Source: an uncultured Acidobacteriota bacterium (GTDB lineage: Bacteria; Acidobacteriota; Thermoanaerobaculia; Multivoradales; UBA5704). From it: a stretch of 64,000 nt of DNA. The DNA lies in NCBI GenBank assembly GCA_963770895.1, contig CAVYRF010000001.1, positions 1,376,001 to 1,440,000 on the forward strand. Reading direction: 5' to 3'. The position numbers were made by a program, and so were the translations under genes. A model generated the notes under the pieces. It searched no databases, was not told where the DNA came from, and saw only the letters and a program-made list of their open reading frames with translations. Shown piece after piece: positions 1-64,000 of the stretch. The first letter of the stretch is position 1. Every line of letters begins with the position of its first letter.

Positions 1-540
1 GACCGTGCCCCCCGTCGTCCCATTGGTCTGCTGCTGCACCACCGGCTGGCGTCCGGTCGTTACCGCCGGCGCCGTGGTGACGGTGGGGAAGTACTGCGAC
101 CGCGCCTCGGCGACCATGGCGCGCGCCGCTTCGAAGCTGTGCAGGGCGGCAGCCAGGCTTTGGTTGGATTTTTGGACCTGCTGTTCGAGGTCGTTCAGCT
201 CGGGCACGCCGTAGGCTTCCCACCAATTGCCGCGCAGCGCGGCGTCGGTGTCCTGGGGCTGTGCCACCTTCCATACCGTGCCGTCGCTCGACTTGGCTTC
301 GGTCTCCTTGTAGGCGGCGGCGGTGGGCGCCGTGGGCCGCTCGTAGCGCGGCCCGACGACGCAGCCGCCGGTCATGGCCGCGAGGGCGGCGGCCGCCAGG
401 GCAAGGACAGGCAGGGCCGGCAAGGTCGGCAGGGCTGGCAGCCAGGGCCGGCGCGCGACGGTGCTGCGGTGGGTGCGGCCGTGCCGGGTGGCGGCGGCGG
501 TCTTGTCCATGGCGGTTCCTTTGGGCAGGGTGGCGTTCAT
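1..540 (-). CDS. RND efflux outer-membrane lipoprotein (NodT/TolC family), 3' end outside window
   Basis: Frame read by hand from the ATG at 540 (ATGA overlap with the mdtC stop) or the in-frame ATG at 510 (AAAGGA RBS): lipobox ..MTGG-C, then VGPRYERP, 'WWEAYGVPELNDLEQQVQKSNQSLAAA' typical of NodT-family factors; last gene of the RND operon. Confidence 0.85.
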   Translation of the reverse strand, partial: MNATLPKGTAMDKTAAATRHGRTHRSTVARRPWLPALPTLPALPVLALAAAALAAMTGGCVVGPRYERPTAPTAAAYKETEAKSSDGTVWKVAQPQDTDAALRGNWWEAYGVPELNDLEQQVQKSNQSLAAALHSFEAARAMVAEARSQYFPTVTTAPAVTTGRQPVVQQQTNGTTGGTV

Positions 541-3500
541 CCCGTGGCGTGCTGCGTCGCCGGGTGCGCGCGTCGCCGGGCCCGCTGCTGCTCGCGCCAC
601 AGGCGCACGCGCTCCAGGTAGAGGTACACCACGGGAGTGGTGTACAGGGTGAGCATCTGGCTGACGATCAGCCCACCGACGATGGTGATGCCCAGGGGCC
701 GCCGCAGCTCGGCGCCGGTGCCGGTGCCGAGGGCCAGCGGCAGCGCTCCCAGGAGCGCTGCCATGGTGGTCATGATGATCGGCCGGAAGCGCAGCAGGCA
801 GGCCTGCCGGATGGCGTCGAGCGGGCTTGCCCCCTGGTTGCGCTCGGCGGCGATTGCGAAGTCGACCATCAGGATGCCGTTTTTCTTCACGATGCCGATC
901 AGCAAAACGATACCGATCAGAGCGATGACGCTCAGGTCGGTCTTGAACAGCAGCAATGCAAGGGCCGCGCCGACCCCCGCCGAGGGCAGCGTCGACAGGA
1001 TCGTGATCGGGTGGATGTAGCTCTCGTAGAGGATGCCCAGCACGATGTAGACCGCCATCAGCGCGGCGGCGATCAGGTACGGCTCGGTGGCGAGCGACGC
1101 CTGGTAGGCTTGCAGCGTCCCCGAGAACAGCCCATGGACGGTCGGCGGCATGCCGACCCGTTCCTGCATGCTATTGATCTCGCGCGTGGCGTCGCTGAGC
1201 GCCAGGCCCGGCGCCAGGTTGAACGACACCGTGACCGACGGGAACTGCCCCTGGTGGTTGATGCCGAGCGGCGCGGTCTTGGGCTCGAAGTGGGCGATGG
1301 CGCCCAGCGGCACGACGCCGCCGCCAACGCTGCTGCCGCCGCTGGCGCCGGCGGCCCCACCGTTGCCGCCGGTGCCGCCGCCACCTGCCGGACGCAGATA
1401 GATCTGGTTGAGGCTTTCGGGCGTCTGCCAGAATTGCGGCGCCACCTCCATCACCACGAAGTACTGGTTGAGCGAGGTGTACATGGTCGAAACCGGCGCC
1501 TGGCCAAAGGCGTCGTACAGCGTGTTGTCGATCGTCTGCGGCGTCAGCCCCAGCCGCGCCGCGGTCCTGCGGTCGTAGACCAGCATCGCTTCCAGGCCGC
1601 TGTTCTGCTGGTTGGTGTTGACGTCGGTAAAGCCGGGAAGCTTTTTCATCTCGCGCAGCAGGATCGGCCCCCAGGTCACCAGGTCCTGCACGTTGTCGCT
1701 CTGGATGGTGTACTGGTATTGCGCGTTGCTCTGGCGGCCGCCGATGCGCAGATCCTGGCCGGCCTGCAAAAAGACGGTGGCGCCGGGCAGCGACGTCAGC
1801 TTCGGCCGCAGCCGGTTGATGATGTCGCCGGCGGTCGCGTGGCGCTCGTTGAGGGGCTTGAGGCCGATGTAGACCGAGCCGGAGTTGACGGCGCCGCCGC
1901 CGCCGGTGAACGCCATCACCGCGCCGATCGACTTGTCGGTCTTGATCATGTCGACAAAACGGCGCGTCAGCGTGTTCATCGCCTGGTAGGAGATGTCCTG
2001 CGCGCCCTGGATGCCGCCATGGATGGTGCCGTTGTCCTGCTGCGGGAAAAAGCCCTTGGGGATGGCGGTCAGCAGCACCACGTTGAGGGCGATGGTGAGC
2101 AGCAGCACGTTGAGCGTCAGCGCCTGGTTGCGCAGCACCCAGGCGAGGCTCACGTCGTACCATGACAGGATCTTGTCGAAAAACGCCTCGCTCGCGCGGT
2201 ACATGCGGCCGTGGCGCTGCATCTCCTGGTGGGGCTTGAGGAGCTTGGCGCACATCATCGCCGTGGTGGTCAGCGACACCACCATCGAAACCAGGATCGC
2301 CACCGACAGGGTGACGGCGAACTCGCGGAACAGCCGCCCCACGATGCCGCCCATCAGCAGCACGGGGATGAACACCGCGATCAGCGACAGGCTGATCGAG
2401 ATGACGGTGAAGCCGATCTCCTTGGCGCCCACCAGCGCGGCTTCCAGCGGCGTCATGCCCTGCTCCAGATAGCGCGAGACGTTTTCGATCACCACGATCG
2501 CGTCGTCCACCACGAAGCCGGTCGAGATCGTCAGCGCCATCAGCGACAGGTTGTCCAGGCTGTAATTGCACAGGTACATGACGCCGAAAGTGCCGATCAA
2601 GGACACCGGCACGGCGACGCTGGGGATGATCGTCGCGCGCAGGTTGCGCAGGAACGCGAAGACCACCAGGATCACCAGCAGGATCGAGATGATCAGCGTG
2701 CGTTCGACGTCGTGCACCGAAGCGCGGATGGTGGTGGTGCGGTCCAGGACGATGGTCAGCTCGATCGCCGCCGGGATCGACGCCTGCAAGCCGGGCAGCT
2801 CGGTGCGGATGCGGTCCACCGTGTCGATGATGTTCGCGCCCGGCTGGCGCATGATGACCACCAGCACCGCCGGCTTGCCGTTGACGTACCCCGAGGCGCG
2901 GACGTTCTGCACCCCGTCCTGCACGTCGGCGACGTCGGACAGCTTGATCGCCGCGCCGTTGTGGTAACCGACGATCAGCGGCCGGTAGTCGGCGGCCTTG
3001 AGCAGCTGGTCGTTGGCCAGGATGTCGGCGGTCGCCAGGCTGTCCGCCAGCTGCCCCTTGGGGGTGTTGGCGTTTTGCGCCCGCAGCATGCCGGCCACGT
3101 CCGGCAGCCCCAGGCCGAAGCTGTTGAGCTGCGTCGGGTTCACTTCGACGCGCACCGCCGGCAGGGCGCCGCCGCCGACGTTGACCTGGCCGACGCCGGG
3201 GATCTGCGACAGCCGCTGCTGCATGATGGTGGACGCGGCGTCGTACAGCGCGCCGCGATCCATCGTCGAACTGGTGAGCGCCACGATCATGATCGGCGAA
3301 TCCGCCGGGTTCACCTTGCGATAGGTGGGATTGGACGGCAGGTTGGCCGGCAGGTAGCTGCGCGCGGCGTTGATCGCCGCCTGCACGTCGCGCGCCGCGC
3401 CGTCGATGCTGCGGTCGAGGTCGAACTGCAGCGTGATCGAGGTGGACCCGAGCGAGCTGGACGAAGTCATTTCGGTGACGCTGGCGATGCGCCCGAACTG

Positions 3501-3707
3501 GCGTTCGAGCGGCGCCGCGACCGACGACGCCATGATCTCGGGGCTGGCGCCCGGCAGCCCCGCCGACACCGAGATGGTGGGGAAGTCGATCTGCGGCAGC
3601 GGCGACACCGGCAGGAAGCGGAACGCCACCAGGCCGGCAAGGGCGATCGCCACCGTCAGCAGGGTGGTGGCGACCGGCCGGTGGATGAACGGGGCGGAGA
3701 TGTTCAT
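537..3707 (-). CDS. mdtC: Multidrug efflux RND permease subunit, MdtC-like
   Basis: [17 protein letters not shown]..., [47 protein letters not shown]; start at 3707 overlaps the upstream stop (ATGA). Confidence 0.9.
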
Positions 3708-6700
3708 GAGGGCTGTTGCGCCGGTCGCGGCGAGTGCGCCGATGGCGACGACTGCGAGGGTGCCGGCACGCCCATGGTGCCGCTGCCGCTGGCGTGGGAG
3801 CCCGAGAAGCGGACCGCCAGGCGATCGAAGAACAGGTAGACGACCGGCGTCGTGTAGAGCGTCAGCACCTGGCTGACCAGCAGGCCGCCGACCATCGAGA
3901 TGCCGAGCGGCCGGCGCAGCTCCGAACCCATGCCGCTGCCCAGGGCGAGCGGCAGGCCGCCGAGCAGCGCTGCCATGGTGGTCATCATGATCGGCCGGAA
4001 GCGCAGCAGGCACGCCTGGTAGATGGCCTCTTCGGAGCTTTTGCCCTGATGGCGCTCGGCGTCGAGCGCGAAGTCCACCATCATGATGCCGTTCTTTTTG
4101 ACGATGCCGATCAGCAGGATGATGCCGATGAGCGCGACGACGCTCAGGTCCTGCCCGGTCACCAGCAGCGCCAGGCAGGCGCCGACGCCGGCCGAGGGCA
4201 GGGTCGACAGGATGGTCAGCGGGTGGATGTAGCTTTCGTACAGCACCCCGAGAACGATGTAGACGGTGATGAGCGCCGCCAGGATCAGCAGCGGCTCGTT
4301 GGCGAGCGAGGTGCGGAACGATGCCGCGGTGCCCTGGAAGGCCGCCTGGATGCTGAGCGGCATGCCGATTTCCTGCTGCACCCGTTCGATTGCCTTGGTG
4401 GCTTCGCCCAGCGAGCCGCCCGGCGCCAGGTTGAACGAGATGGTCACCACCGGGAACTGCCCCTGGTGGTTGATCGCCAGCGGCGCGCTGCGCGACTCGA
4501 AGTGGGTGAACGCGGACAGCGGCACCGCCGCGCCGTTGGCGCCGCCGACCGCGGCCGGCAGCGCCGACCCCTGCGAGGACGTCGCCGAGGGGCCGGTCAG
4601 GCCGCCCGAAGCGCCGACGCCGGCGCTGGTGGCGGTGACCAGCGAGCCGGTGCCGGTGGCCGCCGGGCCGCCGGCGGTGGTGCCCGGTGTGGTGCCGCCG
4701 CCTGCCGCCGCGCCGGTCGAGGTCGCCGACGAGGCCAGCGCCGAGCGCACGTAGATGTCGCGCAGGTTCTTGGGATCCTGCTGGAAGGACGGCAGCGCTT
4801 CCAGGACCACGTGGTACTGGTTGAGCTGGGTGTACAGCGTCGTCACCTGCCGCTGGCCGAAGGCGTCGTACAGCGTCTGGTCGATCAGCTGCGGCGAGAT
4901 GCCCATGCGGGAGGCGGTCAGGCGATCGATCATCAGGGTGGCGGCAAGGCCGGACGTCTGCTGATCGGTGGCCACGTCGCGCAGCTCGGGCAGCGACTTG
5001 AGGCGCGCCACCAGCTTGTTGGTCCAGCTGTTCAGCTCCTCCTGGTTGGGATCTTCCAGGGTGTACTGGAACTGCGTGCGGCTGACCCGGTCTTCGACCG
5101 TCAGGTCCTGCACCGGCTGCATGTACAGCGTGATGTCGTCGACCTCTTCAAGCTTGTCCTGCAGCCGGCGGATGACCTCGGAGGCGCTCACCTGGCGCTC
5201 CTCGAGCGGCTTGAGGTTGATCAGGATGCGGCCGCTGTTGAGCGTCGTGTTGGTGCCGTCGACGCCGATGAAGGACGACAGATTGTCGACCGCCGGGTCC
5301 TGCATGATGATGCTGGCCAGCCGCTGCTGGCGCCGCGCCATGGCCGGGAACGACACCGACTGGGCGGCCTGCGAGATGCCCTGGATGATGCCGGTGTCCT
5401 GCACCGGGAAGAACCCCTTGGGCACCACCATGTAGAGCAGCACGGTGAGCACCAGCGTGGCGCCCGCGACCACCAGGGTCAGCGTCTGGTGGCGCAGCAC
5501 CCACTGCAGGGTGCGGCCGTAAAACGCGATGACGTCTTCGAAGATCCGCTCGGAGGCCCGGAACAGCCGGCTCTGCTTCGCCTTGGGCTGGTGGTGCAGC
5601 AGCCGCGAGCACATCATCGGCGTCAGCGTCAGCGATACCACCGCCGACACCAGGATGGTGACCGACAGGGTGATCGCGAACTCGCGGAACAGACGGCCGA
5701 CGATGTCGCCCATGAACAGCAGCGGGATCAGCACCGCGATCAAGGAGATGGTCAGCGACACGATGGTGAAGCCGATCTGCTCGGCGCCCTTGAGCGCCGC
5801 GGCCAGCGGCGCTTCGCCCTCTTCGATGTAGCGCACGATGTTTTCGATCATCACGATCGCATCGTCGACCACGAAGCCGGTCGAGATGGTGAGCGCCATC
5901 AGCGTCAGGTTGTTGAGGCTGTAGCCGCACATGTACATCACGCCGAAGGTGCCGACCAGCGACAGCGGCACCGCGACGCTGGGGATGATCGTCGCCGCGA
6001 CGTTGCGCAGGAACAGGAAGATCACCATCACCACCAGCGCCACCGTCAGCATCAGCTCGAACTCGACGTCGCGCACCGAGGCGCGGATGGTCGTCGTCCG
6101 GTCGGTGAGCGGCGACACCTTGACCGCCGCCGGCAGGTTGCTTTCGAGCTGCGGCAGCAGCCGTTTGATGCGGTTTACAACCTGGATGATATTGGCACCC
6201 GGCTGGCGCTGGATGTTGACGATCACCGCCGGCACGTTGTCCATCCAGGCCGCCTGCTTGATCGTTTCGACGCCGTCGATGACGTTGGCGACGTCGGACA
6301 GCAGCACCGGGGAGCCGTTGTGGTAGGCGATCACCACGTCGCGGAACGCCTTGCTGGTCAACAGCTGGTCGTTGGCGTCGATCTGGTAGTCCTGCGCCGG
6401 GCCGTCGAAGTTGCCCTTGGCCAGGTTGAGGCTGGTCGCCTGCAGCGCCGAGCGCACGTCCTCCATGTTGATGCCGTACGCCGACAGCGCCGTCGGGTTC
6501 ACCTGCACCCGCACGGCGGGCTTCTGGCCGCCGCTGATGCTCACCAGGCCGACGCCGGGCAGCTGCGCGATCTTCTGTGCGAAGCGGGTATCCGCCAGGT
6601 CCTCGATCTGCGGCAGCGGAATCGACTTGGACGTCAGCGCCAGGGTGAGGATCGGCGCGTCGGCGGGGTTGGTCTTGCTGTACACCGGCGGCGTCGGCAG

Positions 6701-7069
6701 GTCCGCCGGCAGGAAGCTTTGCGCCGCGTTGATCGACGCCTGCACCTCCTGCTCCGCGACGTCGATGTTCAAGTCGAGCGAGAACTGCAAGACGATGACC
6801 GAGCTGCCGTCCGAGCTGGTGGACGTCATCTGGTTGAGGCCCGGCACTTCGCCGAACTGCCGTTCCAGCGGCGCGGTCACCGCCGAAGCCATGACGTCGG
6901 GACTGGCGCCGGGATAGAACGTCACCACCTGGATGGTCGGGTAGTCCACCTCCGGCAGCGCCGACACCGGCAGCTGGGTGTACGCCACGAAGCCGGCCAG
7001 CAGGATCGCCGCCATCAGCAGGGCCGTGGCGACCGGCCGCATGATGAAGGGAGTCGAAGGGCTGCTCAC
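3704..7069 (-). CDS. mdtB: Multidrug efflux RND permease subunit, MdtB-like
   Basis: [52 protein letters not shown]; first of two tandem RND permeases; GTG start overlaps the mdtA stop. Confidence 0.9.
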
Positions 7070-8394
7070 TTGCCGTTCTCGGTGTCGGGTTGCGGATGGC
7101 GGCGGTGGGCGTGCTTCTGGCCCGCCGGTCCCCCGGCGCCACCGTTTCCGGCGTCGCCGGCGTTGCCGCCGGCGCCGTCGCCGCGGGATCTGCCGCGGGC
7201 GCCGCCGACGGCGACCTTGACGCCATCCTGCAACTTGTCGAAGCCGTTGACCGCCACCACCTGGCCGGCCGTGACGCCGCTGACCGCGGCAAAGCCGGCA
7301 TCGGTCGTGCCGACGGTGACCGGCTGGCTTTGCGCCGTCAGGTCGGCGCCGACGACGAAGACGAACGCGCCCTGGGCATTGCGCTGGATGGCAGCGGTGG
7401 GGACCAGGGTGGCGTCACCCTGCGTGCTGACCAGGAGGCGCGCATTGACGAACTGGCCGGGGAAGAGGGCGGCGTCCTGGTTGGGGAAGACCGCCTTGAG
7501 CTTGACCGTGCCGGTGGTGGCGTCGATCACGTTGTCGAGCGTCAGCAGGGCGCCGGACGCGATCTTTCTTTGCTGGGTGCGGTCGAAGGCGGTGACCGCC
7601 AGCTTGTGGCCCTGGCGCAGCTGGTCCTGGATCTGCGGCAGGTCGTCTTCGGCGACGCTGAGCACCACGGTGATCGGCTGCAGCTGGGTGATGACCACCA
7701 GGCCCGTGGTGCTGTTGGCCAGCACGATGTTGCCGGGATCCACCAGGCGCAGGCCGACGCGGCCTTCGATCGGCGAGGTGATGGAGCAGTACTGCAGGTT
7801 GACCTTGGCGCTGTCGACCAGGCCCTGGTCGTTCTTGACCGTGCCTTCGTCCTGCAGCACGACCTTCTCCTGGTCTTCGAGCTGCTGGGTGGCGATGGCA
7901 TTGCGCGCCGCCGCCGCCTGGTAGCGCTGCAGGTCGATGCGCGCTTCGGCCACTACCGCCTCGTCGTGCTCCAGCTGCCCCTGCGCCTGGGTGAGGGCGG
8001 CCTGGTAGGGGCGCGGATCGATGGCGATGAGCGACTGCCCCTTGTGGACCATCTGCCCTTCGGTGTAGCTGACGCTCATGATCTCGCCCTGCACGCGGCT
8101 GGTCACGGTCACCGTGTAGACCGGCGTCACCAGGCCCAGGGCGGTGATGTAGGAGTCGATCGGCCCCTGTTTGACCGTCGCCGTGTCGATCGGCACCGCG
8201 CGCGATCCCTGTCCACGGCCGCTTTTGGCCGATCGCCCCGTCGCCTGACGGGAATAGAAGAACAGCACCACCCCCGCGACGATCACGACGGGCAGCACCC
8301 ACACCCACCTGTGGCGTCCAGAGGAAGCCGGCTGGCCTGGCGCGGGGTCGCCGCCGCCGGGGCCGCCGGTCGAATGATCGATCTCTTCGGGCAT
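7066..8394 (-). CDS. mdtA: RND efflux periplasmic adaptor (membrane fusion protein), MdtA-like
   Basis: N-terminal TM helix; [65 protein letters not shown]. Confidence 0.9.
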
Positions 8395-8775
8395 GGATCA
8401 GTCCTTTTTCACCTGCTGCGCCTCTTTGCGAATGGGGTCTCGCCGCATGGCGAACGGCGGCCCGGCAAGCCGGGCCCGCGGCGCGCGCAGGGCGCCAGGA
8501 GCGCGCCCCAGCGGATAGACGTCACCCGCGCCCCGCCGGTTACCGCTGGGGCGGTGGCCTTGCCCCAGGTTCCCTCTAGAACGCCCCAGCGCCGCTCCGA
8601 GTTTCGCCGCGCCCGCCACCGCGCACCGGAACCGTCGTCCCCGCCGCCAGCCCGTCTGCCGCAGGCAGGAGCTCAGGTCCCTGCCGCCACGTCACCGCGC
8701 CCGCGGGCCTGCCTTGCCTCAGGCCACTTTGCCCGCGGGTGGAACCTATATGCCCCTGCCGGCGGCCAGCGCGAG

Positions 8776-9222
8776 CTAGAACGGGATGTCGTCGTCTTCG
8801 GGGGCGCCGCCGGGGCCGCCGAAGCCTTCGTCGTAGCTGGGGGCGCCGCCGGGTGCGGCGCTGTCGGCTTCGCCACCGCCCATGGCGCCGCCGCTGCGCG
8901 CCCCCAGCATCTGGAAATTGTCACACACGACCTCTGTCCGGTAGCGCTTTTCGCCGCTCTGGCGGTCCTCCCACGAGCGGGTCTGCAGCCGGCCTTCCAG
9001 ATAGATCTGCTTGCCCTTGGTGAGGTACTGGCCGGCGATCTCCGCCTGCTTGCCCCAGACCACTATGTTGTGCCACTCCGTCTGCTCCTGCCGCTGGCCG
9101 CTCTTGTCTTTCCAACGGCGGCTGGTGGCAAGGGTGAAGTTGGCGACAGGCTGGCCGGACGGAGTCGACCGCACTTCGGGGTCGCGGCCAAGATTGCCGA
9201 TCAGCAGGACTTTGTTCAACAT
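8776..9222 (-). CDS. ssb: Single-stranded DNA-binding protein
   Basis: [36 protein letters not shown], acidic tail DDDIPF. Confidence 0.97.
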
Positions 9223-9329
9223 ACGCGGTTCTCCTCGAATTTGGAATGAGTTACGCTACCACATCGAGGGCGGGACCGGCGCCGTGCCCTCTTATCTGGA
9301 TAGACGCAAAACACCATGAGATTTCGTGC

Positions 9330-9767
9330 ATGCGCCTGGTGATCCAGCGCGTCAGCTCGGCCGCCGTGCGCGTCGCGGGCGAAACCGTCGGCAGCATCGG
9401 CCGCGGCCTGCTGGTGTTGGTGGGAGTCGAGCGCGGCGACCTGCCGGCGGCGGCCCAGGCGGCGGCGGAGAAGCTGGCCGGCCTGCGCGTCTTCGAGGAC
9501 GCGGCGGGCAAAATGAACCTCGACGCCGCCACGGCCGGCGGCGCCTTCCTGGTGGTCTCGCAGTTCACCCTGGCGGGGTCGCTGGCGCGCGGCCGCCGCC
9601 CTTCGTTCGAGCGCGCCGCGCCGCCCGAAGCCGCGGCGCCGCTGGTCGACCACCTGGTCCAATCGCTGCGCGCTCGCGGCTGCCAGGTCGCCACCGGCCG
9701 TTTCCGCGCCCACATGGACGTGGAGCTGGTCAACGACGGGCCGGTGACGCTGGTCGCCGACTTCTGA
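9330..9767 (+). CDS. dtd: D-aminoacyl-tRNA deacylase
   Basis: MRLVIQRV, VSQFTL, GRRPSF, VELVNDGPVT motifs; start trimmed to the ATG at 9330. Confidence 0.95.
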   Translation: MRLVIQRVSSAAVRVAGETVGSIGRGLLVLVGVERGDLPAAAQAAAEKLAGLRVFEDAAGKMNLDAATAGGAFLVVSQFTLAGSLARGRRPSFERAAPPEAAAPLVDHLVQSLRARGCQVATGRFRAHMDVELVNDGPVTLVADF

Positions 9768-9770
9768 GGG

Positions 9771-10856
9771 TCAGGACGCCGCCGTGGGACCGCCGGGGCC
9801 GCTAGTGGCCGTCGCGGCGGGCGGCGCCGGCGAGCTGTCGTCCGCCGCCAGGTCGGTGGCGCCGCGCGGCATGAAGCTGAGCACCAGGATGGCCAGCGCG
9901 ACGGCGGCCAGCGCCCGCCGGCGGCCGTCCAGCTTCACCGCCTCGTCGACGACCGGCGGGTGGTACAGGCCCATGGCGAAGATCACCACGCACCACACCA
10001 CCCAGCCGCCCCACAGGATGCCAGCCAGGGCGAGCGCCACCCACAGCGGCAGCGCCAACCGGCGCTGGAAGCGGCCGGCCACCGCATACAGGATGTGACC
10101 GCCGTCCAGCTGGCCGAGCGGCAGGAGGTTGATCGCGGTCGCCAGCAGGCCGAACCAGGCGGCCAGCGCGAACGGGTGCAGCCGCAGCGCCATGCCGTCG
10201 GCGAGCCGGCCGTGGAAGGCGCGAACGGCCAGCTCGAACGCCAGGCAGGAACCGGGCACCAGGCGCGAAGCGCCGGGCGGCAGCAGCAGCGGCGCCACCT
10301 GCGACCTGGCGACGCCGACCAGCAGGAAGGGCACCAGCGCCGCGAAGCCGGCCAGCGGGCCGGCGACGCCGACGTCGAACAGCTGGCGCTTGTCGCGGAT
10401 CGGCACGCGGATGCGGATGAAGGCCCCCAGGGTGCCGAGCACCGCCGGCAGGGGCAGAAAGTAGGGCAGCGTCGAGGGCAGCCGGTAGCGCCGGCACGCC
10501 AGGTAGTGCCCCATCTCGTGCACCAGCAGGATGAACAGCACCGGCAGCGAAAACGACAGGCCCAGGCGGAGCAGGGCGGGGTCGCTCCACACGCGGGCCA
10601 CCAGGCGCGGCGTGATCAGCGGGTAGACGTCCTCGGACAGGCCGACCTGGTTCCAGGCGACCAGGCCCGGACCGAGCGTCGTGGTGGTGAAGAAGGTCAG
10701 GCCCAGCAGCAGCAGCGCCCGGCCGTAGCGCGGCGGCGGCGGGGGCTGGGGTGCCGCCGGCAACGACGGCAGGGGCTCCTGACGCCTGAGCCAGGGCCAC
10801 GTCCGGGCGAATTGCCATGGTGGCGGCGCGCCCGGCCATCCGGGTTGCCCCGGCAC
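9771..10856 (-). CDS. Site-2 protease family (M50) intramembrane metalloprotease
   Basis: HEMGH zinc motif, GTLGAFIRI, FDVGVAGPLAG, NLLPLGQLDGGH; probable GTG start at 10856 just downstream of HU (start uncertain). Confidence 0.88.
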   Translation of the reverse strand: MPGQPGWPGAPPPWQFARTWPWLRRQEPLPSLPAAPQPPPPPRYGRALLLLGLTFFTTTTLGPGLVAWNQVGLSEDVYPLITPRLVARVWSDPALLRLGLSFSLPVLFILLVHEMGHYLACRRYRLPSTLPYFLPLPAVLGTLGAFIRIRVPIRDKRQLFDVGVAGPLAGFAALVPFLLVGVARSQVAPLLLPPGASRLVPGSCLAFELAVRAFHGRLADGMALRLHPFALAAWFGLLATAINLLPLGQLDGGHILYAVAGRFQRRLALPLWVALALAGILWGGWVVWCVVIFAMGLYHPPVVDEAVKLDGRRRALAAVALAILVLSFMPRGATDLAADDSSPAPPAATATSGPGGPTAAS

Positions 10857-10866
10857 TCCATCCTGA

Positions 10867-11133
10867 TCAGAGATTCTTGAGGTCCTTGCCCGGCTTGAAG
10901 CGCACCGTCTTGCCTGGCGAGATCGCCACTTCGACGCCCGTCTTCGGGTTGCGCCCCACGCCCTTTTTGCGGTCGCGGACCTGGAACACGCCGAAGCCGC
11001 GAAGCTCGATGCGCTTGCCGTCGCACAGCGCATTCTTCATCGCGTCGATGATGGTGTCGACCGCCTGGGCAGCCTTCACCCTGGGCACGTCGGTGCTCTC
11101 CGCCACGTGGTCGACAATGTCAGACTTGATCAT
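10867..11133 (-). CDS. hup: HU/IHF family nucleoid-associated DNA-binding protein
   Basis: 88 aa; IELRGFGVF, GRNPKTG, VRFKPGKDLK. Confidence 0.93.
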   Translation of the reverse strand: MIKSDIVDHVAESTDVPRVKAAQAVDTIIDAMKNALCDGKRIELRGFGVFQVRDRKKGVGRNPKTGVEVAISPGKTVRFKPGKDLKNL

Positions 11134-11154
11134 TTGAGCTCCGAAACGGCGGCG

Positions 11155-11184
11155 AGTCTAGCAACCGGTCGGACAAGGTGTCAA
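11155..11184 (-). promoter_or_regulatory. Sigma70-type promoter for HU/site-2 protease
   Basis: Minus strand TTGACA (11184-11179), 18 nt, TAGACT (11160-11155), with TG extended -10. Confidence 0.65.
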
Positions 11185-11200
11185 CCGAGCCAAATCCTTG

Positions 11201-13207
11201 TCACGACAGAGGGTAACCGCGCTTCATACGGAGGATGCAGCGCTCGAACGCGGTCGCCGTCGTCGCCCTCAGCCGCTGCATGTCCTCGAGATCGATCCCC
11301 GCGAACCCGCGGTTGCCGCCATCCGCATAGATGACCATGACCAGCCGATCGCGCAGGCGCACCGGCAGTACGACGCAGTCGCGCGGCAGCCCGCCGCCCC
11401 AGCACAGAGCCAGTTTGCGGTGGGCCTGCATGGCCGGTAACGGCCCCAGGTGCATGCCGCTGCCCTGCTGCAGGTTGAGGAACACCGACGGCTCGTCGAA
11501 GCCCACCTGGTAGCGCGCGAACGCTTCCTGGTCGATGCCTTCGCCGGCGGCCATCCAGCCGGTCACCCGCGTACGGGTGATCTGGAACAGCGCCACGCGC
11601 CGGAAGCTTTGCGCCAGGTAGCTGAGCACGATGCGCCCCACTTCCTCACGGTCGGTGGTGGCGGCGAACTCGGCTTCGACCTGCGCCACGTCGGCCGGGG
11701 CCTGGCGCGGCGGCGCCGGCGCCGCCGCCGGGGCCTGGTCGCCCGAGCTGCCGGCAGCCGGCGCGTCGTCCAGCCCCAGCGACGAGCGCTCCTCGGCGCT
11801 GAGAACGATCTTTTGCACCACGTGGACCGTTCCCGTCGCCGTCCGCCGCGGGCCGGCGGCGGTGTCGGGGGCGGCGGGCAGGACGGTGGCGTGGGCGCCG
11901 CTGGCGCGCGGGCCCAGCACGACGGTCGTTTCCAGGTCGGCCGCCCGCCTCGCCGCGCGCGCCGCGGCGGCCGGCAGCGGCGGCAGCGCTTCGTCCGGGA
12001 TGCCGGCGGGCCGCACCACTTCCAGCGGACGCACCGCGGCGGCGGGGCGCACCGCCCGGTCCGGCACGGCCTCGGACGGCTGCGGCGACTCGGCCGGTGA
12101 GGCCGTGACGCCCGGAGGCTGCCCCGGCACCTCCGCCGCGGTGTCGTCGCCGTCGAGCGGGGGTGTCGTCGCCGCGGGTGCCGCGGGCACGGCGCCGGCT
12201 TTGGCGGCTTCGCCGGACGCGGGGCCGGCATCACGGTCGCCGACGGCAGCGGCGGCCCCGGTGGCGGCAGGGCCGGCGTCGGCAGGGCCGGCGGGCGCGG
12301 TGTCGGGAGAAGCGGGAGCAGAAGCGGGAGCAGAGGTGGCGGCGGGCGCGGCAGGCTCGACCCGCGGCGCGGCGGCTGCCGGCTGGGGCGCGGCGGCAGC
12401 GGTGACGACCGGCGCGGGCGGCGGTGTCGGCGCACCCCGCTGGCGCTGCGGCCGGGCACGCAGGTCGAGCTCTTCGAGCGGCGGCAGGATCTCGCCGCCG
12501 CCGCCGTCGGCGCCGGCGGCCGGTGGCTCGCTGGGGTTGGCGGCGGTGCGCGAGCGGAACAGCGACCGGCGGCGCGGCAGCGGCGGCAGCGCCGGCTCGG
12601 GCAGCGGCGGCGGCGCCATGCGCGGCGGCGCACCCAGCAGGTCGCCCGCGGGCAGCGCCCGGAGCACTTCGGTGCGGTCGCCGCGGGCTTCGCCGGCGGC
12701 GGCACCCGCACCGCTGCGCTCGCCCCACAGGTAGCGGGCGCGGTTCAGGCGGTCGAGCAGCAGGCCGTAGCGCGACGGGCACTCCTCGCGGTAGTAGCGC
12801 TGCAGCGCTTCGTAGATGCGCAGCTCGTGCAGGACGTGGACCTTGACCCGCCGGCCGCAGGCAAAGGCGATCTCGTCCTGGCCGACCAGGTTGCGCGGGT
12901 CCTGCATGGCGACGTCGAGGCGCCCCCCCGCCACCCGGAACGGCACCGCGCGGCAGCGCCGGGCCAGCTTTTCGGGGATGAGGTGCAGCACTTCGTCCGG
13001 GATGCCGCGCAGCTCTTCGATGCCGGCCGCGGGCACTCCCTGCTGTTCGGACAGGGAGCGCGCCAGCAGGTCTTCGCCCAGCACGTCCATTTCGATCAGG
13101 CAGGTGCCCAGGCGGCCGCCGACCGAATTCTGGCTTTGCAGGGCGCGGGTGAGCTGCTGGACGGTGATCCAGCCCCGCGCGACGAGGAGCTGTCCGAGCT
13201 TACCCAT
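11201..13207 (-). CDS. Protein with N-terminal MshEN/T2SSE_N (GspE N-terminal) domain, long Pro/Ala linker and C-terminal GAF-like domain
   Basis: [24 protein letters not shown]...RLGTCLIEMDVLGEDLLARSLSEQ tandem motif, LIPEKLARRCRAVPF, VAMQDP; no ATPase domain. Confidence 0.75.
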   Translation of the reverse strand: MGKLGQLLVARGWITVQQLTRALQSQNSVGGRLGTCLIEMDVLGEDLLARSLSEQQGVPAAGIEELRGIPDEVLHLIPEKLARRCRAVPFRVAGGRLDVAMQDPRNLVGQDEIAFACGRRVKVHVLHELRIYEALQRYYREECPSRYGLLLDRLNRARYLWGERSGAGAAAGEARGDRTEVLRALPAGDLLGAPPRMAPPPLPEPALPPLPRRRSLFRSRTAANPSEPPAAGADGGGGEILPPLEELDLRARPQRQRGAPTPPPAPVVTAAAAPQPAAAAPRVEPAAPAATSAPASAPASPDTAPAGPADAGPAATGAAAAVGDRDAGPASGEAAKAGAVPAAPAATTPPLDGDDTAAEVPGQPPGVTASPAESPQPSEAVPDRAVRPAAAVRPLEVVRPAGIPDEALPPLPAAAARAARRAADLETTVVLGPRASGAHATVLPAAPDTAAGPRRTATGTVHVVQKIVLSAEERSSLGLDDAPAAGSSGDQAPAAAPAPPRQAPADVAQVEAEFAATTDREEVGRIVLSYLAQSFRRVALFQITRTRVTGWMAAGEGIDQEAFARYQVGFDEPSVFLNLQQGSGMHLGPLPAMQAHRKLALCWGGGLPRDCVVLPVRLRDRLVMVIYADGGNRGFAGIDLEDMQRLRATTATAFERCILRMKRGYPLS

Positions 13208-13332
13208 GCTCGCGAGATGATGGAGTGGTCAAAGGCGAGAGGCTGCTGAAGGGGTCCGGGGTTGGTTTCCTAACTTACTGTCTAGTAGCCACTTATCTAC
13301 TGATCCCGGATTATAGAAGCGGCTATGCAGCC

Positions 13333-13362
13333 TTGTAAAGCGCCTTGCCGCGCTGCTATCCT
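13333..13362 (+). promoter_or_regulatory. Promoter, probably giving a leaderless TPR transcript
   Basis: TTGTAA, 18 nt, TGcTATCCT; ATG follows the -10 by 6 nt with no SD. Confidence 0.5.
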
Positions 13363-13368
13363 CAATCA

Positions 13369-15495
13369 ATGTCGCGGTCTCTGCGTCCGTCCCCCTCGCT
13401 GGCCCCCCTCCTGCTCCTCCTCGCAGCCGCCGCCGCTCCGGCCCATCTGGCCTTCGCAGCCCAAGAGGTCCCTGTCGACGCCGTCCAGGCGCCGCCTGCC
13501 ACCTCGTCCGGCCAGCCTGCCGCCCAGCCCGACCTGGCGGCACCCCCGGCGCACGCCGCCGCCGCGGCGGCGGCGGACTCTGCCGACTACGACTTTCTGA
13601 TCGCCAACCTGCAGGCATCCGACGGCATGCTTTCCGAGGCGCTGGCACTGTTCGAAAAGGCGGAAAAAGACCGCCCCGATTCCGCCTATGTCCACCTCGA
13701 GCACTCCCAGGTGCTGGGGCGCATGGCCCAGGCCAGCCGGCCGGGCACGGCGCAGACCAACTACCTGCGCCAGGCCGCGGCCCAGGTGGACAAGGCTCGG
13801 CAGCTGGCGCCGCACAACCTGGACGTCCTGCGCGGCGTCGGCGCCGTCTACATCGAGCTGGCTTCGGTCGACCCGCTCGCCGCCACCACCGCGCTCGACG
13901 CCCTCCAGACGGTGCACCAGAGCGAACCTGACGACGTGCAGACGGCGCTCAACCTCGGGCGGCTCTACCTCGAGCAGCAGCAGGCCGCCAAGGCGGCGGC
14001 GATCTTCCGCGACATCATCGAACGCTTCCCGCAACAGCGCGCCGCCTATGCCCTGCTGGTCGAATCGCTGCTGCGCGACGACAAAGGCAAGGAAGCCGAA
14101 GCGGTGCTGGCCCAGATCCTCGACTTCGAACCCGATGCGATCGAAGCGCGCCTGACCCTGGCCGAGCTGCAAAACCGCCGCGGCGACTACCGGGCGGAGC
14201 TGGCGACGCTGTCCGCCGCGCCCGCCGACGAACAGCCCGATCCGCGCCTGCAGCGGCAGCTCGGCTGGGCCTACTACATGACCGGCGACATCAACCGGGC
14301 TCTCGCCACCGTCGATCCGCTGCTCGCGCACGGCGGCGACGCCGCGACGGCCGCCGACGGCGAGGACTCCCAGCTGCTGCTGCTCAAGGGGCTGATCCTG
14401 GCGGCGCGAGGCGACAACGACCAGGCGGCGGAAGTGCTCGAAAAGGTGCGCGGCACGCGCCCCAACGACCCTGGCCTGGCCAGCATCACCTCCAAGGTGC
14501 TGGCGCGCGCCGGTCATACCGAGCGCGCCGCCCACGTTCTGGCGGAGCTCGATTCCGGCCTGGCCAAGGCGGGCAAGCAGGACGAAGAGCACCAGGCTCG
14601 CCTGGAGCTGGCGCAGGTCTATTACGACGCCAAGGATTGGGACCGGGTGGGTGAAACGCTGCAGCCTTTGCTGCGTCTGGCCGCCGACGACCAGGCGGCG
14701 CGCGAATCGGCGCAGCTGCTGGCCGCCGACGCCCTGGTGCAGCGCAAGAGCTACGACGCGGCGCTGCTGCTGCTCGACCAGGGCCAGGCGGCGCATCCCC
14801 TGCCGGCCCTGGCCGGCAAGCGCGCCGAAGTGCTCTACAAGGCCGGGCGCAGCCGTGAAGCCGGTCACGACCTGGACCAGCTGGCCGCTTCCAAGGATCC
14901 CCTGGCGGCCCTGGCGGCGGCGGAGACCTACCAGCGGTTGGAGCGCTACCCGGAATCCGTGCCGGTGTTGGAGCGCGTGCTGGCCAAAACTCCCGATCTA
15001 CAGCCGCAGAGCATCAAGGCGGCGCAGTTTCTGCTGGGGGCCGGCTATGAGCGCTCAGGCAAGCGCGACCAGGCGGTCAGCCAGTTCCGGCGCCTGCTCG
15101 ACGCCGATCCTGACTATCACGCCGCGCTCAACTATCTGGGCTACATGTACGCCGAACGCGGCGAAAACCTGGCCGAAGCCAAAACCATGATCGAGAAGGC
15201 GGTGGCGCTCGATCCTGACAACGGCGCCTACGTCGACTCGCTGGGCTGGGTCTACTACCGGCTCGGCCGGCTGGACGACGCCCGCGCGGCGCTCGAGCGG
15301 GCGACGCGGCTGGAAACCAGCGACAGCACGGTGCAGGAGCACCTGGGCGACGTCTACGGCGCCCTCGGTCAGGCCGACAGGGCAGGCGAAGCCTACCGCC
15401 ACGCCATCGCGCTCGCCGGCGCCGACGACCCCGCCAAGGCCAAAGAGCTGCAGCACAAGCTTGACACCCTGGGCGGCGGCGCCCACCGGCCCTGA
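13369..15495 (+). CDS. Exported tetratricopeptide-repeat protein
   Basis: Signal peptide, multiple TPRs, conserved C-terminal ALNYLGYMYAE...DPDNGAYVDSLGWVYYRLG...EHLGDVY. Confidence 0.88.
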   Translation: MSRSLRPSPSLAPLLLLLAAAAAPAHLAFAAQEVPVDAVQAPPATSSGQPAAQPDLAAPPAHAAAAAAADSADYDFLIANLQASDGMLSEALALFEKAEKDRPDSAYVHLEHSQVLGRMAQASRPGTAQTNYLRQAAAQVDKARQLAPHNLDVLRGVGAVYIELASVDPLAATTALDALQTVHQSEPDDVQTALNLGRLYLEQQQAAKAAAIFRDIIERFPQQRAAYALLVESLLRDDKGKEAEAVLAQILDFEPDAIEARLTLAELQNRRGDYRAELATLSAAPADEQPDPRLQRQLGWAYYMTGDINRALATVDPLLAHGGDAATAADGEDSQLLLLKGLILAARGDNDQAAEVLEKVRGTRPNDPGLASITSKVLARAGHTERAAHVLAELDSGLAKAGKQDEEHQARLELAQVYYDAKDWDRVGETLQPLLRLAADDQAARESAQLLAADALVQRKSYDAALLLLDQGQAAHPLPALAGKRAEVLYKAGRSREAGHDLDQLAASKDPLAALAAAETYQRLERYPESVPVLERVLAKTPDLQPQSIKAAQFLLGAGYERSGKRDQAVSQFRRLLDADPDYHAALNYLGYMYAERGENLAEAKTMIEKAVALDPDNGAYVDSLGWVYYRLGRLDDARAALERATRLETSDSTVQEHLGDVYGALGQADRAGEAYRHAIALAGADDPAKAKELQHKLDTLGGGAHRP

Positions 15496-16439
15496 AAATC
15501 CGCGACGGTTCCCTGCCGCGGCGTGCCGCCGCGCTGCTCGTCCTGCTGGTTCTCGGCGGCTGCGCCACCAATCGCCCGCCGGTTGGTGCGGTGCCGGCGG
15601 CGGCCCCCGGCGCTGCGCCTCGCGGCGATGCGGCCGCGGCCGCATCGCCGGCACCCTGGCAGGTGCCTGCCGACGCCTACGGCTCGCAAAGTCTCTATCG
15701 CGTGACGGTGACCGGCAGCGAGGGCGACGGCAGCGTCAAGCTGACCCTGCGTCTCGCCGCACCGGACCGCTTCCAGGCGCAGGCTGCAGACCCGCTGGGA
15801 AGGGGGCTGTGGGACCTGGACGTGGCCGGCGGCCGCGGTCTCTGGCTGGACCATCGCAGCCGCACCTTCTGCCGGCTCGCCGGGGAGGTGGAGCTGGCGG
15901 CGCTGCCGCTCGGCCCGCTGTCGCCGTCGGCGCTGCCGCCGCTACTGCTGGGGCGCCTGCCGGTGCCGCCTGCCGATGCGTCGGGCGTCGGGCGCCGGCC
16001 GCTGGGCGGCGGCGCCGGCGAGGATTGGAGCTTCCACGACGCCGCGGGCCGCCGCTGGGGGGCGGTGGTCAAGGATGGAACGGTGCTCAGCTGGACGCTG
16101 TGGCAGCCGGGGGCTGCCGCGCCGCTGCTGTCGTGGGTGGCCGCCGCCGGAGCGGGCAGCGGCGGCGCCTGGGCGGAGCTGACCGACCGGCGCAAAGGCG
16201 TTCGCGTACGGTGGCGGCAGGTGCTGCGCGAACCGTTGCGTCCATCGTCGGGATCGCCGGGGCCGCCAGGACCGCCGGCGGCGGTGCCTGGCGCCACCGC
16301 CGGGATGGGCGGGCTGGGTGGGACGGGCGGCACCGCCGGCGCTACCGGCGGCCCTGGCGACGGCACCGGTCAGCTCCCGCTGCCCGCACCGTATTCGGGC
16401 TACCGCGAAGTGGTCTGCAGCCACCCGCCGGCGGCGTGA
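15492..16439 (+). CDS. Putative lipoprotein (LolB-like position), probable CTG start
   Basis: In-frame signal peptide LKIRDGSLPRRAAALLVLLVLGG-C (Cys at 15561) lies upstream of the first canonical start (15591); CTG at 15492 overlaps the TPR stop (CTGA). Confidence 0.6.
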   Translation: MKIRDGSLPRRAAALLVLLVLGGCATNRPPVGAVPAAAPGAAPRGDAAAAASPAPWQVPADAYGSQSLYRVTVTGSEGDGSVKLTLRLAAPDRFQAQAADPLGRGLWDLDVAGGRGLWLDHRSRTFCRLAGEVELAALPLGPLSPSALPPLLLGRLPVPPADASGVGRRPLGGGAGEDWSFHDAAGRRWGAVVKDGTVLSWTLWQPGAAAPLLSWVAAAGAGSGGAWAELTDRRKGVRVRWRQVLREPLRPSSGSPGPPGPPAAVPGATAGMGGLGGTGGTAGATGGPGDGTGQLPLPAPYSGYREVVCSHPPAA

Positions 16440-16628
16440 AGCACCGGCCGGTGCAAGTGCCCCGCCCGGTTCATTCGCATGGTATTCGCTTGCCCTCCGG
16501 CCCCCTGGCGGCGTTGCGCCTCCTCGACATAGGTTCGACTATGCCTGCGTCGGCGCGCCTTGCCAGAGGACCGGACTGCGGCGCGACTACCAAGCGAATG
16601 AACCGGGCGGGCCACTGGTGACGATCAT

Positions 16629-16657
16629 TTGACAGTCCACCGCCCGGCCTCTAGCAT
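16629..16657 (+). promoter_or_regulatory. Sigma70-type promoter upstream of spoVG
   Basis: TTGACA, 17 nt, TAGCAT; a second TATAAT at 16731-16736. Confidence 0.6.
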
Positions 16658-16787
16658 ATGCCCCCGGATGTGGGACGGAGGTGTGCTCCGGTGAAGCGTG
16701 TGCTCCAGCTCTCAAAGGCTAGGACGGGTATATAATCAAGGTATTGACGCCCGTTGGCCGACCAGGGATGGTGAGAGGACGTGTGAC

Positions 16788-17555
16788 ATGGAGATCACAG
16801 AGGTCAAGGTCTTTCCGATTCAAGAGGAGAAGCTGAAGGCTTTTGTGTCGATCGTGTTCGACCAGTGTTTCATGGTCAATGACATCAAGATTATTCAGGG
16901 CAGGGATGGCCTCTTCATCAGCATGCCGAGCCGCAAGAAGAAGAACGGCGAATTCAAAGACGTGGCGCACCCGCTCAACAACGAGACGCGGCGCATGATC
17001 GAGGAAAAGGTGCTGGCCGAATACGAGCACGTGCTGAACGAGCGCGGCGAACAGCTGCCGGCGCCTCCGGCGCACGTCCTGACGGCGGTCTCCGGGTCCG
17101 CCGCCGGCGCTCCCTCGCCGCACACCGCCGCCGCCTTCGGCACCTCCGTCGCCCCGTCGCCCCTGCCGTTCCCTGTTGCCGCCGCCGCCATGATGCCGGC
17201 CGCGGCCGCGACCGGCGCGCCGCCGGCGGCGTCCCAGGCCGTCGCCAGTGCGGGCGCCAGCGCGATGGCTGCGATCGGCGCGATCGGCGCGATCGGCGCG
17301 ATGGAACCCGCGCCCCAGGCCGACCCGGCGGTTGCCACCGATGCGGTCCGCCCCGCGCACCCGGCACAGCCTTCGCAAGCGGTGCACCCGGCAGTCGCCG
17401 CGGCGCCCCTGGGGCCGTCGCATGGGTCTGCCGCCGGCGACGGGACTGGCGGAGCGGGCGGCACGGCAGCACCCGCGGCGCCGCCAGCCGGCGAAAAGAC
17501 CCTGGAGGAGATCGAGGAGCTGCATCTGCGCGATTCGTTCTGGACCGTAACCTGA
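16788..17555 (+). CDS. spoVG: SpoVG family nucleic-acid-binding protein with long Ala/Pro-rich C-terminal extension
   Basis: MEITEVKVFP..EKLKAFVSIVFDQCFMVNDIKIIQGRDGLFISMPSRK..GEFKDVAHPLN. Confidence 0.92.
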   Translation: MEITEVKVFPIQEEKLKAFVSIVFDQCFMVNDIKIIQGRDGLFISMPSRKKKNGEFKDVAHPLNNETRRMIEEKVLAEYEHVLNERGEQLPAPPAHVLTAVSGSAAGAPSPHTAAAFGTSVAPSPLPFPVAAAAMMPAAAATGAPPAASQAVASAGASAMAAIGAIGAIGAMEPAPQADPAVATDAVRPAHPAQPSQAVHPAVAAAPLGPSHGSAAGDGTGGAGGTAAPAAPPAGEKTLEEIEELHLRDSFWTVT

Positions 17556-17641
17556 GCTGCGCTGCAACTTCCGTCTGGTACTTCGCAAGGGGACAGGAGG
17601 ACGGGCCGGGTGCCTGGTGCGCCTCGGGGGGCAAGCGAGAC

Positions 17642-17716
17642 TGGGGCGTCGCCAAGTGGTAAGGCACCAGACTTTGGATCTGGCATTCGGAGGTTCGAAT
17701 CCTCCCGCCCCAACCA
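17642..17716 (+). tRNA. tRNA-Gln (anticodon TTG)
   Basis: TGGGGCG acceptor stem, anticodon arm CCAGA-CTTTGGA-TCTGG, GGTTCGAATCC T-loop, encoded CCA; usual position before prs. Confidence 0.97.
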
Positions 17717-17803
17717 AGCCGATCTGGATCAGGGAATCCTGAAGGCGATTTTTTGGCGGCCCCGCCCTGCGGCGGGGCCTGGCAGGTCTGCGAGCGGAGG
17801 AGT

Positions 17804-18745
17804 ATGCCTGGCGAATTGAAAATCTTCAGCGGTCGTGCGCACCCGACGCTGACGCAAGAGATCTGCGATTACCTCAACCTGCCGCCGGGCAACGTCGCGG
17901 CGCGCAACTTCTCCGACGGCGAAATCTTCTGCCAGATCGAAGAGAACGTGCGCGGCTCGGACGTGTTCGTCGTGCAGCCGACCTGCGAGCCGGTCAACGA
18001 GAACCTGATGGAGCTCTTGATCATGCTCGACACCTTCAAGCGCTCCTCGGCGTCGCGCGTCACCGCCGTGCTGCCGTATTACGGCTACGCCCGCCAGGAC
18101 AAGAAGGACCAGCCGCGGGTGCCGATCACCGCCAAGCTGGTGGCGGACCTGATCTCGCGCGCCGGCGCCGACCGGGTGCTGACGATGGACCTGCACGCCG
18201 ACCAGATCCAGGGCTTCTTCGACGTCCCGGTGGACCACCTGTTTGCCGCGCCCGTGCTGCTCGAAGCGGTGCGCCAGCTGGAGGTCCCCGACCTGGTGAT
18301 CGTGTCCCCCGACGCCGGTGGCGTCGAGCGCGCCCGCGCCATCGCCAAGCGTATGGAAGTCGGCCTGGCGATCGTCGACAAGCGCCGCACCGCCCCCAAC
18401 GAAGCCGAAGTGATGTTCGTCATCGGCGACGTCGAGGGCTGCAACGCGCTCATCGTGGACGATATCGTCGACACCGCCGGCACCCTCACCAAGACGGTGG
18501 AAGCGCTCAAGCTCAAGGGCGCGCGGCGCGTCCTGGCGGCGGGCGTGCACGGCGTCCTGTCGGGACCGGCGCTGCGGCGCATCGACGAGTCGCCGATCGA
18601 ATCGTTGCTGATCACCAATACCACGCCGCTCGATAAGAAGGTGGCGCGGTCGCCCAAGCTGAAACCGCTGTCGGTGTCCGCACTGCTCGGTGAAGCCATC
18701 CGTCGAATTCACGAAAACAGCTCGGTGAGCTCTCTGTTTGTCTGA
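17804..18745 (+). CDS. prs: Ribose-phosphate pyrophosphokinase
   Basis: FSDGEI, PYYGYARQDKK, MDLHADQIQGFF, VSPDAGGV, IVDDIVDTAGTL. Confidence 0.97.
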   Translation: MPGELKIFSGRAHPTLTQEICDYLNLPPGNVAARNFSDGEIFCQIEENVRGSDVFVVQPTCEPVNENLMELLIMLDTFKRSSASRVTAVLPYYGYARQDKKDQPRVPITAKLVADLISRAGADRVLTMDLHADQIQGFFDVPVDHLFAAPVLLEAVRQLEVPDLVIVSPDAGGVERARAIAKRMEVGLAIVDKRRTAPNEAEVMFVIGDVEGCNALIVDDIVDTAGTLTKTVEALKLKGARRVLAAGVHGVLSGPALRRIDESPIESLLITNTTPLDKKVARSPKLKPLSVSALLGEAIRRIHENSSVSSLFV

Positions 18746-18760
18746 TGGAACGAGGAACCC

Positions 18761-19399
18761 ATGAGTGAAATGACGATCGAAGTACAGCAGCGCGACACGA
18801 CCGGCACCAACAGCAATCGGCGGCTGCGCGCCGCCGGCCAGATCCCCGCCGTCATCTACGGCGCGGGCAAGGACTCGACGTCCATCCACGTCGATCGCAA
18901 GCGCCTGGTGGAGCTGCTCCGGCGCTCCGGCGGCGACAACGCCCTGTTCCTGCTGCAGCTGGCGGGTGCCGGGCAGCACGCCATGATCCGCGACATGCAG
19001 CTCGACCCGATCACCCGCGCCATCGTGCACCTCGACTTCCAGCGCGTGATGATGGATACCAAGGTCCGCGTCCAGGTGGCCGTCGAGCTGGTCGGCACCG
19101 CCTACGGCGTCAAGACCGACGGCGGCGTCCTCGACTTCTCGCACCGCGAAGTCCACGTCGAGTGCCTGCCCGGCGACATTCCGAAGGGCATCGAAGCCGA
19201 CGTCACCGAGCTCCACCTGGGCCAGCACCTGACCGCCGGCGACCTCAAGCTGCCCGAGGGCGTGACCCTGCTCGACGAAGCCGATCGCGTCCTGGTGTCG
19301 GTCATGCACTCCAAGACCGAAGCGGTGGCGGCGGGCACGGAAGCCGCGGCCGAAGGCGAACCCGAAGTCATCAAGAAGGGCAAGACGGAAGAGGCGTGA
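18761..19399 (+). CDS. rplY: 50S ribosomal protein L25/Ctc
   Basis: RRLRAAGQIPAVIYG, HLDFQRV, C-terminal EPEVIKKGK; prs-rplY-pth synteny. Confidence 0.95.
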   Translation: MSEMTIEVQQRDTTGTNSNRRLRAAGQIPAVIYGAGKDSTSIHVDRKRLVELLRRSGGDNALFLLQLAGAGQHAMIRDMQLDPITRAIVHLDFQRVMMDTKVRVQVAVELVGTAYGVKTDGGVLDFSHREVHVECLPGDIPKGIEADVTELHLGQHLTAGDLKLPEGVTLLDEADRVLVSVMHSKTEAVAAGTEAAAEGEPEVIKKGKTEEA

Positions 19400-20148
19400 C
19401 CCACCTCATCCTGGGGCTTGGCAACCCGGGAGAGGAGTACCGAGCCACCCGCCACAACGCTGGCTTCCGCGTCCTCGACCTTCTGGCGCGCCGCTTCGGC
19501 GTGCGCCTCGATCGCCGCGAATGCAACTGCCTGCTCGGGCTCGCCCACCTCGCCGCGCCGCCTCCGGTGCCGCCGCCAGCCGCCGCGGCGCAATCGCCGC
19601 CGGATGGTGCGGTGGAATCGCCGCCGACGGAGGCTGCTGGTGCGGCCGGAGTCCACGGCGCGGGGCCCCTGGCCGCTGCCGCCGCGCCGGGTGAGCCCAC
19701 CGCTCCCGGTGCGTCCGGCGCCGCGGGCAGCACGGTCCTGCTAGCCAAGCCGCAGACGTTCATGAACCGCAGCGGCTTTGCTGCCCGCTGCCTGACGGAG
19801 AGCCACGCCCTCGACGTGGCGCGGGTGCTGGTGGTCTACGACGAGCTCAACCTGCCGTTGGGGCGCATGCGCCTGCGCCGCGACGGCAACCCGGCCGGGC
19901 ACCGCGGCATGGAATCGATCATCGAAAACCTGCGCACCGACCAGGTGGCGCGCCTGCGCCTGGGCATCGCCCCCGCCGCCGGCTCGCCCGCCGGCGGCGA
20001 CGCCCTGGTCGAGTGCGTCCTGTCGCCCTTCTCGCCGGCCGAGGAAGAGGCCTTTGCACCCCTGGTCGAGCGCGCCGCCGACGCCTGCGAAACCTGGCTG
20101 CGCGCCGGCATCGACACCGCCATGAACCGCTTCAACGGCGGCGGCTGA
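19396..20148 (+). CDS. pth: Peptidyl-tRNA hydrolase with internal Ala/Pro-rich insertion
   Basis: GLGNPGEEYRATRHNAGF, LAKPQTFMNRSG, VVYDEL, GHRGMESI, RLRLGI, AMNRFN; GTG start overlaps the rplY stop. Confidence 0.93.
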   Translation: MTHLILGLGNPGEEYRATRHNAGFRVLDLLARRFGVRLDRRECNCLLGLAHLAAPPPVPPPAAAAQSPPDGAVESPPTEAAGAAGVHGAGPLAAAAAPGEPTAPGASGAAGSTVLLAKPQTFMNRSGFAARCLTESHALDVARVLVVYDELNLPLGRMRLRRDGNPAGHRGMESIIENLRTDQVARLRLGIAPAAGSPAGGDALVECVLSPFSPAEEEAFAPLVERAADACETWLRAGIDTAMNRFNGGG

Positions 20149-20235
20149 TCGGGCGCGCCGCGGCCTGGCCGCGTGCCGCGGCGGCGACCGAGAACGCGGC
20201 CGCCAGCGGAGGTGCCGCCGGCGGCCACACGGCCG

Positions 20236-20499
20236 TCAATCGCCGCAACCGAAGGGGTGTGGGGGGCAGCATCCGCCGCAACAATTGATGGCGCAGCAGG
20301 TGTACTGCTTGGCGCACAGGGTGATGCAGGCCGGGCGATTGGGATCTCCCTCCGGCGGACAAGCCGCATCGCATTGAGCTTGGATCGTGTCGCAGCCGCA
20401 ATCGTTACCGCTGCAAGCCCTTACCTTTTGTGGGTTTGCCAATGTCGCCATCAGAACCAGCCCTAGCATCGCCACCATCGCAAAAAGCTTTTTCGCCAT
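20236..20499 (-). CDS. Small secreted cysteine-rich protein (87 aa, 14 Cys)
   Basis: AAGGAGG RBS, signal peptide MAKKLFAMVAMLGLVLMATLANPQKVRA, mature CSGNDCGCD...CCAINCCGGCCPPHPFGCGD; AT-rich upstream region. Confidence 0.75.
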   Translation of the reverse strand: MAKKLFAMVAMLGLVLMATLANPQKVRACSGNDCGCDTIQAQCDAACPPEGDPNRPACITLCAKQYTCCAINCCGGCCPPHPFGCGD

Positions 20500-20709
20500 T
20501 ACGGCCTCCTTGTTATGATAGTTGTCGCTGCTCCAATTCGGCGTTGTCAACTGCAATCATATTGCACCAGATGCCTCGAATTCAACTCCTCACGCTGCTT
20601 CCGAAGGAAGCGTTCTGACAAGGGACGACCGGTTGTCCGGGCAGGAAGGTGTCAGCGGGAGGGGGAGGAGAGGGGGGAATCGAGCGATCCCCCCGTCCGG
20701 CAGCGGGAT

Positions 20710-21565
20710 CTACTGGCAGTTGGCGTTGAGGGGCAGGTAGGCGCCGCTGTAGGCGCCGGCGCAGGTGAGGGTGGTGCCGACGGCAAACGTGGCGCCGCCC
20801 GCGACCTGGCTGGCGCCGGCGTTGACGCTGCCGCTCGACACCACGATGCCGTCGGCGGTGCCTGAGAAGGTCGACTGGTTGGCCGAGGTCGTCACGCCGG
20901 TGGCGGCGTTCTGAAGGCCGTAGCCGACCGACGCCGTGCCGTTGCCGAAGAACCCGGAGTTGGTGACCTGGATGGTCCCGCCGTCGTTGAACAGCCCCAC
21001 CGCCGCCGTGGTGCCCGAGCCGGCGACCGCCGTGCCGGTCACCGTGTTGAGGGTGAGGGTGCCGCCGGACTCTACGGTCACGCCGTAGGTTCAAGTTCTT
21101 CAGCGAAGGATTACCGGAGCTCAGGACGCCGAACGTGCTCACCACCCCGCCGGGCACCAGGATGGTCGCCTGGTAGAGCGAAAAGGTATTGCTCAGATTG
21201 GAGACGCCGATCGCGTCGGTCGAGGTGTTCTGCACTGCCAGATTGCGCACTTCCGAATGCACCCCGGCAGGGACGTTGATCACTCCCAGGTTGCCGGAGC
21301 CCCGCGCGTGCGAGGAGGTGATGGTGGTGACGTCCTGACCCGAGCCCTCGATATCGACGTAGTCCTTCATCGTCAGGGACACCTAACCGACGTCGAAGAT
21401 GCCGGGTTCGACCTTGATCAGCCAGGGGTTGGTGGCGCTATTGGTGGTGATGTTGCTGAGGGCGACCTGCAGCGCGGTGCCGTTGGCCGTGGGAGTGCTG
21501 CCCCCGACGACCAGCAGCGTGCGCACGAACGGCACCTGGGCGAGCGCGCCGGCGGCGAGGACAAG
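20710..21565 (-). pseudogene. Disrupted secreted protein, probably with a parallel beta-helix (pectin-lyase-like) fold
   Basis: Three fragments join into one coherent protein (..[49 protein letters not shown].. / YGVTVESGG..LTCAGAYSGAYLPLNANCQ): in-frame TAG at 21383-21385, frameshift near 21090, no start codon. Confidence 0.65.
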
Positions 21566-21573
21566 CCGCGCTC

Positions 21574-21602
21574 TTGGCAGCGGCGGCCGGTCCGTGTATA
21601 GT
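21574..21602 (+). promoter_or_regulatory. Promoter of the rpsF-rpsR-rplI operon
   Basis: TTGGCA, 17 nt, TATAGT. Confidence 0.6.
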
Positions 21603-21635
21603 GCGGGGCTCGCTGCGGCCGGGCGGGGAGTCAGC

Positions 21636-21702
21636 TGCCCTGGCCGCTTCCGTTCCTCTCTGTTCCGCGCGAAGCGGAACTGAACCAGGCCATAGGGAGG
21701 TC
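21636..21702 (+). promoter_or_regulatory. Probable S6:S18 autoregulatory leader RNA
   Basis: CCC-TGGCC pairs with GGCCA-ta-GGG at the SD (GGGAGG); internal CCG; apical hairpin GTTCCGC-gcgaa-GCGGAAC; directly upstream of rpsF. Confidence 0.6.
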
Positions 21703-21712
21703 CATCCCACAT

Positions 21713-22162
21713 ATGCGTACGTATGAGCTGGTCTTCGTCGTGGACCCACGGGTGTCCGACGAAGATGTGGTCACCATGACCCAGGAATACAAGCAGATGA
21801 TCGTCACCGGCGGCTCGCAGGTGACCAAGGAAGAGAGCTGGGGGCGGCGCAAGCTGGCCTATCCGATCGCCAAGCTGAACGAGGGCAAGTACGTGCTGCT
21901 CGGTATCGACAGCGAGGGCGGCAAGAACGCGCTGCCGGCGGTCGAGCACCGCATGCGCCAGAACGACAAGATCCTGCGCTACCTGACGGTGCGCACGGAC
22001 GAAGACCTCAAGCGTGCCGCCAGCCGGCATCCGGGTGGCACCGGCCGCGCCCCTGGCAGCGATGCCGGCGGCGACGGCGATCGCCACTCTCACTCGGGAT
22101 CGGATGCATCCCATGCGGCCGGTGGGGCCGAGGAGGTCCATCGCCATGGCCCGTCCGCGTAA
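21713..22162 (+). CDS. rpsF: 30S ribosomal protein S6
   Basis: [32 protein letters not shown]. Confidence 0.95.
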
Positions 22163-22379
22163 GGTCTTCTATCGCCGGCGCAAGGTCTGCAAGTTCTGCG
22201 CTGACAAGATCGACTACGTCGATTTCAAGGACGTCAAGCTCCTGCAGCAGTTCATTCCCGAGCGCTCCAAGATCCTGCCGCGGCGGATCTCGGGCACCTG
22301 TGCACGTCACCAGCGCCTCCTGCAGCAGGCGATCAAGCGGGCGCGCCACCTGGCGCTGATCCCGTTCACCACGGATTGA
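22146..22379 (+). CDS. rpsR: 30S ribosomal protein S18
   Basis: [48 protein letters not shown] (zinc-binding C+ form). Confidence 0.96.
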
Positions 22380-22392
22380 GAGGGGGGCTCTC

Positions 22393-22839
22393 GTGAAAGT
22401 GATTCTACTCAGCGACCAGCGCCACCTCGGCAAGCGTGGCGAGCAGGTGGACGTGAAGCCGGGCCACGGCCGTAACTACCTGTTGCCTCAAGGATTGGCG
22501 CTGGAGGCGACGACCGCCAACATCGCCTACTTCGAGCAGCAGCGCAGCAAGATCGACGCCCACCACGCCCAGGAGCGCGCTGCCGCCGAAGCGATTGCGG
22601 CGCGCATGGCCGGTCTCCACCTGGAGATCCCCAAGCGGGTCGGCGAAACCGACACCCTGTACGGTTCGGTGACCGCTGCCGACCTGGCCAGCCTGCTGGA
22701 AGGCAAGGGGTTCGAAGTGGACCGCCGGCGCATCGACCTGGAAGGCGGCATCAAGAGCCTCGGCGAACACAAGGTGCGCATCGAGCTGCACCCCGAAGTC
22801 GTCGCCGAGGTGACCGTCACGGTGGTGCGGGAAGAGTGA
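22393..22839 (+). CDS. rplI: 50S ribosomal protein L9
   Basis: MKVILLSD..LGKRGEQVDVKPGHGRNYLLPQGLA, LYGSVT, IKSLGEH. Confidence 0.96.
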   Translation: MKVILLSDQRHLGKRGEQVDVKPGHGRNYLLPQGLALEATTANIAYFEQQRSKIDAHHAQERAAAEAIAARMAGLHLEIPKRVGETDTLYGSVTAADLASLLEGKGFEVDRRRIDLEGGIKSLGEHKVRIELHPEVVAEVTVTVVREE

Positions 22840-22843
22840 TCGG

Positions 22844-24139
22844 GTGAGCGAACCCGGCGCCGCCCAGCCGCCGCGTCGCTCGCCGACGATCGACGATTTC
22901 CTGATCGAGCCCACTCGCGACCTGGGTGATTGGTACTGGCTGTGGAAGGGGGACCATGCGTTCCCCATCCGCAGCCACCGCGGTCTTTTCGGACGGCTCC
23001 TGGTCGTCTGGAAGCGGCTGCTGCGGCCGCTTGCCAAGGTGCCGCAGAACGACCTGTGGGAACGCCAGCGCATCTTCAACATCATCCTGCTCGATCACCT
23101 GCGCGACGCGGCCGCCGTGCGTCGCCAGGACGACAGGCGCATCGCTTACCTGGAAGCCCTGGGGTCCGAGGGCATCGAAGAGCTCATGCGCCACAACGAC
23201 GCCCTGTTTGCGCGCGTCGATCAAAAGCTCGACCGCTATCGGCGTGAGGTCCGCGACCTGCTCGCCGGCTTGGGCGCCGCCCTGGCGCACGTCGAAGCCG
23301 CGGGCGCCACGGCGGCGGGGGCTCCGGCGGATGCGCCGCCGGCGGCGGCCGCCGAATCCGTGGCCGAGCTGACGCGGGCGCGCGACGACCTGGCTTATTT
23401 CGAGCTGGAGCGCCGCTATCGCGGCACCGAAGAGGAGATCCGCGAACGGATCTCCCGTTATCTGCCCTACCTGCAGGGCGGCGGGCCGGTTCTCGACCTG
23501 GGCTGCGGCCGCGGCGAAGCGCTCGCCCTGCTGCGCGACCATGGCATCGCGGCGCGCGGCGTGGACGGCAGCGCCCGCATGGTGGCGACCTGCCGCGAGC
23601 GCGGTCTGGACGCCGCCCATGGCGACCTGTTCGACGCCCTGGCCGCGGCCGACCCCGGCAGCCTGGGCGCCGTGCTGTCGTTCCACGTCATCGAGCACCT
23701 GCCGGTCGCCTCGCTCGACCGCCTGGTGCGCCTGGCGTGGCGGGCGCTGCGTCCCGGCGGCGTGCTGATCCTGGAAACGCCCAGCCCGCTGTCGCTGGTG
23801 GTGGCGGCGCGCAACTTCTGGCTCGATCCCACCCACGTGCGGCCGGTGCACCCCGAAAGCCTGGGCCTGATCTACGAGCTGGCCGGCTTCGATCCCGTCG
23901 AGCGCCTGGATCTGCGTCCCTTTCCGCCGGCCGAGCGCCTGCCTGAGATCGACCTCGCCCGCCTGCCGGTCGAGCAGCGCCCGCTTGCCGACGGCATCAA
24001 CCGTCTGCGCGATCACCTCGACGACCTGCTCTACGGCTGCCAGGACTTCGGGCTGGTGGGCGTGCGCCCGCCCGCGGCAGCGCCGCAAACGACGACGCCG
24101 GCCCCGCCGCCACCGCCGGCGCCGGCGGGCGAAGCCTGA
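22844..24139 (+). CDS. Class I SAM-dependent methyltransferase with N-terminal coiled coil (surface-polysaccharide-associated type)
   Basis: ERRYRGTEEEIRER, VLDLGCGRGE, SFHVIEHL, LRPGGVLILETP, FWLDPTHVRPVHP, LYGCQDF. Confidence 0.8.
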   Translation: MSEPGAAQPPRRSPTIDDFLIEPTRDLGDWYWLWKGDHAFPIRSHRGLFGRLLVVWKRLLRPLAKVPQNDLWERQRIFNIILLDHLRDAAAVRRQDDRRIAYLEALGSEGIEELMRHNDALFARVDQKLDRYRREVRDLLAGLGAALAHVEAAGATAAGAPADAPPAAAAESVAELTRARDDLAYFELERRYRGTEEEIRERISRYLPYLQGGGPVLDLGCGRGEALALLRDHGIAARGVDGSARMVATCRERGLDAAHGDLFDALAAADPGSLGAVLSFHVIEHLPVASLDRLVRLAWRALRPGGVLILETPSPLSLVVAARNFWLDPTHVRPVHPESLGLIYELAGFDPVERLDLRPFPPAERLPEIDLARLPVEQRPLADGINRLRDHLDDLLYGCQDFGLVGVRPPAAAPQTTTPAPPPPPAPAGEA

Positions 24140-24143
24140 GGCG

Positions 24144-25667
24144 ATGCGGTCGGCGGCCGCCGAGCGCTGGGTGCTGGCGCTCAGCCTGGCCGGCGGCGTG
24201 TTGCTGGCGTTCGTGACGCCGCCGTTCCAGGTGCCCGACGAACCGGCGCACCTGCTGCACGTCTACCAGGTGGCGACCGCCGCGGCGACGGAGCGCGGCC
24301 CCGGCGGCGCCGCCGGCATCCGCGTGCCGGCCAGCCTGATGCGGCTTGCCGACCAGTGGATGCGCGACCTGCCTTTCCAGCGCGACCATCGGCAGCAACC
24401 GGGTCTGTGGACGGCCAGCTGGCGCCAGCCGCTGGCGCCGGCGGATACGGTCTGGGTGCCGGCGGGACGGCTCAGCCCCTACACGGCGGTGCCGTACCTC
24501 GGCGCCGCCGCCGCCGTCGCCCTGGGCCGGCTGGCGGCCGCGGGGCCGCTCGCCCTGCTCTACCTGGCGCGGCTCGGCAACCTGGCGGTCGCGGTGGCGC
24601 TGTCGTGGGCGGCGGTGCGGCTGGCGCCCGTGCAGCGCTGGCTGATCGCCCTGACCGCGCTCACCCCCATGGCGATGTTCCAGCGCAGCTCGGCGTCGGC
24701 CGATGCCTTCACCAACGCCGCGGCGCTGCTCGTCGTCAGCCTGGTGCTGCGGCTGGCGCTGCCGGCGCCGGCGGAGCACTGCGGTGGCGAGGACCGGGCA
24801 GGAGCGGCACCGGCACCGGCGGACGTGACGGGGGGTGGCCTGCCGAGTGCTGGCGCGCCGCGCGCCGCCGCGGACGCGGCGGCGCGGGCGGTGCGGCGGC
24901 CCGGGCTGCTGGTCGGCTGGCTGCTGGCCGGCGCCTTTCTCCTGGCCGCGGCCAAGGCGGTCTATTTTCTGCTGGCGTCGCTGGTCGTCCTGGTGCCCGC
25001 CGCGCGGCTGGGCTCGCGGCGCCGGGCGGCGATGCTGTGGGGCGGCGGCGCGGCGGCCATCGGCGCCGGCGCGGCGGTCTCGTGGTGGGTGGCGCACTTC
25101 TACTTCACGCAGGGGTTTCTGCGCTCCGGGGTGCAGCCGCTCGCGCAGCTGCACGGCGTGGTTGCGGCACCGGCACGCTTTGGCGCGCTGGTGCTGGCCG
25201 ACTACCTGCGGCATGCGCCGCGCTACGGCGCCGAGCTGGTGGGCAACTTCGGCTGGCTGGACGCGCCCCTGCCGCTGGCGGCGATGGTGGCGTGGGCCGC
25301 CGTCCTGCTGATGGTGGCGGCGACCGACGGCGACCGGCAGGTGGTATTCGCCGGCTGGCAGCGCCTGTGGACGGCGGCGGTGGCCGGCGCGACGCTGCTG
25401 CTGCTCAGCCTGTCGCAGTACCTGTCGTGGACCCCGTTGGGCGCCGATCGCATCGACGGCCTGCAGGGCAGGTACTTCCTGCCGCTGCTGCCGGCCGGAG
25501 CGCTGCTGCTGTACAACCGGCGCCTCGCCGGGCGCTGGCCGTGCGGCGCCGGTGCGGGTCTGCGTCTGGGGGTCTGGAGCGCCTGTTTTCTTGTGCTTAC
25601 CCTCGCCACCCTCTGGTTCCGCTACCATGGCGGTGTCGCGGCAGCCGCCGGCGGCACGGTGCCTTGA
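24144..25667 (+). CDS. DUF2142-like polytopic membrane protein (GT-C-like)
   Basis: FVTPPFQVPDEPAH after the first TM, LYLARLGN, SASAD, GNFGWLD, GLQGRYFLP; many TM segments. Confidence 0.75.
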   Translation: MRSAAAERWVLALSLAGGVLLAFVTPPFQVPDEPAHLLHVYQVATAAATERGPGGAAGIRVPASLMRLADQWMRDLPFQRDHRQQPGLWTASWRQPLAPADTVWVPAGRLSPYTAVPYLGAAAAVALGRLAAAGPLALLYLARLGNLAVAVALSWAAVRLAPVQRWLIALTALTPMAMFQRSSASADAFTNAAALLVVSLVLRLALPAPAEHCGGEDRAGAAPAPADVTGGGLPSAGAPRAAADAAARAVRRPGLLVGWLLAGAFLLAAAKAVYFLLASLVVLVPAARLGSRRRAAMLWGGGAAAIGAGAAVSWWVAHFYFTQGFLRSGVQPLAQLHGVVAAPARFGALVLADYLRHAPRYGAELVGNFGWLDAPLPLAAMVAWAAVLLMVAATDGDRQVVFAGWQRLWTAAVAGATLLLLSLSQYLSWTPLGADRIDGLQGRYFLPLLPAGALLLYNRRLAGRWPCGAGAGLRLGVWSACFLVLTLATLWFRYHGGVAAAAGGTVP

Positions 25668-25743
25668 CCGTCGGGGGGACCGCGACTAACGATTTCAGCA
25701 ACCAGGGCCGCCCCTGCGCGGCCCGCGGAGTGAGAGCGTCGAC

Positions 25744-26409
25744 ATGATCAACCTGCGCAACGTCGAGAAGTCCTATCCCATGGCGCACGGCGGCGCCACC
25801 TACGTCCTGCGCCGCATCAACATGGAGGTGCGGGAGGGCGAATTCGTCACCGTCATGGGGCCCTCGGGTTCCGGCAAGACGACGCTGCTGTCGATCCTCG
25901 GCATGCTCGATGCCGCCTGGGCCGGCGAATTCGAGCTGCTTGGCCAGCGCATCCACCTGCTCAAGCAGAAGCAGCGCGCGCAGCTGGCCAAGCAGCACAT
26001 CGGCTTCGTGTTCCAGGCCTACCACCTGCTCGACAGCCTGACGGTGGCGGAGAACCTCGACCTGCCGCTGTCCTACAAGGACATCAAGAAAGCCGACCGC
26101 CAGGCGCTGGTCGCCGATACCCTGGACCGCTTTCAGATCGTCGGCAAGAAGGATCTCTTTCCGTCGCAGCTGTCCGGCGGCCAGCAGCAGCTGGTCGGCG
26201 TCGCCAGGGCGGTGATCGGCGCCCCCAAGCTGCTGCTCGCCGACGAACCCACCGGCAACCTGCACACCTCGCAAGCCGAAGAGATCATGCAGCTGTTCAA
26301 GAAGCTCAACGACCAGGGCACCACCATCATTCAGGTCACCCACTCCGAGAAAAACGCCAGCTACGGCAACCGCATCATCCGCCTGCTCGACGGCTGGATC
26401 GTGGACTGA
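25744..26409 (+). CDS. ABC transporter ATP-binding protein (LolD/MacB type)
   Basis: Walker A GPSGSGKT, IGFVFQAYHL, LSGGQQQ, LLADEPTGNL, VTH. Confidence 0.92.
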   Translation: MINLRNVEKSYPMAHGGATYVLRRINMEVREGEFVTVMGPSGSGKTTLLSILGMLDAAWAGEFELLGQRIHLLKQKQRAQLAKQHIGFVFQAYHLLDSLTVAENLDLPLSYKDIKKADRQALVADTLDRFQIVGKKDLFPSQLSGGQQQLVGVARAVIGAPKLLLADEPTGNLHTSQAEEIMQLFKKLNDQGTTIIQVTHSEKNASYGNRIIRLLDGWIVD

Positions 26410-26500
26410 AAGACCAGCGGCCTGTCCCAGACGGCGACGGCGGCATCGCTGGTACACTTCCGGGCGCCTCGCAACGTCGCTGCCCCAGGAGATCGTCGCC

Positions 26501-28309
26501 ATGAAAGGTTTTCTTGCGGTTCTGGTCTGCCTTGCCTGCCTGCTCTGCCTGATGCCGCCGCCGGCCCATGCCGCTGACGAGGCGGCCCGTCTGCACGCGC
26601 TGTTCGATCGCGAGTGGGAGGCGCGGCTGCGCCACGAGCCGCTGCTCGCCACCTCCGTCGGCAGGCATGAATATGACGCTTTGCTGCCTGACGAATCGTA
26701 CGACCAGCTGCAGAAGCGCCGCGACGAAAGCAAGCAGATGCTGGCCGAGCTGGCGGCCATCGATCGCTCCCAGCTGTCCGCCGACGACCAGGTGAATGCC
26801 GACATGTGGCGCTTCCAGCTGGAAGACCGCATCGCTCAGTTCGACTTCGGCACCTACCAGATGCCGTTCAACGCCGACTCGGGTTTCCATTCCGGCTTTG
26901 CGCGGCTGGGCGAAGAGATGCCGTTCGCCACGGTCAAGGACTACGACAACTACCTGCAGCGCCTGCGCGCCTGGCCGCGCCTGGTCGGTCAGGAGATCGA
27001 GCTGATGCGCATGGGAATCCGCCGCGGCTTCACCGTGCCGCGCGAAACCCTGACCGGCTACGATCACACGATCACCGCGCTGATCGTCGACGACCCGACG
27101 CAGAGCGTCTTTTACAAGCCGTTCGAGAAGTTCCCGCAGACTCTGGGCGAAGCCGACCGCGAGCGCTTGCGCGGGCAGGCGCGCAGCGTCATCCGGGACA
27201 GCGTAACCGCCGCCTACAGGACGTTCCTGGATTTCTATCAGCACGAATACCTGCCGCACGCGCGCGCCACCCTGGGCGCCTATGCGCTGCCCGACGGCCG
27301 CGCCTTTTACGCTCAGCAGATCCGCCACTTCACGACGCTCACCTTGTCGCCCGAGGAGATCCACAAGATCGGCCTGGCGGAGGTCGAGCGGATCACGGCG
27401 GAAATGCAGGCGGTGATCCGGCAGGTGGGTTTCAAGGGCGACATGGCGGCATTCATCCAGTTCCTGCGCACCGATCCCCGCTTCTATCCGAAGACCGGCG
27501 ATGAGCTGCTCAAGGACGCCGCCTGGATCGCCAAGCGCATCGACGGCAAGCTCCCGGCGTTTTTCAAAACCCTGCCGCGCCTGCCCTACACGGTGGTGCC
27601 GGTGCCCGAGCACCTGGCGCCCAAGTACACCGCGGGGCGCTACGTCGAGGCGCCTGCCGGCGGCACGCAGCCGGGCATCTATTGGGTCAACGTTTACAAA
27701 CCTGAAACGCGCGCCTTGTACAACCTGGAGGCGCTGACTCTGCACGAGGCGGTGCCCGGGCATCACCTGCAGATTGCCCGCAGCCAGGAGCTGGCCAACC
27801 TGCCTCCCTTCCGCCGCTACTCCTACATCTCCTCCTTCGGCGAGGGTTGGGGGCTGTACTCGGAGTGGTTGGGATTGGAGATGGGTTTTTACACCGATCC
27901 CTACAGCAATTTCGGCCGCCTGACCTACGAGATGTGGCGCGCCTGCCGCCTGGTGGTCGATACCGGCATCCACGCCATGGGCTGGACGCGCCAGCAATCG
28001 GTCGACTATCTGGCCTCGCATACGGCGCTGCCGCTCAACGAGGTCCAGACCGAAACCGACCGCTATATCTCGTGGCCCGCCCAGGCCCTGTCCTACAAGC
28101 TGGGCGAGCTGCGCATCAAGGCGCTGCGGCACAAGGCCGAGCAGGCGTTGGGCGGCGGCTTCGACGTCCGCGAATTCCACGACGTCGTGCTGGGCAGCGG
28201 CTCGGTGCCGCTCGCCGTGCTGGAACAGAACGTCGATCGCTACATCGCCCAGCGCCGGGCGGGCGGCAGCGGCGGCATCGCGGGCGCGGGCGACGCGACG
28301 GCCCAGTAA
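26501..28309 (+). CDS. DUF885 family exported metallopeptidase-like protein
   Basis: Signal peptide; LHEAVPGHHLQ, FGEGWGLYSE, WRACRLVVDTGIH, RYISWPAQALSYKLG. Confidence 0.9.
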   Translation: MKGFLAVLVCLACLLCLMPPPAHAADEAARLHALFDREWEARLRHEPLLATSVGRHEYDALLPDESYDQLQKRRDESKQMLAELAAIDRSQLSADDQVNADMWRFQLEDRIAQFDFGTYQMPFNADSGFHSGFARLGEEMPFATVKDYDNYLQRLRAWPRLVGQEIELMRMGIRRGFTVPRETLTGYDHTITALIVDDPTQSVFYKPFEKFPQTLGEADRERLRGQARSVIRDSVTAAYRTFLDFYQHEYLPHARATLGAYALPDGRAFYAQQIRHFTTLTLSPEEIHKIGLAEVERITAEMQAVIRQVGFKGDMAAFIQFLRTDPRFYPKTGDELLKDAAWIAKRIDGKLPAFFKTLPRLPYTVVPVPEHLAPKYTAGRYVEAPAGGTQPGIYWVNVYKPETRALYNLEALTLHEAVPGHHLQIARSQELANLPPFRRYSYISSFGEGWGLYSEWLGLEMGFYTDPYSNFGRLTYEMWRACRLVVDTGIHAMGWTRQQSVDYLASHTALPLNEVQTETDRYISWPAQALSYKLGELRIKALRHKAEQALGGGFDVREFHDVVLGSGSVPLAVLEQNVDRYIAQRRAGGSGGIAGAGDATAQ

Positions 28310-28366
28310 CGATCAAAACCGGCAGGCAGTCGCCCCTCGTTCAGGAGTCGGTTGCTCCATCCACGC

Positions 28367-28394
28367 GTCGCGGCGGCACTCGGGCCGCCGCGAC
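28367..28394. terminator. GC-rich hairpin between convergent genes
   Basis: GTCGCGGCGGC-actcgg-GCCGCCGCGAC perfect 11-bp stem; no clear U-tract. Confidence 0.45.
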
Positions 28395-28414
28395 ACGTTG
28401 CCTGGCGACGGGTC

Positions 28415-29476
28415 TTACGGGCAGGGGATCGCGCTGGTGTCGGCGGTGGTCGCCGTCAGCACGCCGTCGGTGTTGCCGTAGAAATAGGCGTCGCCGGTCG
28501 TGGTGTCCAGCACGTTGAGCGACCATCCCTGGTTGGTCAGGCCGCCGATGAACACCCACCAGAAGTTGTTCACGCCGCAGGCGTTGAGGACCTTGACGCC
28601 CATCTCGAAGTTGCTGGCGTCGGTGAAGTAGTAGAAGCCCGACTCGTCGCTTTCGGCGCGGGTGGCGCCGAACAGCAGCACCTGGCCGGCGCCGGCGCCG
28701 GTCGCCGTGTTGTCATAGGCGACGGTAACCTGGAAGCGCGCGCTGTCCAGGCACAGAGTGTTGGTGTTGCGGGTGCAGGTCGTCGCCGCCGGACAGGTCT
28801 GGCCAAAGCCGAACTCGCTGTAGCCGGTATTTTCCGGCGTGCCGCCGGCCGGCAGGGTACGCACGTCCTCGATGGCGGTGCCCTTGAGCAGGACCAGCGA
28901 CAGGTAATAGCAGCCGGTGGAAGCCGGGGTGAAGGGGAGGTTGCCGCTGTCGAAGTTGGCGATCTCGCTCTGCGCCGCAATGGTGCCGACGCTGATGCTG
29001 GCCAGGACCGTGCCGGTAAAGCTGCCGCTCGGAACGGTGGTGGTGGCCACCAGGTCCACGCTCAAGCCGGTGACGGCGGTGGTGTTTTCATTGATGAGGG
29101 CGCCCGCGCGCAGGACCGCCTGGCCGTTTTGCACCGTGGCGCTCACCGGGCCGCCGATGAAGAGGCCGGTGGTGGCGTCACGCGGCTGGCTGATCGCCAG
29201 CGCCTGACCGATCGCCGGCGCCTGGGCGGCGGCGTCCATTGCCGGGCGGAAGGGGACCAACGCCAGGCTCGGATCGGCCGGCATGGTGCCGCTGCTCTTG
29301 GAAAAAGCGGTGATCGACGGGGCGGACGCGGCGTCGGCGGCTGCTGCCGCTTGCGCCGCGGGCACCGACAGGGCCAGTGCCATCAGGGTGACGGCCAGCA
29401 CCGCGACTGGCAGGCGCAGGCGATTGCGTGACACGTTGCGGGGAGATGAAAGGAAGTTCGCTCGCGGGTAGGACAT
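28415..29476 (-). CDS. Secreted protein with a conserved acidobacterial-type C-terminal domain
   Basis: GGAGGA RBS before MSYPRANF; signal peptide; C-terminal CTRNTNTLCLDSARFQVTV..YYFTDASNFEMGVKVLNACGVNNFWWVFIGGLTN..VLDTTTG. Confidence 0.75.
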   Translation of the reverse strand: MSYPRANFLSSPRNVSRNRLRLPVAVLAVTLMALALSVPAAQAAAAADAASAPSITAFSKSSGTMPADPSLALVPFRPAMDAAAQAPAIGQALAISQPRDATTGLFIGGPVSATVQNGQAVLRAGALINENTTAVTGLSVDLVATTTVPSGSFTGTVLASISVGTIAAQSEIANFDSGNLPFTPASTGCYYLSLVLLKGTAIEDVRTLPAGGTPENTGYSEFGFGQTCPAATTCTRNTNTLCLDSARFQVTVAYDNTATGAGAGQVLLFGATRAESDESGFYYFTDASNFEMGVKVLNACGVNNFWWVFIGGLTNQGWSLNVLDTTTGDAYFYGNTDGVLTATTADTSAIPCP

Positions 29477-29634
29477 GGCAGTTTCTCCTCCAAATCGTTG
29501 GGGGTCCGTCGGCTCATAGAATTGTGGGCATTCGGACATGCTGCCGAAACGAGCGCGACCATCGCGCGCCGGCAGGCAGCACTTTGGAGCAACTGCAAAA
29601 CTCAAACCAGCGACTGCGGGAGCGAATCGGGCGG

Positions 29635-32181
29635 TCAGTTGCCTTCGCCGCCGGGCGGCGGATTGGGGGGAACCGCCGGCGGCTTGGAGCCGGTCGCAGG
29701 AGGGGCGCCGGGTTGCGGCATCTTCTCGCCCTCCTTGGGGATGTAGAAGGGCCGCTGCTGGTACCACGGCAGGGTGGTGATGGTCGACCAGCGGGCGCTG
29801 TATTCGCGCGCCGGCTCGGTGCCGGCGACGAATGCCTCTTTGATCACCTTGGCGCTGCCCGCGCCGGCGAGCAGGCCGGTGTAATACTCGATGTCGCGAA
29901 ACTCGACGTTGGGCGGCACCGCGAACGTCTCGCCCTTCTGGATCCAGCCGTTCTTCAGGCCGGCCTCGACGATGCCGCGCCACATGGGCAGCGCCGCGAC
30001 CGCGCCGCTCATTCCCTGGCCCAGCGACCGCTTGAGGTCGTAGCCGATCCAGGTGAGGATGGTGTAGCGCGGTGTGAAGCCGACGAACCAGGCGTCGGTG
30101 AAGTCGTCGGTGGTGCCGGTCTTGCCCGCGATGTCGAGCGGCAGGTCGTTGATGGCGAAGGCGGTGCCGCGATCGATGACGCCTTCCATCATGTGGGTCA
30201 GCACATAGGCGACCGCCGGATCGGTCGTAGTGTAGGCGGTGGGGAAGTGCTGCTCCAGCACCTGGCCGTCGTGCGACGAGATGCGCTCGATCATGTAGGG
30301 CTCGATGTGCGTCCCCTGGTTGGCGATCGCGGCGTACGAGGCGGCCAGCTCCAGCGGCACCAGGTCCGCCGAGCCCAGGGCGATGCTCGGCCAGGTGGGC
30401 AGCGGCGTGCGGATGCCGCAGCGATGCGCGAACGACACCACCTTGCCGCCGCCGACAAGGTCGAGCAGCTTGACCGCCGGCACGTTGATCGACTGTTCCA
30501 GCGCCCGCCGCAGGGTCACGATGCCGTAATGCTTGTGGTAATAGTTTTCGGGCCGGTAGCTCATCTTGCCGTCGGCGCCGATGAACGACGTCGGCGCGTC
30601 CAGCAGCGTGTCGGCCGCCGTCCAACCCTGCTCCAGCGCGGCGCCGTAGACAAATGGCTTGAACGCCGAGCCGACCTGGCGGCGCGCCTGGGTGATGCGG
30701 TTGAACTTGTTGCGCGCGAAATCCCAGCCGCCCACCATGGCGCGGATGGCGCCGGTGCGCGATTCGATCACCAGCCCCGCCGCCTCCATGCGCGGCTCCT
30801 GCTCGAGCATCAGCTGCAGCGGACCGGAGCCGGCGGCCGCTGCCGCTGCGTCCGCGCCGCCCGCGGCGTCGGCGGCCTTCTTGCCGCCCTTGGGCGGTTT
30901 CACCTCCGGCGCCTGAAAGCGGAACCAGGCGACGGTGCCGCGCTTGAGCAGGTCGCTGGGGTGGGCGTGGCCGGTCCACGCCATCCCCTTGGCGTCGAGG
31001 GCGAAGACCTGGCGGCCGATGCGTACCTGGGCGCTGGCGCGGTCGGCGGCCAGGACGATGCCGTGATACCAGCGGCCGGCGATCGGCTGGCCCTGATTGA
31101 ACGCCGCCGGCAGGTTCTGCTGCTCGATGGCCGCTTCGTCCAGCTGCGCGATCGGACCGCCCCAGCCGCGGCGGTGATCGATGTGCAGCAGGCCGGTGCG
31201 GACGGACTCTTCGGCGGCGCGCTGGATGCGCGGATCGAGCGAGGTCTGCACCAGCAGACCCCCTTCGTACAGCATGGTGGCGCCGTAGGTGGCTTCCAGG
31301 TACTTGCGCACCTCTTCGGCAAAATACGGCGCAAAGCTCTCTTCGGGCTGCTGCGACGCCACCAGCAGCGGCTGCGCCACCGCTTTTTGATACGCATCCT
31401 GGTCGATGTAGCGGTTTTCCAGCATGCGCCGCAGCACGCGGTTGCGCTGGCGCAGCACCATGTCCGGCTCGTGGTAGGGGCTGTAGCGGCTGGGCGCCGG
31501 GATGATGCCGATGAGCGTTGCCGCCTCGGCCAGGTTGAGCGCCTTGGCCGGCTTGCCGAAGTAGTAGCGGGACGCCGCCTCGATGCCGTAGTTGCCATGG
31601 CCGAGGTTGACCAGGTTCAGATAGAGGGTGATGATCTGCTGCTTGCTGAAATTCTTTTCCAGCTCGACCGCCACCAGCGACTCCTCGATCTTGCGCCGCC
31701 ACTTGCGCTCGCGCGTCAGGAAGAGGCTGCGGGCCAGCTGCATCGAGATCGTCGAGCCGCCTTCCTTCATGCGCCCGGCGCGCAGGTCGTCGAGCGCCGC
31801 CCGCGCGATGCCCAAGGCGTCGATGCCGCCATGCTGAAAGAAGTTGCTGTCTTCGGAGGCCAGCAGCGCCCGCTCCAGGAGCGGCGGAATCTCGCCCTCC
31901 TTGAGCATCATGCGCCGCTCGCGCGCAAAGCTCGAAAACACGCTGCCGTCGACGGCAAACAGCTGGGTCACCAGGCTGGGGGTGAACGAGGCCAGCGCCT
32001 CCACCCGCGGCACGTGGATGAGCGCCGCGACGCTCACGCCGACGCCGGTGCCCAGCCCCAGCGCCAGGATCAGCGGCAGCGCCCACCGCCGGAAAGGCCG
32101 GCGGCCCCGCCGCCGGTCGCGAGGCACCGGGCGGGAAGCGAAGGTGGGTCCCTCTTGGCTGCGGGTCCCGGAGTCTGCCAC
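29635..32181 (-). CDS. mrcA: Penicillin-binding protein 1A family (transglycosylase/transpeptidase)
   Basis: ASEDSNFFQHGG, EGGSTISMQL, RKIEE, YLN, RQVGSAFK (SxxK), SIN (SxN), GKTGT; probable GTG start 7 nt after TATAAT. Confidence 0.92.
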   Translation of the reverse strand: MADSGTRSQEGPTFASRPVPRDRRRGRRPFRRWALPLILALGLGTGVGVSVAALIHVPRVEALASFTPSLVTQLFAVDGSVFSSFARERRMMLKEGEIPPLLERALLASEDSNFFQHGGIDALGIARAALDDLRAGRMKEGGSTISMQLARSLFLTRERKWRRKIEESLVAVELEKNFSKQQIITLYLNLVNLGHGNYGIEAASRYYFGKPAKALNLAEAATLIGIIPAPSRYSPYHEPDMVLRQRNRVLRRMLENRYIDQDAYQKAVAQPLLVASQQPEESFAPYFAEEVRKYLEATYGATMLYEGGLLVQTSLDPRIQRAAEESVRTGLLHIDHRRGWGGPIAQLDEAAIEQQNLPAAFNQGQPIAGRWYHGIVLAADRASAQVRIGRQVFALDAKGMAWTGHAHPSDLLKRGTVAWFRFQAPEVKPPKGGKKAADAAGGADAAAAAAGSGPLQLMLEQEPRMEAAGLVIESRTGAIRAMVGGWDFARNKFNRITQARRQVGSAFKPFVYGAALEQGWTAADTLLDAPTSFIGADGKMSYRPENYYHKHYGIVTLRRALEQSINVPAVKLLDLVGGGKVVSFAHRCGIRTPLPTWPSIALGSADLVPLELAASYAAIANQGTHIEPYMIERISSHDGQVLEQHFPTAYTTTDPAVAYVLTHMMEGVIDRGTAFAINDLPLDIAGKTGTTDDFTDAWFVGFTPRYTILTWIGYDLKRSLGQGMSGAVAALPMWRGIVEAGLKNGWIQKGETFAVPPNVEFRDIEYYTGLLAGAGSAKVIKEAFVAGTEPAREYSARWSTITTLPWYQQRPFYIPKEGEKMPQPGAPPATGSKPPAVPPNPPPGGEGN

Positions 32182-32319
32182 GCCGTTCATTATAGGTGCA
32201 GACCGGTCCGCCGGCCGCCGCAATGCAGGCTCCCGGCTCCTGCCGTTTGCCGTGCCGACGGGTGCGACGCATGGGCACGGCTTGCCGCTGCCGGGTGGCG
32301 GTGATAGAAACGGTACCCC

Positions 32320-32946
32320 GTGGGCGAGCCTGCAGGTACTCCTAACGCGCCGTTCAACCCGCCGCACGCCATCCAGGTGCCGCGGGATGGTCCCGGATGC
32401 AGCAAGCCGATGGTGGTGGGCTGTGCCGGGCTGCTGCTCGTCGGCGCCTTCGCCCTGCTGATCAGCCTGGCGCCCAGCTTCATCCGCTGGTCGTTCCAGA
32501 AGATGGAGGAGTCGCTGTCGGCGCGCCTGCCGGCCGATCTGACGCCGGCCGAACGCGACCGGCTGCACCGCGCCTTCCAGACCGCCGGGCACGCCGCTTC
32601 CAGCGGCCAGGGCGACTTCGACGGCATGCGGCGGTTCCAGCAGCAGATGCTGTCGCTCGAAGGCAGCCAGCGGCAGCTCAGCCACCTGGAGGTGCAGCAG
32701 CTCACCCGCGCATTGGAAAGCCTCAGCCGCCGGCCGGCCGCGTCGCCACCAATCCCCGGCGCGCCGGGCGCGCCGGGTGCGCCGGCCGTGCCACAGGCGC
32801 CGTCATCTGGCGCGCCGCCGCCTCCCGCGCCGCCGGCGCCGGCCCATGCGCAGGGTCCGGCAGGCACGCAAACCGTGCGTTTCCAACCCCAGGCGCCGCA
32901 CTGGCTCCGGCCGGCGGCGGTCCAATACGCCGCGGCGCCGGCCTGA
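32320..32946 (+). CDS. Hypothetical membrane-anchored protein
   Basis: [24 protein letters not shown], helical domain, Pro-rich tail; fills the gap before uvrB. Confidence 0.55.
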
Positions 32947-32996
32947 GTCGGACGCCGCCGGAACAAACCGCGGCGGCGGCGGGTTTTAGCACTGGC

Positions 32997-34991
<1,995 letters not shown>

Positions 34992-35058
34992 GGCTCACCC
35001 TCCGATCACCATCAGAGCACCGGCTTTTCCCCACCCCATCCGCCGCCGGCCCAGCCGC

Positions 35059-36981
35059 ATGCAACCGCAGGACACTCTCGCCACCCGCATCAAGGAGCTG
35101 CCCGACCGGCCCGGCATCTATATCTTCAAGGACGCCGCCGGCAAGGTCCTCTACGTCGGCAAGGCCAAGTCGCTGCGCAAGCGCGCCTCGTCGTACCTGG
35201 TGCGCGACCACGAGCCGCGGCTGGCGGCGATGATGGCCGAGGCGGCCGACCTGGAATTCGTGGTCACCGACTCGGAGCCCGAGGCGCTGCTGCTCGAAAA
35301 CAACTGGATCAAGCGCCGCCGGCCGCGCTACAACATCCTGCTGCGCGACGACAAGACCTATCCCTATCTCAAGCTGACGGTGCAGGAGGCGTGGCCGCGC
35401 ATCGCCTTCACCCGCCGCATCCGCGACGACGGCGCCGAGTATTTCGGCCCCTTCCTGCCCGGCGGCCTGGCGCGCAAGGCGATCAAGCTGGTGCAGAAAC
35501 TGTTCAGGGTGCGCGTCTGCCACATCGAGGTCGACGGCTCGCTGGCGCGCCCCTGCCTGTATTACGACATGCACCGCTGCCTGGGGCCCTGCGTCGCGGC
35601 GCTCACCACCGCGGACCACTATGCGCAAGCCGTGGTGCAGGCGCGGCTCTTCCTGGCCGGGCGCAACGACGTGCTGCTGCGCAGCCTCAAACGTGAGATG
35701 TGGGAGGCCGCCGAAGCGACCGACTACGAGCGCGCCGCGCGGCTGCGCGACTCCCTGGCCGAGATCGAAGCGATCGGCGAACGGCGCAAGCTGTCCTCCG
35801 TGGACGGCGAGGACGTCGACGTCTACGGCGTCCAGGTGGCCGGCGGCAACGCCGCGGTGGTCGTCCTGGTGATGCGCGGCGGCCAGGTGCTCGATCGCCG
35901 CGAGCTGTTCTGGGAAGGGGTGGGGGACATCTCGGCCGAGCTGCTGCTGTCGCAGGTGGTGCCCCAGATCTACGACCGCACCACGTTCATCCCCAAGGAG
36001 ATCCACCTGCCGGCGCCGATCGAAGGCGAAGAGGCGCTGCTGACCTGGCTGTCCGAGCGCAAGGGCGCCAAGGTCTACCTGCGCATGCCGTCGCGCGGCG
36101 CCAAGGCCGAGCGCGTGACGCTGGCGCGCCACAACGCCCAGATGGCCCACCGGCGGCGCTTCCGCGGCGAGCAGACGCCGCCGGGGGCGGCGGCGCTGGA
36201 GCGTCACCTGGCGATGCTGGAGCCCCCGCGGCGCATCGAAGGCTTCGACATCTCGCACTTCCAGGGCGGCGAAACCGTCGCCTCGATGGTGGTCTGGGAA
36301 GAAGGCAGGATGCGCAAGTCCGACTACCGCAGCTTCAACATCCGCGGCCTCGATCAGCCGGACGACTTCGTTTCGATGCGCCAGGCGGTCGAGCGCCGCT
36401 ACCGCCGCCAGCTCGAAGAGGTGGGGGAGATGCCCGACCTGATCCTGATCGACGGCGGCCGCGGACAGCTCAACGCCGCGCTGGCCGCGCTCAGCGAGCT
36501 GGGGGTGGAGGAGACGCCGATCGTGGCGCTGGCCAAGCGCGAAGAGGAGCTCTACGTGCCGGCCAGCCCCGAGCCGCTCAAGCTGCCGCGGCAGGACCCG
36601 GGCTTGCAGCTGCTGCAGCAGATCCGCGACGAAGCGCACCGCTTCGCCGTGTCGCGCCACCGGCGGCGGCGGTCGGCGCGCACGCTGCACAGCCGCCTGG
36701 ACGAGCTGGCCGGGATCGGCCCGCGGCGCCGCCGGCTGCTGCTGACCCGCCTGGGCAGCCTGGAAAAAGTCCGCCAGGCCACGGTCGAAGAGCTGGCCCA
36801 GGTCCTGGGCCCGACCGTGGGCCGCCGCACCTTCGCCCAGCTGCATGCCGCCCCAGCCGGCCAGGCAGCGGCGACCGATGCGGCGATGCCGGCCGACGCG
36901 CCCGCGGTGGCCGAGCCGGTCGACGCCGCCCAGGTCGCTGAATCGGCTGGCCCGGCAGCCACACCGCGGCTACCGGGTTAG
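35059..36981 (+). CDS. uvrC: Excinuclease ABC subunit C
   Basis: GIY-YIG PGIYIFKD..LYVGKAKSL, PRYNILLRDDKTYPY, IEGFDISH, LILIDGGRGQ, IRDEAHRFA, HhH. Confidence 0.97.
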   Translation: MQPQDTLATRIKELPDRPGIYIFKDAAGKVLYVGKAKSLRKRASSYLVRDHEPRLAAMMAEAADLEFVVTDSEPEALLLENNWIKRRRPRYNILLRDDKTYPYLKLTVQEAWPRIAFTRRIRDDGAEYFGPFLPGGLARKAIKLVQKLFRVRVCHIEVDGSLARPCLYYDMHRCLGPCVAALTTADHYAQAVVQARLFLAGRNDVLLRSLKREMWEAAEATDYERAARLRDSLAEIEAIGERRKLSSVDGEDVDVYGVQVAGGNAAVVVLVMRGGQVLDRRELFWEGVGDISAELLLSQVVPQIYDRTTFIPKEIHLPAPIEGEEALLTWLSERKGAKVYLRMPSRGAKAERVTLARHNAQMAHRRRFRGEQTPPGAAALERHLAMLEPPRRIEGFDISHFQGGETVASMVVWEEGRMRKSDYRSFNIRGLDQPDDFVSMRQAVERRYRRQLEEVGEMPDLILIDGGRGQLNAALAALSELGVEETPIVALAKREEELYVPASPEPLKLPRQDPGLQLLQQIRDEAHRFAVSRHRRRRSARTLHSRLDELAGIGPRRRRLLLTRLGSLEKVRQATVEELAQVLGPTVGRRTFAQLHAAPAGQAAATDAAMPADAPAVAEPVDAAQVAESAGPAATPRLPG

Positions 36982-37068
36982 CAGGTGCCGCCCGCCGCTA
37001 GAGCGCGCGACAGGTGCAGGTATCGGTGCCCGACGTGCAGAAGTTGGGCAGGGCAAAGCAGCGCGGCG

Positions 37069-37209
37069 TCAGCCGCAGGCGGTGGAGCACAGGCCGCAGA
37101 AGGTGTAGCGGCCCGACCCGACGGCGGCGGCGGCCGCACGGGCTTCGCGGGTGTCGAGGGCGCGGACGGTTTCCTTGTGCAGGTGGAGCGTCACTGGCTG
37201 CTTTTTCAT
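37069..37209 (-). CDS. Putative class I lanthipeptide (RiPP) precursor, 46 aa
   Basis: AAGGGAG RBS; MKKQPVTLHLHKETVRAL (LxLxKETxxxL leader) and Ser/Thr/Cys-rich core GSGRYTFCGLCSTACG. Confidence 0.65.
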   Translation of the reverse strand: MKKQPVTLHLHKETVRALDTREARAAAAAVGSGRYTFCGLCSTACG

Positions 37210-37355
37210 GGAGTCTCCCTTGGGCCGCACGCAGCCGGCCGATTGGAACGCACGCGCGACAAGCGCGCGGCGCATGCAGAGGCTACCGTATCGGACCGCC
37301 TCCCTGCGGCGCAAAGCCAGCAGGGGGTATGGTGGCGACGCGGCGGTGGGTGGCG

Positions 37356-39770
37356 CTACTCCTGGCGCAGCGTGTCGAGCGGGTCGGCGCGCAGCGCCCG
37401 GCGCGCCGGCAGCAGGCTTGCCAGCAGGGCCACGCTGCCCAGGAACAGCGAAATGAGGCCGAAGTTGGCGGGGTCGGTGGGGCTCACCTGGTAGAGCAGC
37501 TCGCCCAGGATCGGCGCCAGCGCCCGCGCCACCACGATGCCGCAGGCCAGGCCGATCGCGGTCAGGCGCAGCGCCTGGCCGAGCACCAGCCGCATCACGT
37601 CGCGATCCTGGGCGCCCAGCGCAATGCGCACGCCGATCTCGCGCTGGCGCTGGCTCACCGCGTAGGACAGCACGCCGTAGATGCCGATCGCCGCGAGCAG
37701 CAGCGCCAGGGCGCCGGCGCCGGCGAACACGCCGCTGAACAGGCGCTGCGTCCACGCTCCGTCGAGCCGCAGGTTTTCCATGGTGACGGGGCGGTAGAGT
37801 GCCAGGCCGGGGTCGGCGGCGTGGACCTGGCGGCGGATCAGCGCCGTCAAGGTCGCCGGCGCGACGCGGCTGCGCACGATCAGACCGTTGCTGCGCTCGG
37901 CCTGGTAGGGGTAGGGCAGGTAGGCGCTGGGCCGCATCGGCGCCACCAGCTGCTCGTCGCCGCGGAAGTCGCCGACGACGCCGACGACGGTGATCCATTC
38001 GCCGTGGCCGGTTTGCGCCAGCTTGAAGCGGTGGCCCAGCGCCGCGCCGTTGGGCCAGAAGCTCCTGGCGAAGGTGTCGTTGACCACGGCGACGGGCAGG
38101 CCCGCCGCGACCTCGCCCTCGCTCAAGGCGCGGCCCGCCACCATCGGCGCCCCCAGCGCTGCGAAGTACTGCGCGGTGATGCCGGTGTAGTAGGCGGTCG
38201 GCGCGGGGCCCGGCGGCGCCGGCTGCCCATCGATCGCCACGTCGACGTCGTGACCGCCGTCGCCAAGCGGCACCAGGTTGGCGGCGGCGGCGCGCTCGAC
38301 CCCGGGCAGCGCCGCGATGCGCCGCAGGACGTCGTCGATGCGGCGGGCCTTGGCGGTGTCGGAGTCGTAGGCCGGGCCGGCCAGGAACACGCGCGCGGTC
38401 AGGATGCGCGCCGGGTCGAAGCCGATGTCGGCCTGGCGCAGCTGCAGGAAGTTGCGGGCGGCAAGCGAGGTGCCGACCAGCAGCACCAGCGCCAGGGCGA
38501 TCTCGACGACCACCAGGACGCTGCGCAGGCGGTGGCTCTCGCGGCCGGCGCTGGCGTTGCGGCTGCCGTCCTTGAGCAGCGCGTTCACGTCGCGGCGCAA
38601 CGCGCCGGCAGCGGGCGCCAGTCCGAACAGCACGCCGGTCGCGACCGCCGCGGACAGCGTGAACAGCAACACCGGACCGTCCAGGGTGAAGTGCAGCCAG
38701 TAGGCCAGGTGCTGGCGCGGAATCGCGGCCACGATCAGGCGCATGCCCGCCTCGGCGACCGCGACGCCGAGCACGCCGCCGGCCAGTGCCAGCAGCAGGC
38801 TCTCGGTCAGCAGCTGGCGCAGGATGCGGCCGCTGCCGGCGCCGAAGGCGAAGCGCACCGCCATCTCGCGCTGGCGGCTGGTGGCGCGCGACAGCTGCAG
38901 GTTGGCGACGTTGGCGCAGGCGATCAGCAGCACGAACAGCACCGCCCCCAGGAGCGAGTTCAGGAACAGCTGGGTGCCCTCGAACAGCAGGTCGTCGCGC
39001 AGCGGCCGCTGTCTCACCTTCCAACCGGCGTGAGCGGCGGGGTGGGCCGCCGCCTGGCGGCGAGCGAAGGCGGCCAGCTCGGCGTTCAGCGCCGCGGCCG
39101 AGGTGCCGGGCCGCAGCCGTGCCAGCACCATCAGCCGGCGGTCGGTGCGCAGGCTGGCGTGGTAGCGGGGGGCCAGCGGCACCCACGCCATCGAGCGCGC
39201 GGGGAAGGCGAACTCCGGCGGCATGACTCCCACCACCGTATGCGGCGTGCCGTCGACCAGGATGGAGTGCCCGACGATGCCGCGGTCGCCGCGGAAGGCG
39301 CGGTGCCACACGCCGTCGCTCAGCAGGATGGTCGGTGCGGCCCCCGGCCGGTCGTCCTCGGGGCTGAAATCGCGGCCCAACGCCGGTGGCACTCCCAGCA
39401 GCGAAAACAGGCCGGCGGACACCGCCTGCGCGTCCAGGCGCTGCGGTTGGTCGACGCCGTTGAGGACCAGGCTCTGCCCGGTGGCGGCCGCCACGCTGGC
39501 GTTGCTGAGCCCCTGGTGCGCCAGGTCGTAGAAGTCGGGCCAGGCGAAGTCCTCGTAAGCCGGGCGGGCCGCGCGGCTGCGGTGCAGCACCACGATGCGA
39601 TCGGGGTCGGCAAACGGGAGGGGGCGCAGCAGCACCGCCTCGACGACGCTGAACATCGCCGTGCTGGCGCCGATGCCCAGCGCCATGCAGGCGATGGCCA
39701 CCGCCGCCATCGCCGGGGTCCGCCGGAACCCGCGCAGCGCCAACCGCACATCCTGCGCCAACGTCTCCAT
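37356..39770 (-). CDS. ADOP-type duplicated ABC permease (MacB/FtsX domains)
   Basis: METLAQDVRLALRGFRRTP, LGIGASTAMFSVV, LLIACANVANL, RQREMAVR..GA, IGIYGVLSYAVSQRQREIGVRIALGA, PARRALRADP. Confidence 0.9.
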   Translation of the reverse strand: METLAQDVRLALRGFRRTPAMAAVAIACMALGIGASTAMFSVVEAVLLRPLPFADPDRIVVLHRSRAARPAYEDFAWPDFYDLAHQGLSNASVAAATGQSLVLNGVDQPQRLDAQAVSAGLFSLLGVPPALGRDFSPEDDRPGAAPTILLSDGVWHRAFRGDRGIVGHSILVDGTPHTVVGVMPPEFAFPARSMAWVPLAPRYHASLRTDRRLMVLARLRPGTSAAALNAELAAFARRQAAAHPAAHAGWKVRQRPLRDDLLFEGTQLFLNSLLGAVLFVLLIACANVANLQLSRATSRQREMAVRFAFGAGSGRILRQLLTESLLLALAGGVLGVAVAEAGMRLIVAAIPRQHLAYWLHFTLDGPVLLFTLSAAVATGVLFGLAPAAGALRRDVNALLKDGSRNASAGRESHRLRSVLVVVEIALALVLLVGTSLAARNFLQLRQADIGFDPARILTARVFLAGPAYDSDTAKARRIDDVLRRIAALPGVERAAAANLVPLGDGGHDVDVAIDGQPAPPGPAPTAYYTGITAQYFAALGAPMVAGRALSEGEVAAGLPVAVVNDTFARSFWPNGAALGHRFKLAQTGHGEWITVVGVVGDFRGDEQLVAPMRPSAYLPYPYQAERSNGLIVRSRVAPATLTALIRRQVHAADPGLALYRPVTMENLRLDGAWTQRLFSGVFAGAGALALLLAAIGIYGVLSYAVSQRQREIGVRIALGAQDRDVMRLVLGQALRLTAIGLACGIVVARALAPILGELLYQVSPTDPANFGLISLFLGSVALLASLLPARRALRADPLDTLRQE

Positions 39771-39909
39771 CGTCGCCTCCCTCGTGGCGCCACGTCGCCG
39801 CGCGGCCCTCCACCACCCCATGCGCTCCTTCCAGGCATGATACGGCAGCGCCCGCCGCGGGTTGCGCCGCGGCGCCGAGAGGCTAAGATGAGTGCGGGGG
39901 GAGGCGGCG

Positions 39910-40548
39910 ATGAACAGCTCGAAGACGATCTGGGCGCTGCTGGCGGTGCTGACGCTGCCGGCGCTGCTGGACGTGGCGGTGCCGGCCGGCGCCGGTCAGC
40001 AGGTCACCGCTCCGGCGACCCCGCCGGCCCCGGCGGCTCCAGCGGGCGACAAAGGGGCGGCGGCGGCGCGGGTCGAGCCTGGCAGCACGGCGCCGGCCGC
40101 TGCCGTGTCGCTGCGCCTGGTGCCGTTGAGCGGCGCTGCGCTCGAATTGACCGCCGCCGACCTGGCGCGGATGCCCCGCCAGACCCTGAAGACCGCCGCG
40201 CCCGCCGGCGGCGCCGGCCATGCCGAAAGCGGCCAGCCCGCGGCGCTGGAAGGCGTGCCGCTGCGGGCGCTGCTCGATCGGCTGGGGGTGCCCGCGGGGC
40301 ACGATCTGCACGGCGATGCCCTGCAGCTCTACGTCGTCGCCGAGGGAGCGGACGGCTATCGCGTCGTGCTCGCCGTCCCGGAGCTCGACGCAAGCTTCAC
40401 GGACAGCGTCGTGCTGGTCGCCGACCGCAAGAACGGGCGCCCGCTCGATGCGGTAGAGGGGCCGTTGCGGCTCGTCGTGCCGACAGACAAACGCCCCGCC
40501 CGTTGGGTCCGCCAGCTGGTGCGCATCAGCGTGCGGCGGGCATCCTGA
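39910..40548 (+). CDS. Exported molybdopterin-dependent oxidoreductase-like domain protein
   Basis: Signal peptide; EGVPLRALL, VVAEGADGYRVV, EGPLRLVVP.DKRPARWVRQ; next to a TOBE/Mop gene. Confidence 0.75.
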   Translation: MNSSKTIWALLAVLTLPALLDVAVPAGAGQQVTAPATPPAPAAPAGDKGAAAARVEPGSTAPAAAVSLRLVPLSGAALELTAADLARMPRQTLKTAAPAGGAGHAESGQPAALEGVPLRALLDRLGVPAGHDLHGDALQLYVVAEGADGYRVVLAVPELDASFTDSVVLVADRKNGRPLDAVEGPLRLVVPTDKRPARWVRQLVRISVRRAS

Positions 40549-40583
40549 ACTCTTGAACTGAGGATCGAAGGAGGGACTCGCAG

Positions 40584-40799
40584 ATGAAAATCAGCGCCCG
40601 CAATCAACTGCCCGGCAAGGTCACCAGCGTGCAGCTGGGAGCCGTGATGGCCGAAGTCACCGTCGACATCGGCGGCGGCAACTCCCTGGTATCCGCCATC
40701 ACCCGCGGCTCGGCCGAGTCGCTGGACCTGCGAGAAGGCGCCCCGGTGGTGGTCATCATCAAGGCCACCGAAGTCCTCATCGGCCGCGAGGACCAGTAG
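40584..40799 (+). CDS. Molybdenum-binding Mop/TOBE domain protein
   Basis: MKISARNQLPGKV, SAITRGSAESLDL, IIKATEV. Confidence 0.9.
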   Translation: MKISARNQLPGKVTSVQLGAVMAEVTVDIGGGNSLVSAITRGSAESLDLREGAPVVVIIKATEVLIGREDQ

Positions 40800-41982
40800 C
40801 CGATCCCTGCCGCCCACGCCGCCCATGCCGGCCGCGGGCGCGCGCGGCGGTTGTCCGCCGCCGCGCCGGCCGCGCCCCCCGCGACCGCCGCGCCGGCGAT
40901 TCCGGCGCGGGCAATCCCTCCAGCAAGGCCAGCGTCTGCGCTTCCAGCTGCGGCAGGATCGCTCCCGCCGCCCCCTCCGTCGCCGCCGCGACCGCCGAGG
41001 CGACCGGCTTGCCGTGCAGCCTGCCCTCCAGGAACGCGGCGATCACGCCCGGATGGACGTAATACTTGCGGCAAATTGCCGGCCGATTGCCAAGCTGAGC
41101 GGCAACCCGCGCGATCGCCTCGTTGACCGCGTGGCGGGCGTCGCGCGGCCCGCCAGCCGCGTTGTCCGCGGCCTCGGCAGGATCGCCGCACATCGTCAGC
41201 AACGCCGCCAGCGCCAGCACCGTACCGCCCCAGGTGCGAAAATCCTTGGCCGTGAACTCTTCTCCGGTGGCTTCCCGCAGGTAGCCGTTGACGTCCGCCG
41301 AATCCACCCCCTGGCGTTCGCCGGCTTCGTCGACGTATTGAAACAGCTCGTGCCCCGGCAGCTCGCGGCAAGCCCGCACCACCCGCGCCACCCGGCGGTT
41401 GGAGATCGCCACGCTATGCTCCTTGCCGCTCTTGCCGCGGAACTGAAACCGCACCGTCGAGCCGCTCACCTCCACGTGCCGCGACCGCATCGTGGTCAGC
41501 CCGAACGAGCGGTTCTCGCGCGCGTACTCTTCGTTGCCCACCCGGATCAGCGTCGTTTCCAGCAACTTGACCACCAAGGCCAGCACCTTGTCGCGAGGCA
41601 ACCCCGGCAGCCCCAGATCCCGCTCCAGCCGCGCCCGCAACCGCGGCAGCGCCTCACCGAAAGCCACCATGCGGCCAAACTTCGTTTCGTCCCGCACCGT
41701 CCGCCAATCCGCATGGTACCGATACTGCTTCCGGCCCCGCGCGTCGCGCCCCGTCGCCTGCAAATGCCCATTCGCCACAGGACAGATCCAAACGTCCTGC
41801 CAAGCCGGCGGGATCGCCAGCGCCTGAATCCGCCGCCGCTCCGCCCGGTCGTGCAGCGGCCCTCCAGCCGCATCCACATAGCGAAAACCCTCACCCTGGC
41901 GGCGGCGCCGGATCCCCGGCCGGGCGTCCGACACATACCGCAGTCCCGCCGCCTTGGCGCTGCTCACAGGATCGATCACCAT
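40777..41982 (-). CDS. DNA topoisomerase IB (bacterial, poxvirus-like type)
   Basis: AGLRYVSD, IPPAWQDVWIC, GRDARGRKQYRYH, IRVGNEEY, FRGKSGK, TAKDFRTW, LGNRPAICRKYYVHP. Confidence 0.93.
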   Translation of the reverse strand: MVIDPVSSAKAAGLRYVSDARPGIRRRRQGEGFRYVDAAGGPLHDRAERRRIQALAIPPAWQDVWICPVANGHLQATGRDARGRKQYRYHADWRTVRDETKFGRMVAFGEALPRLRARLERDLGLPGLPRDKVLALVVKLLETTLIRVGNEEYARENRSFGLTTMRSRHVEVSGSTVRFQFRGKSGKEHSVAISNRRVARVVRACRELPGHELFQYVDEAGERQGVDSADVNGYLREATGEEFTAKDFRTWGGTVLALAALLTMCGDPAEAADNAAGGPRDARHAVNEAIARVAAQLGNRPAICRKYYVHPGVIAAFLEGRLHGKPVASAVAAATEGAAGAILPQLEAQTLALLEGLPAPESPARRSRGARPARRRTTAARARGRHGRRGRQGSATGPRGR

Positions 41983-42109
41983 GCCGCCCCGCCCTTGCAC
42001 CCCGCGTGCCGCCCCCCGCGCAGATCGCGGCCGCGCCGTCAGGCGCGCTGCGATGGGCGCGACAGAACAGCCAGCCGGCCTGCCGGTGTGCTGGCGTAAA
42101 CTGTCTGCC

Positions 42110-43309
42110 TTGCTGAGGGAGACAGGCTTGGAGGGACAGGACCGCCAGGTGGGGGCAGGTGTGCCGGCGCGCCGCAAGGTGCTCATGGTGCAGGGTTCGC
42201 TGCAACCGCCGGGCGGCGGCAACGGGGTGGCCGCCTGGATCCTGCAGGCTCTCAGGGGGCGCTGCGAGCTGACGGTGGTGATGGTGGGCGCGGTCGATCT
42301 GCAAGCGGTCAATCGCCATTTCGGCACCACGCTGGCCGCGGACGACTTTACCGTGGTCACCGTGCGGTCCCTGGTCTGGCGGCTGCTCGACCGGCTGCCG
42401 CTGCGGCTCGCCCTGCTCAGGGGGCTGCTCCTGACGCGCCACGCGCGCCGGCTGGCTCCCGCTTTCGATGCAGTGGTGGGGGCGGCGGGCGAGACCGATC
42501 TGGGCGTGCCGGCCGTGCAGTACGTGCACTTCCCCTGGTCCTATCTGCCGCGCCCACCGCAGGACCTGGTCCACACGTACCACGTCGCCTGGCTGATCCG
42601 CCTCTACACCTGGGGCTGCGCCGTGCTCACCGGGTTCTCCTTCGCCCGCATGCGCCGCAATCTCACCCTGGCCAACTCGCGGTTTACCGCCCGGCATTTC
42701 GCCGCACGCCACGGCGTCGCAGCGGAGATCCTGCATCCGCCCACCATCGGCAGCTTCCCCAAGGTCGCCTGGAGCGACCGGGCCGACTCGTTCATCTGCA
42801 TCGGCCGCATCGCTCCCGAAAAGGAGCTGGAAAAGGTGATCGCCGTCCTCGCCGCGGTGCGGGAGCGCGGCCGGCCGGTCACCCTCACCCTGGCCGGCAT
42901 CGCCGACGATCCTGCCTACCACGCGCTCATCCGCGGGCTGGTGGCAGCGAACGCCTCATGGATGCGGCTGTGCGAGGACCTGCCGCGCGCCGAGCTCTGC
43001 CGGCTGGTCGCCGAGCACCGCTACGGCATCCACGGCATGCAGCGCGAGCACTTCGGCATGGCGGTCGCCGAGATGGTGCGCGCCGGCTGCATCGTCTTCG
43101 TGCCGCGCGAAGGCGGGCCGGCGGAGATCGTTGGCGAGGAGGATCTGCTGCTCTACGACGACGCGCCCGACGCCGTCGAAAAGATCCTGCGGGTCGCCGG
43201 CGACGCCGAGCTCCAGGCCGCCCTGTGCCGGCGTCTCGCCGTGCGCGGCCGCGAGCTCTCGACCGAGCATTTCGTCGCCCGCATCCGCGAGGTCTGCGGC
43301 GCCGCCTGA
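42110..43309 (+). CDS. GT4 glycosyltransferase, ALG11-like (putative alpha-1,2-mannosyltransferase)
   Basis: PPGGGNGVAAW, QYVHFP, ANSRFT, LHPP, IGRIAPEK, HGMQREHFGMAVAEMVRAG (EX7E); start uncertain (TTG 42110 or 42128). Confidence 0.8.
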   Translation: MLRETGLEGQDRQVGAGVPARRKVLMVQGSLQPPGGGNGVAAWILQALRGRCELTVVMVGAVDLQAVNRHFGTTLAADDFTVVTVRSLVWRLLDRLPLRLALLRGLLLTRHARRLAPAFDAVVGAAGETDLGVPAVQYVHFPWSYLPRPPQDLVHTYHVAWLIRLYTWGCAVLTGFSFARMRRNLTLANSRFTARHFAARHGVAAEILHPPTIGSFPKVAWSDRADSFICIGRIAPEKELEKVIAVLAAVRERGRPVTLTLAGIADDPAYHALIRGLVAANASWMRLCEDLPRAELCRLVAEHRYGIHGMQREHFGMAVAEMVRAGCIVFVPREGGPAEIVGEEDLLLYDDAPDAVEKILRVAGDAELQAALCRRLAVRGRELSTEHFVARIREVCGAA

Positions 43310-43312
43310 GCT

Positions 43313-44552
43313 TCAGGGGATGTCAGCCAGCTGGCGGATGCGGTGCTGGAAGCTTTCGACCGAAAGGTCCGGCAGGCCGGCGGCGAGGCTGCGGCGCAGG
43401 TCGGCGACCAGGCCGCATCGATCGGCCCCGTTGCCGCCATCGCTGCCGTCACCGTCGTGCTCGGCGGCGGCGAGCACGCGGCAGATCTTGTCGACGGCCT
43501 CTTGCACGGTGGCGAAGCGCAGGCGCGGGTCGCGCACGATGTCGCTCACGCCGCCGCGGTTGGGAGCGAAGACCAGGCAGCCGCCGGCGGCAAGCTCGGC
43601 GACCGCCATGCCGAACGGCTCGCGCGGGTTGGCGTGGATGGCGTAGCGATGGTGGGCGACCAGGGCGAGCAGGGCCGTACGCTCCAGATTGTGATGGACG
43701 GTGATCCAGGACGCATGGCGGGCAAACACCTCGCCGAGAGCGCGGGTGTGAGCCGGTGAGTCGTCCAGGGCGGCGATGGTCAGGCGCACGGCGTGGCCGC
43801 GGCGGCGCACCTCCTGCAGGATGGCGACGATGGTTTCGTAGCGCTTTTCCGGTGCCAGGCGGCCGATCGCCAGAAACGCGTCTGCGCGCTGTTCCCACGG
43901 CAGCCTTGGAAAGCTGCCGGCGAGCGGCGGATGGAGCACCTCCCGGCGGCGCGCCGGGGTGGCGGCGGGCGTAGACCTTGCCGGTCCAGCGCGAGTTGAC
44001 CAGGGTGACGTTGCGCCGCGTGCGGCGCATGGCAAAGCCGGTGACGGTGCCACAGGCCGCATGGTAGAGCGCGACGCGCAGCCAGCGCCCCCAGGGCCAG
44101 CGCGGGGCGGTGCGGTAGAAGCCGCGGTCGGCACTGGGGCGCGGCCACCAGGTCCAGGGAAAATGGACATATTGCAAGCCGGGACGGCGGCCCAGGTCGG
44201 CCTCGTCCTTGGCGGCGACCAGCAGGTCGTAGCCGCCGGCCAGGGCGCGCCCATGGCGGTAGAGCAGCAGCTGCTTGAGCATGATGAGAGGCGTGGGAGC
44301 GCTCGCCAGCAGGCGCCAGAGCCAGGAATCGGGCACGATCTCGCTCAGCTCGTGCGGCGCGAGCGCGGTGCCGAAGCTGCGGTTGATCGCCGCCAGGTCG
44401 GCCGGCTCGATCGACAGCAGGGCGAGATCGCAGCGCCCCGCCAGCGCCTGCAGCATCCAGGCGGCGACGGCGCTGCCGCCGCCCGGCGTGTGCAGCGACG
44501 GGTGGATGAACAGCACGCGGCGGCGGCGCGCACCTGCCGCGGCGCCGCTCAC
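43313..44552 (-). pseudogene. Second ALG11-like GT4 glycosyltransferase, split by a single +1 frameshift (real or sequencing error)
   Basis: N-half (GTG 44552: VLFIHPSLHTPGGGSAVAAW..YVHFP..VNSRWT) and C-half (EVLHPP..IGRLAPEK..HANPREPFGMAVAE) lie in different frames; span 1240 nt = 3n+1, shift at about 43942-43950. Confidence 0.75.
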
Positions 44553-46519
44553 CCGCGCGTTCCGGCGGGCGCGCCGGCCCCAGATCCGACTTCGGCCCCA
44601 GTCCCAGCCCCGGCGACGACGAGGGCGCGAAAGGTGGCGCTTCGCGCCAGCAGCTCGTCGTAAGGGCCGACCGCTTCGACGCGCCCTTCGCGCAGCAGCA
44701 CCAGGCGGTGGCAGCGCCGCACGGTGCTCAAGCGGTGCGCCACGATGACCAGGGTGCGGTCGCCGGATAGCGCCTCGATGGCGGCCGCCACCTCCTGTTC
44801 GGTGCGATTGTCGAGCGCCGCCGTGGCTTCGTCGAGCACCAGCACGCGCGGCTCGCCGTAGAGGGCGCGGGCGATGGCGACCCGCTGGCGCTCGCCGCCC
44901 GAAAGGCGCACGCCGCGCTCGCCGACGCGGGTGTCGAGACCGCCGGGCAGAGCGCTGACGAAGCGCTCGAGCTGCGCCAGGCGGATGGCGCGCCGCAGGC
45001 GGTCGGGGTCGATCTCGGCATCGGCGAGGCCGAAGGCGATGTTGCGGCGCAAGGTGTCGTCGGCGAGGTAGATGGCCTGCGGCACGTAGCCGATGCGGCG
45101 CTGCCAGGCGCGGCCGTCGTGCGCCAGGTCGACGCCGCCGGCCAGCACGCGGCCGGCGGTGGGGTGGAGCAGCGCCAGCAGGTGATCGACCAGGGTGCTC
45201 TTGCCGCTGCCGCTGGGGCCGACGATGCCGATCGCCTCGCCGGCCGGCAGGCGGAGGTTGATGTCGCAGAGCGCCGGGCGGTGCGCCGCCTCGTAGGTAA
45301 AGGTGACGTGCTCGAAGACCACCGCGTCGTGGCCGCTCGCCATCGTCGCCAGCGTTGCCATTGTCGCCATCGTCGCCAGCGGCTCCGCGGCCAGCGCGGC
45401 CGGTGGCGGCGGTGGCGACGCCGGGGCGGCAGCGGTCGGCGGCGCGGCCGGAGCGTCCGCGGCGGCCGGGGCGGCAGCGTCGCGGACGCGCGCCAGGTCG
45501 GCGGCGAGGCTGGCGGCGGCGGGGGCTTCGAAGCGCACGGTGTGCAGGTTGTAGACGACGCGGTGCGCCGAGGGCAGGATGCGGAAGCCGGCGTAGACCA
45601 GCAGCCCCAGCATCGGGATGCTGGCGCGCACGCTGCCGCCGGCGGCGGCGCCGGCGGGGGCGGTGACCGCGGCGGCGAAGACGATCGCCGCCATGCCGAG
45701 CACGAAGAGCGCCTCGACCAGCAGGCGCGGCACGGCCTCGGCGGTCACGCGCAGGGTCTGCAGGCGGGCGCGCGCGGTGCGCAGGCGCAGGAAGCGCTCG
45801 ACGAAGTGGCGCTCGCGCCCCAGAACCTTGACCTCCTTGACGCCGCCCAGGCCCTGGTTGAGCAGTCCGAGCTCGGCCAGCTCGATCTCGCGTGCCTCGC
45901 CGCCCCAGGTCTTGAACGCCTGCTGGGTAACGCGCAGGCCGCGCGCCAGGGCGAAGGTGACGACGATGCCGGCGGTGACCGCGGCGAGCGGCGCCTTCCA
46001 CAGCAGCACCGCGGCCATCGCCGCGATGTTCAGCGACTCAGAGAGCGCGACGGTGGCGGAAAGCAGCACCGAGCGGCAGGTGCGCTCCATCGATTCCTGG
46101 ATGGTATGGATCAGCTCGGCCGAATTGCGCCGCAGATGGAAGGCGTAGTCGGCGGCGAGGTAGCCGGCGAGCAGCTCGGCGGAGAGTGCCGCGATGGTGC
46201 CGTAGGCGAAGCGCGACTGCGCGTAGGCTTCGAGCGCCAGCAGGCTGTTCTTCAGCAGGTAGAAGGCGCCGACGAAGACGGCGAGGGCGGTGATCGCGGC
46301 ACGCTCGCCGGGGTGTCCGGAGAGCGCCGCGACGGAGCGTACCAGCGCCAGGTCGTGCGCCCGCGCCGGGTCGAGCAGCACGGTGACCAGCGACAGCACG
46401 GCGACGGCGCCGACCATCTCGAAGCTGGCGTTGAGCGTCGCCGTCGCCGCCAGGCCGGCCCACTGCCAGCGGGCGCGGCGCGGCAGGATGGCGAGGAGGT
46501 GATCCAGCGTCTCCTTCAT
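44549..46519 (-). CDS. ABC transporter ATP-binding/permease (PglK/WlaB-like putative lipid-linked glycan flippase)
   Basis: TM domain with YAFHLRRNSAEL, GGVKEVKV, PRLLVE, FRILPS; NBD GPSGSGKST, IGYVPQ, LSGGERQR, LDEATAALD; coupled to glycosyltransferases. Confidence 0.85.
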   Translation of the reverse strand: MKETLDHLLAILPRRARWQWAGLAATATLNASFEMVGAVAVLSLVTVLLDPARAHDLALVRSVAALSGHPGERAAITALAVFVGAFYLLKNSLLALEAYAQSRFAYGTIAALSAELLAGYLAADYAFHLRRNSAELIHTIQESMERTCRSVLLSATVALSESLNIAAMAAVLLWKAPLAAVTAGIVVTFALARGLRVTQQAFKTWGGEAREIELAELGLLNQGLGGVKEVKVLGRERHFVERFLRLRTARARLQTLRVTAEAVPRLLVEALFVLGMAAIVFAAAVTAPAGAAAGGSVRASIPMLGLLVYAGFRILPSAHRVVYNLHTVRFEAPAAASLAADLARVRDAAAPAAADAPAAPPTAAAPASPPPPPAALAAEPLATMATMATLATMASGHDAVVFEHVTFTYEAAHRPALCDINLRLPAGEAIGIVGPSGSGKSTLVDHLLALLHPTAGRVLAGGVDLAHDGRAWQRRIGYVPQAIYLADDTLRRNIAFGLADAEIDPDRLRRAIRLAQLERFVSALPGGLDTRVGERGVRLSGGERQRVAIARALYGEPRVLVLDEATAALDNRTEQEVAAAIEALSGDRTLVIVAHRLSTVRRCHRLVLLREGRVEAVGPYDELLARSATFRALVVAGAGTGAEVGSGAGAPAGTRG

Positions 46520-47664
46520 TGCGTCATCGCGTCGTGGCGCGGCGTCGCCAGCAGGTCCTCGCACGCGGCCAGCACGCGCTCGGCGGCGTCCGGCACCACG
46601 CAGCGGCGCGCCCGCGCCGCCGCGGCGTCGAGCGCGGCCGGATCGGCAAGCAGGCCGGCGAGGCGGTCCGCCCACGCTTCCGGCTGCCAGCCGGCCTCGG
46701 CCGCCCACCAGCCCGCCGACGCGGCGGTAAAGGCCGCCGCGTTGTGCGTCTGGTGATCGTGTGCCGCGCCGGCGAGCGGCACGAACAACGACGGCACCGC
46801 GGCGGCGGCGAGCTCGAACACGGTGCCGGCGCCGGCGCAGGCGATGGCAAAGTCGGCCCAGGTGTAGGCGCCCGGCATGTCGTCCAGGTAGGGGTCGACG
46901 GCGGCGGCGATGCCGGCGGCGGCGTAGGCGGCGGCGATCGGCGCCGGCGGCGAGTCGCCGCACTGGTGGCGCACGGTGAGCGCTACGCCGCGGCGGGCGG
47001 CGCGGGCGAGCAGGTCGGGGGCGCGGCGGTTGAGGAACTCCGAGCCCAGCGAGCCGCCGGTGACCAGGATCTGGGCCGGCCGGTCGCCGCGCGTGCCGGC
47101 GCCACGGCGCTCCGCTCCCAGGCGCAGGATCTCGCGCCGCACCGGCGTGCCGGTGCGCTCGACGCGCGCCGCGGGCAGGCCGGCGGCGGCCGGTTCGAAA
47201 GCGGTGAAGACACGGTCCACCAGGCGGGCCAGCAGCCGGTTGGCGAGGCCGGCGGTGGCGTTCGATTCATGGATGGCGGTGCCCAGGCCCATGCAGCGCG
47301 CCGCGAGCAGCGGTGCCGCGGTGGCGAAGCCGCCGAAGCCCACCGCCAGGCCGGCCTGGCGGTGGGCCAGGATGCGGCGGGCGCGCCCGACCCCCCGCGC
47401 CGTGCACAGCACCGCCTTCAGCTGGGATCCAGGCGAGGCGCCGAGCAGGGGCAGGCTGTCGAGGGGTTCGATGGGGTGCCCCTCGGCGGCCACCAGGCGT
47501 GCCGCGAGCCCCTGCGCCGGCACGACGAAGAACACCGCGCCCTCGCCGCGCGAGCGCCGCCACAGGTCGGCGACGACCAGCGCCGGGTAGACGTGGCCGG
47601 CGGTGCCGCCGCAGGCGATGGCCAGGCGGTGACGTGGTGCGGTGGGCTGGCGGCCGCGCGGCAT
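46516..47664 (-). CDS. MurG-like GT28 UDP-GlcNAc transferase paralogue outside the dcw cluster
   Basis: GGTAGHVYPAL, GFGGF, IHESNATAGLANR, TGTPVR, TGGSLGS, ADFAIACAGAGTVFE, DHQTHNA; no mur/fts neighbours. Confidence 0.85.
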   Translation of the reverse strand: MPRGRQPTAPRHRLAIACGGTAGHVYPALVVADLWRRSRGEGAVFFVVPAQGLAARLVAAEGHPIEPLDSLPLLGASPGSQLKAVLCTARGVGRARRILAHRQAGLAVGFGGFATAAPLLAARCMGLGTAIHESNATAGLANRLLARLVDRVFTAFEPAAAGLPAARVERTGTPVRREILRLGAERRGAGTRGDRPAQILVTGGSLGSEFLNRRAPDLLARAARRGVALTVRHQCGDSPPAPIAAAYAAAGIAAAVDPYLDDMPGAYTWADFAIACAGAGTVFELAAAAVPSLFVPLAGAAHDHQTHNAAAFTAASAGWWAAEAGWQPEAWADRLAGLLADPAALDAAAARARRCVVPDAAERVLAACEDLLATPRHDAMTQ

Positions 47665-47738
47665 CGTGCGGGGTGGCGGCGGTAGGCTCAGTGCAATGCT
47701 CCCGGCGGCGCGCGTCGCCTTCCACTACACTCGGGCGC

Positions 47739-49055
47739 ATGCTTGGCGCGCGCTGCCGCGTGGTGATCGTTGTCCTGGGCGAGCTCGGGTACAGTTCGCG
47801 TATGTTTTATCACGCCCTCGCCCTGGGCGCCGCGGGGGCGGCGGTCCACCTGGTGGGGCTGGCCGGGGCGGACCTGCCGGCGGCGGTGTGCCAGCATCCC
47901 AATATCAAAGTGCATGAGCTGGGCGCACCCCCGCGGCCGGCGCCGCGGCGTCGGGCGTGGTCGCCGGTGGCGGCCGGGGCGCGAGCGCTGCGCCTGGGCG
48001 CGGCGCTGCTGTGGTGCCTGCTGGCACGGGTCGAGCGGCCGGATTTCGTGCTGGTGCAGACGCCGCCCGCGCTGCCGGCCCTGCTGGTGGCGCTGGTCGC
48101 GGCACGCTGGCGGGCGGCGGCGCTGGTCGTCGATTGGCACAACTTCGGCGACCGCATGCTCGCTCTGCGGCTGGGCGGCGGCCATCCGCTGGTGCGGTTT
48201 CTCGGCGCCTGGGAGCGCCGGCTGGGGCGCCGCGCCGACGCGCACTTCTGCGTCTCGGCGGCGATGCGCGCCGAGCTGGCGGCGCGGTGCCGCATCGCCG
48301 CGAGGGTGCTGCGCGACCTGCCGGCGGCGCGCTTCGCGCCCACCCCCGAGCCGCGGCGCGCCGAGCTGCGGCGGCGCGTCGCCGGCGTGGCGGGCGCGGC
48401 GGATGCGACCGGCTGGGTGGGCGGCGAGGCGGCGCAGGGCCAGGCGGTGCAGGGCGAGGCGGCGACGATCGCGGTGACGGCCACCAGCTGGTCGGCGGAC
48501 GAGGACCTGGCGCTGTTGCTGGCCGCCGCGGTGCGCTGCGAGGAGGCGCTGGTGCGGCGCGGCGCGGCGCCGCTGGTCCTGCTGGTCACCGGCCGGGGCG
48601 GCGCGGTGCAGGCGGAGTTCGAGCGGCGGGCGGCGGCCCTGGAGCTGACGCGGGTGCGCATCGTGACCGCCTGGCTGGCGGCGGACGAGTATCCGGCGAT
48701 GCTCGGCGCCGCGGACCTCGGGGTGTCGCTCCACCGCTCGGCCTCGGGGTGCGACCTGCCGATGAAGATCGCCGACATGTTCGGCGCCGGACTGCCGGTG
48801 TGTGCGTTCGACTACGGGCCCTGCCTGGCGGAGCTGGTGCGCGACGGCGAAAATGGCCGGCTGTTTCGCACCGCCGACGAGCTTGCCGCGTGCCTGCTGG
48901 CGCTGGCCGGCGGCGGCGCCGACGCGGCGGCGGCGCGCGCGGCGCTGCGTCCTGGGGTGGTGGCGGCGGCGCGGCGGCGGTGGCACGAGGAGTGGGCGGC
49001 GGTGGCGGCGCCGCTCTTCGCGCCCAGCGCGGCGCGGCGGCGCGGCGGCGGATGA
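47739..49055 (+). CDS. ALG1-like beta-1,4-mannosyltransferase (GT33)
   Basis: VVLGELGYSSRMFYHA, VQTPPALP, VDWHNFG, TSWSADEDL, VTGRG, WLAADEYPAMLGAADLGVSLHRSASGCDLPMKIADMFGAGLPV, ELVRDGENG. Confidence 0.88.
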   Translation: MLGARCRVVIVVLGELGYSSRMFYHALALGAAGAAVHLVGLAGADLPAAVCQHPNIKVHELGAPPRPAPRRRAWSPVAAGARALRLGAALLWCLLARVERPDFVLVQTPPALPALLVALVAARWRAAALVVDWHNFGDRMLALRLGGGHPLVRFLGAWERRLGRRADAHFCVSAAMRAELAARCRIAARVLRDLPAARFAPTPEPRRAELRRRVAGVAGAADATGWVGGEAAQGQAVQGEAATIAVTATSWSADEDLALLLAAAVRCEEALVRRGAAPLVLLVTGRGGAVQAEFERRAAALELTRVRIVTAWLAADEYPAMLGAADLGVSLHRSASGCDLPMKIADMFGAGLPVCAFDYGPCLAELVRDGENGRLFRTADELAACLLALAGGGADAAAARAALRPGVVAAARRRWHEEWAAVAAPLFAPSAARRRGGG

Positions 49056-50308
49056 GCGAGCCCTTTCCGGCGCGGCGCAACGCCCTGCGCATCGCCGTGC
49101 TGCATCCCGAGCTGACGGTTGGCGGCGCCGAGCGGGTGATGGTCGATGCCGCGGCGGCGCTGCAGGCGGCGGGGCACGCGGTCACCCTGTTCACCGCCCG
49201 GCTCGACCGGCAGCGGGCGTTCACCGAGGCCGTTGACGGCACGCTGCGGGTGCGGGTGGTGGCCGGCGGCTTGCTGCCCGGAGCGGTGGCGCAACGGCTG
49301 CGGGTGCCGTGCGCGGTGGCGCGCAGCCTGTGGCTGGCGGCGGCGGCCGCCGCCGCGGCGCGACGCGGCGGCTGGGACGCGGTGCTCTGCGACCAGGTGG
49401 CGCAGGCGGTGCCGCTGGCGCGGCGCTGGTGCCGGGCGCCGGTGGTCTTCTACTGCCACTTTCCGGATCGGCTGCTGGCGCCTGCCGGCGGGCGATTCTA
49501 CGGCTGGTACCGCGGTCCGCTCGACCGGCTGGAGGCGGCCGGCATGGCATGCGCCGATCGCGTGCTGGTCAACAGCCGCTTCACGGCAGCGGCCTTCCGC
49601 GGTGCTTTTCCGCATGCCGCGGCGCCGGCGGTGGTATATCCGGGGGTCGAAATCGCCGCGTGCAATCCGGCGCTCGCCACTGTGGCACAGGGCGGCGGAG
49701 CGGGTGGGCCGGCGACCATTCTTTCGCTGGCGCGCTTCGCGCCCGCCAAGGGGGTCGAGCTCGCGATCGACGCCCTGGCGGAGCTGCGCACGGCGGCGCC
49801 GGCTGCATTCGCCGGCTGCCGGCTGGTCCTCGCCGGCAGCTGCGACGAGCGGGTGCGCGAGCAGCGCGAGACGCGCGCGGCGCTCGCGGCGCGCTGCACG
49901 GCGCTGGGGCTGGACGGCCGGGTGGAGCTGCGCCCTTCGGTGGACGAAGCGGAGCGCCGGGCGCTGCTCGCCGGCTGCCGCTTCCTGGTCTATACGCCTG
50001 CCGCCGAGCACTTCGGCATGGTGCCGATCGAGGCCATGGCCGCAGGGCGGCCGGTCGTCGCCATCGCCGGCGGCGGGCCGGCGGAAACCGTCGTGGACGG
50101 CGAGACGGGCTACCTCTGCCCACCGGCGCCGGCGGCCCTCGCCGCGGCTTTCGCCCGGCTCCTAGATCGGCCCGATCTCGCCGCGCGCCTGGGCGCCGCC
50201 GGCCGCCGCCATGTCGAGCACCATTTTTCGCGGGCCGCCTTCGGCGCCGCGATCGAGGCGGCGCTTCAGCAGGCGGTGCGCGGTCGCGTGCAGCGGTACA
50301 GGGCGTAG
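49052..50308 (+). CDS. ALG2-like alpha-1,3/1,6-mannosyltransferase (GT4)
   Basis: LHPELTVGGAERVMVDAA, CDQV, FYCHFPDRLL, YRGPLDRLE, ADRVLVNSRFTA, LAGSCDERV, YTPAAEHFGMVPIEAM; ATGA-coupled to the ALG1-like gene. Confidence 0.88.
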   Translation: MSEPFPARRNALRIAVLHPELTVGGAERVMVDAAAALQAAGHAVTLFTARLDRQRAFTEAVDGTLRVRVVAGGLLPGAVAQRLRVPCAVARSLWLAAAAAAAARRGGWDAVLCDQVAQAVPLARRWCRAPVVFYCHFPDRLLAPAGGRFYGWYRGPLDRLEAAGMACADRVLVNSRFTAAAFRGAFPHAAAPAVVYPGVEIAACNPALATVAQGGGAGGPATILSLARFAPAKGVELAIDALAELRTAAPAAFAGCRLVLAGSCDERVREQRETRAALAARCTALGLDGRVELRPSVDEAERRALLAGCRFLVYTPAAEHFGMVPIEAMAAGRPVVAIAGGGPAETVVDGETGYLCPPAPAALAAAFARLLDRPDLAARLGAAGRRHVEHHFSRAAFGAAIEAALQQAVRGRVQRYRA

Positions 50309-52446
50309 CGCTCACCCAGGAGCGGCGGCGCGGTCGCGGCACAGCAAATGGCGGCCAGGCCGCTGGCCAACGGTGCGGCCCAGGGCAGGCTGGTATCGAC
50401 AGCGACCAGGTCCACCCCGCGGCCGGCGACCAGGGCGACGTCGCCGGCGAGCCGAGGGGGCGGCTGGCTGGTCGCGGGTCCTCCCACCAGGGCTTCCAGG
50501 CGGCGGCGCTCGTCGATACCGCGCGGGCCTTCGCCGGCGACGGCGCCGTAGTACTCGGGGCGCACGCCGATCAGGCGCGGATGGCGGCGGAAGGTGGTGA
50601 CCCATTCGGCAAGGTCGTAGGGAGCCAGCACCAGGTCGGTAGGGCGGCTGAGGGCGACCAGAGTAGCGGCCAGCTCGTGCTCCGGCGGCACCTTCGGCGC
50701 GGGCAGGCCGAGGCGCGTGCCGTCGCGCGGCGAAAGCGTCCACGTGCCGGGAAGGCAGGCGAAGATCACGCTGAAACCGGCGGCGGCGGCGGCTCCCGGC
50801 AGCCAGCCGGGCCAGCCGGGCGATCGCGGCCACGCGGCGCGCGGTACCGGCGCTTGCGGGGCGGCGGCGCGGCGGCGCAGGGTGGCGAGGCGTTGGACAC
50901 AGAGGCCGATCAGCAGCGGGAACGGCACCGCCCAGAAGATGCGCCACAGGAAGCGCTGGACGAAGCGGCCGGCCAGCGCCGGCGTCCAGGGGTTCATCAC
51001 CGCCAGCAGCAAGGCGAGGACGTAGGCGATGGCCAAGCGGCGCCGCCGGCCCGGCGCGGCCACGAGCGGTGCCAGCAGCAGTGCGAAGAGAGCGAAGCGC
51101 GCGCGCGGGCCGGTGCCGAGCACGGCAGACAGGCCCGAGGTGGAGAGCGCGGGAAGCTGCGTCACGTCGGCCCACGAGATCGCCAGCCGTTGCGCCAGCG
51201 GCATGCGCGCCACCGTCGCCGCGGCGAAGCCGGCGACCGGCAGCGCCGCGGCGCCCGCCCAGAGCACGAGCGCCGGCCGGCGCTCGGCCGCGCTCCAGGC
51301 GGCCACCAGCAGCAGTGCCGTGGTGGGCACGGCGACGACGGCGCTGCCGGATATGCCCACCGCGGCCACCTGCACCAGGGCAAGCAGCATCCAGGTGCGC
51401 GCGCCCGGCGTGCGGCAGAAGCCCGCCGCGTAGGAAAGGGCGGCGGGCACGGCCACCACCACCGCCACCGCCTTGCCTTGGAACATGCGGACAAACGCAA
51501 AGTTGCCATACGCCTGGTGCACGTCGCCCCAGGCAAGCAGCGCCAACACCACCGCCGCGGCGCCGGCCACGGCGCCCGGCCGGCCGCCCAGGCGGCGCAG
51601 CGCCGACCAGTGGGCGAGCACGCAGAGCACCGCAAAGAGCGCCGGGAAGACCAGGTAGTAGAGCGCCTTGGGATCCACGCCGCCGAGCCGCGACAGCGTC
51701 GCGACCAGCGGTTCATAGCTCTTCAGCCGGTACCAGGTTTCAAAAGGCGGCAGACCGCGCTCGCCATAGAGCCCGTCATACGCCAGCAGCGGCTCCGCCG
51801 GGCGATCGAGCGCCGTAACCACCAGGTTGAGATAGAAGCTGTCGTCCGCATCCGGCCGGTGCGCCGCAAGGGTGACCCCGGCAGCCAGCACGCACAGGGC
51901 AAAAAGCGCAACGAGCGCCGCGCCGCCGCCTCTGTCGTGCGGCGCCGCCGACGTCAGTGTTGCCGGCAGCGCCGACACTGCCGTCGGGGCGGCGGCCGGC
52001 GCGCGAGCCCCATCTGCCGCCGCCGCGTTGTCCGGCCCGTCGCGGCGCGCCCGCACGCCGGCCGCGACGAGCACACCGACCGCGAGCACCCAATAGACCG
52101 GATATGCGCCCTTGCCGGCGGCGCCGGCGACCACCATCACCAACCCGGACGCCGCCGCGGCAACCGCCAGCGCCCGCGGCTGCAGCGCCTCCGCCTCCAA
52201 CTTCGCCACCGCCCCCTGCGGCGCCGCCGCCCCGCTACAAGCAGAGTTCGGCGCCGGCAGCCAGCGCAGTACGGCCGCGGCGGCCAGCAACGGCACCCAA
52301 GCGAGCGAAACCAGGGTGTCGAAGCTAGCGCCGAGCGCCTGCAACGTCCAACACCACGAGGTCCAGACGCCGAACAGCACCACGCTGCCATCGAGCAGCC
52401 GCACCGCCGCCGCTTCCCAGCGAAAAGCGCAGCTTTCCCCGGCCAT
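50266..52446 (-). CDS. DUF6077-like polytopic membrane protein (GT-C-fold candidate)
   Basis: Many TM helices, acidic HRPDADDSFY loop motif, FVRMFQGK, WRIFWAVP, soluble C-terminal domain. Confidence 0.65.
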   Translation of the reverse strand: MAGESCAFRWEAAAVRLLDGSVVLFGVWTSWCWTLQALGASFDTLVSLAWVPLLAAAAVLRWLPAPNSACSGAAAPQGAVAKLEAEALQPRALAVAAAASGLVMVVAGAAGKGAYPVYWVLAVGVLVAAGVRARRDGPDNAAAADGARAPAAAPTAVSALPATLTSAAPHDRGGGAALVALFALCVLAAGVTLAAHRPDADDSFYLNLVVTALDRPAEPLLAYDGLYGERGLPPFETWYRLKSYEPLVATLSRLGGVDPKALYYLVFPALFAVLCVLAHWSALRRLGGRPGAVAGAAAVVLALLAWGDVHQAYGNFAFVRMFQGKAVAVVVAVPAALSYAAGFCRTPGARTWMLLALVQVAAVGISGSAVVAVPTTALLLVAAWSAAERRPALVLWAGAAALPVAGFAAATVARMPLAQRLAISWADVTQLPALSTSGLSAVLGTGPRARFALFALLLAPLVAAPGRRRRLAIAYVLALLLAVMNPWTPALAGRFVQRFLWRIFWAVPFPLLIGLCVQRLATLRRRAAAPQAPVPRAAWPRSPGWPGWLPGAAAAAGFSVIFACLPGTWTLSPRDGTRLGLPAPKVPPEHELAATLVALSRPTDLVLAPYDLAEWVTTFRRHPRLIGVRPEYYGAVAGEGPRGIDERRRLEALVGGPATSQPPPRLAGDVALVAGRGVDLVAVDTSLPWAAPLASGLAAICCAATAPPLLGERYALYRCTRPRTAC

Positions 52447-52614
52447 CGGAGCCAGCATACCAGCGCCCCGCGCCGACCGTGGCGCGGCGCACGCACGCCG
52501 ATTCCGCCGTCTGGTCGCCCGCGACGGCCTCAGCCGTTCACCCCCTCGCCGCCTTTGACGTTCAGGATTTGGCCTGAGACCTACGGCGCATCCAGGCTTG
52601 CCAAGAAGACCCCC

Positions 52615-52643
52615 TTGCACCCACCCCCGCCATCCCCTAAACT
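52615..52643 (+). promoter_or_regulatory. Promoter of tRNA-Thr
   Basis: TTGCAC, 17 nt, TAAACT, about 40 nt upstream of the tRNA. Confidence 0.55.
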
Positions 52644-52683
52644 TCACGCTCGCCTCGGCTTCCACCCGAGCCCGCTCCTCCCG

Positions 52684-52758
52684 GCCGACGTAGCTCAGCG
52701 GTAGAGCAGCTGATTCGTAATCAGCAGGTCATCGGTTCAATCCCGATCGTCGGCTCCA
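52684..52758 (+). tRNA. tRNA-Thr (anticodon CGT); integration target
   Basis: GCCGACG acceptor stem, GCTGA-TTCGTAA-TCAGC anticodon arm, GGTTCAATCCC T-arm, encoded CCA. Confidence 0.96.
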
Positions 52759-52826
52759 GCATAAGCCCAATTCTGTCAGCGATTTAACCCCTCTCCTTCG
52801 GGTCGCGTTATCGCGCGATTCGAGAT

Positions 52827-52848
52827 CTGACTCAGCACTGACTCAGCA
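52827..52848 (+). repeat. Two tandem CTGACTCAGCA repeats (left integrase arm-type sites)
   Basis: 11-bp unit x2, about 70 bp inside attL; the same unit occurs x3 near attR. Confidence 0.75.
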
Positions 52849-53034
52849 CGCGGAGCAGTTTCGTCGGCCGCGTGGAAAGGAGGGGATCGACCCAGCGGAA
52901 CAACCAGGCAGGCACCAGCCACGACCCACAGGCAGCCGGTCGGTTCCGGCACCGCCCCCCACAGATCTAACAGCGGCCTCGGCGAGAGTTGATGGCTCCC
53001 GCCGAAGCCTGACCAACGCAAAGGAAAACGCCCT

Positions 53035-53439
53035 ATGCGAGGCTCACCGCAGTCTACAACCCCGCCGCCCCCACCCTGGAACGCCGCCGATTCGTTCCGG
53101 GAAACAACCCTCATCTGCATTGACGATCCGGTGTCGCGCGAAGCCCTCCGTCAGGTCGGCCGGATGATCTACGAAATGGCGATCGTGACGGCCGAGTTCC
53201 CCAGCGACGAGTCCACCAGCCACGCGGAGATGCGCGCCGCCCTGGCCGAGCTGCGCTTCATTGAGGGGTTCTTCCTCTCGATGCACCAGGCGGCCGAGGA
53301 ATCGTGCCTCGATCCCCAGGAAGCCCGCCTTGCCCGCTTCGCCGGCAAGATGGCAGTGCAGGTAAGCGCAATCGTTGCCGCCGTCGAGCGCGAGTTGCGA
53401 CCGATCGCCAGTTGGCCCGGCGACAAGGCAGAGAGGTGA
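53035..53439 (+). CDS. Hypothetical protein (paralogue of 53562-53927)
   Basis: AAAGGA RBS; shares RM.Y..A, E.RAA.A.LR..EG, LARFAGK.A..V.AI...E..L with the next gene. Confidence 0.7.
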   Translation: MRGSPQSTTPPPPPWNAADSFRETTLICIDDPVSREALRQVGRMIYEMAIVTAEFPSDESTSHAEMRAALAELRFIEGFFLSMHQAAEESCLDPQEARLARFAGKMAVQVSAIVAAVERELRPIASWPGDKAER

Positions 53440-53561
53440 TCGCAGTCGAGTAGTCCAGAGACACGGAGGGGCGGCGCCGTGCCGCCCCGTTTCCCTAGAA
53501 GCGGCCCCGGCAAGAGGTGTGAACTCTCACCGGAGCCTAGTCACGCAAAGGAAACCGCCCA

Positions 53562-53927
53562 ATGCGCAACCGCCACAAATCTACCACCGCATCCGCCACC
53601 TGGACCGAGGCAGCCTCGATCCGGGAAACCACCATGCGCAGTATCGACGACGCGAAGGACCGGAAGGCGATCCGCCGTCTCAGCAGAATGCTCTACCTGT
53701 ACGCGCTGGAGACGACGCGCGGGCCTTTCACGGAGTCCCCAACCCGCGACGAACTGCGCGCCGCCGCCGCCGATCTCCGGTATCTCGAAGGCTACCTATC
53801 CATGACCGGCGATGCGCACAGCGCCTCATCGCTCCCGCCGCCGGATGACGACCTGGCCCGGTTCGCCGGCAAGCTCGCCGGGAAGGTCGGCGCCATCGCG
53901 GAGTCGATCGAAGGGAGGCTGTCATGA
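53562..53927 (+). CDS. Hypothetical protein (paralogue of 53035-53439)
   Basis: AAAGGA RBS; same motifs; ATGA-coupled to the downstream HTH gene. Confidence 0.7.
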   Translation: MRNRHKSTTASATWTEAASIRETTMRSIDDAKDRKAIRRLSRMLYLYALETTRGPFTESPTRDELRAAAADLRYLEGYLSMTGDAHSASSLPPPDDDLARFAGKLAGKVGAIAESIEGRLS

Positions 53928-54223
53928 CCACTGGCCGTCACCCGGACGCCGAGCGGTCGCGCCAGGCGCTTTGCCGTCTCGTTGGGTTGGCAGGGGTAAG
54001 CCGCGTTGAGATGTCCCGCCGCCTCCAAGGCCGGGGCTTCTCATGCGACGTGCAGCGCGCTCTAACCGGCAGGACCGACCTGCGGTTGTGGCAGGTGCTG
54101 GCGATCGTAGAAGCGGTGGACATGGCGCCCGCCGAGTTCTTCCGCATGGTGTTCAAGGCGCCCAAGGAGCCCAGCCCGTTTCGGCGGCAGCTTGAAATTG
54201 TAGCGACCACGCTTCACGAGTAG
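53924..54223 (+). CDS. Putative XRE/Cro-like HTH protein
   Basis: GVSRVEMSRRL...VQRALTGRTDLRLWQVLAIVEAVDMAPAEFF pattern. Confidence 0.55.
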   Translation: MTTGRHPDAERSRQALCRLVGLAGVSRVEMSRRLQGRGFSCDVQRALTGRTDLRLWQVLAIVEAVDMAPAEFFRMVFKAPKEPSPFRRQLEIVATTLHE

Positions 54224-54365
54224 GCGAGAAGGACCACCGCAAGACACCCCCCGCGCCAACGTCACCGACGCTAAACCGTCAAACCGTCCGGGCCTGTGAA
54301 GCAGAGCACAGGCCCGGACTTCTCGCCTTAGCGCTAACGCCATACATGATCATATCTGCATAAGC

Positions 54366-55049
54366 TTGCGCCTTAAGGCAGTGAGGCATAGCCTTACGTT
54401 GGTGCCAAAGTCAGCTGTGCGGATCGCGCTAGCCGTAGGCTGCGGACTTGTGCTCGCTCTCGTCGTTGCCTTTGCGGGCTGCGTCCTATTTCTCCGACAC
54501 GAGGTAAGAAAACAGGCTGATACCACTCGCAAAGTTGCCCAGCATCAACTTGCCGAACTTCAGGAGCAGGTTCGCACACGCCAGAACGAACTAGACTCCA
54601 AGCTGACTGCGTGGCATGAGGCGCCGCTAAAATCGAGCATGGACGGTTCGACCGGCATTGGGATAGCGCACTTTGCGTCGAATGAAATCGCCGGCTGGTT
54701 GGAGCATTCTAGGCCACTGCTGAGCATCGGATGCACTGAGCACAAAACACGTTTATTTGTTGTCACCGGAATGAACGCCCAGCCTGAGCTTGCATTGTAC
54801 GAACGATATACAGTCCGACTCAGGCTTGACCAGGGTAGGCCAGAGCGCCAAGAATGGAGCCAAGGCACTGACGGCAAGCTGCTGTTTGCGCCTAACCCCA
54901 TCCTGCTAGCCAAACAGCTCGCAAAAGCTCAATTACTGCGCTTTGAGTTTACGCCATTCAACGCCACCAGTCAGGTAGCCGAATTCAACCTTGCCGGTCT
55001 AAAGGATCATCTCTCCAAGGTCGCCGCCGCTTGCGGATGGCAACTGTAG
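54366..55049 (+). CDS. Membrane-anchored protein with VasI/TagO-like domain
   Basis: TM helix and coiled coil; W..SSMDGS, LSIGCTEHKT, VRLRLD, WSQGTDGKLLF, FEFTPFN..AEFNLAGL; start uncertain. Confidence 0.55.
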   Translation: MRLKAVRHSLTLVPKSAVRIALAVGCGLVLALVVAFAGCVLFLRHEVRKQADTTRKVAQHQLAELQEQVRTRQNELDSKLTAWHEAPLKSSMDGSTGIGIAHFASNEIAGWLEHSRPLLSIGCTEHKTRLFVVTGMNAQPELALYERYTVRLRLDQGRPERQEWSQGTDGKLLFAPNPILLAKQLAKAQLLRFEFTPFNATSQVAEFNLAGLKDHLSKVAAACGWQL

Positions 55050-55065
55050 ATCGTCGAGCAATAAC

Positions 55066-55800
55066 ATGGAACCGGCCGGGCATATTCAATTGCAACCATC
55101 TCGGCTTTCAGCATTCATGATGAATCCGAGCAATTCACGTTCACGCGAGCACATTCTTACAACTCGGGCGATATACGATCTCTCGCTAGCGGCAGCGGCT
55201 AGCGGCTATCATCTCCAAACATACAGTCCGGTAGTTGACCGCGACGGCTTCGACCTCATTATAGACGACCACGACTCTATCGTTCCACTCCAGCTAAAGT
55301 CGAGAGCCGGGAGCCAGAGCAGATGGTCGGTGCATCGGAAGCTTCTTCGGCCACAGCGCCGCGACTGTGAACTGTTCGGGTTTGAGGAGAGTCCTGAGGG
55401 AGAGGGGCTCGGCGGAGGAGTTCTACTTGCGCACATAGAGCCGCATGACAGCGCACTCGACGTAACGTATTACTACACCGATGTCCATATCCTAACTGCC
55501 CTATGGCAACGAGTTGTCGATCGCAACCGCTCAGAAGATGTGGCACTCCGCAGATTGCAAATTGATCTCTCAGCCGACGTTGCCGGCTTTGTGGCTCTAC
55601 CTAAGGCTGCATTCGTCCGGGCCAATTCTCCTGACGCAGTGCTAGCCTTGGCTGGTTTGCATAGCCGCTACAACATGGCATGGCGTCTCAATATTAGGCG
55701 CCTTGCTGGGTCTGCCAACCGAGGCGAACCATTAGATTTACCGGAAGGTCGCCTGCGCTCCACAATCGCTGCCGAGTTGGCTGCGATGCAACGCCCGTGA
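55066..55800 (+). CDS. Hypothetical protein with PD-(D/E)xK-like nuclease motif
   Basis: SREH..., VDRDGFDLIID...VPLQLKS (D...QxK variant); island cargo. Confidence 0.5.
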   Translation: MEPAGHIQLQPSRLSAFMMNPSNSRSREHILTTRAIYDLSLAAAASGYHLQTYSPVVDRDGFDLIIDDHDSIVPLQLKSRAGSQSRWSVHRKLLRPQRRDCELFGFEESPEGEGLGGGVLLAHIEPHDSALDVTYYYTDVHILTALWQRVVDRNRSEDVALRRLQIDLSADVAGFVALPKAAFVRANSPDAVLALAGLHSRYNMAWRLNIRRLAGSANRGEPLDLPEGRLRSTIAAELAAMQRP

Positions 55801-55965
55801 CTTTCCGGTGCTGGTGCGGGGCGATACTTTGGGGTAACGCCGAATTGCCGGCTATTGGGCTCGCGTAGTGGGCGCCGGCCCATAGACCCAGAGCGATACC
55901 ACCATAGGCTTGTGCCGGTGGCGATGCCGCGCATAGCCTCAAGGGAGGTTCCTGGAGACTGCACT

Positions 55966-56475
55966 ATGGATCGTAAGGCGCTCCCTCGATCTCTCGCCCT
56001 CTTTGTCGCCGTCGCCTCTCTTGCCCTACCGTGCGCAGCACAAAAGCCCGCACAGCCCGCGCCGCAGGCAGCCCAACAGTTAGGGTTTGGTAAGTGGCAG
56101 GTTCTCAGTGAGGGGGCCGTTTTCATACAGCGCGGTACGCTTGCCTTGGTCCTAACGGTGGGCCAGATTAGGCAGGCTCCGGTCGGCACCGCCTACATTG
56201 TAGACCGACTGTCCGATGTGCCTAACAGCCGCCAGCGGGATTTGTCGGGGTGTCCCCAGCGTCTCCGCGTTGACTCGAATCCGGCGCTAGCGATTGGGAT
56301 CGGCGCCGGGTCCGTCACAGACGGACGCGTGCTACTGCGTGAAATGCTCGCCGGGAACTCGCTGACTGCGGAGTATTGCATTTGGCCCAACCATCGGCCG
56401 GCCCATTCCACTTTCGAGCTAAAAGGCTTCGCGCAAGCGTGGCACGCAGCCGGTGGGCGTGAACCGAAATCGTAG
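55966..56475 (+). CDS. Hypothetical secreted protein
   Basis: GGAG RBS; signal peptide MDRKALPRSLALFVAVASLALPCAA. Confidence 0.55.
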   Translation: MDRKALPRSLALFVAVASLALPCAAQKPAQPAPQAAQQLGFGKWQVLSEGAVFIQRGTLALVLTVGQIRQAPVGTAYIVDRLSDVPNSRQRDLSGCPQRLRVDSNPALAIGIGAGSVTDGRVLLREMLAGNSLTAEYCIWPNHRPAHSTFELKGFAQAWHAAGGREPKS

Positions 56476-56549
56476 GTCCGCCTCAATGGCAAGACTACCC
56501 AATAGATATCTGTTGTTTGTAGATTTGGGCGCCGAAATGGGAGACAGGA

Positions 56550-56924
56550 ATGAAAAAGGCCACTCTCACGCCTCTCACGCTGCTGATTTTCCAACTCAAC
56601 CACCTTCTCGACACGGGTCGCTACGACAGGATCACATTCCAGGAGGTGACTTCTCGAATCGAAGATGGATCCATCCTCCATTTCCTCAAGGAACGCGCAG
56701 GCGAAGATGTAGACCTCAGCGCGCATCTTGAGGGCGGTCTTATGCATGGCAAGTTCGAGCACTTCTACGTGCCGTATTTGCAATCGTTCCTCAACGCCGA
56801 GGATTTCCAGCGCAAGTGGCTTGTACAAAACCGGGGGCTGTGCCTGCTTATCGCGATGACCAACGAGATTGTCCAGCAAGGCAGTGGTTGGTCCTCCTCG
56901 ACCGACGTTGCTGGTGTGGAATAG
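56550..56924 (+). CDS. Hypothetical protein
   Basis: GGAGACAGGA RBS, 124 aa, co-oriented with other cargo genes. Confidence 0.55.
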   Translation: MKKATLTPLTLLIFQLNHLLDTGRYDRITFQEVTSRIEDGSILHFLKERAGEDVDLSAHLEGGLMHGKFEHFYVPYLQSFLNAEDFQRKWLVQNRGLCLLIAMTNEIVQQGSGWSSSTDVAGVE

Positions 56925-56967
56925 CGCGCCGTGCGCAGCAGGTCAGAGGTCAACGCCACGATCAGAT

Positions 56968-57045
56968 GCGCTCAGCCGCGGTCACACCAAGGCCGCCGCC
57001 GCCGGCCTGGCTGGCGTGAGTGAAGTGGTGCGCGTATAAGCGAGC
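56968..57045 (+). repeat. Left arm of a perfect 78-bp inverted repeat
   Basis: Exact reverse complement of 58435-58512. Confidence 0.95.
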
Positions 57046-57331
57046 TTCCGAAGATCCCGACTTTGCGGAGCAGAAATGGATAGCATGCCCACCGGGGAAC
57101 AGCGGCGCTGATGACGGTGGCGTTTGAGAGGATTACCGATCGAGTGCCCGAGCGACAGGATTGCTCGCGGTGTGAATTCGAGACAGGCCATAGAGCACAC
57201 CCGGCATGCTGATGGACCGATCGCGAGTCCGAAGACGATACCGATTGACAGATTGACAGGCTATCGCTTGAGACGAGACGCCGCTTGCTGGCAGAGCTGG
57301 CGGCAATTGAGCGTGATAATTTGGCACCTCC

Positions 57332-57359
57332 TTGATTGGGGGGTAAGCTGCGGTATAAT
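57332..57359 (+). promoter_or_regulatory. Promoter for the gene inside the inverted repeats
   Basis: TTGATT, 16 nt, TATAAT. Confidence 0.5.
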
Positions 57360-57528
57360 GAGATCGGCTATGCCGGCCTTGGCTGCCAGGAAAATGCTCC
57401 GACGAAGGCTCATCGCGCAAAGCACCATCGGCCAGAGGCAAATGACATCGCCTCCTTCTAGGCACACATCGCACTTTCGATCATCTCTTATGTCCACCCG
57501 ATAAAACGACACCAGATTGAGGTTACAC

Positions 57529-58293
57529 ATGCCGACTTGCTTCGTAATTCAACCATTCGACTCGGGGAAATTTGACAAGCGCTATTTTGATATCTATGAG
57601 CCTGCGATCAATGCGTCGAACTTGGAAGCATATAGAGTTGACCTCGACCCCTCCGTAGAAGTACCAATCGAAGCTATCGAAGACGGCATCCGGGCCGCCG
57701 CCATCTGCCTGGCCGACATCACTACCGACAATCCGAATGTCTGGTATGAGCTGGGGTACGCATTTGCGGCTGGGCGCCCAGTAGTCATGATCTGCTCGGA
57801 GGAGCGAAAGGACAAGAAGTATCCATTTGACATTCAGCACCGGACGGTCATTCGCTACAAGCCAGATGCTCCAAGTGATTTTGCAGCACTACAGATCGCC
57901 ATTACAGAACGGCTGCGTGCGAAACTCAACAAGGCGCAGGCACTTCGTCAGATAATTGAGTCTGAGCAAGTGGCCCCCACGCAAGGCCTGAGTCAGCCAG
58001 AGCTCATGGTGCTAGCAGAGCTCGCTGGTGACACACCCATCCCTGGCGCCATTGTCGCCGTATCCTCCTTGAAGCACTCATCGGAAGGAGCGGGGCTCAC
58101 CGCGATAGGCTTTTCGCTTGCACACAGACGGTTGGTGGCGAAGGGCATGGTTGAGCGCGTAGATGGTCAGGACGAGCGCGGCGACTACTACGACGCCAGT
58201 AGGCTGACTGAGCAGGGCTGGAGTTGGATCGACACAAATGAATCACTATTTGTTCTCCGGCGCCCCGAACCTGGTGATGACATCCATTTCTAA
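57529..58293 (+). CDS. Nucleoside 2-deoxyribosyltransferase/TIR-like domain protein with C-terminal winged-helix-like region
   Basis: MPTCFVIQPF, AYRVD, IEDGIRAAAICLADITTDNPNVWYELGYAFAAGRPVVMI, YPFDIQHRTVIRY. Confidence 0.75.
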   Translation: MPTCFVIQPFDSGKFDKRYFDIYEPAINASNLEAYRVDLDPSVEVPIEAIEDGIRAAAICLADITTDNPNVWYELGYAFAAGRPVVMICSEERKDKKYPFDIQHRTVIRYKPDAPSDFAALQIAITERLRAKLNKAQALRQIIESEQVAPTQGLSQPELMVLAELAGDTPIPGAIVAVSSLKHSSEGAGLTAIGFSLAHRRLVAKGMVERVDGQDERGDYYDASRLTEQGWSWIDTNESLFVLRRPEPGDDIHF

Positions 58294-58434
58294 TTGGGGG
58301 AGCAAGGACCCGGAGCGGGAGCTGAGCCGCAAAGCGACTGTGGTCAATGGCCGCAGCCGCCGGCATGCCCTTCCTGCTGTTCTGCTGTTCAGCGCTAAGC
58401 AATACCGCCGTATGACAACTCGGAGTCTTCGGCC

Positions 58435-58512
58435 GCTCGCTTATACGCGCACCACTTCACTCACGCCAGCCAGGCCGGCGGCGGCGGCCTTGGTGTGACC
58501 GCGGCTGAGCGC
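58435..58512 (-). repeat. Right arm of a perfect 78-bp inverted repeat
   Basis: Exact reverse complement of 56968-57045. Confidence 0.95.
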
Positions 58513-58646
58513 GTCGAAGTAGGCGGGGATTCCCATTCGGCCCCCGCGTTGGCGCAGGCCAGTGACAGCTGTTGCGCCAGTGCCACAACGTGCTTACGTA
58601 ATATCGCGTTGCGACACATCGTGAGAAGGCGCCGTCTGTACAAAAG

Positions 58647-58757
58647 CCGTCCACGGTTGAGGCGACAGCGCGAGAGACGTGGTGACGCTGGACGGATGGA
58701 CGGATCTCTACACTACTCGCTTCCTGGCCCATCTGGACGGATGGACGACCCGGACGG
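58647..58757. repeat. Octamer iterons (consensus nTGGACGG), putative replication origin
   Basis: Copies at 58688, 58696, 58733, 58741, 58750, one inverted at 58647; three more inverted copies at 59906-59929. Confidence 0.6.
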
Positions 58758-60017
58758 ACTTGTGGAGCAAGGCAAAGGGTCGGCAGGCGGTAGGTACTCG
58801 CTCCAGGCGTAGGCGAAATCTTCAGCCCAATAGCCGCGCATGGTTCTCTTCGAATTATGACGCGGCTTAATAGGGTGATTGGGGTCACCATCAATCGTGA
58901 AGAGACTTATTCTCAGCATAGATGACAGGATATGTTCATTAATGCCGCGGCCGTTTTTCATGGTTTCCCAGGGCTCCTCCTTACGCGCTTTTAGCTCATC
59001 AATGACGTTCCCTGATGACCGAAAGGTGAACCCGGTAAAGATCTCTCTGAGTGCGGAGAGAAGGAGCGTAGCAAGAGACTGCGAGTCCTGTTCCGCGTCT
59101 TTATTGTCGATGGCATCGGCATACTTCTTGAGCTGGTTGATGCTTTCGCAGTCCTCCTTGCAGCCACCTGCAATCCATAACACTACCTGCAATGGTCGCA
59201 GCAGTTCAGCCATCCTGCTGTTTCGGATGGGTAGCGGCGAAACCATCGTGTAGTAGGTAGAGGCCAGCTCCTCTTTCTCTTTGGCCCATTCATGTAGCCT
59301 CTCTCTAAGTTCCTTTCCCCGATCTTCGACCCGTTTTCGGTCGAATGTAGCAACGGTTCCGTGCGCCCTATTCAGGTATACAGGAATGCACCTGTCGGCC
59401 AAAATTGGATGCGGCCTACCGATCATCGCCAGAATCTTGGCGCCGTATATGCTGAATGATTTTGGTGAAAAACGTTTGTTTATACCTGGTTCGCAGCGGC
59501 CGATAACTGCGTCAACTTCGATGCCCGCTTGCAGCAGCTTGCGTAGTGCCTGACCCATTGCATCGCGTTTGTCTCCCAGCGACATGTGCGCTTCGTCAAA
59601 TAGGAGGGTAAGCGGCTCGCCCCTTTTTCTGCCCGCCTCAATCGCACGAAATAACCACGCTGGAGTGACATCCGGCGAGAACTCGGGGAATGGCACGACG
59701 GCCTTCAAGATCTTAAGGAGGCGCGTTTTCCCGCATCGCATCTCAGGCGACATAAGGGCAAGCACCGGGAAGATATCCCAACATTCGAGCAGGTAGATCG
59801 CTCCTACGTATGCGGTGATGATCGTGATCGCTTCGGGTGGAAGTATCATGTACTCGGCTATCAACCTATACACGTCGCCTAGCGGCCCTTGTATCTCTTT
59901 TTCGGCCGTCCATCCGTCCATCCGTCCAGGAATGACGGGTGCCGGCGGCAGCGGTTGTCCCTCGGGGGCCTTCTCCGCGCCGTATGGGATCGTCGGCGCC
60001 GCGCGCCTTATCCCCAT
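58713..60017 (-). CDS. DUF3631-like satellite replication protein (P-loop)
   Basis: FPVLALMSPEMRCGKTRLL, TLLFDEA, ILAMIG..ILADRCI, RMAELLRPL, EEPW, RGYWAEDFAYAW. Confidence 0.75.
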   Translation of the reverse strand: MGIRRAAPTIPYGAEKAPEGQPLPPAPVIPGRMDGWTAEKEIQGPLGDVYRLIAEYMILPPEAITIITAYVGAIYLLECWDIFPVLALMSPEMRCGKTRLLKILKAVVPFPEFSPDVTPAWLFRAIEAGRKRGEPLTLLFDEAHMSLGDKRDAMGQALRKLLQAGIEVDAVIGRCEPGINKRFSPKSFSIYGAKILAMIGRPHPILADRCIPVYLNRAHGTVATFDRKRVEDRGKELRERLHEWAKEKEELASTYYTMVSPLPIRNSRMAELLRPLQVVLWIAGGCKEDCESINQLKKYADAIDNKDAEQDSQSLATLLLSALREIFTGFTFRSSGNVIDELKARKEEPWETMKNGRGINEHILSSMLRISLFTIDGDPNHPIKPRHNSKRTMRGYWAEDFAYAWSEYLPPADPLPCSTSPSGSSIRPDGPGSE

Positions 60018-60130
60018 GGTGACACCGCCTTTTCCGACAGACGATGCGGCGCTCGTTTGTTGTTCATGGGTCTATCACCCGGTGACCCGGCACTTGGCAC
60101 CATAGAGTAGCCGACGCTGCGCTTGCCCTG

Positions 60131-60406
60131 CTAAGACCGGCGAGCATTTGCACCTCTCGCAATCTGTCGGGACGATCGCGGTAGACTTGCGCTTTGTGTA
60201 TCGGAAGTAGAGTGCCGCTCTTGCTCGGCCATAAACTTCTCGATGGCTTCTCGTCGGTAAATCACACGACGCCCGAGTTTCACGAAGGTAGGGCCTTTGC
60301 CGTTCAGGCGCCACGCTTCTAAAGTTTGTCTCTTTAACCGCAGATACGTCGCCGCTTCCTCCGTGGTGATGTTGTCGTTCAGTATGTTCACTTGCGTTCT
60401 CTCCAT
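60131..60406 (-). CDS. AlpA/excisionase-like HTH_17 DNA-binding protein
   Basis: ITTEEAATYLRLKRQTLEAWRLNGKGPTFVKLGRRVIYRREAIEKF; start at 60406 or GTG 60391. Confidence 0.85.
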   Translation of the reverse strand: MERTQVNILNDNITTEEAATYLRLKRQTLEAWRLNGKGPTFVKLGRRVIYRREAIEKFMAEQERHSTSDTQSASLPRSSRQIARGANARRS

Positions 60407-60567
60407 TCTGAGCGTTCCCGCGTCTGGCAGGACTTGACGGGGCATAGGAGAGCATGCGCATTGGATGAGCAGCGAGGCTAGCTCATCCAGATTCTTTGCG
60501 AGGAAAGAGGGGCGGCGGCCAGCCTCTTGTCCGCGAGGTTCCCGAGGCAGGGAAGGAGAGGGGGGAG

Positions 60568-61149
60568 CTACCGGATGCCCAGCTTCTTGAGGCGGTGTCT
60601 GATGGTGTTTTCGTTCTTGCCGAGCTTGCGGGCGATGCGGACAGCCATGCGGCGAGTCGAATTGGTGCGGCGATCGTATAGATTTTGCGCGCGGTACTCC
60701 TTGGCGGCGGACTCGACATCGCGTTGCAGGCTCTCGGCGGCTTCGCTCAGTTCTCGCCCTCGTTTGCGTGCAGCCTCACGGCTTCTATCGCAAAACTTTA
60801 GCCAGCTCTGTACTTCTTTCCAGTTGTGGCGGGCCTCGGCCTCAGCCGCCCACACACCGATCGTGACCGCCTCGCTCGCGGCATACACTGCTTGGCCATG
60901 TTTCAAGTAGTCGCGCACGAGCCAAATTGAGAGCAGGATTTTTTCAGCATACCAAGCGCGTGAAAGCTCTGATGGTTCCGGTTCATGTGATCGCCCAAAC
61001 CGCACTCCTGGAGTGTTTTGACAGACCCTCTCCAGCTCCTTGATAAGCCCCTCGAATGAGGCAAAGGGGGCGCGCCTTCTCATTTCGGCCTTGAACCGCT
61101 CGAACTCCTCCAGGTTCGGCTTAGGCGGTCTCTTCGGCTGCTCGCTCAT
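60568..61149 (-). CDS. Hypothetical protein with C-terminal HTH
   Basis: ATGA-coupled to higA; ends RIARKLGKNENTIRHRLKKLG. Confidence 0.6.
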   Translation of the reverse strand: MSEQPKRPPKPNLEEFERFKAEMRRRAPFASFEGLIKELERVCQNTPGVRFGRSHEPEPSELSRAWYAEKILLSIWLVRDYLKHGQAVYAASEAVTIGVWAAEAEARHNWKEVQSWLKFCDRSREAARKRGRELSEAAESLQRDVESAAKEYRAQNLYDRRTNSTRRMAVRIARKLGKNENTIRHRLKKLGIR

Positions 61150-61466
61150 GACGCAAAGGCGTGCTCGGGAATCTTGCGGATCTCGTCGCGCAGCTTCCGC
61201 TCGGCGTGCCATAGGTCGTGGGCTGTCTGCATACGAAGCCAGAAGCCGGCGCCGTTGCTGCAAAACCGCCCAAGGCGCACCGCCATCTCGGGTGAAACGG
61301 CGGAGTTGCCGGCGAGAATTGAATGCAGCATCTGGCGGGAGACTCGCAACTGGCGGGCCGCTTCGGTAACGGTCAGCCCGAGCGTCGGCAGCACGTCTTC
61401 GCGCAGGATCTCGCCGGGGTGCGCAGGCTTCATGTCGGATGGGTGCTTGGCGTGGTACTCGGGCAT
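61146..61466 (-). CDS. higA: HigA family antitoxin
   Basis: HPGEILRED, LTVTEAARQLRVSRQML, VSPEMAVRL, FWLRMQTAHDL. Confidence 0.92.
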   Translation of the reverse strand: MPEYHAKHPSDMKPAHPGEILREDVLPTLGLTVTEAARQLRVSRQMLHSILAGNSAVSPEMAVRLGRFCSNGAGFWLRMQTAHDLWHAERKLRDEIRKIPEHAFAS

Positions 61467-61477
61467 CGGTCGGCTCC

Positions 61478-61753
61478 TCAGTGGTACTGCTCAAGATCTA
61501 CTCGTACGGCGTCACCGTCTTCCCATTCGAAGGTGATCCGCCATGGGCCGTTAACGTCGATCGCGTAGCGCACGGGCTTGCCATGAAGCCGGTGCAGCCC
61601 CAGCCCAGGCATGCCCAGCTCGCGTAGATCCTGCGCCGCGTGAAGGACGGTCAGTCGCCGCCGCACGCGGTCGAGCAGATCGGGACGGACCCCTTTCGGA
61701 TCATTCTCGTTCCAGAGCTTTGCGAGCCCCTTGTGCTGGAAGCTTCGGATCAT
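61478..61753 (-). CDS. higB: HigB family (RelE/ParE) toxin
   Basis: MIRSFQHKGL, LHRLHG, YAIDVNGPWRITFEW, VDLEQYH; toxin upstream of antitoxin. Confidence 0.92.
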   Translation of the reverse strand: MIRSFQHKGLAKLWNENDPKGVRPDLLDRVRRRLTVLHAAQDLRELGMPGLGLHRLHGKPVRYAIDVNGPWRITFEWEDGDAVRVDLEQYH

Positions 61754-61829
61754 CCCGTCCCTAGCTTAGGAGAGTCCATCCTGGGTGTCAATCGTGCCTT
61801 TACAGTTTCGCTGGACCGTTGCGGGGGGC

Positions 61830-63038
61830 TCAGGTCCTCATGGGCAAGACTTTGGCGGACGGCTCGGGCTCGCGGTCGAGCGCCGCGCGCAACCACCCGC
61901 TCACGCGGTCAGCCGCCGCGACCAGGGAATGGCTCCGGTGCGTGTAGCGGTCATGCGCATCCGTTCCAGGCGCATGGCCCATCAAGAGCTTGCGGACTTC
62001 CCGGTCCACGCCCAGCTCCGCCGCCGCAGTTCCGAAGGCATGGCGCGTGGCGTCGTATAGTCGGATACCAGCGGGAACCTCGGCGCGGGCCGTGACGCGC
62101 TCCCATAGGAGGCGCAGACTCGGGATGTGCTTGCCACTGGCGGGCGGACGAACAAAAACCCAAGGGCCAGTCCTGGCGAGCCCTGCGAGCACTTCCACCG
62201 CCGCCGCTCCCAGGACCACCACCCGTGGGCCGGTCTTCGCTGCCTTGAGCCCCCAGGTGCGGTCCGCCACGTTGATGTGCTCCCATCGGGCGGCGATCAC
62301 CTCAGCCGGCCGCGCACCGGTCAGCAGGCAAAACTTGAACGCAGCGACCGCTGCCGCGTCGTCTTCCTCTTCGAGCGCCGCGCCGATGCGCCCAAGCTCT
62401 TCGCGGCTGAGACCGCGCCCCCGTGGGGGCTCCGCAAAGCGATCGTGACGGGCGGCGGGGTTGCTGCGGTCCTGCGGGAACCACTGCCACCGCTGCGCCA
62501 GCGACCAGGCTTTCGAGGCAAGCGAGAGCAGCCGGTTCGCCATGAAGGGGTGAGCCGCGCCCACGTCCCGGTGCAGCTTGTCGAGATCCTGCCAGGTCAC
62601 GTCCGCAACCGGCCGCGCCTTGAGCGCCGGCACCAGGTAGAGGCGGAAGAGCATCTCAGCGTTTCGGCGTGAGCTTGCAGACTTGCTAGCGTAGTGCTCT
62701 GCGAGGACGCGATTGGCAAGGTCGGCAACGGTCGGCGCCGTGTCCGTCATGTGGCGCCGCGCCCGCCGGTCCTTGAGAGGGTCTTCCCCTCGGCCGACCG
62801 CCGCCTTGAGCTGGCGGGCCTCTTCGCGCGCGGTGTCTACGGTCCACTCGCCAAAGCGCCCGATCGTGTAGCGGCGCTCCCGCCCGCCGGCCCCTCGGTA
62901 GTTCAGCACGAAGGACTTCACGCCACCGCGAGAGACCGCGATCCCGAAGCCCTTCACGTCGGTATCCCAGGCGACCTCGGCGCGGTCGGGGCCGGGCTTC
63001 AAGCTGTCGGCCAGTTTTTTGGTGAGCTTCCGAGCCAT
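61830..63038 (-). CDS. int: Tyrosine integrase with N-terminal arm-binding domain (P4-like)
   Basis: WDTDVKGFGIAV..GVKSFVLNYR..RRYTIGRFGEWTVDTARE; LTGARPAE, KTG, YDATRH, LMGH, RYTH. Confidence 0.93.
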   Translation of the reverse strand: MARKLTKKLADSLKPGPDRAEVAWDTDVKGFGIAVSRGGVKSFVLNYRGAGGRERRYTIGRFGEWTVDTAREEARQLKAAVGRGEDPLKDRRARRHMTDTAPTVADLANRVLAEHYASKSASSRRNAEMLFRLYLVPALKARPVADVTWQDLDKLHRDVGAAHPFMANRLLSLASKAWSLAQRWQWFPQDRSNPAARHDRFAEPPRGRGLSREELGRIGAALEEEDDAAAVAAFKFCLLTGARPAEVIAARWEHINVADRTWGLKAAKTGPRVVVLGAAAVEVLAGLARTGPWVFVRPPASGKHIPSLRLLWERVTARAEVPAGIRLYDATRHAFGTAAAELGVDREVRKLLMGHAPGTDAHDRYTHRSHSLVAAADRVSGWLRAALDREPEPSAKVLPMRT

Positions 63039-63076
63039 GGCTGCATCCTCCTGTCCGGGTCCGCCGATCTCGCCTG

Positions 63077-63109
63077 CTGACTCAGCGCTGACTCAGCACC
63101 GACTCAGCA
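63077..63109 (+). repeat. Three tandem C(T/C)GACTCAGC(A/G) repeats (right integrase arm-type sites)
   Basis: Copies at 63077, 63088, 63099, between the int start and attR. Confidence 0.75.
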
Positions 63110-63212
63110 ATTTGCGTCAAACTCAGTACAGTAGTATCATACCACCCGGAGAGGAAAGTGCGGCAGAATAAGGGTTTGCAGGGCCAGGTCAAATTCAGTA
63201 AGGTTGGCCGCT

Positions 63213-63262
63213 GCTGATTCGTAATCAGCAGGTCATCGGTTCAATCCCGATCGTCGGCTCCA
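63213..63262 (+). repeat. attR: duplicated 3' half of tRNA-Thr
   Basis: Identical to 52709-52758, from anticodon stem to CCA; lacks the 5' half. Confidence 0.95.
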
Positions 63263-63368
63263 TAGAATCAAGTAGTTAGGCGGTTGGGGAGAGCGGCTGG
63301 TTTGGAATTGTGGCACACTCGTGGCACAAAAAGCATGGGCAGGTCTGGCAGGTCGAAACGGTCCTTCT

Positions 63369-63611
63369 TCATTTCGATTTCGCTGTCCTCTTGCCCGCCG
63401 GCTGGTGGGTGGAGGTGGCAAATCCTCGAGACCCTGTAGAGTGACTCGATACTCGCGCCGCATGCTGAACCACTAGACATATCTCCTTTCGCGGGAGACC
63501 GGGGGCGGCGACGACGGTGAGAAGGTCGGCGTGAAAGATGCGGGTCTTCTGGCCCGCGCGCGTGGGTTTCGCCTCGATCGCCAGGTGGCGGAGGGGGGAT
63601 GGCGCGGCCAT
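63369..63611 (-). CDS. Hypothetical small protein
   Basis: AAGGAG RBS before the ATG at 63611; no recognisable motif. Confidence 0.3.
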   Translation of the reverse strand: MAAPSPLRHLAIEAKPTRAGQKTRIFHADLLTVVAAPGLPRKEICLVVQHAARVSSHSTGSRGFATSTHQPAGKRTAKSK

Positions 63612-63700
63612 GTCGAGGTCTCCTTGGAGGTCGTGGCGCTCGCCGGAACGGCGAGCGCTCGACCGGGAGGCGCTTATTTCTCCCTCTCGGTGGGAGAGAG

Positions 63701-64000
63701 CTACCGCCGGGGGCGGCGTTCCTGGGGCAGGAACTTCCAGGTGCGCGCTTCGATGCGGGGTGTGCGATGGCGCAGGCAGCCGGTGGCGTCGGTGTAGAAG
63801 ACTTGGCGGAGCGCCGCGCGGACCCGTAGGTGCCGGCCGGGCTCGACGCGGGCGAGAGCGGTGGCGAGGTCGCCGGCGGCGACGATGCGGTAGGTCCTGG
63901 CGATGTGGCCATCGCCGCTGGCCGGCCACTGGGCTTCGAGGTCGAAGGCGGCGCAGGGAGATCCATCCACCATGGAAAGGGTCGGGCGGCGGGCGAGCTT
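63701..64000 (-). CDS. Divergent SSB-like OB-fold protein, 5' end outside window
   Basis: Frame open to the window edge: LARRPTLSMVDGSPCAAFDL..TYRIVAAGDLA..VEPGRHLRVRAAL..YTDATG..IEARTWKFL follows the SSB strand pattern. Confidence 0.45.
   Translation of the reverse strand, partial: KLARRPTLSMVDGSPCAAFDLEAQWPASGDGHIARTYRIVAAGDLATALARVEPGRHLRVRAALRQVFYTDATGCLRHRTPRIEARTWKFLPQERRPRR

Follow-up and report, generated by a model that had tools for sequence, protein, structure and literature searches.

The window analyzed here is a stretch of 64,000 nucleotides from a soil-type Gram-negative bacterium. Seven contiguous coding regions, delineated by a GC3 frame plot, translations, and Pfam and NCBIfam assignments, occupy its positions 42128 to 52458:

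B, 42128 or 42185 to 43309, plus strand: GT4 enzyme with Glycos_transf_1 and Glyco_trans_1_4 domains (Pfam), the module's conserved accessory member
C, 43313 to 44552, minus strand: GT4 paralog of B, a frameshifted pseudogene
D, 44549 to 46519, minus strand: MsbA/PglK-type ABC exporter with fused TMD and NBD, putative flippase for a lipid-linked glycan
E, 46516 to 47664, minus strand: MurG paralog (GT28), putative GlcNAc-PP-lipid beta-1,4-GlcNAc transferase and functional analogue of ALG13/14
Intergenic region of 74 bp, 47665 to 47738, no strand: divergent, between the operons E-D-C and F-G
F, 47739 to 49055, plus strand: homolog of ALG1-family (GT33-like) beta-1,4-mannosyltransferases
G, 49052 to 50308, plus strand: probable ALG2-family GT4
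H, 50266 to 52446 or 52458, minus strand: DUF6077 polytopic membrane protein with a predicted GT-C fold

For B, 42128 is the database gene call and 42185 the first ATG, and the start of H lies at either 52446 or 52458. The contiguity and coordinates of the seven genes given in the earlier note were confirmed. The genes do not all point the same way: they fall into two operons, E-D-C and F-G, that diverge from each other and show start/stop overlaps of 4 nt, plus B and H, which stand as separate convergent units. No sigma-70 consensus was detected in the 74-bp region between E and F. Six of the seven genes have intact frames, third-position GC is strong, and the start/stop overlaps are kept.

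A total of 175 homologs of F were identified, and all 120 of those listed have E values of ≤2.3e-82. Every JGI-named homolog among those listed is called a beta-1,4-mannosyltransferase, and the nearest Atlas clusters of F include eukaryotic ones named chitobiosyldiphosphodolichol beta-mannosyltransferase (0.98-0.99), in agreement with the ALG1-like assignment previously made for this gene. Two of the listed homologs are natural fusions with a PF00953 GlcNAc-1-P transferase (GPT) domain, pointing to a HexNAc-PP-lipid as the acceptor. In alignment A1 (31 sequences), 44 columns are invariant, all present in F by construction, and the N-terminal signature LG..G.S.RM.YHA occurs in F as VLGELGYSSRMFYHA (consensus, VLGDLGRSPRMQYHA), which presumably resembles the eukaryotic ALG1 form of the motif. 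Within a tree of 69 rows, F falls into clades of 8 and 32 rows (starred values of 96 and 100, respectively), both composed of module-type loci, and it groups with this module-type clade rather than with the lone type. Its branch is long (0.77) and its composition atypical; the loci of its nearest relatives (L010, L013, L026, L030, and L006) all contain an oligosaccharyltransferase (OST). F is missing from all nine same-genus genomes and all 15 other same-family genomes searched. Membership of F in the bacterial ALG1-homolog family is thus supported at the level of sequence, and transfer of beta-1,4-mannose from GDP-Man to GlcNAc2-PP-polyprenol is predicted for it by analogy with active bacterial homologs. 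According to the available text of a 2025 preprint (bioRxiv 10.1101/2025.10.15.682550), homologs of ALG1 and ALG2 from four bacterial groups (Polyangia, Binatia, Gammaproteobacteria, and Deltaproteobacteria) are active and complement yeast mutants, with beta-1,4-ManT and dual alpha-1,3/1,6-ManT activity on GlcNAc2- and ManGlcNAc2-PP-phytanyl. F groups with the same taxa (Polyangia, Binatia, Methylomirabilota, and "Delta"/Gammaproteobacteria MAGs), and, given these reports, the earlier statement that no such bacterial system had been characterized is outdated for single enzymes.

The ALG2 motifs defined in that same text comprise a C-terminal EX7E motif, EHFGxVPxE with its valine, and a G-loop, G-I-G-G-A-E-R, whose first glycine is essential: the substitutions G20A in the gammaproteobacterial GaALG2 and G25A in the human HsALG2 abolish activity (bioRxiv 10.1101/2025.10.15.682550). 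G carries the former motif, valine included, as EHFGMVPIE, a feature shared with the preprint's homologs, but, unlike them, it has threonine in place of the first glycine of the G-loop (TVGGAER vs. GxGGAER in the family). This glycine is kept in 26 of 27 module homologs of G, the remaining one being unreadable. G is 43-55% identical to the ALG2-type genes of other module loci, and B matches it with 28% identity (E 2e-10). The F-G overlap of 4 nt and the occurrence of G-type genes in 27 of 80 F loci link G to the ALG1-type gene. Motifs and linkage thus support an ALG2-type assignment, as had been proposed, with the threonine at an essential position counting against it; addition of mannose by G is predicted from the known activity of family homologs.

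E contains both GT28 domains (PF03033, N-terminal, E 2.9e-19; PF04101, C-terminal, E 2.3e-27), the N-terminal half matching Glyco_transf_28, and beyond these no family was listed for it at E ≤ 0.01. Its score against the murG model TIGR01133 is 226.7 bits, below the cut-off of 250.25; the housekeeping murG at C2:1105909 on contig C2 of this genome, near mraY (C2:1109783), lies above the cut-off and is 35.5% identical to E. By this score and by its location outside the dcw cluster, E does not qualify as a MurG equivalog (lipid II synthase). All five of five module genomes have two MurG-family genes, with the housekeeping copy above and the module copy below the cut-off, and a branch with an SH-aLRT value of 100 parts 28 of 30 module copies, together with E, from six housekeeping MurGs. 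The MurG-like label holds for the domains and clade of E, though not by the murG model. The data support placing E in a distinct clade of MurG paralogs, one that accompanies F in several phyla. The E protein consists of a single 382-aa chain, and the split ALG13/ALG14 architecture with an Alg14-type membrane subunit was not found in it.

D matches ABC_tran (E 5.9e-30) and ABC_membrane (26.9 bits) in Pfam, and scores 265.1 bits against the MsbA model (cut-off, 602) and 236.6 bits against the PglK model NF050066 (cut-off, 1000). These scores make D a generic fused ABC exporter; the previous designation as PglK-like is retained for the MsbA/PglK exporter type but not for PglK itself.

B (Glycos_transf_1, E 1.5e-10) and C are 42-47% identical, and both carry the EX7E motif of the GT4 C-terminal domain (EHFGMAVAE and EPFGMAVAE, respectively). 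ALG11_N (PF15924) was detected neither in B or C at E ≤ 0.01, nor in their N-terminal halves at E ≤ 10, nor genome-wide at E ≤ 1, and it is carried by none of the 120 listed B homologs. The description of these two GT4s as ALG11-like thus does not hold, because both lack ALG11_N, and C is in addition frameshifted. Its reading frame shifts between about 43973 and 43942, leaving its halves in different frames; a contig in run X2 is identical over 43813-43987 (0 differences), while in a ~91%-identical contig (run X3) a GG inserted behind 43942 restores the frame. C is a pseudogene by a 2-bp deletion. In B, 21 of the 32 listed differences from the ~91%-identical relative fall at third codon positions (hand count), a pattern that indicates purifying selection. 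Other metagenomes contain close relatives, 84-96% identical, of B, F, and H.

H is the only DUF6077 copy in the genome, and DUF6077 (PF19554; 79.3 bits, gathering threshold 27) is its sole Pfam family. The AF2 model (pLDDT 84.2, pTM 0.88) predicts a GT-C fold extended by four additional helices at the N-terminus and a periplasmic domain at the C-terminus. In VIA-align, the best match is yeast STT3 (Z 16.9; 460 residues, rmsd 5.1), virtually tied with AftD (Z 16.2) and AglB (Z 16.1) and followed by DPY19 (13.7), PMT (13.5), PglB (13.4), and ArnT (12.5). An acidic DxDD directly follows the first core helix; D199, D201, and D202 are invariant or present in ≥90% of alignment rows, and R320, Q323, G324, and K325 are invariant. 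H therefore models as a GT-C fold enzyme with a polytopic core and conserved acidic residues in the first extracytoplasmic loop. An STT3/PglB/AglB OST was considered and rejected: H contains no PF02516 match, WW string, or W.D.G string, and thus no WWDxG, and hhalign against module OSTs gave probabilities of 2.9% and 3.2%.

The linkage of these genes was surveyed in 80 F-bearing loci from the genomes of other species, with 10-kb flanks. Partners comprise E (31 loci), OST (29), G (27), D (26), B (16), and GPT (13); 40 of the 80 loci have at least one module partner and 40 have none within the flanks. Among the 20 partner-bearing loci of ≥18 kb, E and D each occur in 17, G and OST in 16, B in 11, and GPT in 6. 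Co-occurrence in other genomes, as raised in the earlier note, was thereby borne out: E, F, G, D, and a B-type GT4 are found together in Binatia, Myxococcota, Methylomirabilota/Rokubacteria, Verrucomicrobiia, and some Acidobacteriota, and the linkage of E, F, and G spans at least five phyla, including loci with WWDYG-bearing OSTs. The STT3/AglB-type OST in F loci is often accompanied by a WecA/ALG7-type initiator, and in the Rokubacteria/Methylomirabilota/Vicinamibacteria module type it is AglB-like (E 2.3e-46 to A. fulgidus AglB). A search of the literature returned no paper describing this locus. Partner-less F genomes lacked both STT3 genome-wide and a close G ortholog in five of five cases tested, and, with half of the loci partner-less, an ALG1-like enzyme alone does not imply the pathway; OST-less use of such enzymes appears normal.

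The association of H with the module appears confined to the present lineage. H homologs (E ≤ 1e-3) occur in none of the 80 F loci; E, F, B, OST, and GPT are absent from all 11 same-phylum DUF6077 loci, where D and G have generic ABC and GT4 matches; and, at the thresholds used, module partners occur in none of 80 metagenome DUF6077 loci (0/91 DUF6077 loci in all). Elsewhere, Wzm/Wzt exporters and double-GT2 proteins each adjoin DUF6077 in 15 of 90 loci, a setting that puts DUF6077 at a step after the ABC export of a lipid-linked glycan. Such polysaccharide loci resemble the present one in having a bona fide PF19554 protein with an ABC exporter nearby; they differ in their Wzm/Wzt and large GT2 enzymes and in the absence of E, F, G, and B homologs.

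Neither an HMM search (PF02516) nor tblastn searches using four OST queries (matches >60 bits) found an STT3 in the genome. Because the genome lacks STT3/PglB, protein N-glycosylation is not demonstrated here, and of the previously suggested transfer to a protein or lipid the protein N-glycosylation part is not upheld. The genome carries LpxC, a ManC-like gene, and a second PF00953 gene; as had been stated, the WecA/ALG7-type and GDP-mannose genes lie outside the window, the PF00953 and ManC-like genes being on C2, as are four Wzy_C-family genes.

The cluster is best read, with a probability of roughly 0.55, as an accessory copy, gained by horizontal transfer, of a module that is widespread in bacteria and builds a eukaryote-type core glycan on polyprenyl pyrophosphate; most likely, it serves to assemble and export a polyprenyl-PP glycan of the Man-GlcNAc2 type. 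GlcNAc-PP-lipid would be formed by a WecA-type transferase whose gene lies outside the cluster (candidate at C2:2992138-2993046), and E, judging from its conserved linkage and family, may add the second GlcNAc; by analogy with their homologs, F would then attach beta-1,4-mannose and G further mannose. B may contribute one or more sugars, C being dead, and D would flip the product. In most of the other genomes with the module, proteins would then be glycosylated by an STT3/AglB-type OST; here, fold and position make H the best candidate user of the flipped glycan, by transfer to an acceptor or by extension. This explanation is supported by the family of F, the linkage of E, F, and G, the clade of E, the activity of homologs, the EX7E motif of G, the GT-C model of H, the company of DUF6077 with exporters elsewhere, and the LpxC, ManC-like, and second PF00953 genes of the genome, and is weakened by the threonine in G, the frameshift in C, the absence of STT3, the lack of H linkage elsewhere, the partner-less F loci, the absence of F from same-genus and same-family genomes, and the low H-OST profile probabilities.

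A bolder and more tentative version holds that the cluster is an OST-less derivative of a widespread, undescribed bacterial N-glycosylation locus (WecA/ALG7-type initiator, MurG paralog, ALG1, ALG2, GT4, ABC flippase, and STT3/AglB-type OST, building a eukaryote-type Man-GlcNAc2 core) in which the DUF6077 GT-C enzyme took over transfer. About as doubtful is a decaying N-glycosylation remnant that was acquired together with an OST, has since lost it, and is partly inactive, its product orphaned or used by unrelated ligases (the four Wzy_C proteins, for example), with H an unrelated neighbor. Decay would fit the frameshift of C, which is intact in the ~91%-identical relative, the threonine in G, a cluster without OST and GPT whose nearest F relatives all have an OST, the long branch and atypical composition of F, the lack of module linkage of H elsewhere, and the four Wzy_C genes in the rest of the genome; it is countered by the six intact frames with their third-position GC and kept overlaps, the purifying selection on B, the 84-96% identical relatives in other metagenomes, and the apparently normal OST-less state of other F genomes. 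An ordinary surface-polysaccharide or LPS-type cluster, with GT4 and GT28 enzymes ALG-like in sequence but using other acceptors and sugars and building no chitobiose-mannose core, is improbable: it would suit the generic Pfam and NCBIfam assignments (GT4, GT28, and ABC), the generic names of B homologs, the typical company of DUF6077 with Wzm/Wzt exporters, and the lone F homologs of Acidobacteriota, which have metabolic genes as neighbors and whose genomes contain neither STT3 nor an ALG2-like gene, but it is opposed by the module-type placement of F, the linkage of E, F, and G across phyla and with WWDYG-bearing OSTs, the GPT-ALG1 fusions, and the measured activity and yeast complementation of family members (available text of bioRxiv 10.1101/2025.10.15.682550).

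Read as a copy of a core-glycan module, the cluster shares with the eukaryotic LLO pathway its ALG1 and ALG2 families (F and G), preceded by a GT28-type GlcNAc transferase, a PF00953 initiator and STT3-family OST in the same locus of other genomes, and a step logic of cytoplasmic-face assembly, flipping, and transfer. It differs in the single-chain MurG paralog instead of a split ALG13/14 pair, the absence of an ALG11_N-bearing enzyme from the window and of STT3 from the genome, an ABC exporter rather than an RFT1-like flippase, a presumably undecaprenyl rather than dolichyl carrier, and the lack of lumenal ALG3/9/12-type genes in the cluster. Like the Campylobacter jejuni pgl system (PglC/A/J/H/I, PglK, and PglB), it would combine GT4 assembly of a polyprenyl-PP oligosaccharide with a fused ABC flippase and a GT-C user; sugars and enzymes are different, the window has no bacillosamine pathway, D reaches 237 bits where the PglK model asks for 1000, and H, without PF02516 or WWDxG, is not PglB. 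With archaeal Agl24/AglB, as far as the available text describes it (eLife 2022, PMC8993221), it would share a chitobiose core made by a MurG/ALG13-14-related GlcNAc transferase and, in the Rokubacteria/Methylomirabilota/Vicinamibacteria module type, an AglB-like OST; the window has no AglB, and archaea, according to the available preprint text (bioRxiv 10.1101/2025.10.15.682550), lack ALG1 homologs.

[quoted passage not shown] In the available text of bioRxiv 10.1101/2025.10.15.682550, the enzymes are treated singly and "operon" and "neighbo" occur 0 times; relative to that text, what is new is the placement of ALG1 and ALG2 genes in a conserved locus with a dedicated MurG paralog, an ABC exporter, an STT3/AglB-type OST, and often a GlcNAc-1-P transferase, which implies a whole eukaryote-like pathway in some bacteria. 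The cluster is also a natural source of candidate soluble bacterial Man3GlcNAc2-building enzymes for glycoengineering, and, with a DUF6077 GT-C enzyme apparently standing in for the OST, it provides a handle on the function of this uncharacterized GT-C family. If DUF6077 did take over transfer, it would add a new class to the en-bloc glycan transferases, and, if the cluster derives from an N-glycosylation locus in this way, that bacterial locus would be a possible source of a large part of the eukaryotic pathway's cytosolic half.

The best reading of the cluster at 42128-52458, with a probability of roughly 55%, is that it encodes a putative ALG-type lipid-linked glycan pathway, the product of which would be used by the DUF6077 protein H or by an unlinked ligase. 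Since the GC content of this region is 72-78% and spurious ORFs are abundant, reading frames were set from third-position GC and translations. The region is filled by seven coding regions, and the seven-gene cluster described in the earlier note largely stands; C is a frameshifted pseudogene.

Coding regions of the cluster (B to H) and the integrase of the adjoining island
B, 42128 or 42185..43309, plus strand: GT4
C, 43313..44552, minus strand: GT4, paralog of B
D, 44549..46519, minus strand: fused ABC exporter
E, 46516..47664, minus strand: MurG-like
F, 47739..49055, plus strand: ALG1-like
G, 49052..50308, plus strand: GT4, ALG2-like
H, 50266..52446 or 52458, minus strand: DUF6077
Tyrosine integrase, 61830..63038, minus strand: in the island beside tRNA-Thr

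The genes E-D-C and F-G form two divergent operons 74 bp apart, with start/stop overlaps of 4 nt within each. B and H stand apart from both as units of their own, in convergent orientation; a promoter scan found no sigma-70-like sites.

The assignment of F as the ALG1-like member is well borne out. Homologs of F numbered 175 among the scored candidates; the best 120 all had E <= 2.3e-82, and those with JGI names among these 120 were all called beta-1,4-mannosyltransferase. The nearest protein-atlas neighbours of F include eukaryotic clusters named chitobiosyldiphosphodolichol beta-mannosyltransferase (0.98-0.99). In two homologs, P0008 (761 aa) and P0052 (763 aa), the ALG1-like domain is naturally fused to a GlcNAc-1-P transferase domain of the WecA/ALG7 type (PF00953). 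The F-family consensus starts VVVLGDLGRSPRMQYHALALA, and the same site in F reads VLGELGYSSRMFYHA. A PDB sequence search with F gave no meaningful match (best E 0.39). In a tree of 69 rows, from which 13 rows whose translated match held a stop codon were left out, F falls inside clades of the type found in multigene modules (8 rows, support 96; 32 rows, support 100). In a preprint (bioRxiv 10.1101/2025.10.15.682550), active bacterial ALG1 homologs are reported from Gammaproteobacteria, Polyangia, and Binatia, and active ALG2 homologs from Gammaproteobacteria, Polyangia, and one deltaproteobacterium; with phytanyl-PP substrates, these enzymes catalyse the reactions of ALG1 and ALG2, and yeast mutants are complemented by several of them. 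Novelty at the enzyme level is already pre-empted by that preprint. The accession of P0059, an F homolog from Polyangia, falls in the numeric block that includes PoALG2 of the preprint, and the two are not adjacent.

The MurG-like member was likewise upheld. E carries both GT28 domains and scores 226.7 bits with the murG equivalog model (cut-off 250.25), versus 255.7 bits for the housekeeping murG of the genome, which lies near mraY on contig C2 and is 35.5% identical to E. The same division recurred in five of five module-bearing genomes, each with one MurG above the cut-off (272-308 bits) and a module copy below it (210-250 bits). In a 37-row tree (30 module copies, 6 housekeeping copies, and E), 28 module copies and E were split from the housekeeping MurGs by a branch with SH-aLRT 100, and two myxobacterial module copies fell on the housekeeping side. 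By these sequence criteria, E is a dedicated MurG paralog. A flippase is also represented, putatively, by the fused exporter D, which scores far under both the MsbA and PglK cut-offs of NCBIfam and has homologs at 26 of the 80 best F loci.

The state of C and B bears on whether the cluster is still functional. C changes frame between its N- and C-terminal halves, within a GC-rich stretch at about 43973 to 43942. A contig from run X2, perhaps not independent of the source, has 0 differences over 43813-43987, suggesting that the frameshift is not peculiar to this assembly. An 11.8-kb contig from run X3, about 91% identical, has two extra bases (GG) behind 43942 that restore the frame; C has therefore lost two bases recently and is a pseudogene. 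When B was compared with the X3 contig, third codon positions held 21 of the 32 listed differences (hand count), a pattern that indicates purifying selection on B. With one gene lost and another apparently constrained, the explanation that the whole cluster is a decaying remnant is possible and rather doubtful.

Of the remaining glycosyltransferases, G was upheld as ALG2-like with a caveat, and the proposal for B and C lacks support. Two ALG2 motifs, GIGGAER and EHFGIVPLE, are defined in the preprint, which also reports that changing the first glycine to alanine kills activity of human and gammaproteobacterial ALG2 (bioRxiv 10.1101/2025.10.15.682550). G has the second motif (EHFGMVPIE) and departs from the first in its G-loop, TVGGAER, where a threonine (Thr22) replaces a glycine kept in 26 of 27 G-type genes of related loci (the other being unreadable). 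Together with the glycine-to-alanine loss described in the preprint, this is a real caveat on the activity of G. A PDB sequence search with G returned generic GT4 structures only, and one with B no match. The ALG11-like identity proposed for B and C is not demonstrable, because ALG11_N (PF15924) was absent at every threshold tried: from B and C at E <= 0.01, from their N-terminal halves at E <= 10, and from the whole genome at E <= 1. It was also found in 0 of the 120 listed B homologs, whose JGI name is generic. B and G are distantly related GT4s (28% identity, E 2e-10) with an EX7E motif in common. From Pfam and NCBIfam the GT4s of the cluster receive generic family names alone, and the atlas neighbours of B are generic bacterial and archaeal GT4s. 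That this is an ordinary polysaccharide cluster is improbable.

The cluster is flanked on the left by uvrB, uvrC, a MacB-type permease, and topoisomerase IB, and on the right by tRNA-Thr followed by a 10.5-kb island. The tRNA-Thr(CGT) gene spans 52684-52758, and its final 50 bases (52709-52758) are perfectly repeated at 63213-63262. The ~10.5 kb bracketed by the repeats (GC about 60%) encodes, besides the tyrosine integrase, a DUF3631 protein, a VasI-domain protein, and a nucleoside 2-deoxyribosyltransferase-like protein, and is an integrative element inserted at tRNA-Thr, directly adjoining the glycan cluster. The cluster itself was rejected as a clear GC outlier, since its 75.1% (genome, 70.7%) lies within the top 8% of the genome's 10-kb windows. 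In a same-genus genome (G003), topoisomerase IB alone aligns with the window (75% identity), and synteny is absent from the flanks.

The distribution of F is patchy: it was found in 0/9 same-genus genomes, 0/15 other genomes of the family, and 2/16 genomes from other families of the order. One of these two (G026) has GPT-D-F-B with an AglB-like oligosaccharyltransferase, GPT denoting a WecA/ALG7-type GlcNAc-1-P transferase (PF00953), and lacks E and G within 10 kb. The window's genome is 95% complete, and neither HMM nor tblastn searches detected STT3 in it. The organism is Gram-negative, LpxC being present. Contig C2 carries all four Wzy_C-family genes and a second PF00953 gene, which shares 39.5% identity with the GPT domain of a natural GPT-ALG1 fusion. 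C2:2.99-3.05 Mb is a large surface-polysaccharide region in which this second PF00953 gene is clustered with two Wzy_C genes and several GT4s that weakly resemble G, and from which the initiating transferase or a ligase could come. The genome has a single ManC-like match (GDP-mannose pyrophosphorylase), C2:2800765-2801871, with one in-frame TGA inside and no PMI domain.

H passes the DUF6077 threshold and has only 20 homologs in a collection of 5.8 billion proteins, the nearest being P0122 (92% identity) and P0123 (53%). Alignment showed D199/D201/D202 (HRPDADDxFYLN) to be conserved and R320/Q323/G324/K325 to be invariant. The structural matches of its AF2 model (pLDDT 84.2, pTM 0.88) are GT-C enzymes: yeast STT3 (Z 16.9; 460 aligned residues, rmsd 5.1), AftD (16.2), AglB (16.1), DPY19 (13.7), PMT (13.5), PglB (13.4), and ArnT (12.5). 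Because the scores for STT3, AftD, and AglB are tied, a GT-C fold is as much as can safely be claimed for H. Residues 586-720 weakly resemble the AglB C-terminal globular domain (Z 5.8), and the WWDxG motif is absent from H. A sequence link between H and STT3 was rejected: when the H family was compared by hhalign with two module oligosaccharyltransferase alignments, the probabilities were 2.9% and 3.2%. Of 401 genomes of the phylum, 11 had a DUF6077 score above cut-off; homologs of E, F, B, oligosaccharyltransferase, and GPT occurred at none of 11 same-phylum DUF6077 loci, any module partner at 0/80 metagenome DUF6077 loci, and DUF6077 at 0/80 best F loci. It is typically accompanied by Wzt, by an ABC-2 permease, and by a double-GT2 protein (15/90 loci for each), a setting in which lipid-linked glycan has been exported. 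Literature searches found no papers on DUF6077.

A scan with the F alignment, using one genome per species, yielded 183 encoding stretches; the analysis retained the 80 best loci, every one of them from a MAG. Partners were scored in tblastn searches whose queries were the window proteins plus oligosaccharyltransferase (OST; STT3/AglB-type) and GPT sequences from the loci (E <= 1e-8 and coverage >= 0.5; coverage 0.25 for OST; at least 200 aa for GPT).

Partners of F (best F loci; partner-bearing loci of at least 18 kb)
Any partner: 40/80; 20/20
E: 31/80; 17/20
OST: 29/80; 16/20
G: 27/80; 16/20
D: 26/80; 17/20
B: 16/80; 11/20
GPT: 13/80; 6/20

The 40 loci without a partner (within L031-L085) are mostly from Vicinamibacterales/Acidobacteriota. 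Their lone F homologs sit among xanthine-dehydrogenase-type, NDH-2, and amidohydrolase genes and form a separate clade in the F tree (support 100); STT3 and a close G ortholog were absent from all five lone-F genomes tested. The records of L071, L076, and L082 are titled Bifidobacterium or Bifidobacteriaceae MAGs, and their ALG1-like genes nest among Acidobacteriota, so these bins are probably mislabelled or contaminated.

The large conserved neighbours of the module are STT3-family proteins (PF02516 with PF21436 or PF22627), found at L012, L028, L039, L045, and 25 more loci (e.g., L045:11088-13463 and L028:3074-5869). In MAGs of Binatia, Myxococcota, Rokubacteria/Methylomirabilota, Vicinamibacteria, and Verrucomicrobiia, they adjoin the module of MurG paralog, ALG1, ALG2, and ABC exporter. 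WWD[YHF]G is present in 18 of 30 OST reading frames, xWDYG in four more full-length frames, and DWIYG in one; five of the motif-less frames are cut by contig ends. One OST type clearly resembles AglB (E 2.3e-46 with the A. fulgidus protein) and the other weakly resembles PglB; the STT3 HMM had no match in any of 10 bacterial control genomes. At L012, L014, L015, and L016 (e.g., L016:8932-9933), the MurG paralog is separated from the ALG1-like gene by a ~330-aa GT2 gene that may encode a polyprenyl-phosphate sugar synthase for periplasmic glycan elaboration.

Literature searches found no published description of a native bacterial ALG-OST locus, and the preprint makes no mention of operons or neighbours (bioRxiv 10.1101/2025.10.15.682550). 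As far as these searches show, the DUF6077 protein in place of OST in this genome's cluster is new, as is the conserved locus that combines the module with OST in other bacteria, a candidate for a complete bacterial N-glycosylation locus whose core enzymes are of eukaryote type.

Follow-up and report, generated by a model that had tools for sequence, protein, structure and literature searches.

We believe that the 64,000-nucleotide stretch of DNA analysed here (the window) encodes a bacterial relative of ALG2 beside the enzyme that would make its acceptor. The 418-aa protein, P0001, is probably (at about 0.68) a cytoplasmic, membrane-associated GT-B/GT4 enzyme of the ALG2 clade which adds alpha-mannose to the product of the ALG1-like enzyme encoded directly upstream. 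The sole report of ALG1 and ALG2 homologues from bacteria is a preprint of 2025, which treats them as isolated genes whose native role is left open in the available text (Xu et al. 2025, 10.1101/2025.10.15.682550). According to that text, the bacterial homologues make Man1GlcNAc2 and Man3GlcNAc2 in vitro and complement yeast alg1 and alg2; the ALG2s tested were GaALG2 (Gammaproteobacteria), PoALG2 (Polyangia) and DeALG2, and the preprint's tree places its own sample of bacterial ALG2 with eukaryotic ALG2. The accessible part of the preprint contains nothing on the gene neighbourhood of bacterial ALG1 and ALG2. Synteny supplies that context: in related bacteria, the two genes lie with a MurG paralogue that would form chitobiose, an initiating transferase, a flippase and a canonical oligosaccharyltransferase. 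The features of the cluster are listed in Table 1.

Table 1. Features of the glycosyltransferase cluster, with positions in the window
Feature	Position	Strand	Details
GT4a, further GT4 glycosyltransferase	42173..43309	+	start approximate, ORF opens at 41954; Pfam PF00534 2.4e-10
GT4b, paralogue of GT4a split over two frames (frameshifted copy)	43313..44516	-	tblastn, GC3 frame plot
ABC exporter, transmembrane domain and ATPase	44549..46519	-	Pfam ABC_membrane, ABC_tran
GT28, MurG paralogue	46516..47664	-	Pfam PF03033, PF04101
Divergent intergenic region between GT28 and ALG1-like genes, 74 bp	47665..47738		presumed promoters; from the two start codons
ALG1-like (GT33-type) beta-1,4-mannosyltransferase gene	47739..49055	+	438 aa; ATG at 47739 is the most plausible start
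ATGA start/stop overlap of ALG1-like and ALG2-like genes	49052..49055	+	read directly in the sequence
ALG2-like GT4 mannosyltransferase gene (P0001)	49052..50308	+	418 aa; central finding
G-rich loop HPELTVGGAER	49103..49135	+	T22 codon ACG at 49115-49117; Gly in the family
EX7E motif EHFGMVPIE (E319-E327, V324 kept)	50006..50032	+	motif as defined in the available text of 10.1101/2025.10.15.682550
DUF6077 membrane protein, GT-C fold	50266..52446	-	726 aa on record; ORF open to 52665; Pfam PF19554 2.6e-22
tRNA-Thr(CGT), right-hand edge of the cluster	52684..52758	+	ARAGORN

The ALG2-like gene and its motifs

The ATGA overlap claimed in the earlier note is present: its ATG opens the ORF of P0001 and its TGA closes the upstream ALG1-like ORF. 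The overlap suggests translational coupling of the two genes, which are presumably co-transcribed. A scan for terminator-like sites at this junction found none and is uninformative at 75% GC. The reading frame at 49052-50308 is coding. The surrounding 76% GC DNA holds many long overlapping ORFs on both strands, and no 100%-identical entry occurs among the proteins listed for P0001, as might be expected of a chance open frame that is no gene at all; this reading is refuted by four results. The codon-position GC pattern fits the frame (third-position GC 0.885), and the frame favoured in the GC3 plot changes precisely at the ALG1-like/ALG2-like junction. Both GT4 halves are matched in Pfam, PF13439 at 1.3e-18 (residues 23-201) and PF00534 at 3.3e-31 (residues 218-386). 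A tblastn search recovered homologues with 42-55% identity, in the same frame, at 41 loci in other bacteria. AlphaFold gives a confident GT-B model (pLDDT 91.7), which aligns with solved GT4 enzymes in Foldseek at TM 0.7-0.77.

All seven ALG2 motifs claimed for this protein were recovered: HPELTVGGAERVMVDAA (residues 18-34), DQV (114-116), FYCHFPDRLL (133-142), YRGPLDRLE (153-161), VNSRFT (173-178), AGSCDERV (261-268) and YTPAAEHFGMVPIEAM (314-329). The motif columns are invariant or nearly so in an alignment of 23 family members, with T22 as the sole exception. E319, G322 and E327 are identical in 121/121 aligned sequences and V324 is matched in 107 of these, while G24, G25 and R28 are identical in 109/109, E27 in 108 and A26 in 104. 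The available text of the preprint quotes as ALG2 motifs G-I-G-G-A-E-R and, for EX7E, E-H-F-G-I-V-P-L-E with Val (Xu et al. 2025). The GGAER core and the EX7E motif with Val are intact in P0001.

Residue 22 of P0001 is Thr, at the position of the first Gly of the ALG2 G-loop (G-I-G-G-A-E-R). This position is Gly in 105 of 109 aligned homologues, the remainder being T, T, H and R, and the first Gly is kept in 35/35 close loci in which the motif was located by pattern. Replacement of this Gly by Ala (human G25, GaALG2 G20) abolishes in vitro activity of the human and the gammaproteobacterial ALG2, according to the text available (10.1101/2025.10.15.682550). P0001 departs from ALG2 at this residue. 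We therefore class it as belonging to the ALG2 clade by descent, and only as a putative functional ALG2. These data raise the question of an inactive enzyme. P0001 might be a true descendant of the clade that is catalytically dead, weakened or re-specialised for a single mannose or another acceptor, in a cluster left over, in remodelled or decaying form, from an N-glycosylation locus that was acquired horizontally. We consider this unlikely on balance. T, H and R occur naturally at position 22 in three homologues besides P0001, so the Gly is not absolutely fixed, and the published mutant data at this Gly, as given in the accessible text, cover Ala only.

Placement in the ALG2 family

P0001 is 42-58% identical to members of a bacterial ALG2-like clade, and full-length identity falls sharply, to 34% or less, for other GT4s. 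In a tree covering the bacterial close clade and distant GT4s, P0001 lies inside the 35-row close clade (SH-aLRT 90) as sister to a Binatia sequence (SH-aLRT 91), and the distant GT4s lie outside. The ESM Atlas search returned a bacterial "ALG2 family" cluster at rank 1 and eukaryotic ALG2 clusters at ranks 2-3 (0.99), above other bacterial GT4 clusters. The sole specific source name among the 120 homologues listed for P0001 is "alpha-1,3/alpha-1,6-mannosyltransferase"; these names, like those of the ESM Atlas, are automatic labels. The source name, the ESM Atlas ranking and the position in the tree thus bear out the ALG2-like identity that the earlier note had proposed. The sequence comparisons support membership of P0001 in the bacterial ALG2-like clade. 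The putative link to eukaryotic ALG2 draws on the ESM Atlas, the source names and the tree of the preprint.

The similarity to ALG2 could also be general GT4 similarity, with P0001 an ordinary GT4 from a gene cluster for exopolysaccharide or O-antigen, whose acceptor is unrelated to the ALG1-like product. The Pfam and NCBIfam matches are indeed generic, and no NCBIfam model reaches its cut-off with P0001 (best EpsE, 100 bits vs 400). A search of solved structures returned no ALG2 structure, the nearest being the generic GT4s HepE, MshA, BshA and PimB', and at least 14 further GT4-like matches occur in the host genome. The sharp fall in identity outside the close clade, the conserved ALG2-specific motif columns and the ESM Atlas ranking of eukaryotic ALG2 over other bacterial GT4 clusters make an ordinary GT4 highly improbable, as does the linkage described below.

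Conserved pairing with the ALG1-like gene

"Beta-1,4-mannosyltransferase", an automatic label, is the sole specific source name among the 120 homologues listed for the product of 47739-49055. The gene is single-copy in the host genome, with no paralogue at 1e-5, and the protein has no PDB relative at E <= 0.01. On these sequence comparisons, the product appears distinct from ordinary GT4 enzymes and is named ALG1-like.

The adjacency pointed out in the earlier note recurs in other bacteria. The ALG1-like gene was found within the fetched flanks (up to 10 kb) in 29 of the 41 close loci, and in 15/20 of those with full 10-kb flanks; it lies directly upstream of the ALG2-like gene in 16 of the 41. 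In contrast, it was found near none of the distant GT4 genes (0/39 loci), which argues against an ordinary GT4. The junction is an overlap or a gap of <=36 nt in 15 of the 16 loci with the same gene order. Four loci (L012, L014, L017 and L043) seemed to hold single fused ALG1-ALG2 ORFs, which were ruled out, since a stop codon and a gap of 18 nt separate the two genes. In two metagenome proteins, a PF00953 transferase is naturally fused to an ALG1-like domain, which speaks for lipid-linked chemistry. One same-order genome carries a cluster with the ALG1-like gene, the ABC exporter, GT4a and STT3, in which no ALG2-like gene was found; this indicates that the ALG1-like enzyme does not always need an ALG2-like partner.

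Other genes of the cluster and related loci

The 41 close loci also contain GT28 (23 loci), an ABC exporter (23), a PF00953 transferase of the WecA/ALG7 type (15) and STT3/AglB (25), and the WWDYG motif occurs in 19/26 of their STT3-like ORFs. GT28, the PF00953 transferase and STT3/AglB were found in 0 of the 39 distant GT4 loci, the ABC exporter being the exception. We found no paper on synteny of ALG1/ALG2-like genes with these genes.

In the window, the GT28 protein matches MurG structures at 1.7e-48 and carries a GGTAGH loop; its relatives in the 23 close loci are divergent from the ALG1-like gene, as here. A second GT28 with 37% identity lies on contig 2, and because it is about 3 kb from a PF00953 gene taken as mraY, it is taken as the housekeeping murG. 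The predicted role of the cluster GT28 is to add the second GlcNAc. A scan of 47665-47738 gave no promoter-like site and no sigma-70 consensus, which is uninformative at 75% GC. The ABC exporter starts at 46519, its ATG sharing an ATGA with the stop codon of GT28. PDB matches of the exporter include the lipid-linked-oligosaccharide flippase PglK (9.6e-62, ATPase part only), and it is a candidate flippase for a lipid-linked glycan.

Homologues of GT4a align from 42173. A GT4a relative occurs in 20 of the 41 ALG2-like loci, a 21st match being a cross-match onto the ALG2-like gene itself. Assignment of GT4a as ALG11 is not supported, its nearest ESM Atlas clusters being bacterial and archaeal GT4s, none named ALG11. 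When GT4b was searched by tblastn with GT4a-type proteins, its N-terminal half came out at 44516-43959 in frame -3 and its C-terminal half at 44014-43328 in frame -1; a change of frame near 43900 is also visible in the GC3 plot.

The DUF6077 neighbour

The DUF6077 gene runs towards the ALG2-like gene, overlapping it by 43 nt at the 3' ends, and occupies the position held by an STT3-type transferase in other loci. Its AlphaFold model (pLDDT 85.5) gave Foldseek matches to ArnT, DPY19 and STT3 at probability 1.0 and TM 0.3-0.4. VIA-align scores ranged from Z 11 to 16, AftD included, with yeast STT3 best (Z 16.1 over 451 residues), then AglB (Z 14.4), and ArnT and PglB at Z 11.9 each. By the fold of the model, the protein belongs to the GT-C glycosyltransferase superfamily. 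R197, P198, D201 and D202 do not vary among 27 sequences of the family alignment and form an early acidic RPDxDD motif, which the fold match would place in an outside loop. The protein has no PDB sequence match at E <= 1, and we found no paper mentioning DUF6077. The idea that it is a diverged oligosaccharyltransferase of the cluster was rejected, the fold alone being in common: hhalign gave a probability of 7.8% against the cluster's STT3 family, and the WWDxG motif was not found in the protein.

Host genome and horizontal acquisition

The host is a soil-type bacterium with a genome of 8.16 Mb in 3 contigs (95% complete). The ALG1-like gene was found in 0/9 same-genus, 0/15 other same-family and 2/16 same-order genomes, and the ALG2-like gene in 0/40 genomes of relatives at E <= 1e-50. 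Since the ALG1/ALG2-like pair was not found in the 24 same-family genomes, the cluster was probably acquired horizontally. Its GC content is 0.750, vs 0.700 in the upstream part of the window outside it. In the flanks, uvrC alone is collinear in five relatives, so no clean insertion site is defined.

A search of the 95% complete host genome with the PF02516 profile, which did match control genomes, returned no STT3 homologue. By the mark of a bacterial or archaeal N-glycosylation locus, an STT3-family oligosaccharyltransferase with WWDYG in the locus or the genome, the cluster would not count as one. The window's cluster holds no PF00953 gene, both copies in the genome being on contig 2. With the GT4b frameshift as well, the cluster looks partly eroded or remodelled. 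The frameshift, the missing STT3 and PF00953 genes and DUF6077 in the place of STT3 are as expected if P0001 were a dead, weakened or re-specialised ALG2 descendant in a remodelled or decaying locus. On the other hand, the cluster genes other than GT4b are intact ORFs with GC3 of 0.88-0.94, and neither ATGA overlap has been lost. On a metagenome contig of 25.6 kb, a relative has likewise retained both the ALG2-like protein, at 95% identity, and DUF6077, at 92%. These points speak against that reading.

Proposed pathway and its meaning

For this organism, we infer every step of the following pathway. A WecA/ALG7-type transferase encoded elsewhere in the genome would form GlcNAc-PP-undecaprenol, and the MurG paralogue of the cluster would add the second GlcNAc. 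The ALG1-like enzyme would then add beta-mannose to give Man-beta1,4-GlcNAc2-PP-polyprenol, to which the ALG2-like enzyme would add one or two alpha-mannoses from GDP-mannose; Man3GlcNAc2 is the predicted product of P0001. GT4a may extend the glycan, the ABC exporter would flip the lipid-linked glycan across the membrane, and the DUF6077 GT-C protein would use it in the periplasm.

A broader reading can be offered tentatively. The eukaryote-style N-glycan pathway may exist complete, as a single mobile cluster, in at least six phylum-level groups (Binatota, Methylomirabilota, Acidobacteriota, Myxococcota, Nitrospirota and Pseudomonadota) and be the native source of eukaryotic ALG1 and ALG2. Such a cluster would comprise an ALG7-type initiator, a MurG/ALG13-14-type second GlcNAc transferase, ALG1, ALG2, a further GT4, an ABC flippase and a WWDYG oligosaccharyltransferase. 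The window would hold a copy received by transfer, with the new GT-C family DUF6077 in place of the oligosaccharyltransferase and delivering oligomannose to a different acceptor. We regard this as somewhat doubtful. The synteny predicts eukaryote-like N-glycans with a GlcNAc2-Man core in bacteria and bears on the origin of the cytosolic half of the eukaryotic pathway. The copy in the window may be easier to study, as it lies in a large near-complete genome and not in a fragmentary metagenome bin. In it, the partner of the ALG genes is not an oligosaccharyltransferase but a member of an unstudied GT-C family, and a residue with a reportedly essential role is naturally substituted.

Comparison with known systems

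The Campylobacter pgl locus encodes the GT4 enzymes PglA, PglJ and PglH, the ABC flippase PglK and the oligosaccharyltransferase PglB. PglA, PglK and PglB turned up as PDB matches for window proteins. The related loci resemble pgl in that GT4 enzymes would build a cytoplasmic lipid-linked glycan, an ABC exporter would flip it and a WWDYG STT3-family enzyme would transfer it. The loci with ALG1/ALG2-type and MurG-type enzymes differ in their predicted GlcNAc2-Man core, pgl making a bacillosamine-GalNAc heptasaccharide, and the genome of the window, unlike that of Campylobacter with PglB, yielded no STT3/PglB homologue in the PF02516 search. DUF6077 has in common with STT3/AglB/PglB and ArnT the overall GT-C fold, including the C-terminal periplasmic domain, and an early acidic motif, here RPDxDD, but it differs from STT3/AglB/PglB in lacking WWDxG and any profile-profile similarity to the STT3 family of the cluster.

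The ALG2s of Xu et al. (2025), as described in the available text, are of the same length class as P0001, have no N-terminal extension and have in common with it the GGAER core and the EX7E motif with Val (G20/G22/V317 there, T22/G24/V324 in P0001). They carry the first G-loop Gly, whereas P0001 has Thr. In the preprint's sample, they are paired with bacterial ALG1 homologues making the acceptor. The taxa named there (Gammaproteobacteria, Polyangia, Deltaproteobacteria and Methylomirabilota, with Binatia for the ALG1 homologue only) recur among our close loci, a match at the level of taxa. A further difference is that the pair was not found in the closest sampled relatives of the P0001 host.

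Eukaryotic ALG2 (GT4; yeast and human) has motif patterns like those of P0001 except for T22, judging from the accessible motif data, and its clusters are the nearest named non-bacterial ESM Atlas clusters to P0001. Like the ALG2-like gene product proposed here, it acts after ALG1. The P0001 model appears to be a bare GT-B protein of 418 aa, without apparent hydrophobic extensions such as those which anchor eukaryotic ALG2 in the ER membrane. The lipid carrier would be undecaprenol here and is dolichol for eukaryotic ALG2. Eukaryotic ALG2 genes are dispersed in the genome, whereas the ALG2-like gene here stands in a putative operon.

The ALG2-like gene and its overlap with the ALG1-like gene

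Direct reading of the sequence showed that the ATG of ATGA 49052-49055 starts the 418-aa ORF of P0001, the ALG2-like protein, and that the TGA is the stop of the upstream ALG1-like ORF, which lies in a different frame. The overlap claimed in the earlier note was thus borne out, and the seven ALG2 motifs that it listed were all present in P0001 (residues 18-34, 114-116, 133-142, 153-161, 173-178, 261-268 and 314-329). The ALG1-like ORF most plausibly starts with the ATG at 47739 and is then 438 aa long. The GC content is 69% in the whole window and 75% between 42.2 and 52.7 kb. Third-position GC is 0.93 in the ALG1-like gene and 0.89 in the ALG2-like gene, with a frame switch at their junction. 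In 47739-50308 (78% GC), neither ORF has a 100%-identical collection entry among the matches listed; the DUF6077 gene has one (P0123), and our ORFs may therefore not match the recorded gene calls for this region.

Features of the glycan cluster and its flanks
Feature	Position	Strand	Remark
Bacterial type IB topoisomerase gene	40777-42360	-	Pfam 'eukaryotic DNA topoisomerase I catalytic core' and Top1B_N_bact; adjoins cluster
GT4a	42173-43309	+	
GT4b	43313-44516	-	GT4a paralogue, tail to tail with GT4a; two reading frames, split near 43940-44014
ABC exporter	44549-46519	-	
ATGA overlap	46516-46519	-	GT28 stop and ABC exporter start
GT28	46516-47664	-	
Intergenic gap, GT28/ALG1-like			74 bp
ALG1-like	47739-49055	+	
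ALG2-like	49052-50308	+	
DUF6077	50266-52446	-	
tRNA-Thr	52684-52758	+	
Low-GC island	52706-63262		10.5 kb, GC 0.603; integrated at tRNA-Thr
Last 53 nt of tRNA-Thr	52706-52758		Repeated at 63210-63262, 98% identity
VasI-like gene	54366-55049		In island
DUF3631 gene	58713-60017		In island
Tyrosine integrase gene	61830-63038	-	In island

Family of P0001

Pfam matched both GT4 halves of P0001 (PF13439, 1.3e-18; PF00534, 3.3e-31). No NCBIfam model scored above its cut-off, the best being EpsE with 100 bits against 400. The PDB relatives were generic GT4 proteins only (best 2.9e-16 by sequence; TM 0.7-0.77 by fold, from a structure model with pLDDT 91.7), and no ALG2 structure was among the matches of either search. 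Of 8000 candidates scored against P0001 in a large protein collection, 537 reached E <= 0.001. Homologues among the matches listed (120) showed 45-58% identity, plus one partial match at 95%. The sole specific source name among them was 'alpha-1,3/alpha-1,6-mannosyltransferase', and the NCBI rows (Binatia, Acidobacteria, Deltaproteobacteria) read just 'glycosyltransferase'. In the ESM Atlas, whose labels are automatic and not backed by an alignment, the top rank went to a bacterial 'ALG2 family' cluster and the next two to eukaryotic (arthropod) ALG2 clusters (0.99), above other bacterial GT4 clusters.

An alignment of 23 sequences seeded a pattern scan in which each prokaryote species was represented by one genome. 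It gave 80 loci: 41 close loci (42-55% identity) and 39 distant GT4 loci. The close loci lie in 40 assemblies, one of which contains both L022 and L025. The close loci belong to Binatia, Rokubacteria/Methylomirabilota, Acidobacteriota, Myxococcota, Nitrospira and two Gammaproteobacteria. A quick IQ-TREE was built from near full-length single-HSP matches only, with one row removed for low coverage; its 50 rows held the window's protein, 34 of the 41 close sequences and 15 of the 39 distant ones. The window's protein fell among the 34 close sequences, within their clade (SH-aLRT 90), and its neighbour was a Binatia sequence (91). A branch with support of 99 separated thirteen distant GT4s from the clade, and two long-branch distant rows were unresolved next to it. 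The reading of P0001 as an ALG2-clade protein holds: its gene overlaps an ALG1-like gene, and the two would share a lipid-linked glycan pathway. For the window's organism, we infer the activity, product and acceptor.

Related clusters in other bacteria

Synteny was counted by tblastn with the window's proteins; co-occurrence was surveyed in the 41 loci and in two phylum- or order-level samples. An ALG1-like gene was found in 29 of the 41 close loci and in none of the 39 distant loci; in 16 of the close loci it immediately precedes the ALG2-like gene on the same strand. At the 16 junctions, where the in-frame start nearest the stop was taken and short gaps are thus favoured, there were overlaps of 4 nt (three), 8 nt (three) and 1 nt (one), and gaps of 1-3 nt (three), 18 nt (four), 36 nt (one) and 108 nt (one).

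Loci containing relatives of the cluster genes (close-locus counts are lower bounds because many loci end at contig ends)
Gene	Close (n=41)	Close with full 10-kb flanks (n=20)	Distant (n=39)
ALG1-like	29	15	0
MurG-like GT28	23	13	0
ABC exporter	23	14	7
GT4a relative (a 21st close match is a cross-match onto the ALG2-like gene)	20	12	0
PF00953 (WecA/MraY/ALG7-family) transferase	15	8	0
STT3/AglB-type gene	25	14	0
DUF6077	0	0	0

Thirteen loci carry the ALG1-like, GT28, ABC exporter, STT3 and ALG2-like genes together, and eight of these also have PF00953. In representative ORFs, Pfam identified STT3 N-terminal and AglB/PglB core domains, PF00953, and ABC_membrane with ABC_tran; WWDYG was present in 19 of 26 STT3-like ORFs. 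Among the matches listed for the ALG1-like protein, 'beta-1,4-mannosyltransferase' was the sole specific name. In two metagenome proteins of about 760 aa, P0167 and P0211, a PF00953 phosphosugar transferase domain (residues 87-239) is naturally fused to an ALG1-like domain (residues about 378-744). By length, the STT3/AglB-type genes fall into two classes (about 770 aa; about 980 aa); they adjoin the ALG1-/ALG2-like genes in L012, L015-L017, L024-L027, L030-L032, L043, L047, L049 and others.

Lipid-linked oligosaccharide is flipped by the ABC protein PglK, and WWDYG is a mark of STT3-family transferases, both in agreement with the PDB titles of the matches. Read with established family knowledge, the related clusters hold the gene set to make GlcNAc2-Man(n)-PP-lipid, flip it and transfer it to protein; this reading assumes the family roles of MurG/Alg13/14, PglK and WWDYG-bearing STT3. 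According to PMC8993221, lipid-linked sugars receive beta-1,4-GlcNAc from both MurG and Alg13/14. Even in groups that have the cluster, few genomes carry it: among 61 genomes sampled from the L015 phylum, an ALG1-like profile matched 3, one of them the genome of L015 itself.

The window's cluster and the DUF6077 neighbour

The second ATGA overlap, between GT28 and the ABC exporter, makes the cluster two divergent, tightly packed gene pairs. The split of GT4b reflects a sequencing error or a frameshift that made the gene a pseudogene. The genome is 8.16 Mb in 3 contigs and 95% complete. The cluster GT28 matches MurG structures (1.7e-48) and is a paralogue; contig 2 carries a second copy (37% identity) with a PF00953 gene about 3 kb away, and these two are taken to be the housekeeping murG and mraY. 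Both PF00953 genes of the genome are on contig 2. PF02516 (STT3) had no match in this 95% complete genome, and the control genomes did match.

The DUF6077 gene, convergent and directly after the ALG2-like gene, has the place and orientation of the shorter STT3 type in most of the 12 loci with that type (for example L015, L024 and L031). Its AlphaFold model (27-sequence alignment; pLDDT 85.5, pTM 0.89) predicts a GT-C fold. Foldseek gave probability 1.0 to ArnT, DPY19 and STT3, with TM 0.3-0.4. VIA-align gave Z 16.1 to yeast STT3 (451 residues, rmsd 4.9), 14.4 to AglB, 13.3 to AftD and 11.9 each to ArnT and PglB; helical bundles often score as high as about 13. The protein carries an invariant RPDxDD motif, and WWDxG was not found in it. 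A profile comparison with the cluster STT3 family showed no similarity, the PDB gave no sequence match, and the literature search found no paper that mentions DUF6077. We read the protein as a candidate GT-C enzyme acting on the flipped lipid-linked glycan.

Origin and flanks

The ALG1-like gene was found in 0 of 9 other same-genus genomes, 0 of 15 other same-family genomes and 2 of 16 same-order genomes (49-52% identity). The ALG2-like gene was found in none of the same 40 relatives at E <= 1e-50, a search in which the first-look candidates of many genomes were scored only in part. In a same-order genome, locus L095 (G026:C11:45000-64999) has PF00953, ABC exporter, ALG1-like, GT4a and STT3 genes; at E <= 1e-50, an ALG2-like gene was found neither in the locus nor in the genome. 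In a comparison with five relatives, collinearity was limited to uvrC, upstream. Binatia have the nearest ALG2-like sequences, both in the tree and among the matches listed. A 25.6-kb metagenome contig encodes proteins 95% (ALG2-like) and 92% (DUF6077) identical to the window's. This distribution fits horizontal acquisition.

The glycan cluster lies just outside the tRNA-Thr island. The DNA of the topoisomerase gene matches other contigs in relatives, not the uvrC neighbourhood.

Comparison with known ALG1 and ALG2 homologues

Xu et al. (2025, bioRxiv 10.1101/2025.10.15.682550) found 3,676 bacterial ALG2 and 204 bacterial ALG1 homologues by BLAST with the human proteins, and the former cluster with eukaryotic ALG2. 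ALG2 homologues from Gammaproteobacteria and Polyangia complemented yeast alg2-delta and made Man2- and Man3GlcNAc2 in vitro; a deltaproteobacterial homologue had the same activity, weakly (10.1101/2025.10.15.682550). Gammaproteobacterial, Polyangia and Binatia ALG1 homologues complemented alg1-delta, and human ALG2 extended their product, Man1GlcNAc2 (10.1101/2025.10.15.682550). The signature motifs are G-I-G-G-A-E-R and E-H-F-G-I-V-P-L-E; changing the first glycine (human G25, bacterial G20) to alanine abolished activity, and changing the second tested glycine or the EX7E Val reduced it (10.1101/2025.10.15.682550).

P0001 keeps the Val in its EX7E motif (EHFGMVPIE). Its G-loop reads L-T-V-G-G-A-E-R, with the first glycine replaced by threonine (codon 49115-49117), which is the main reason against assuming full ALG2 activity. 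Among the 109 covering sequences of 121 aligned, this column holds 105 G, 2 T (P0001 and its homologue P0074), 1 H and 1 R; the 95%-identical relative begins at residue 89 and falls outside the comparison. Glycine stands there in 35 of 35 related loci (of 41) where the pattern located the motif. We found no report of a natural threonine at this ALG2 glycine, which is reported essential.

The words 'operon', 'gene cluster', 'neighbor' and 'synten' are absent from the text of 10.1101/2025.10.15.682550. In the part consulted, Lombard 2016 assigned no origin to Alg1 and gave no account of gene context (PMC4973528). The literature search found no paper on synteny of ALG1-like, ALG2-like and oligosaccharyltransferase genes, no report of a conserved ALG1/ALG2-like cluster including an oligosaccharyltransferase in related bacteria, and no report of a variant with a DUF6077 GT-C protein replacing the oligosaccharyltransferase. 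The ALG2-clade gene itself is of a kind already known from one preprint, and is therefore not a new kind.
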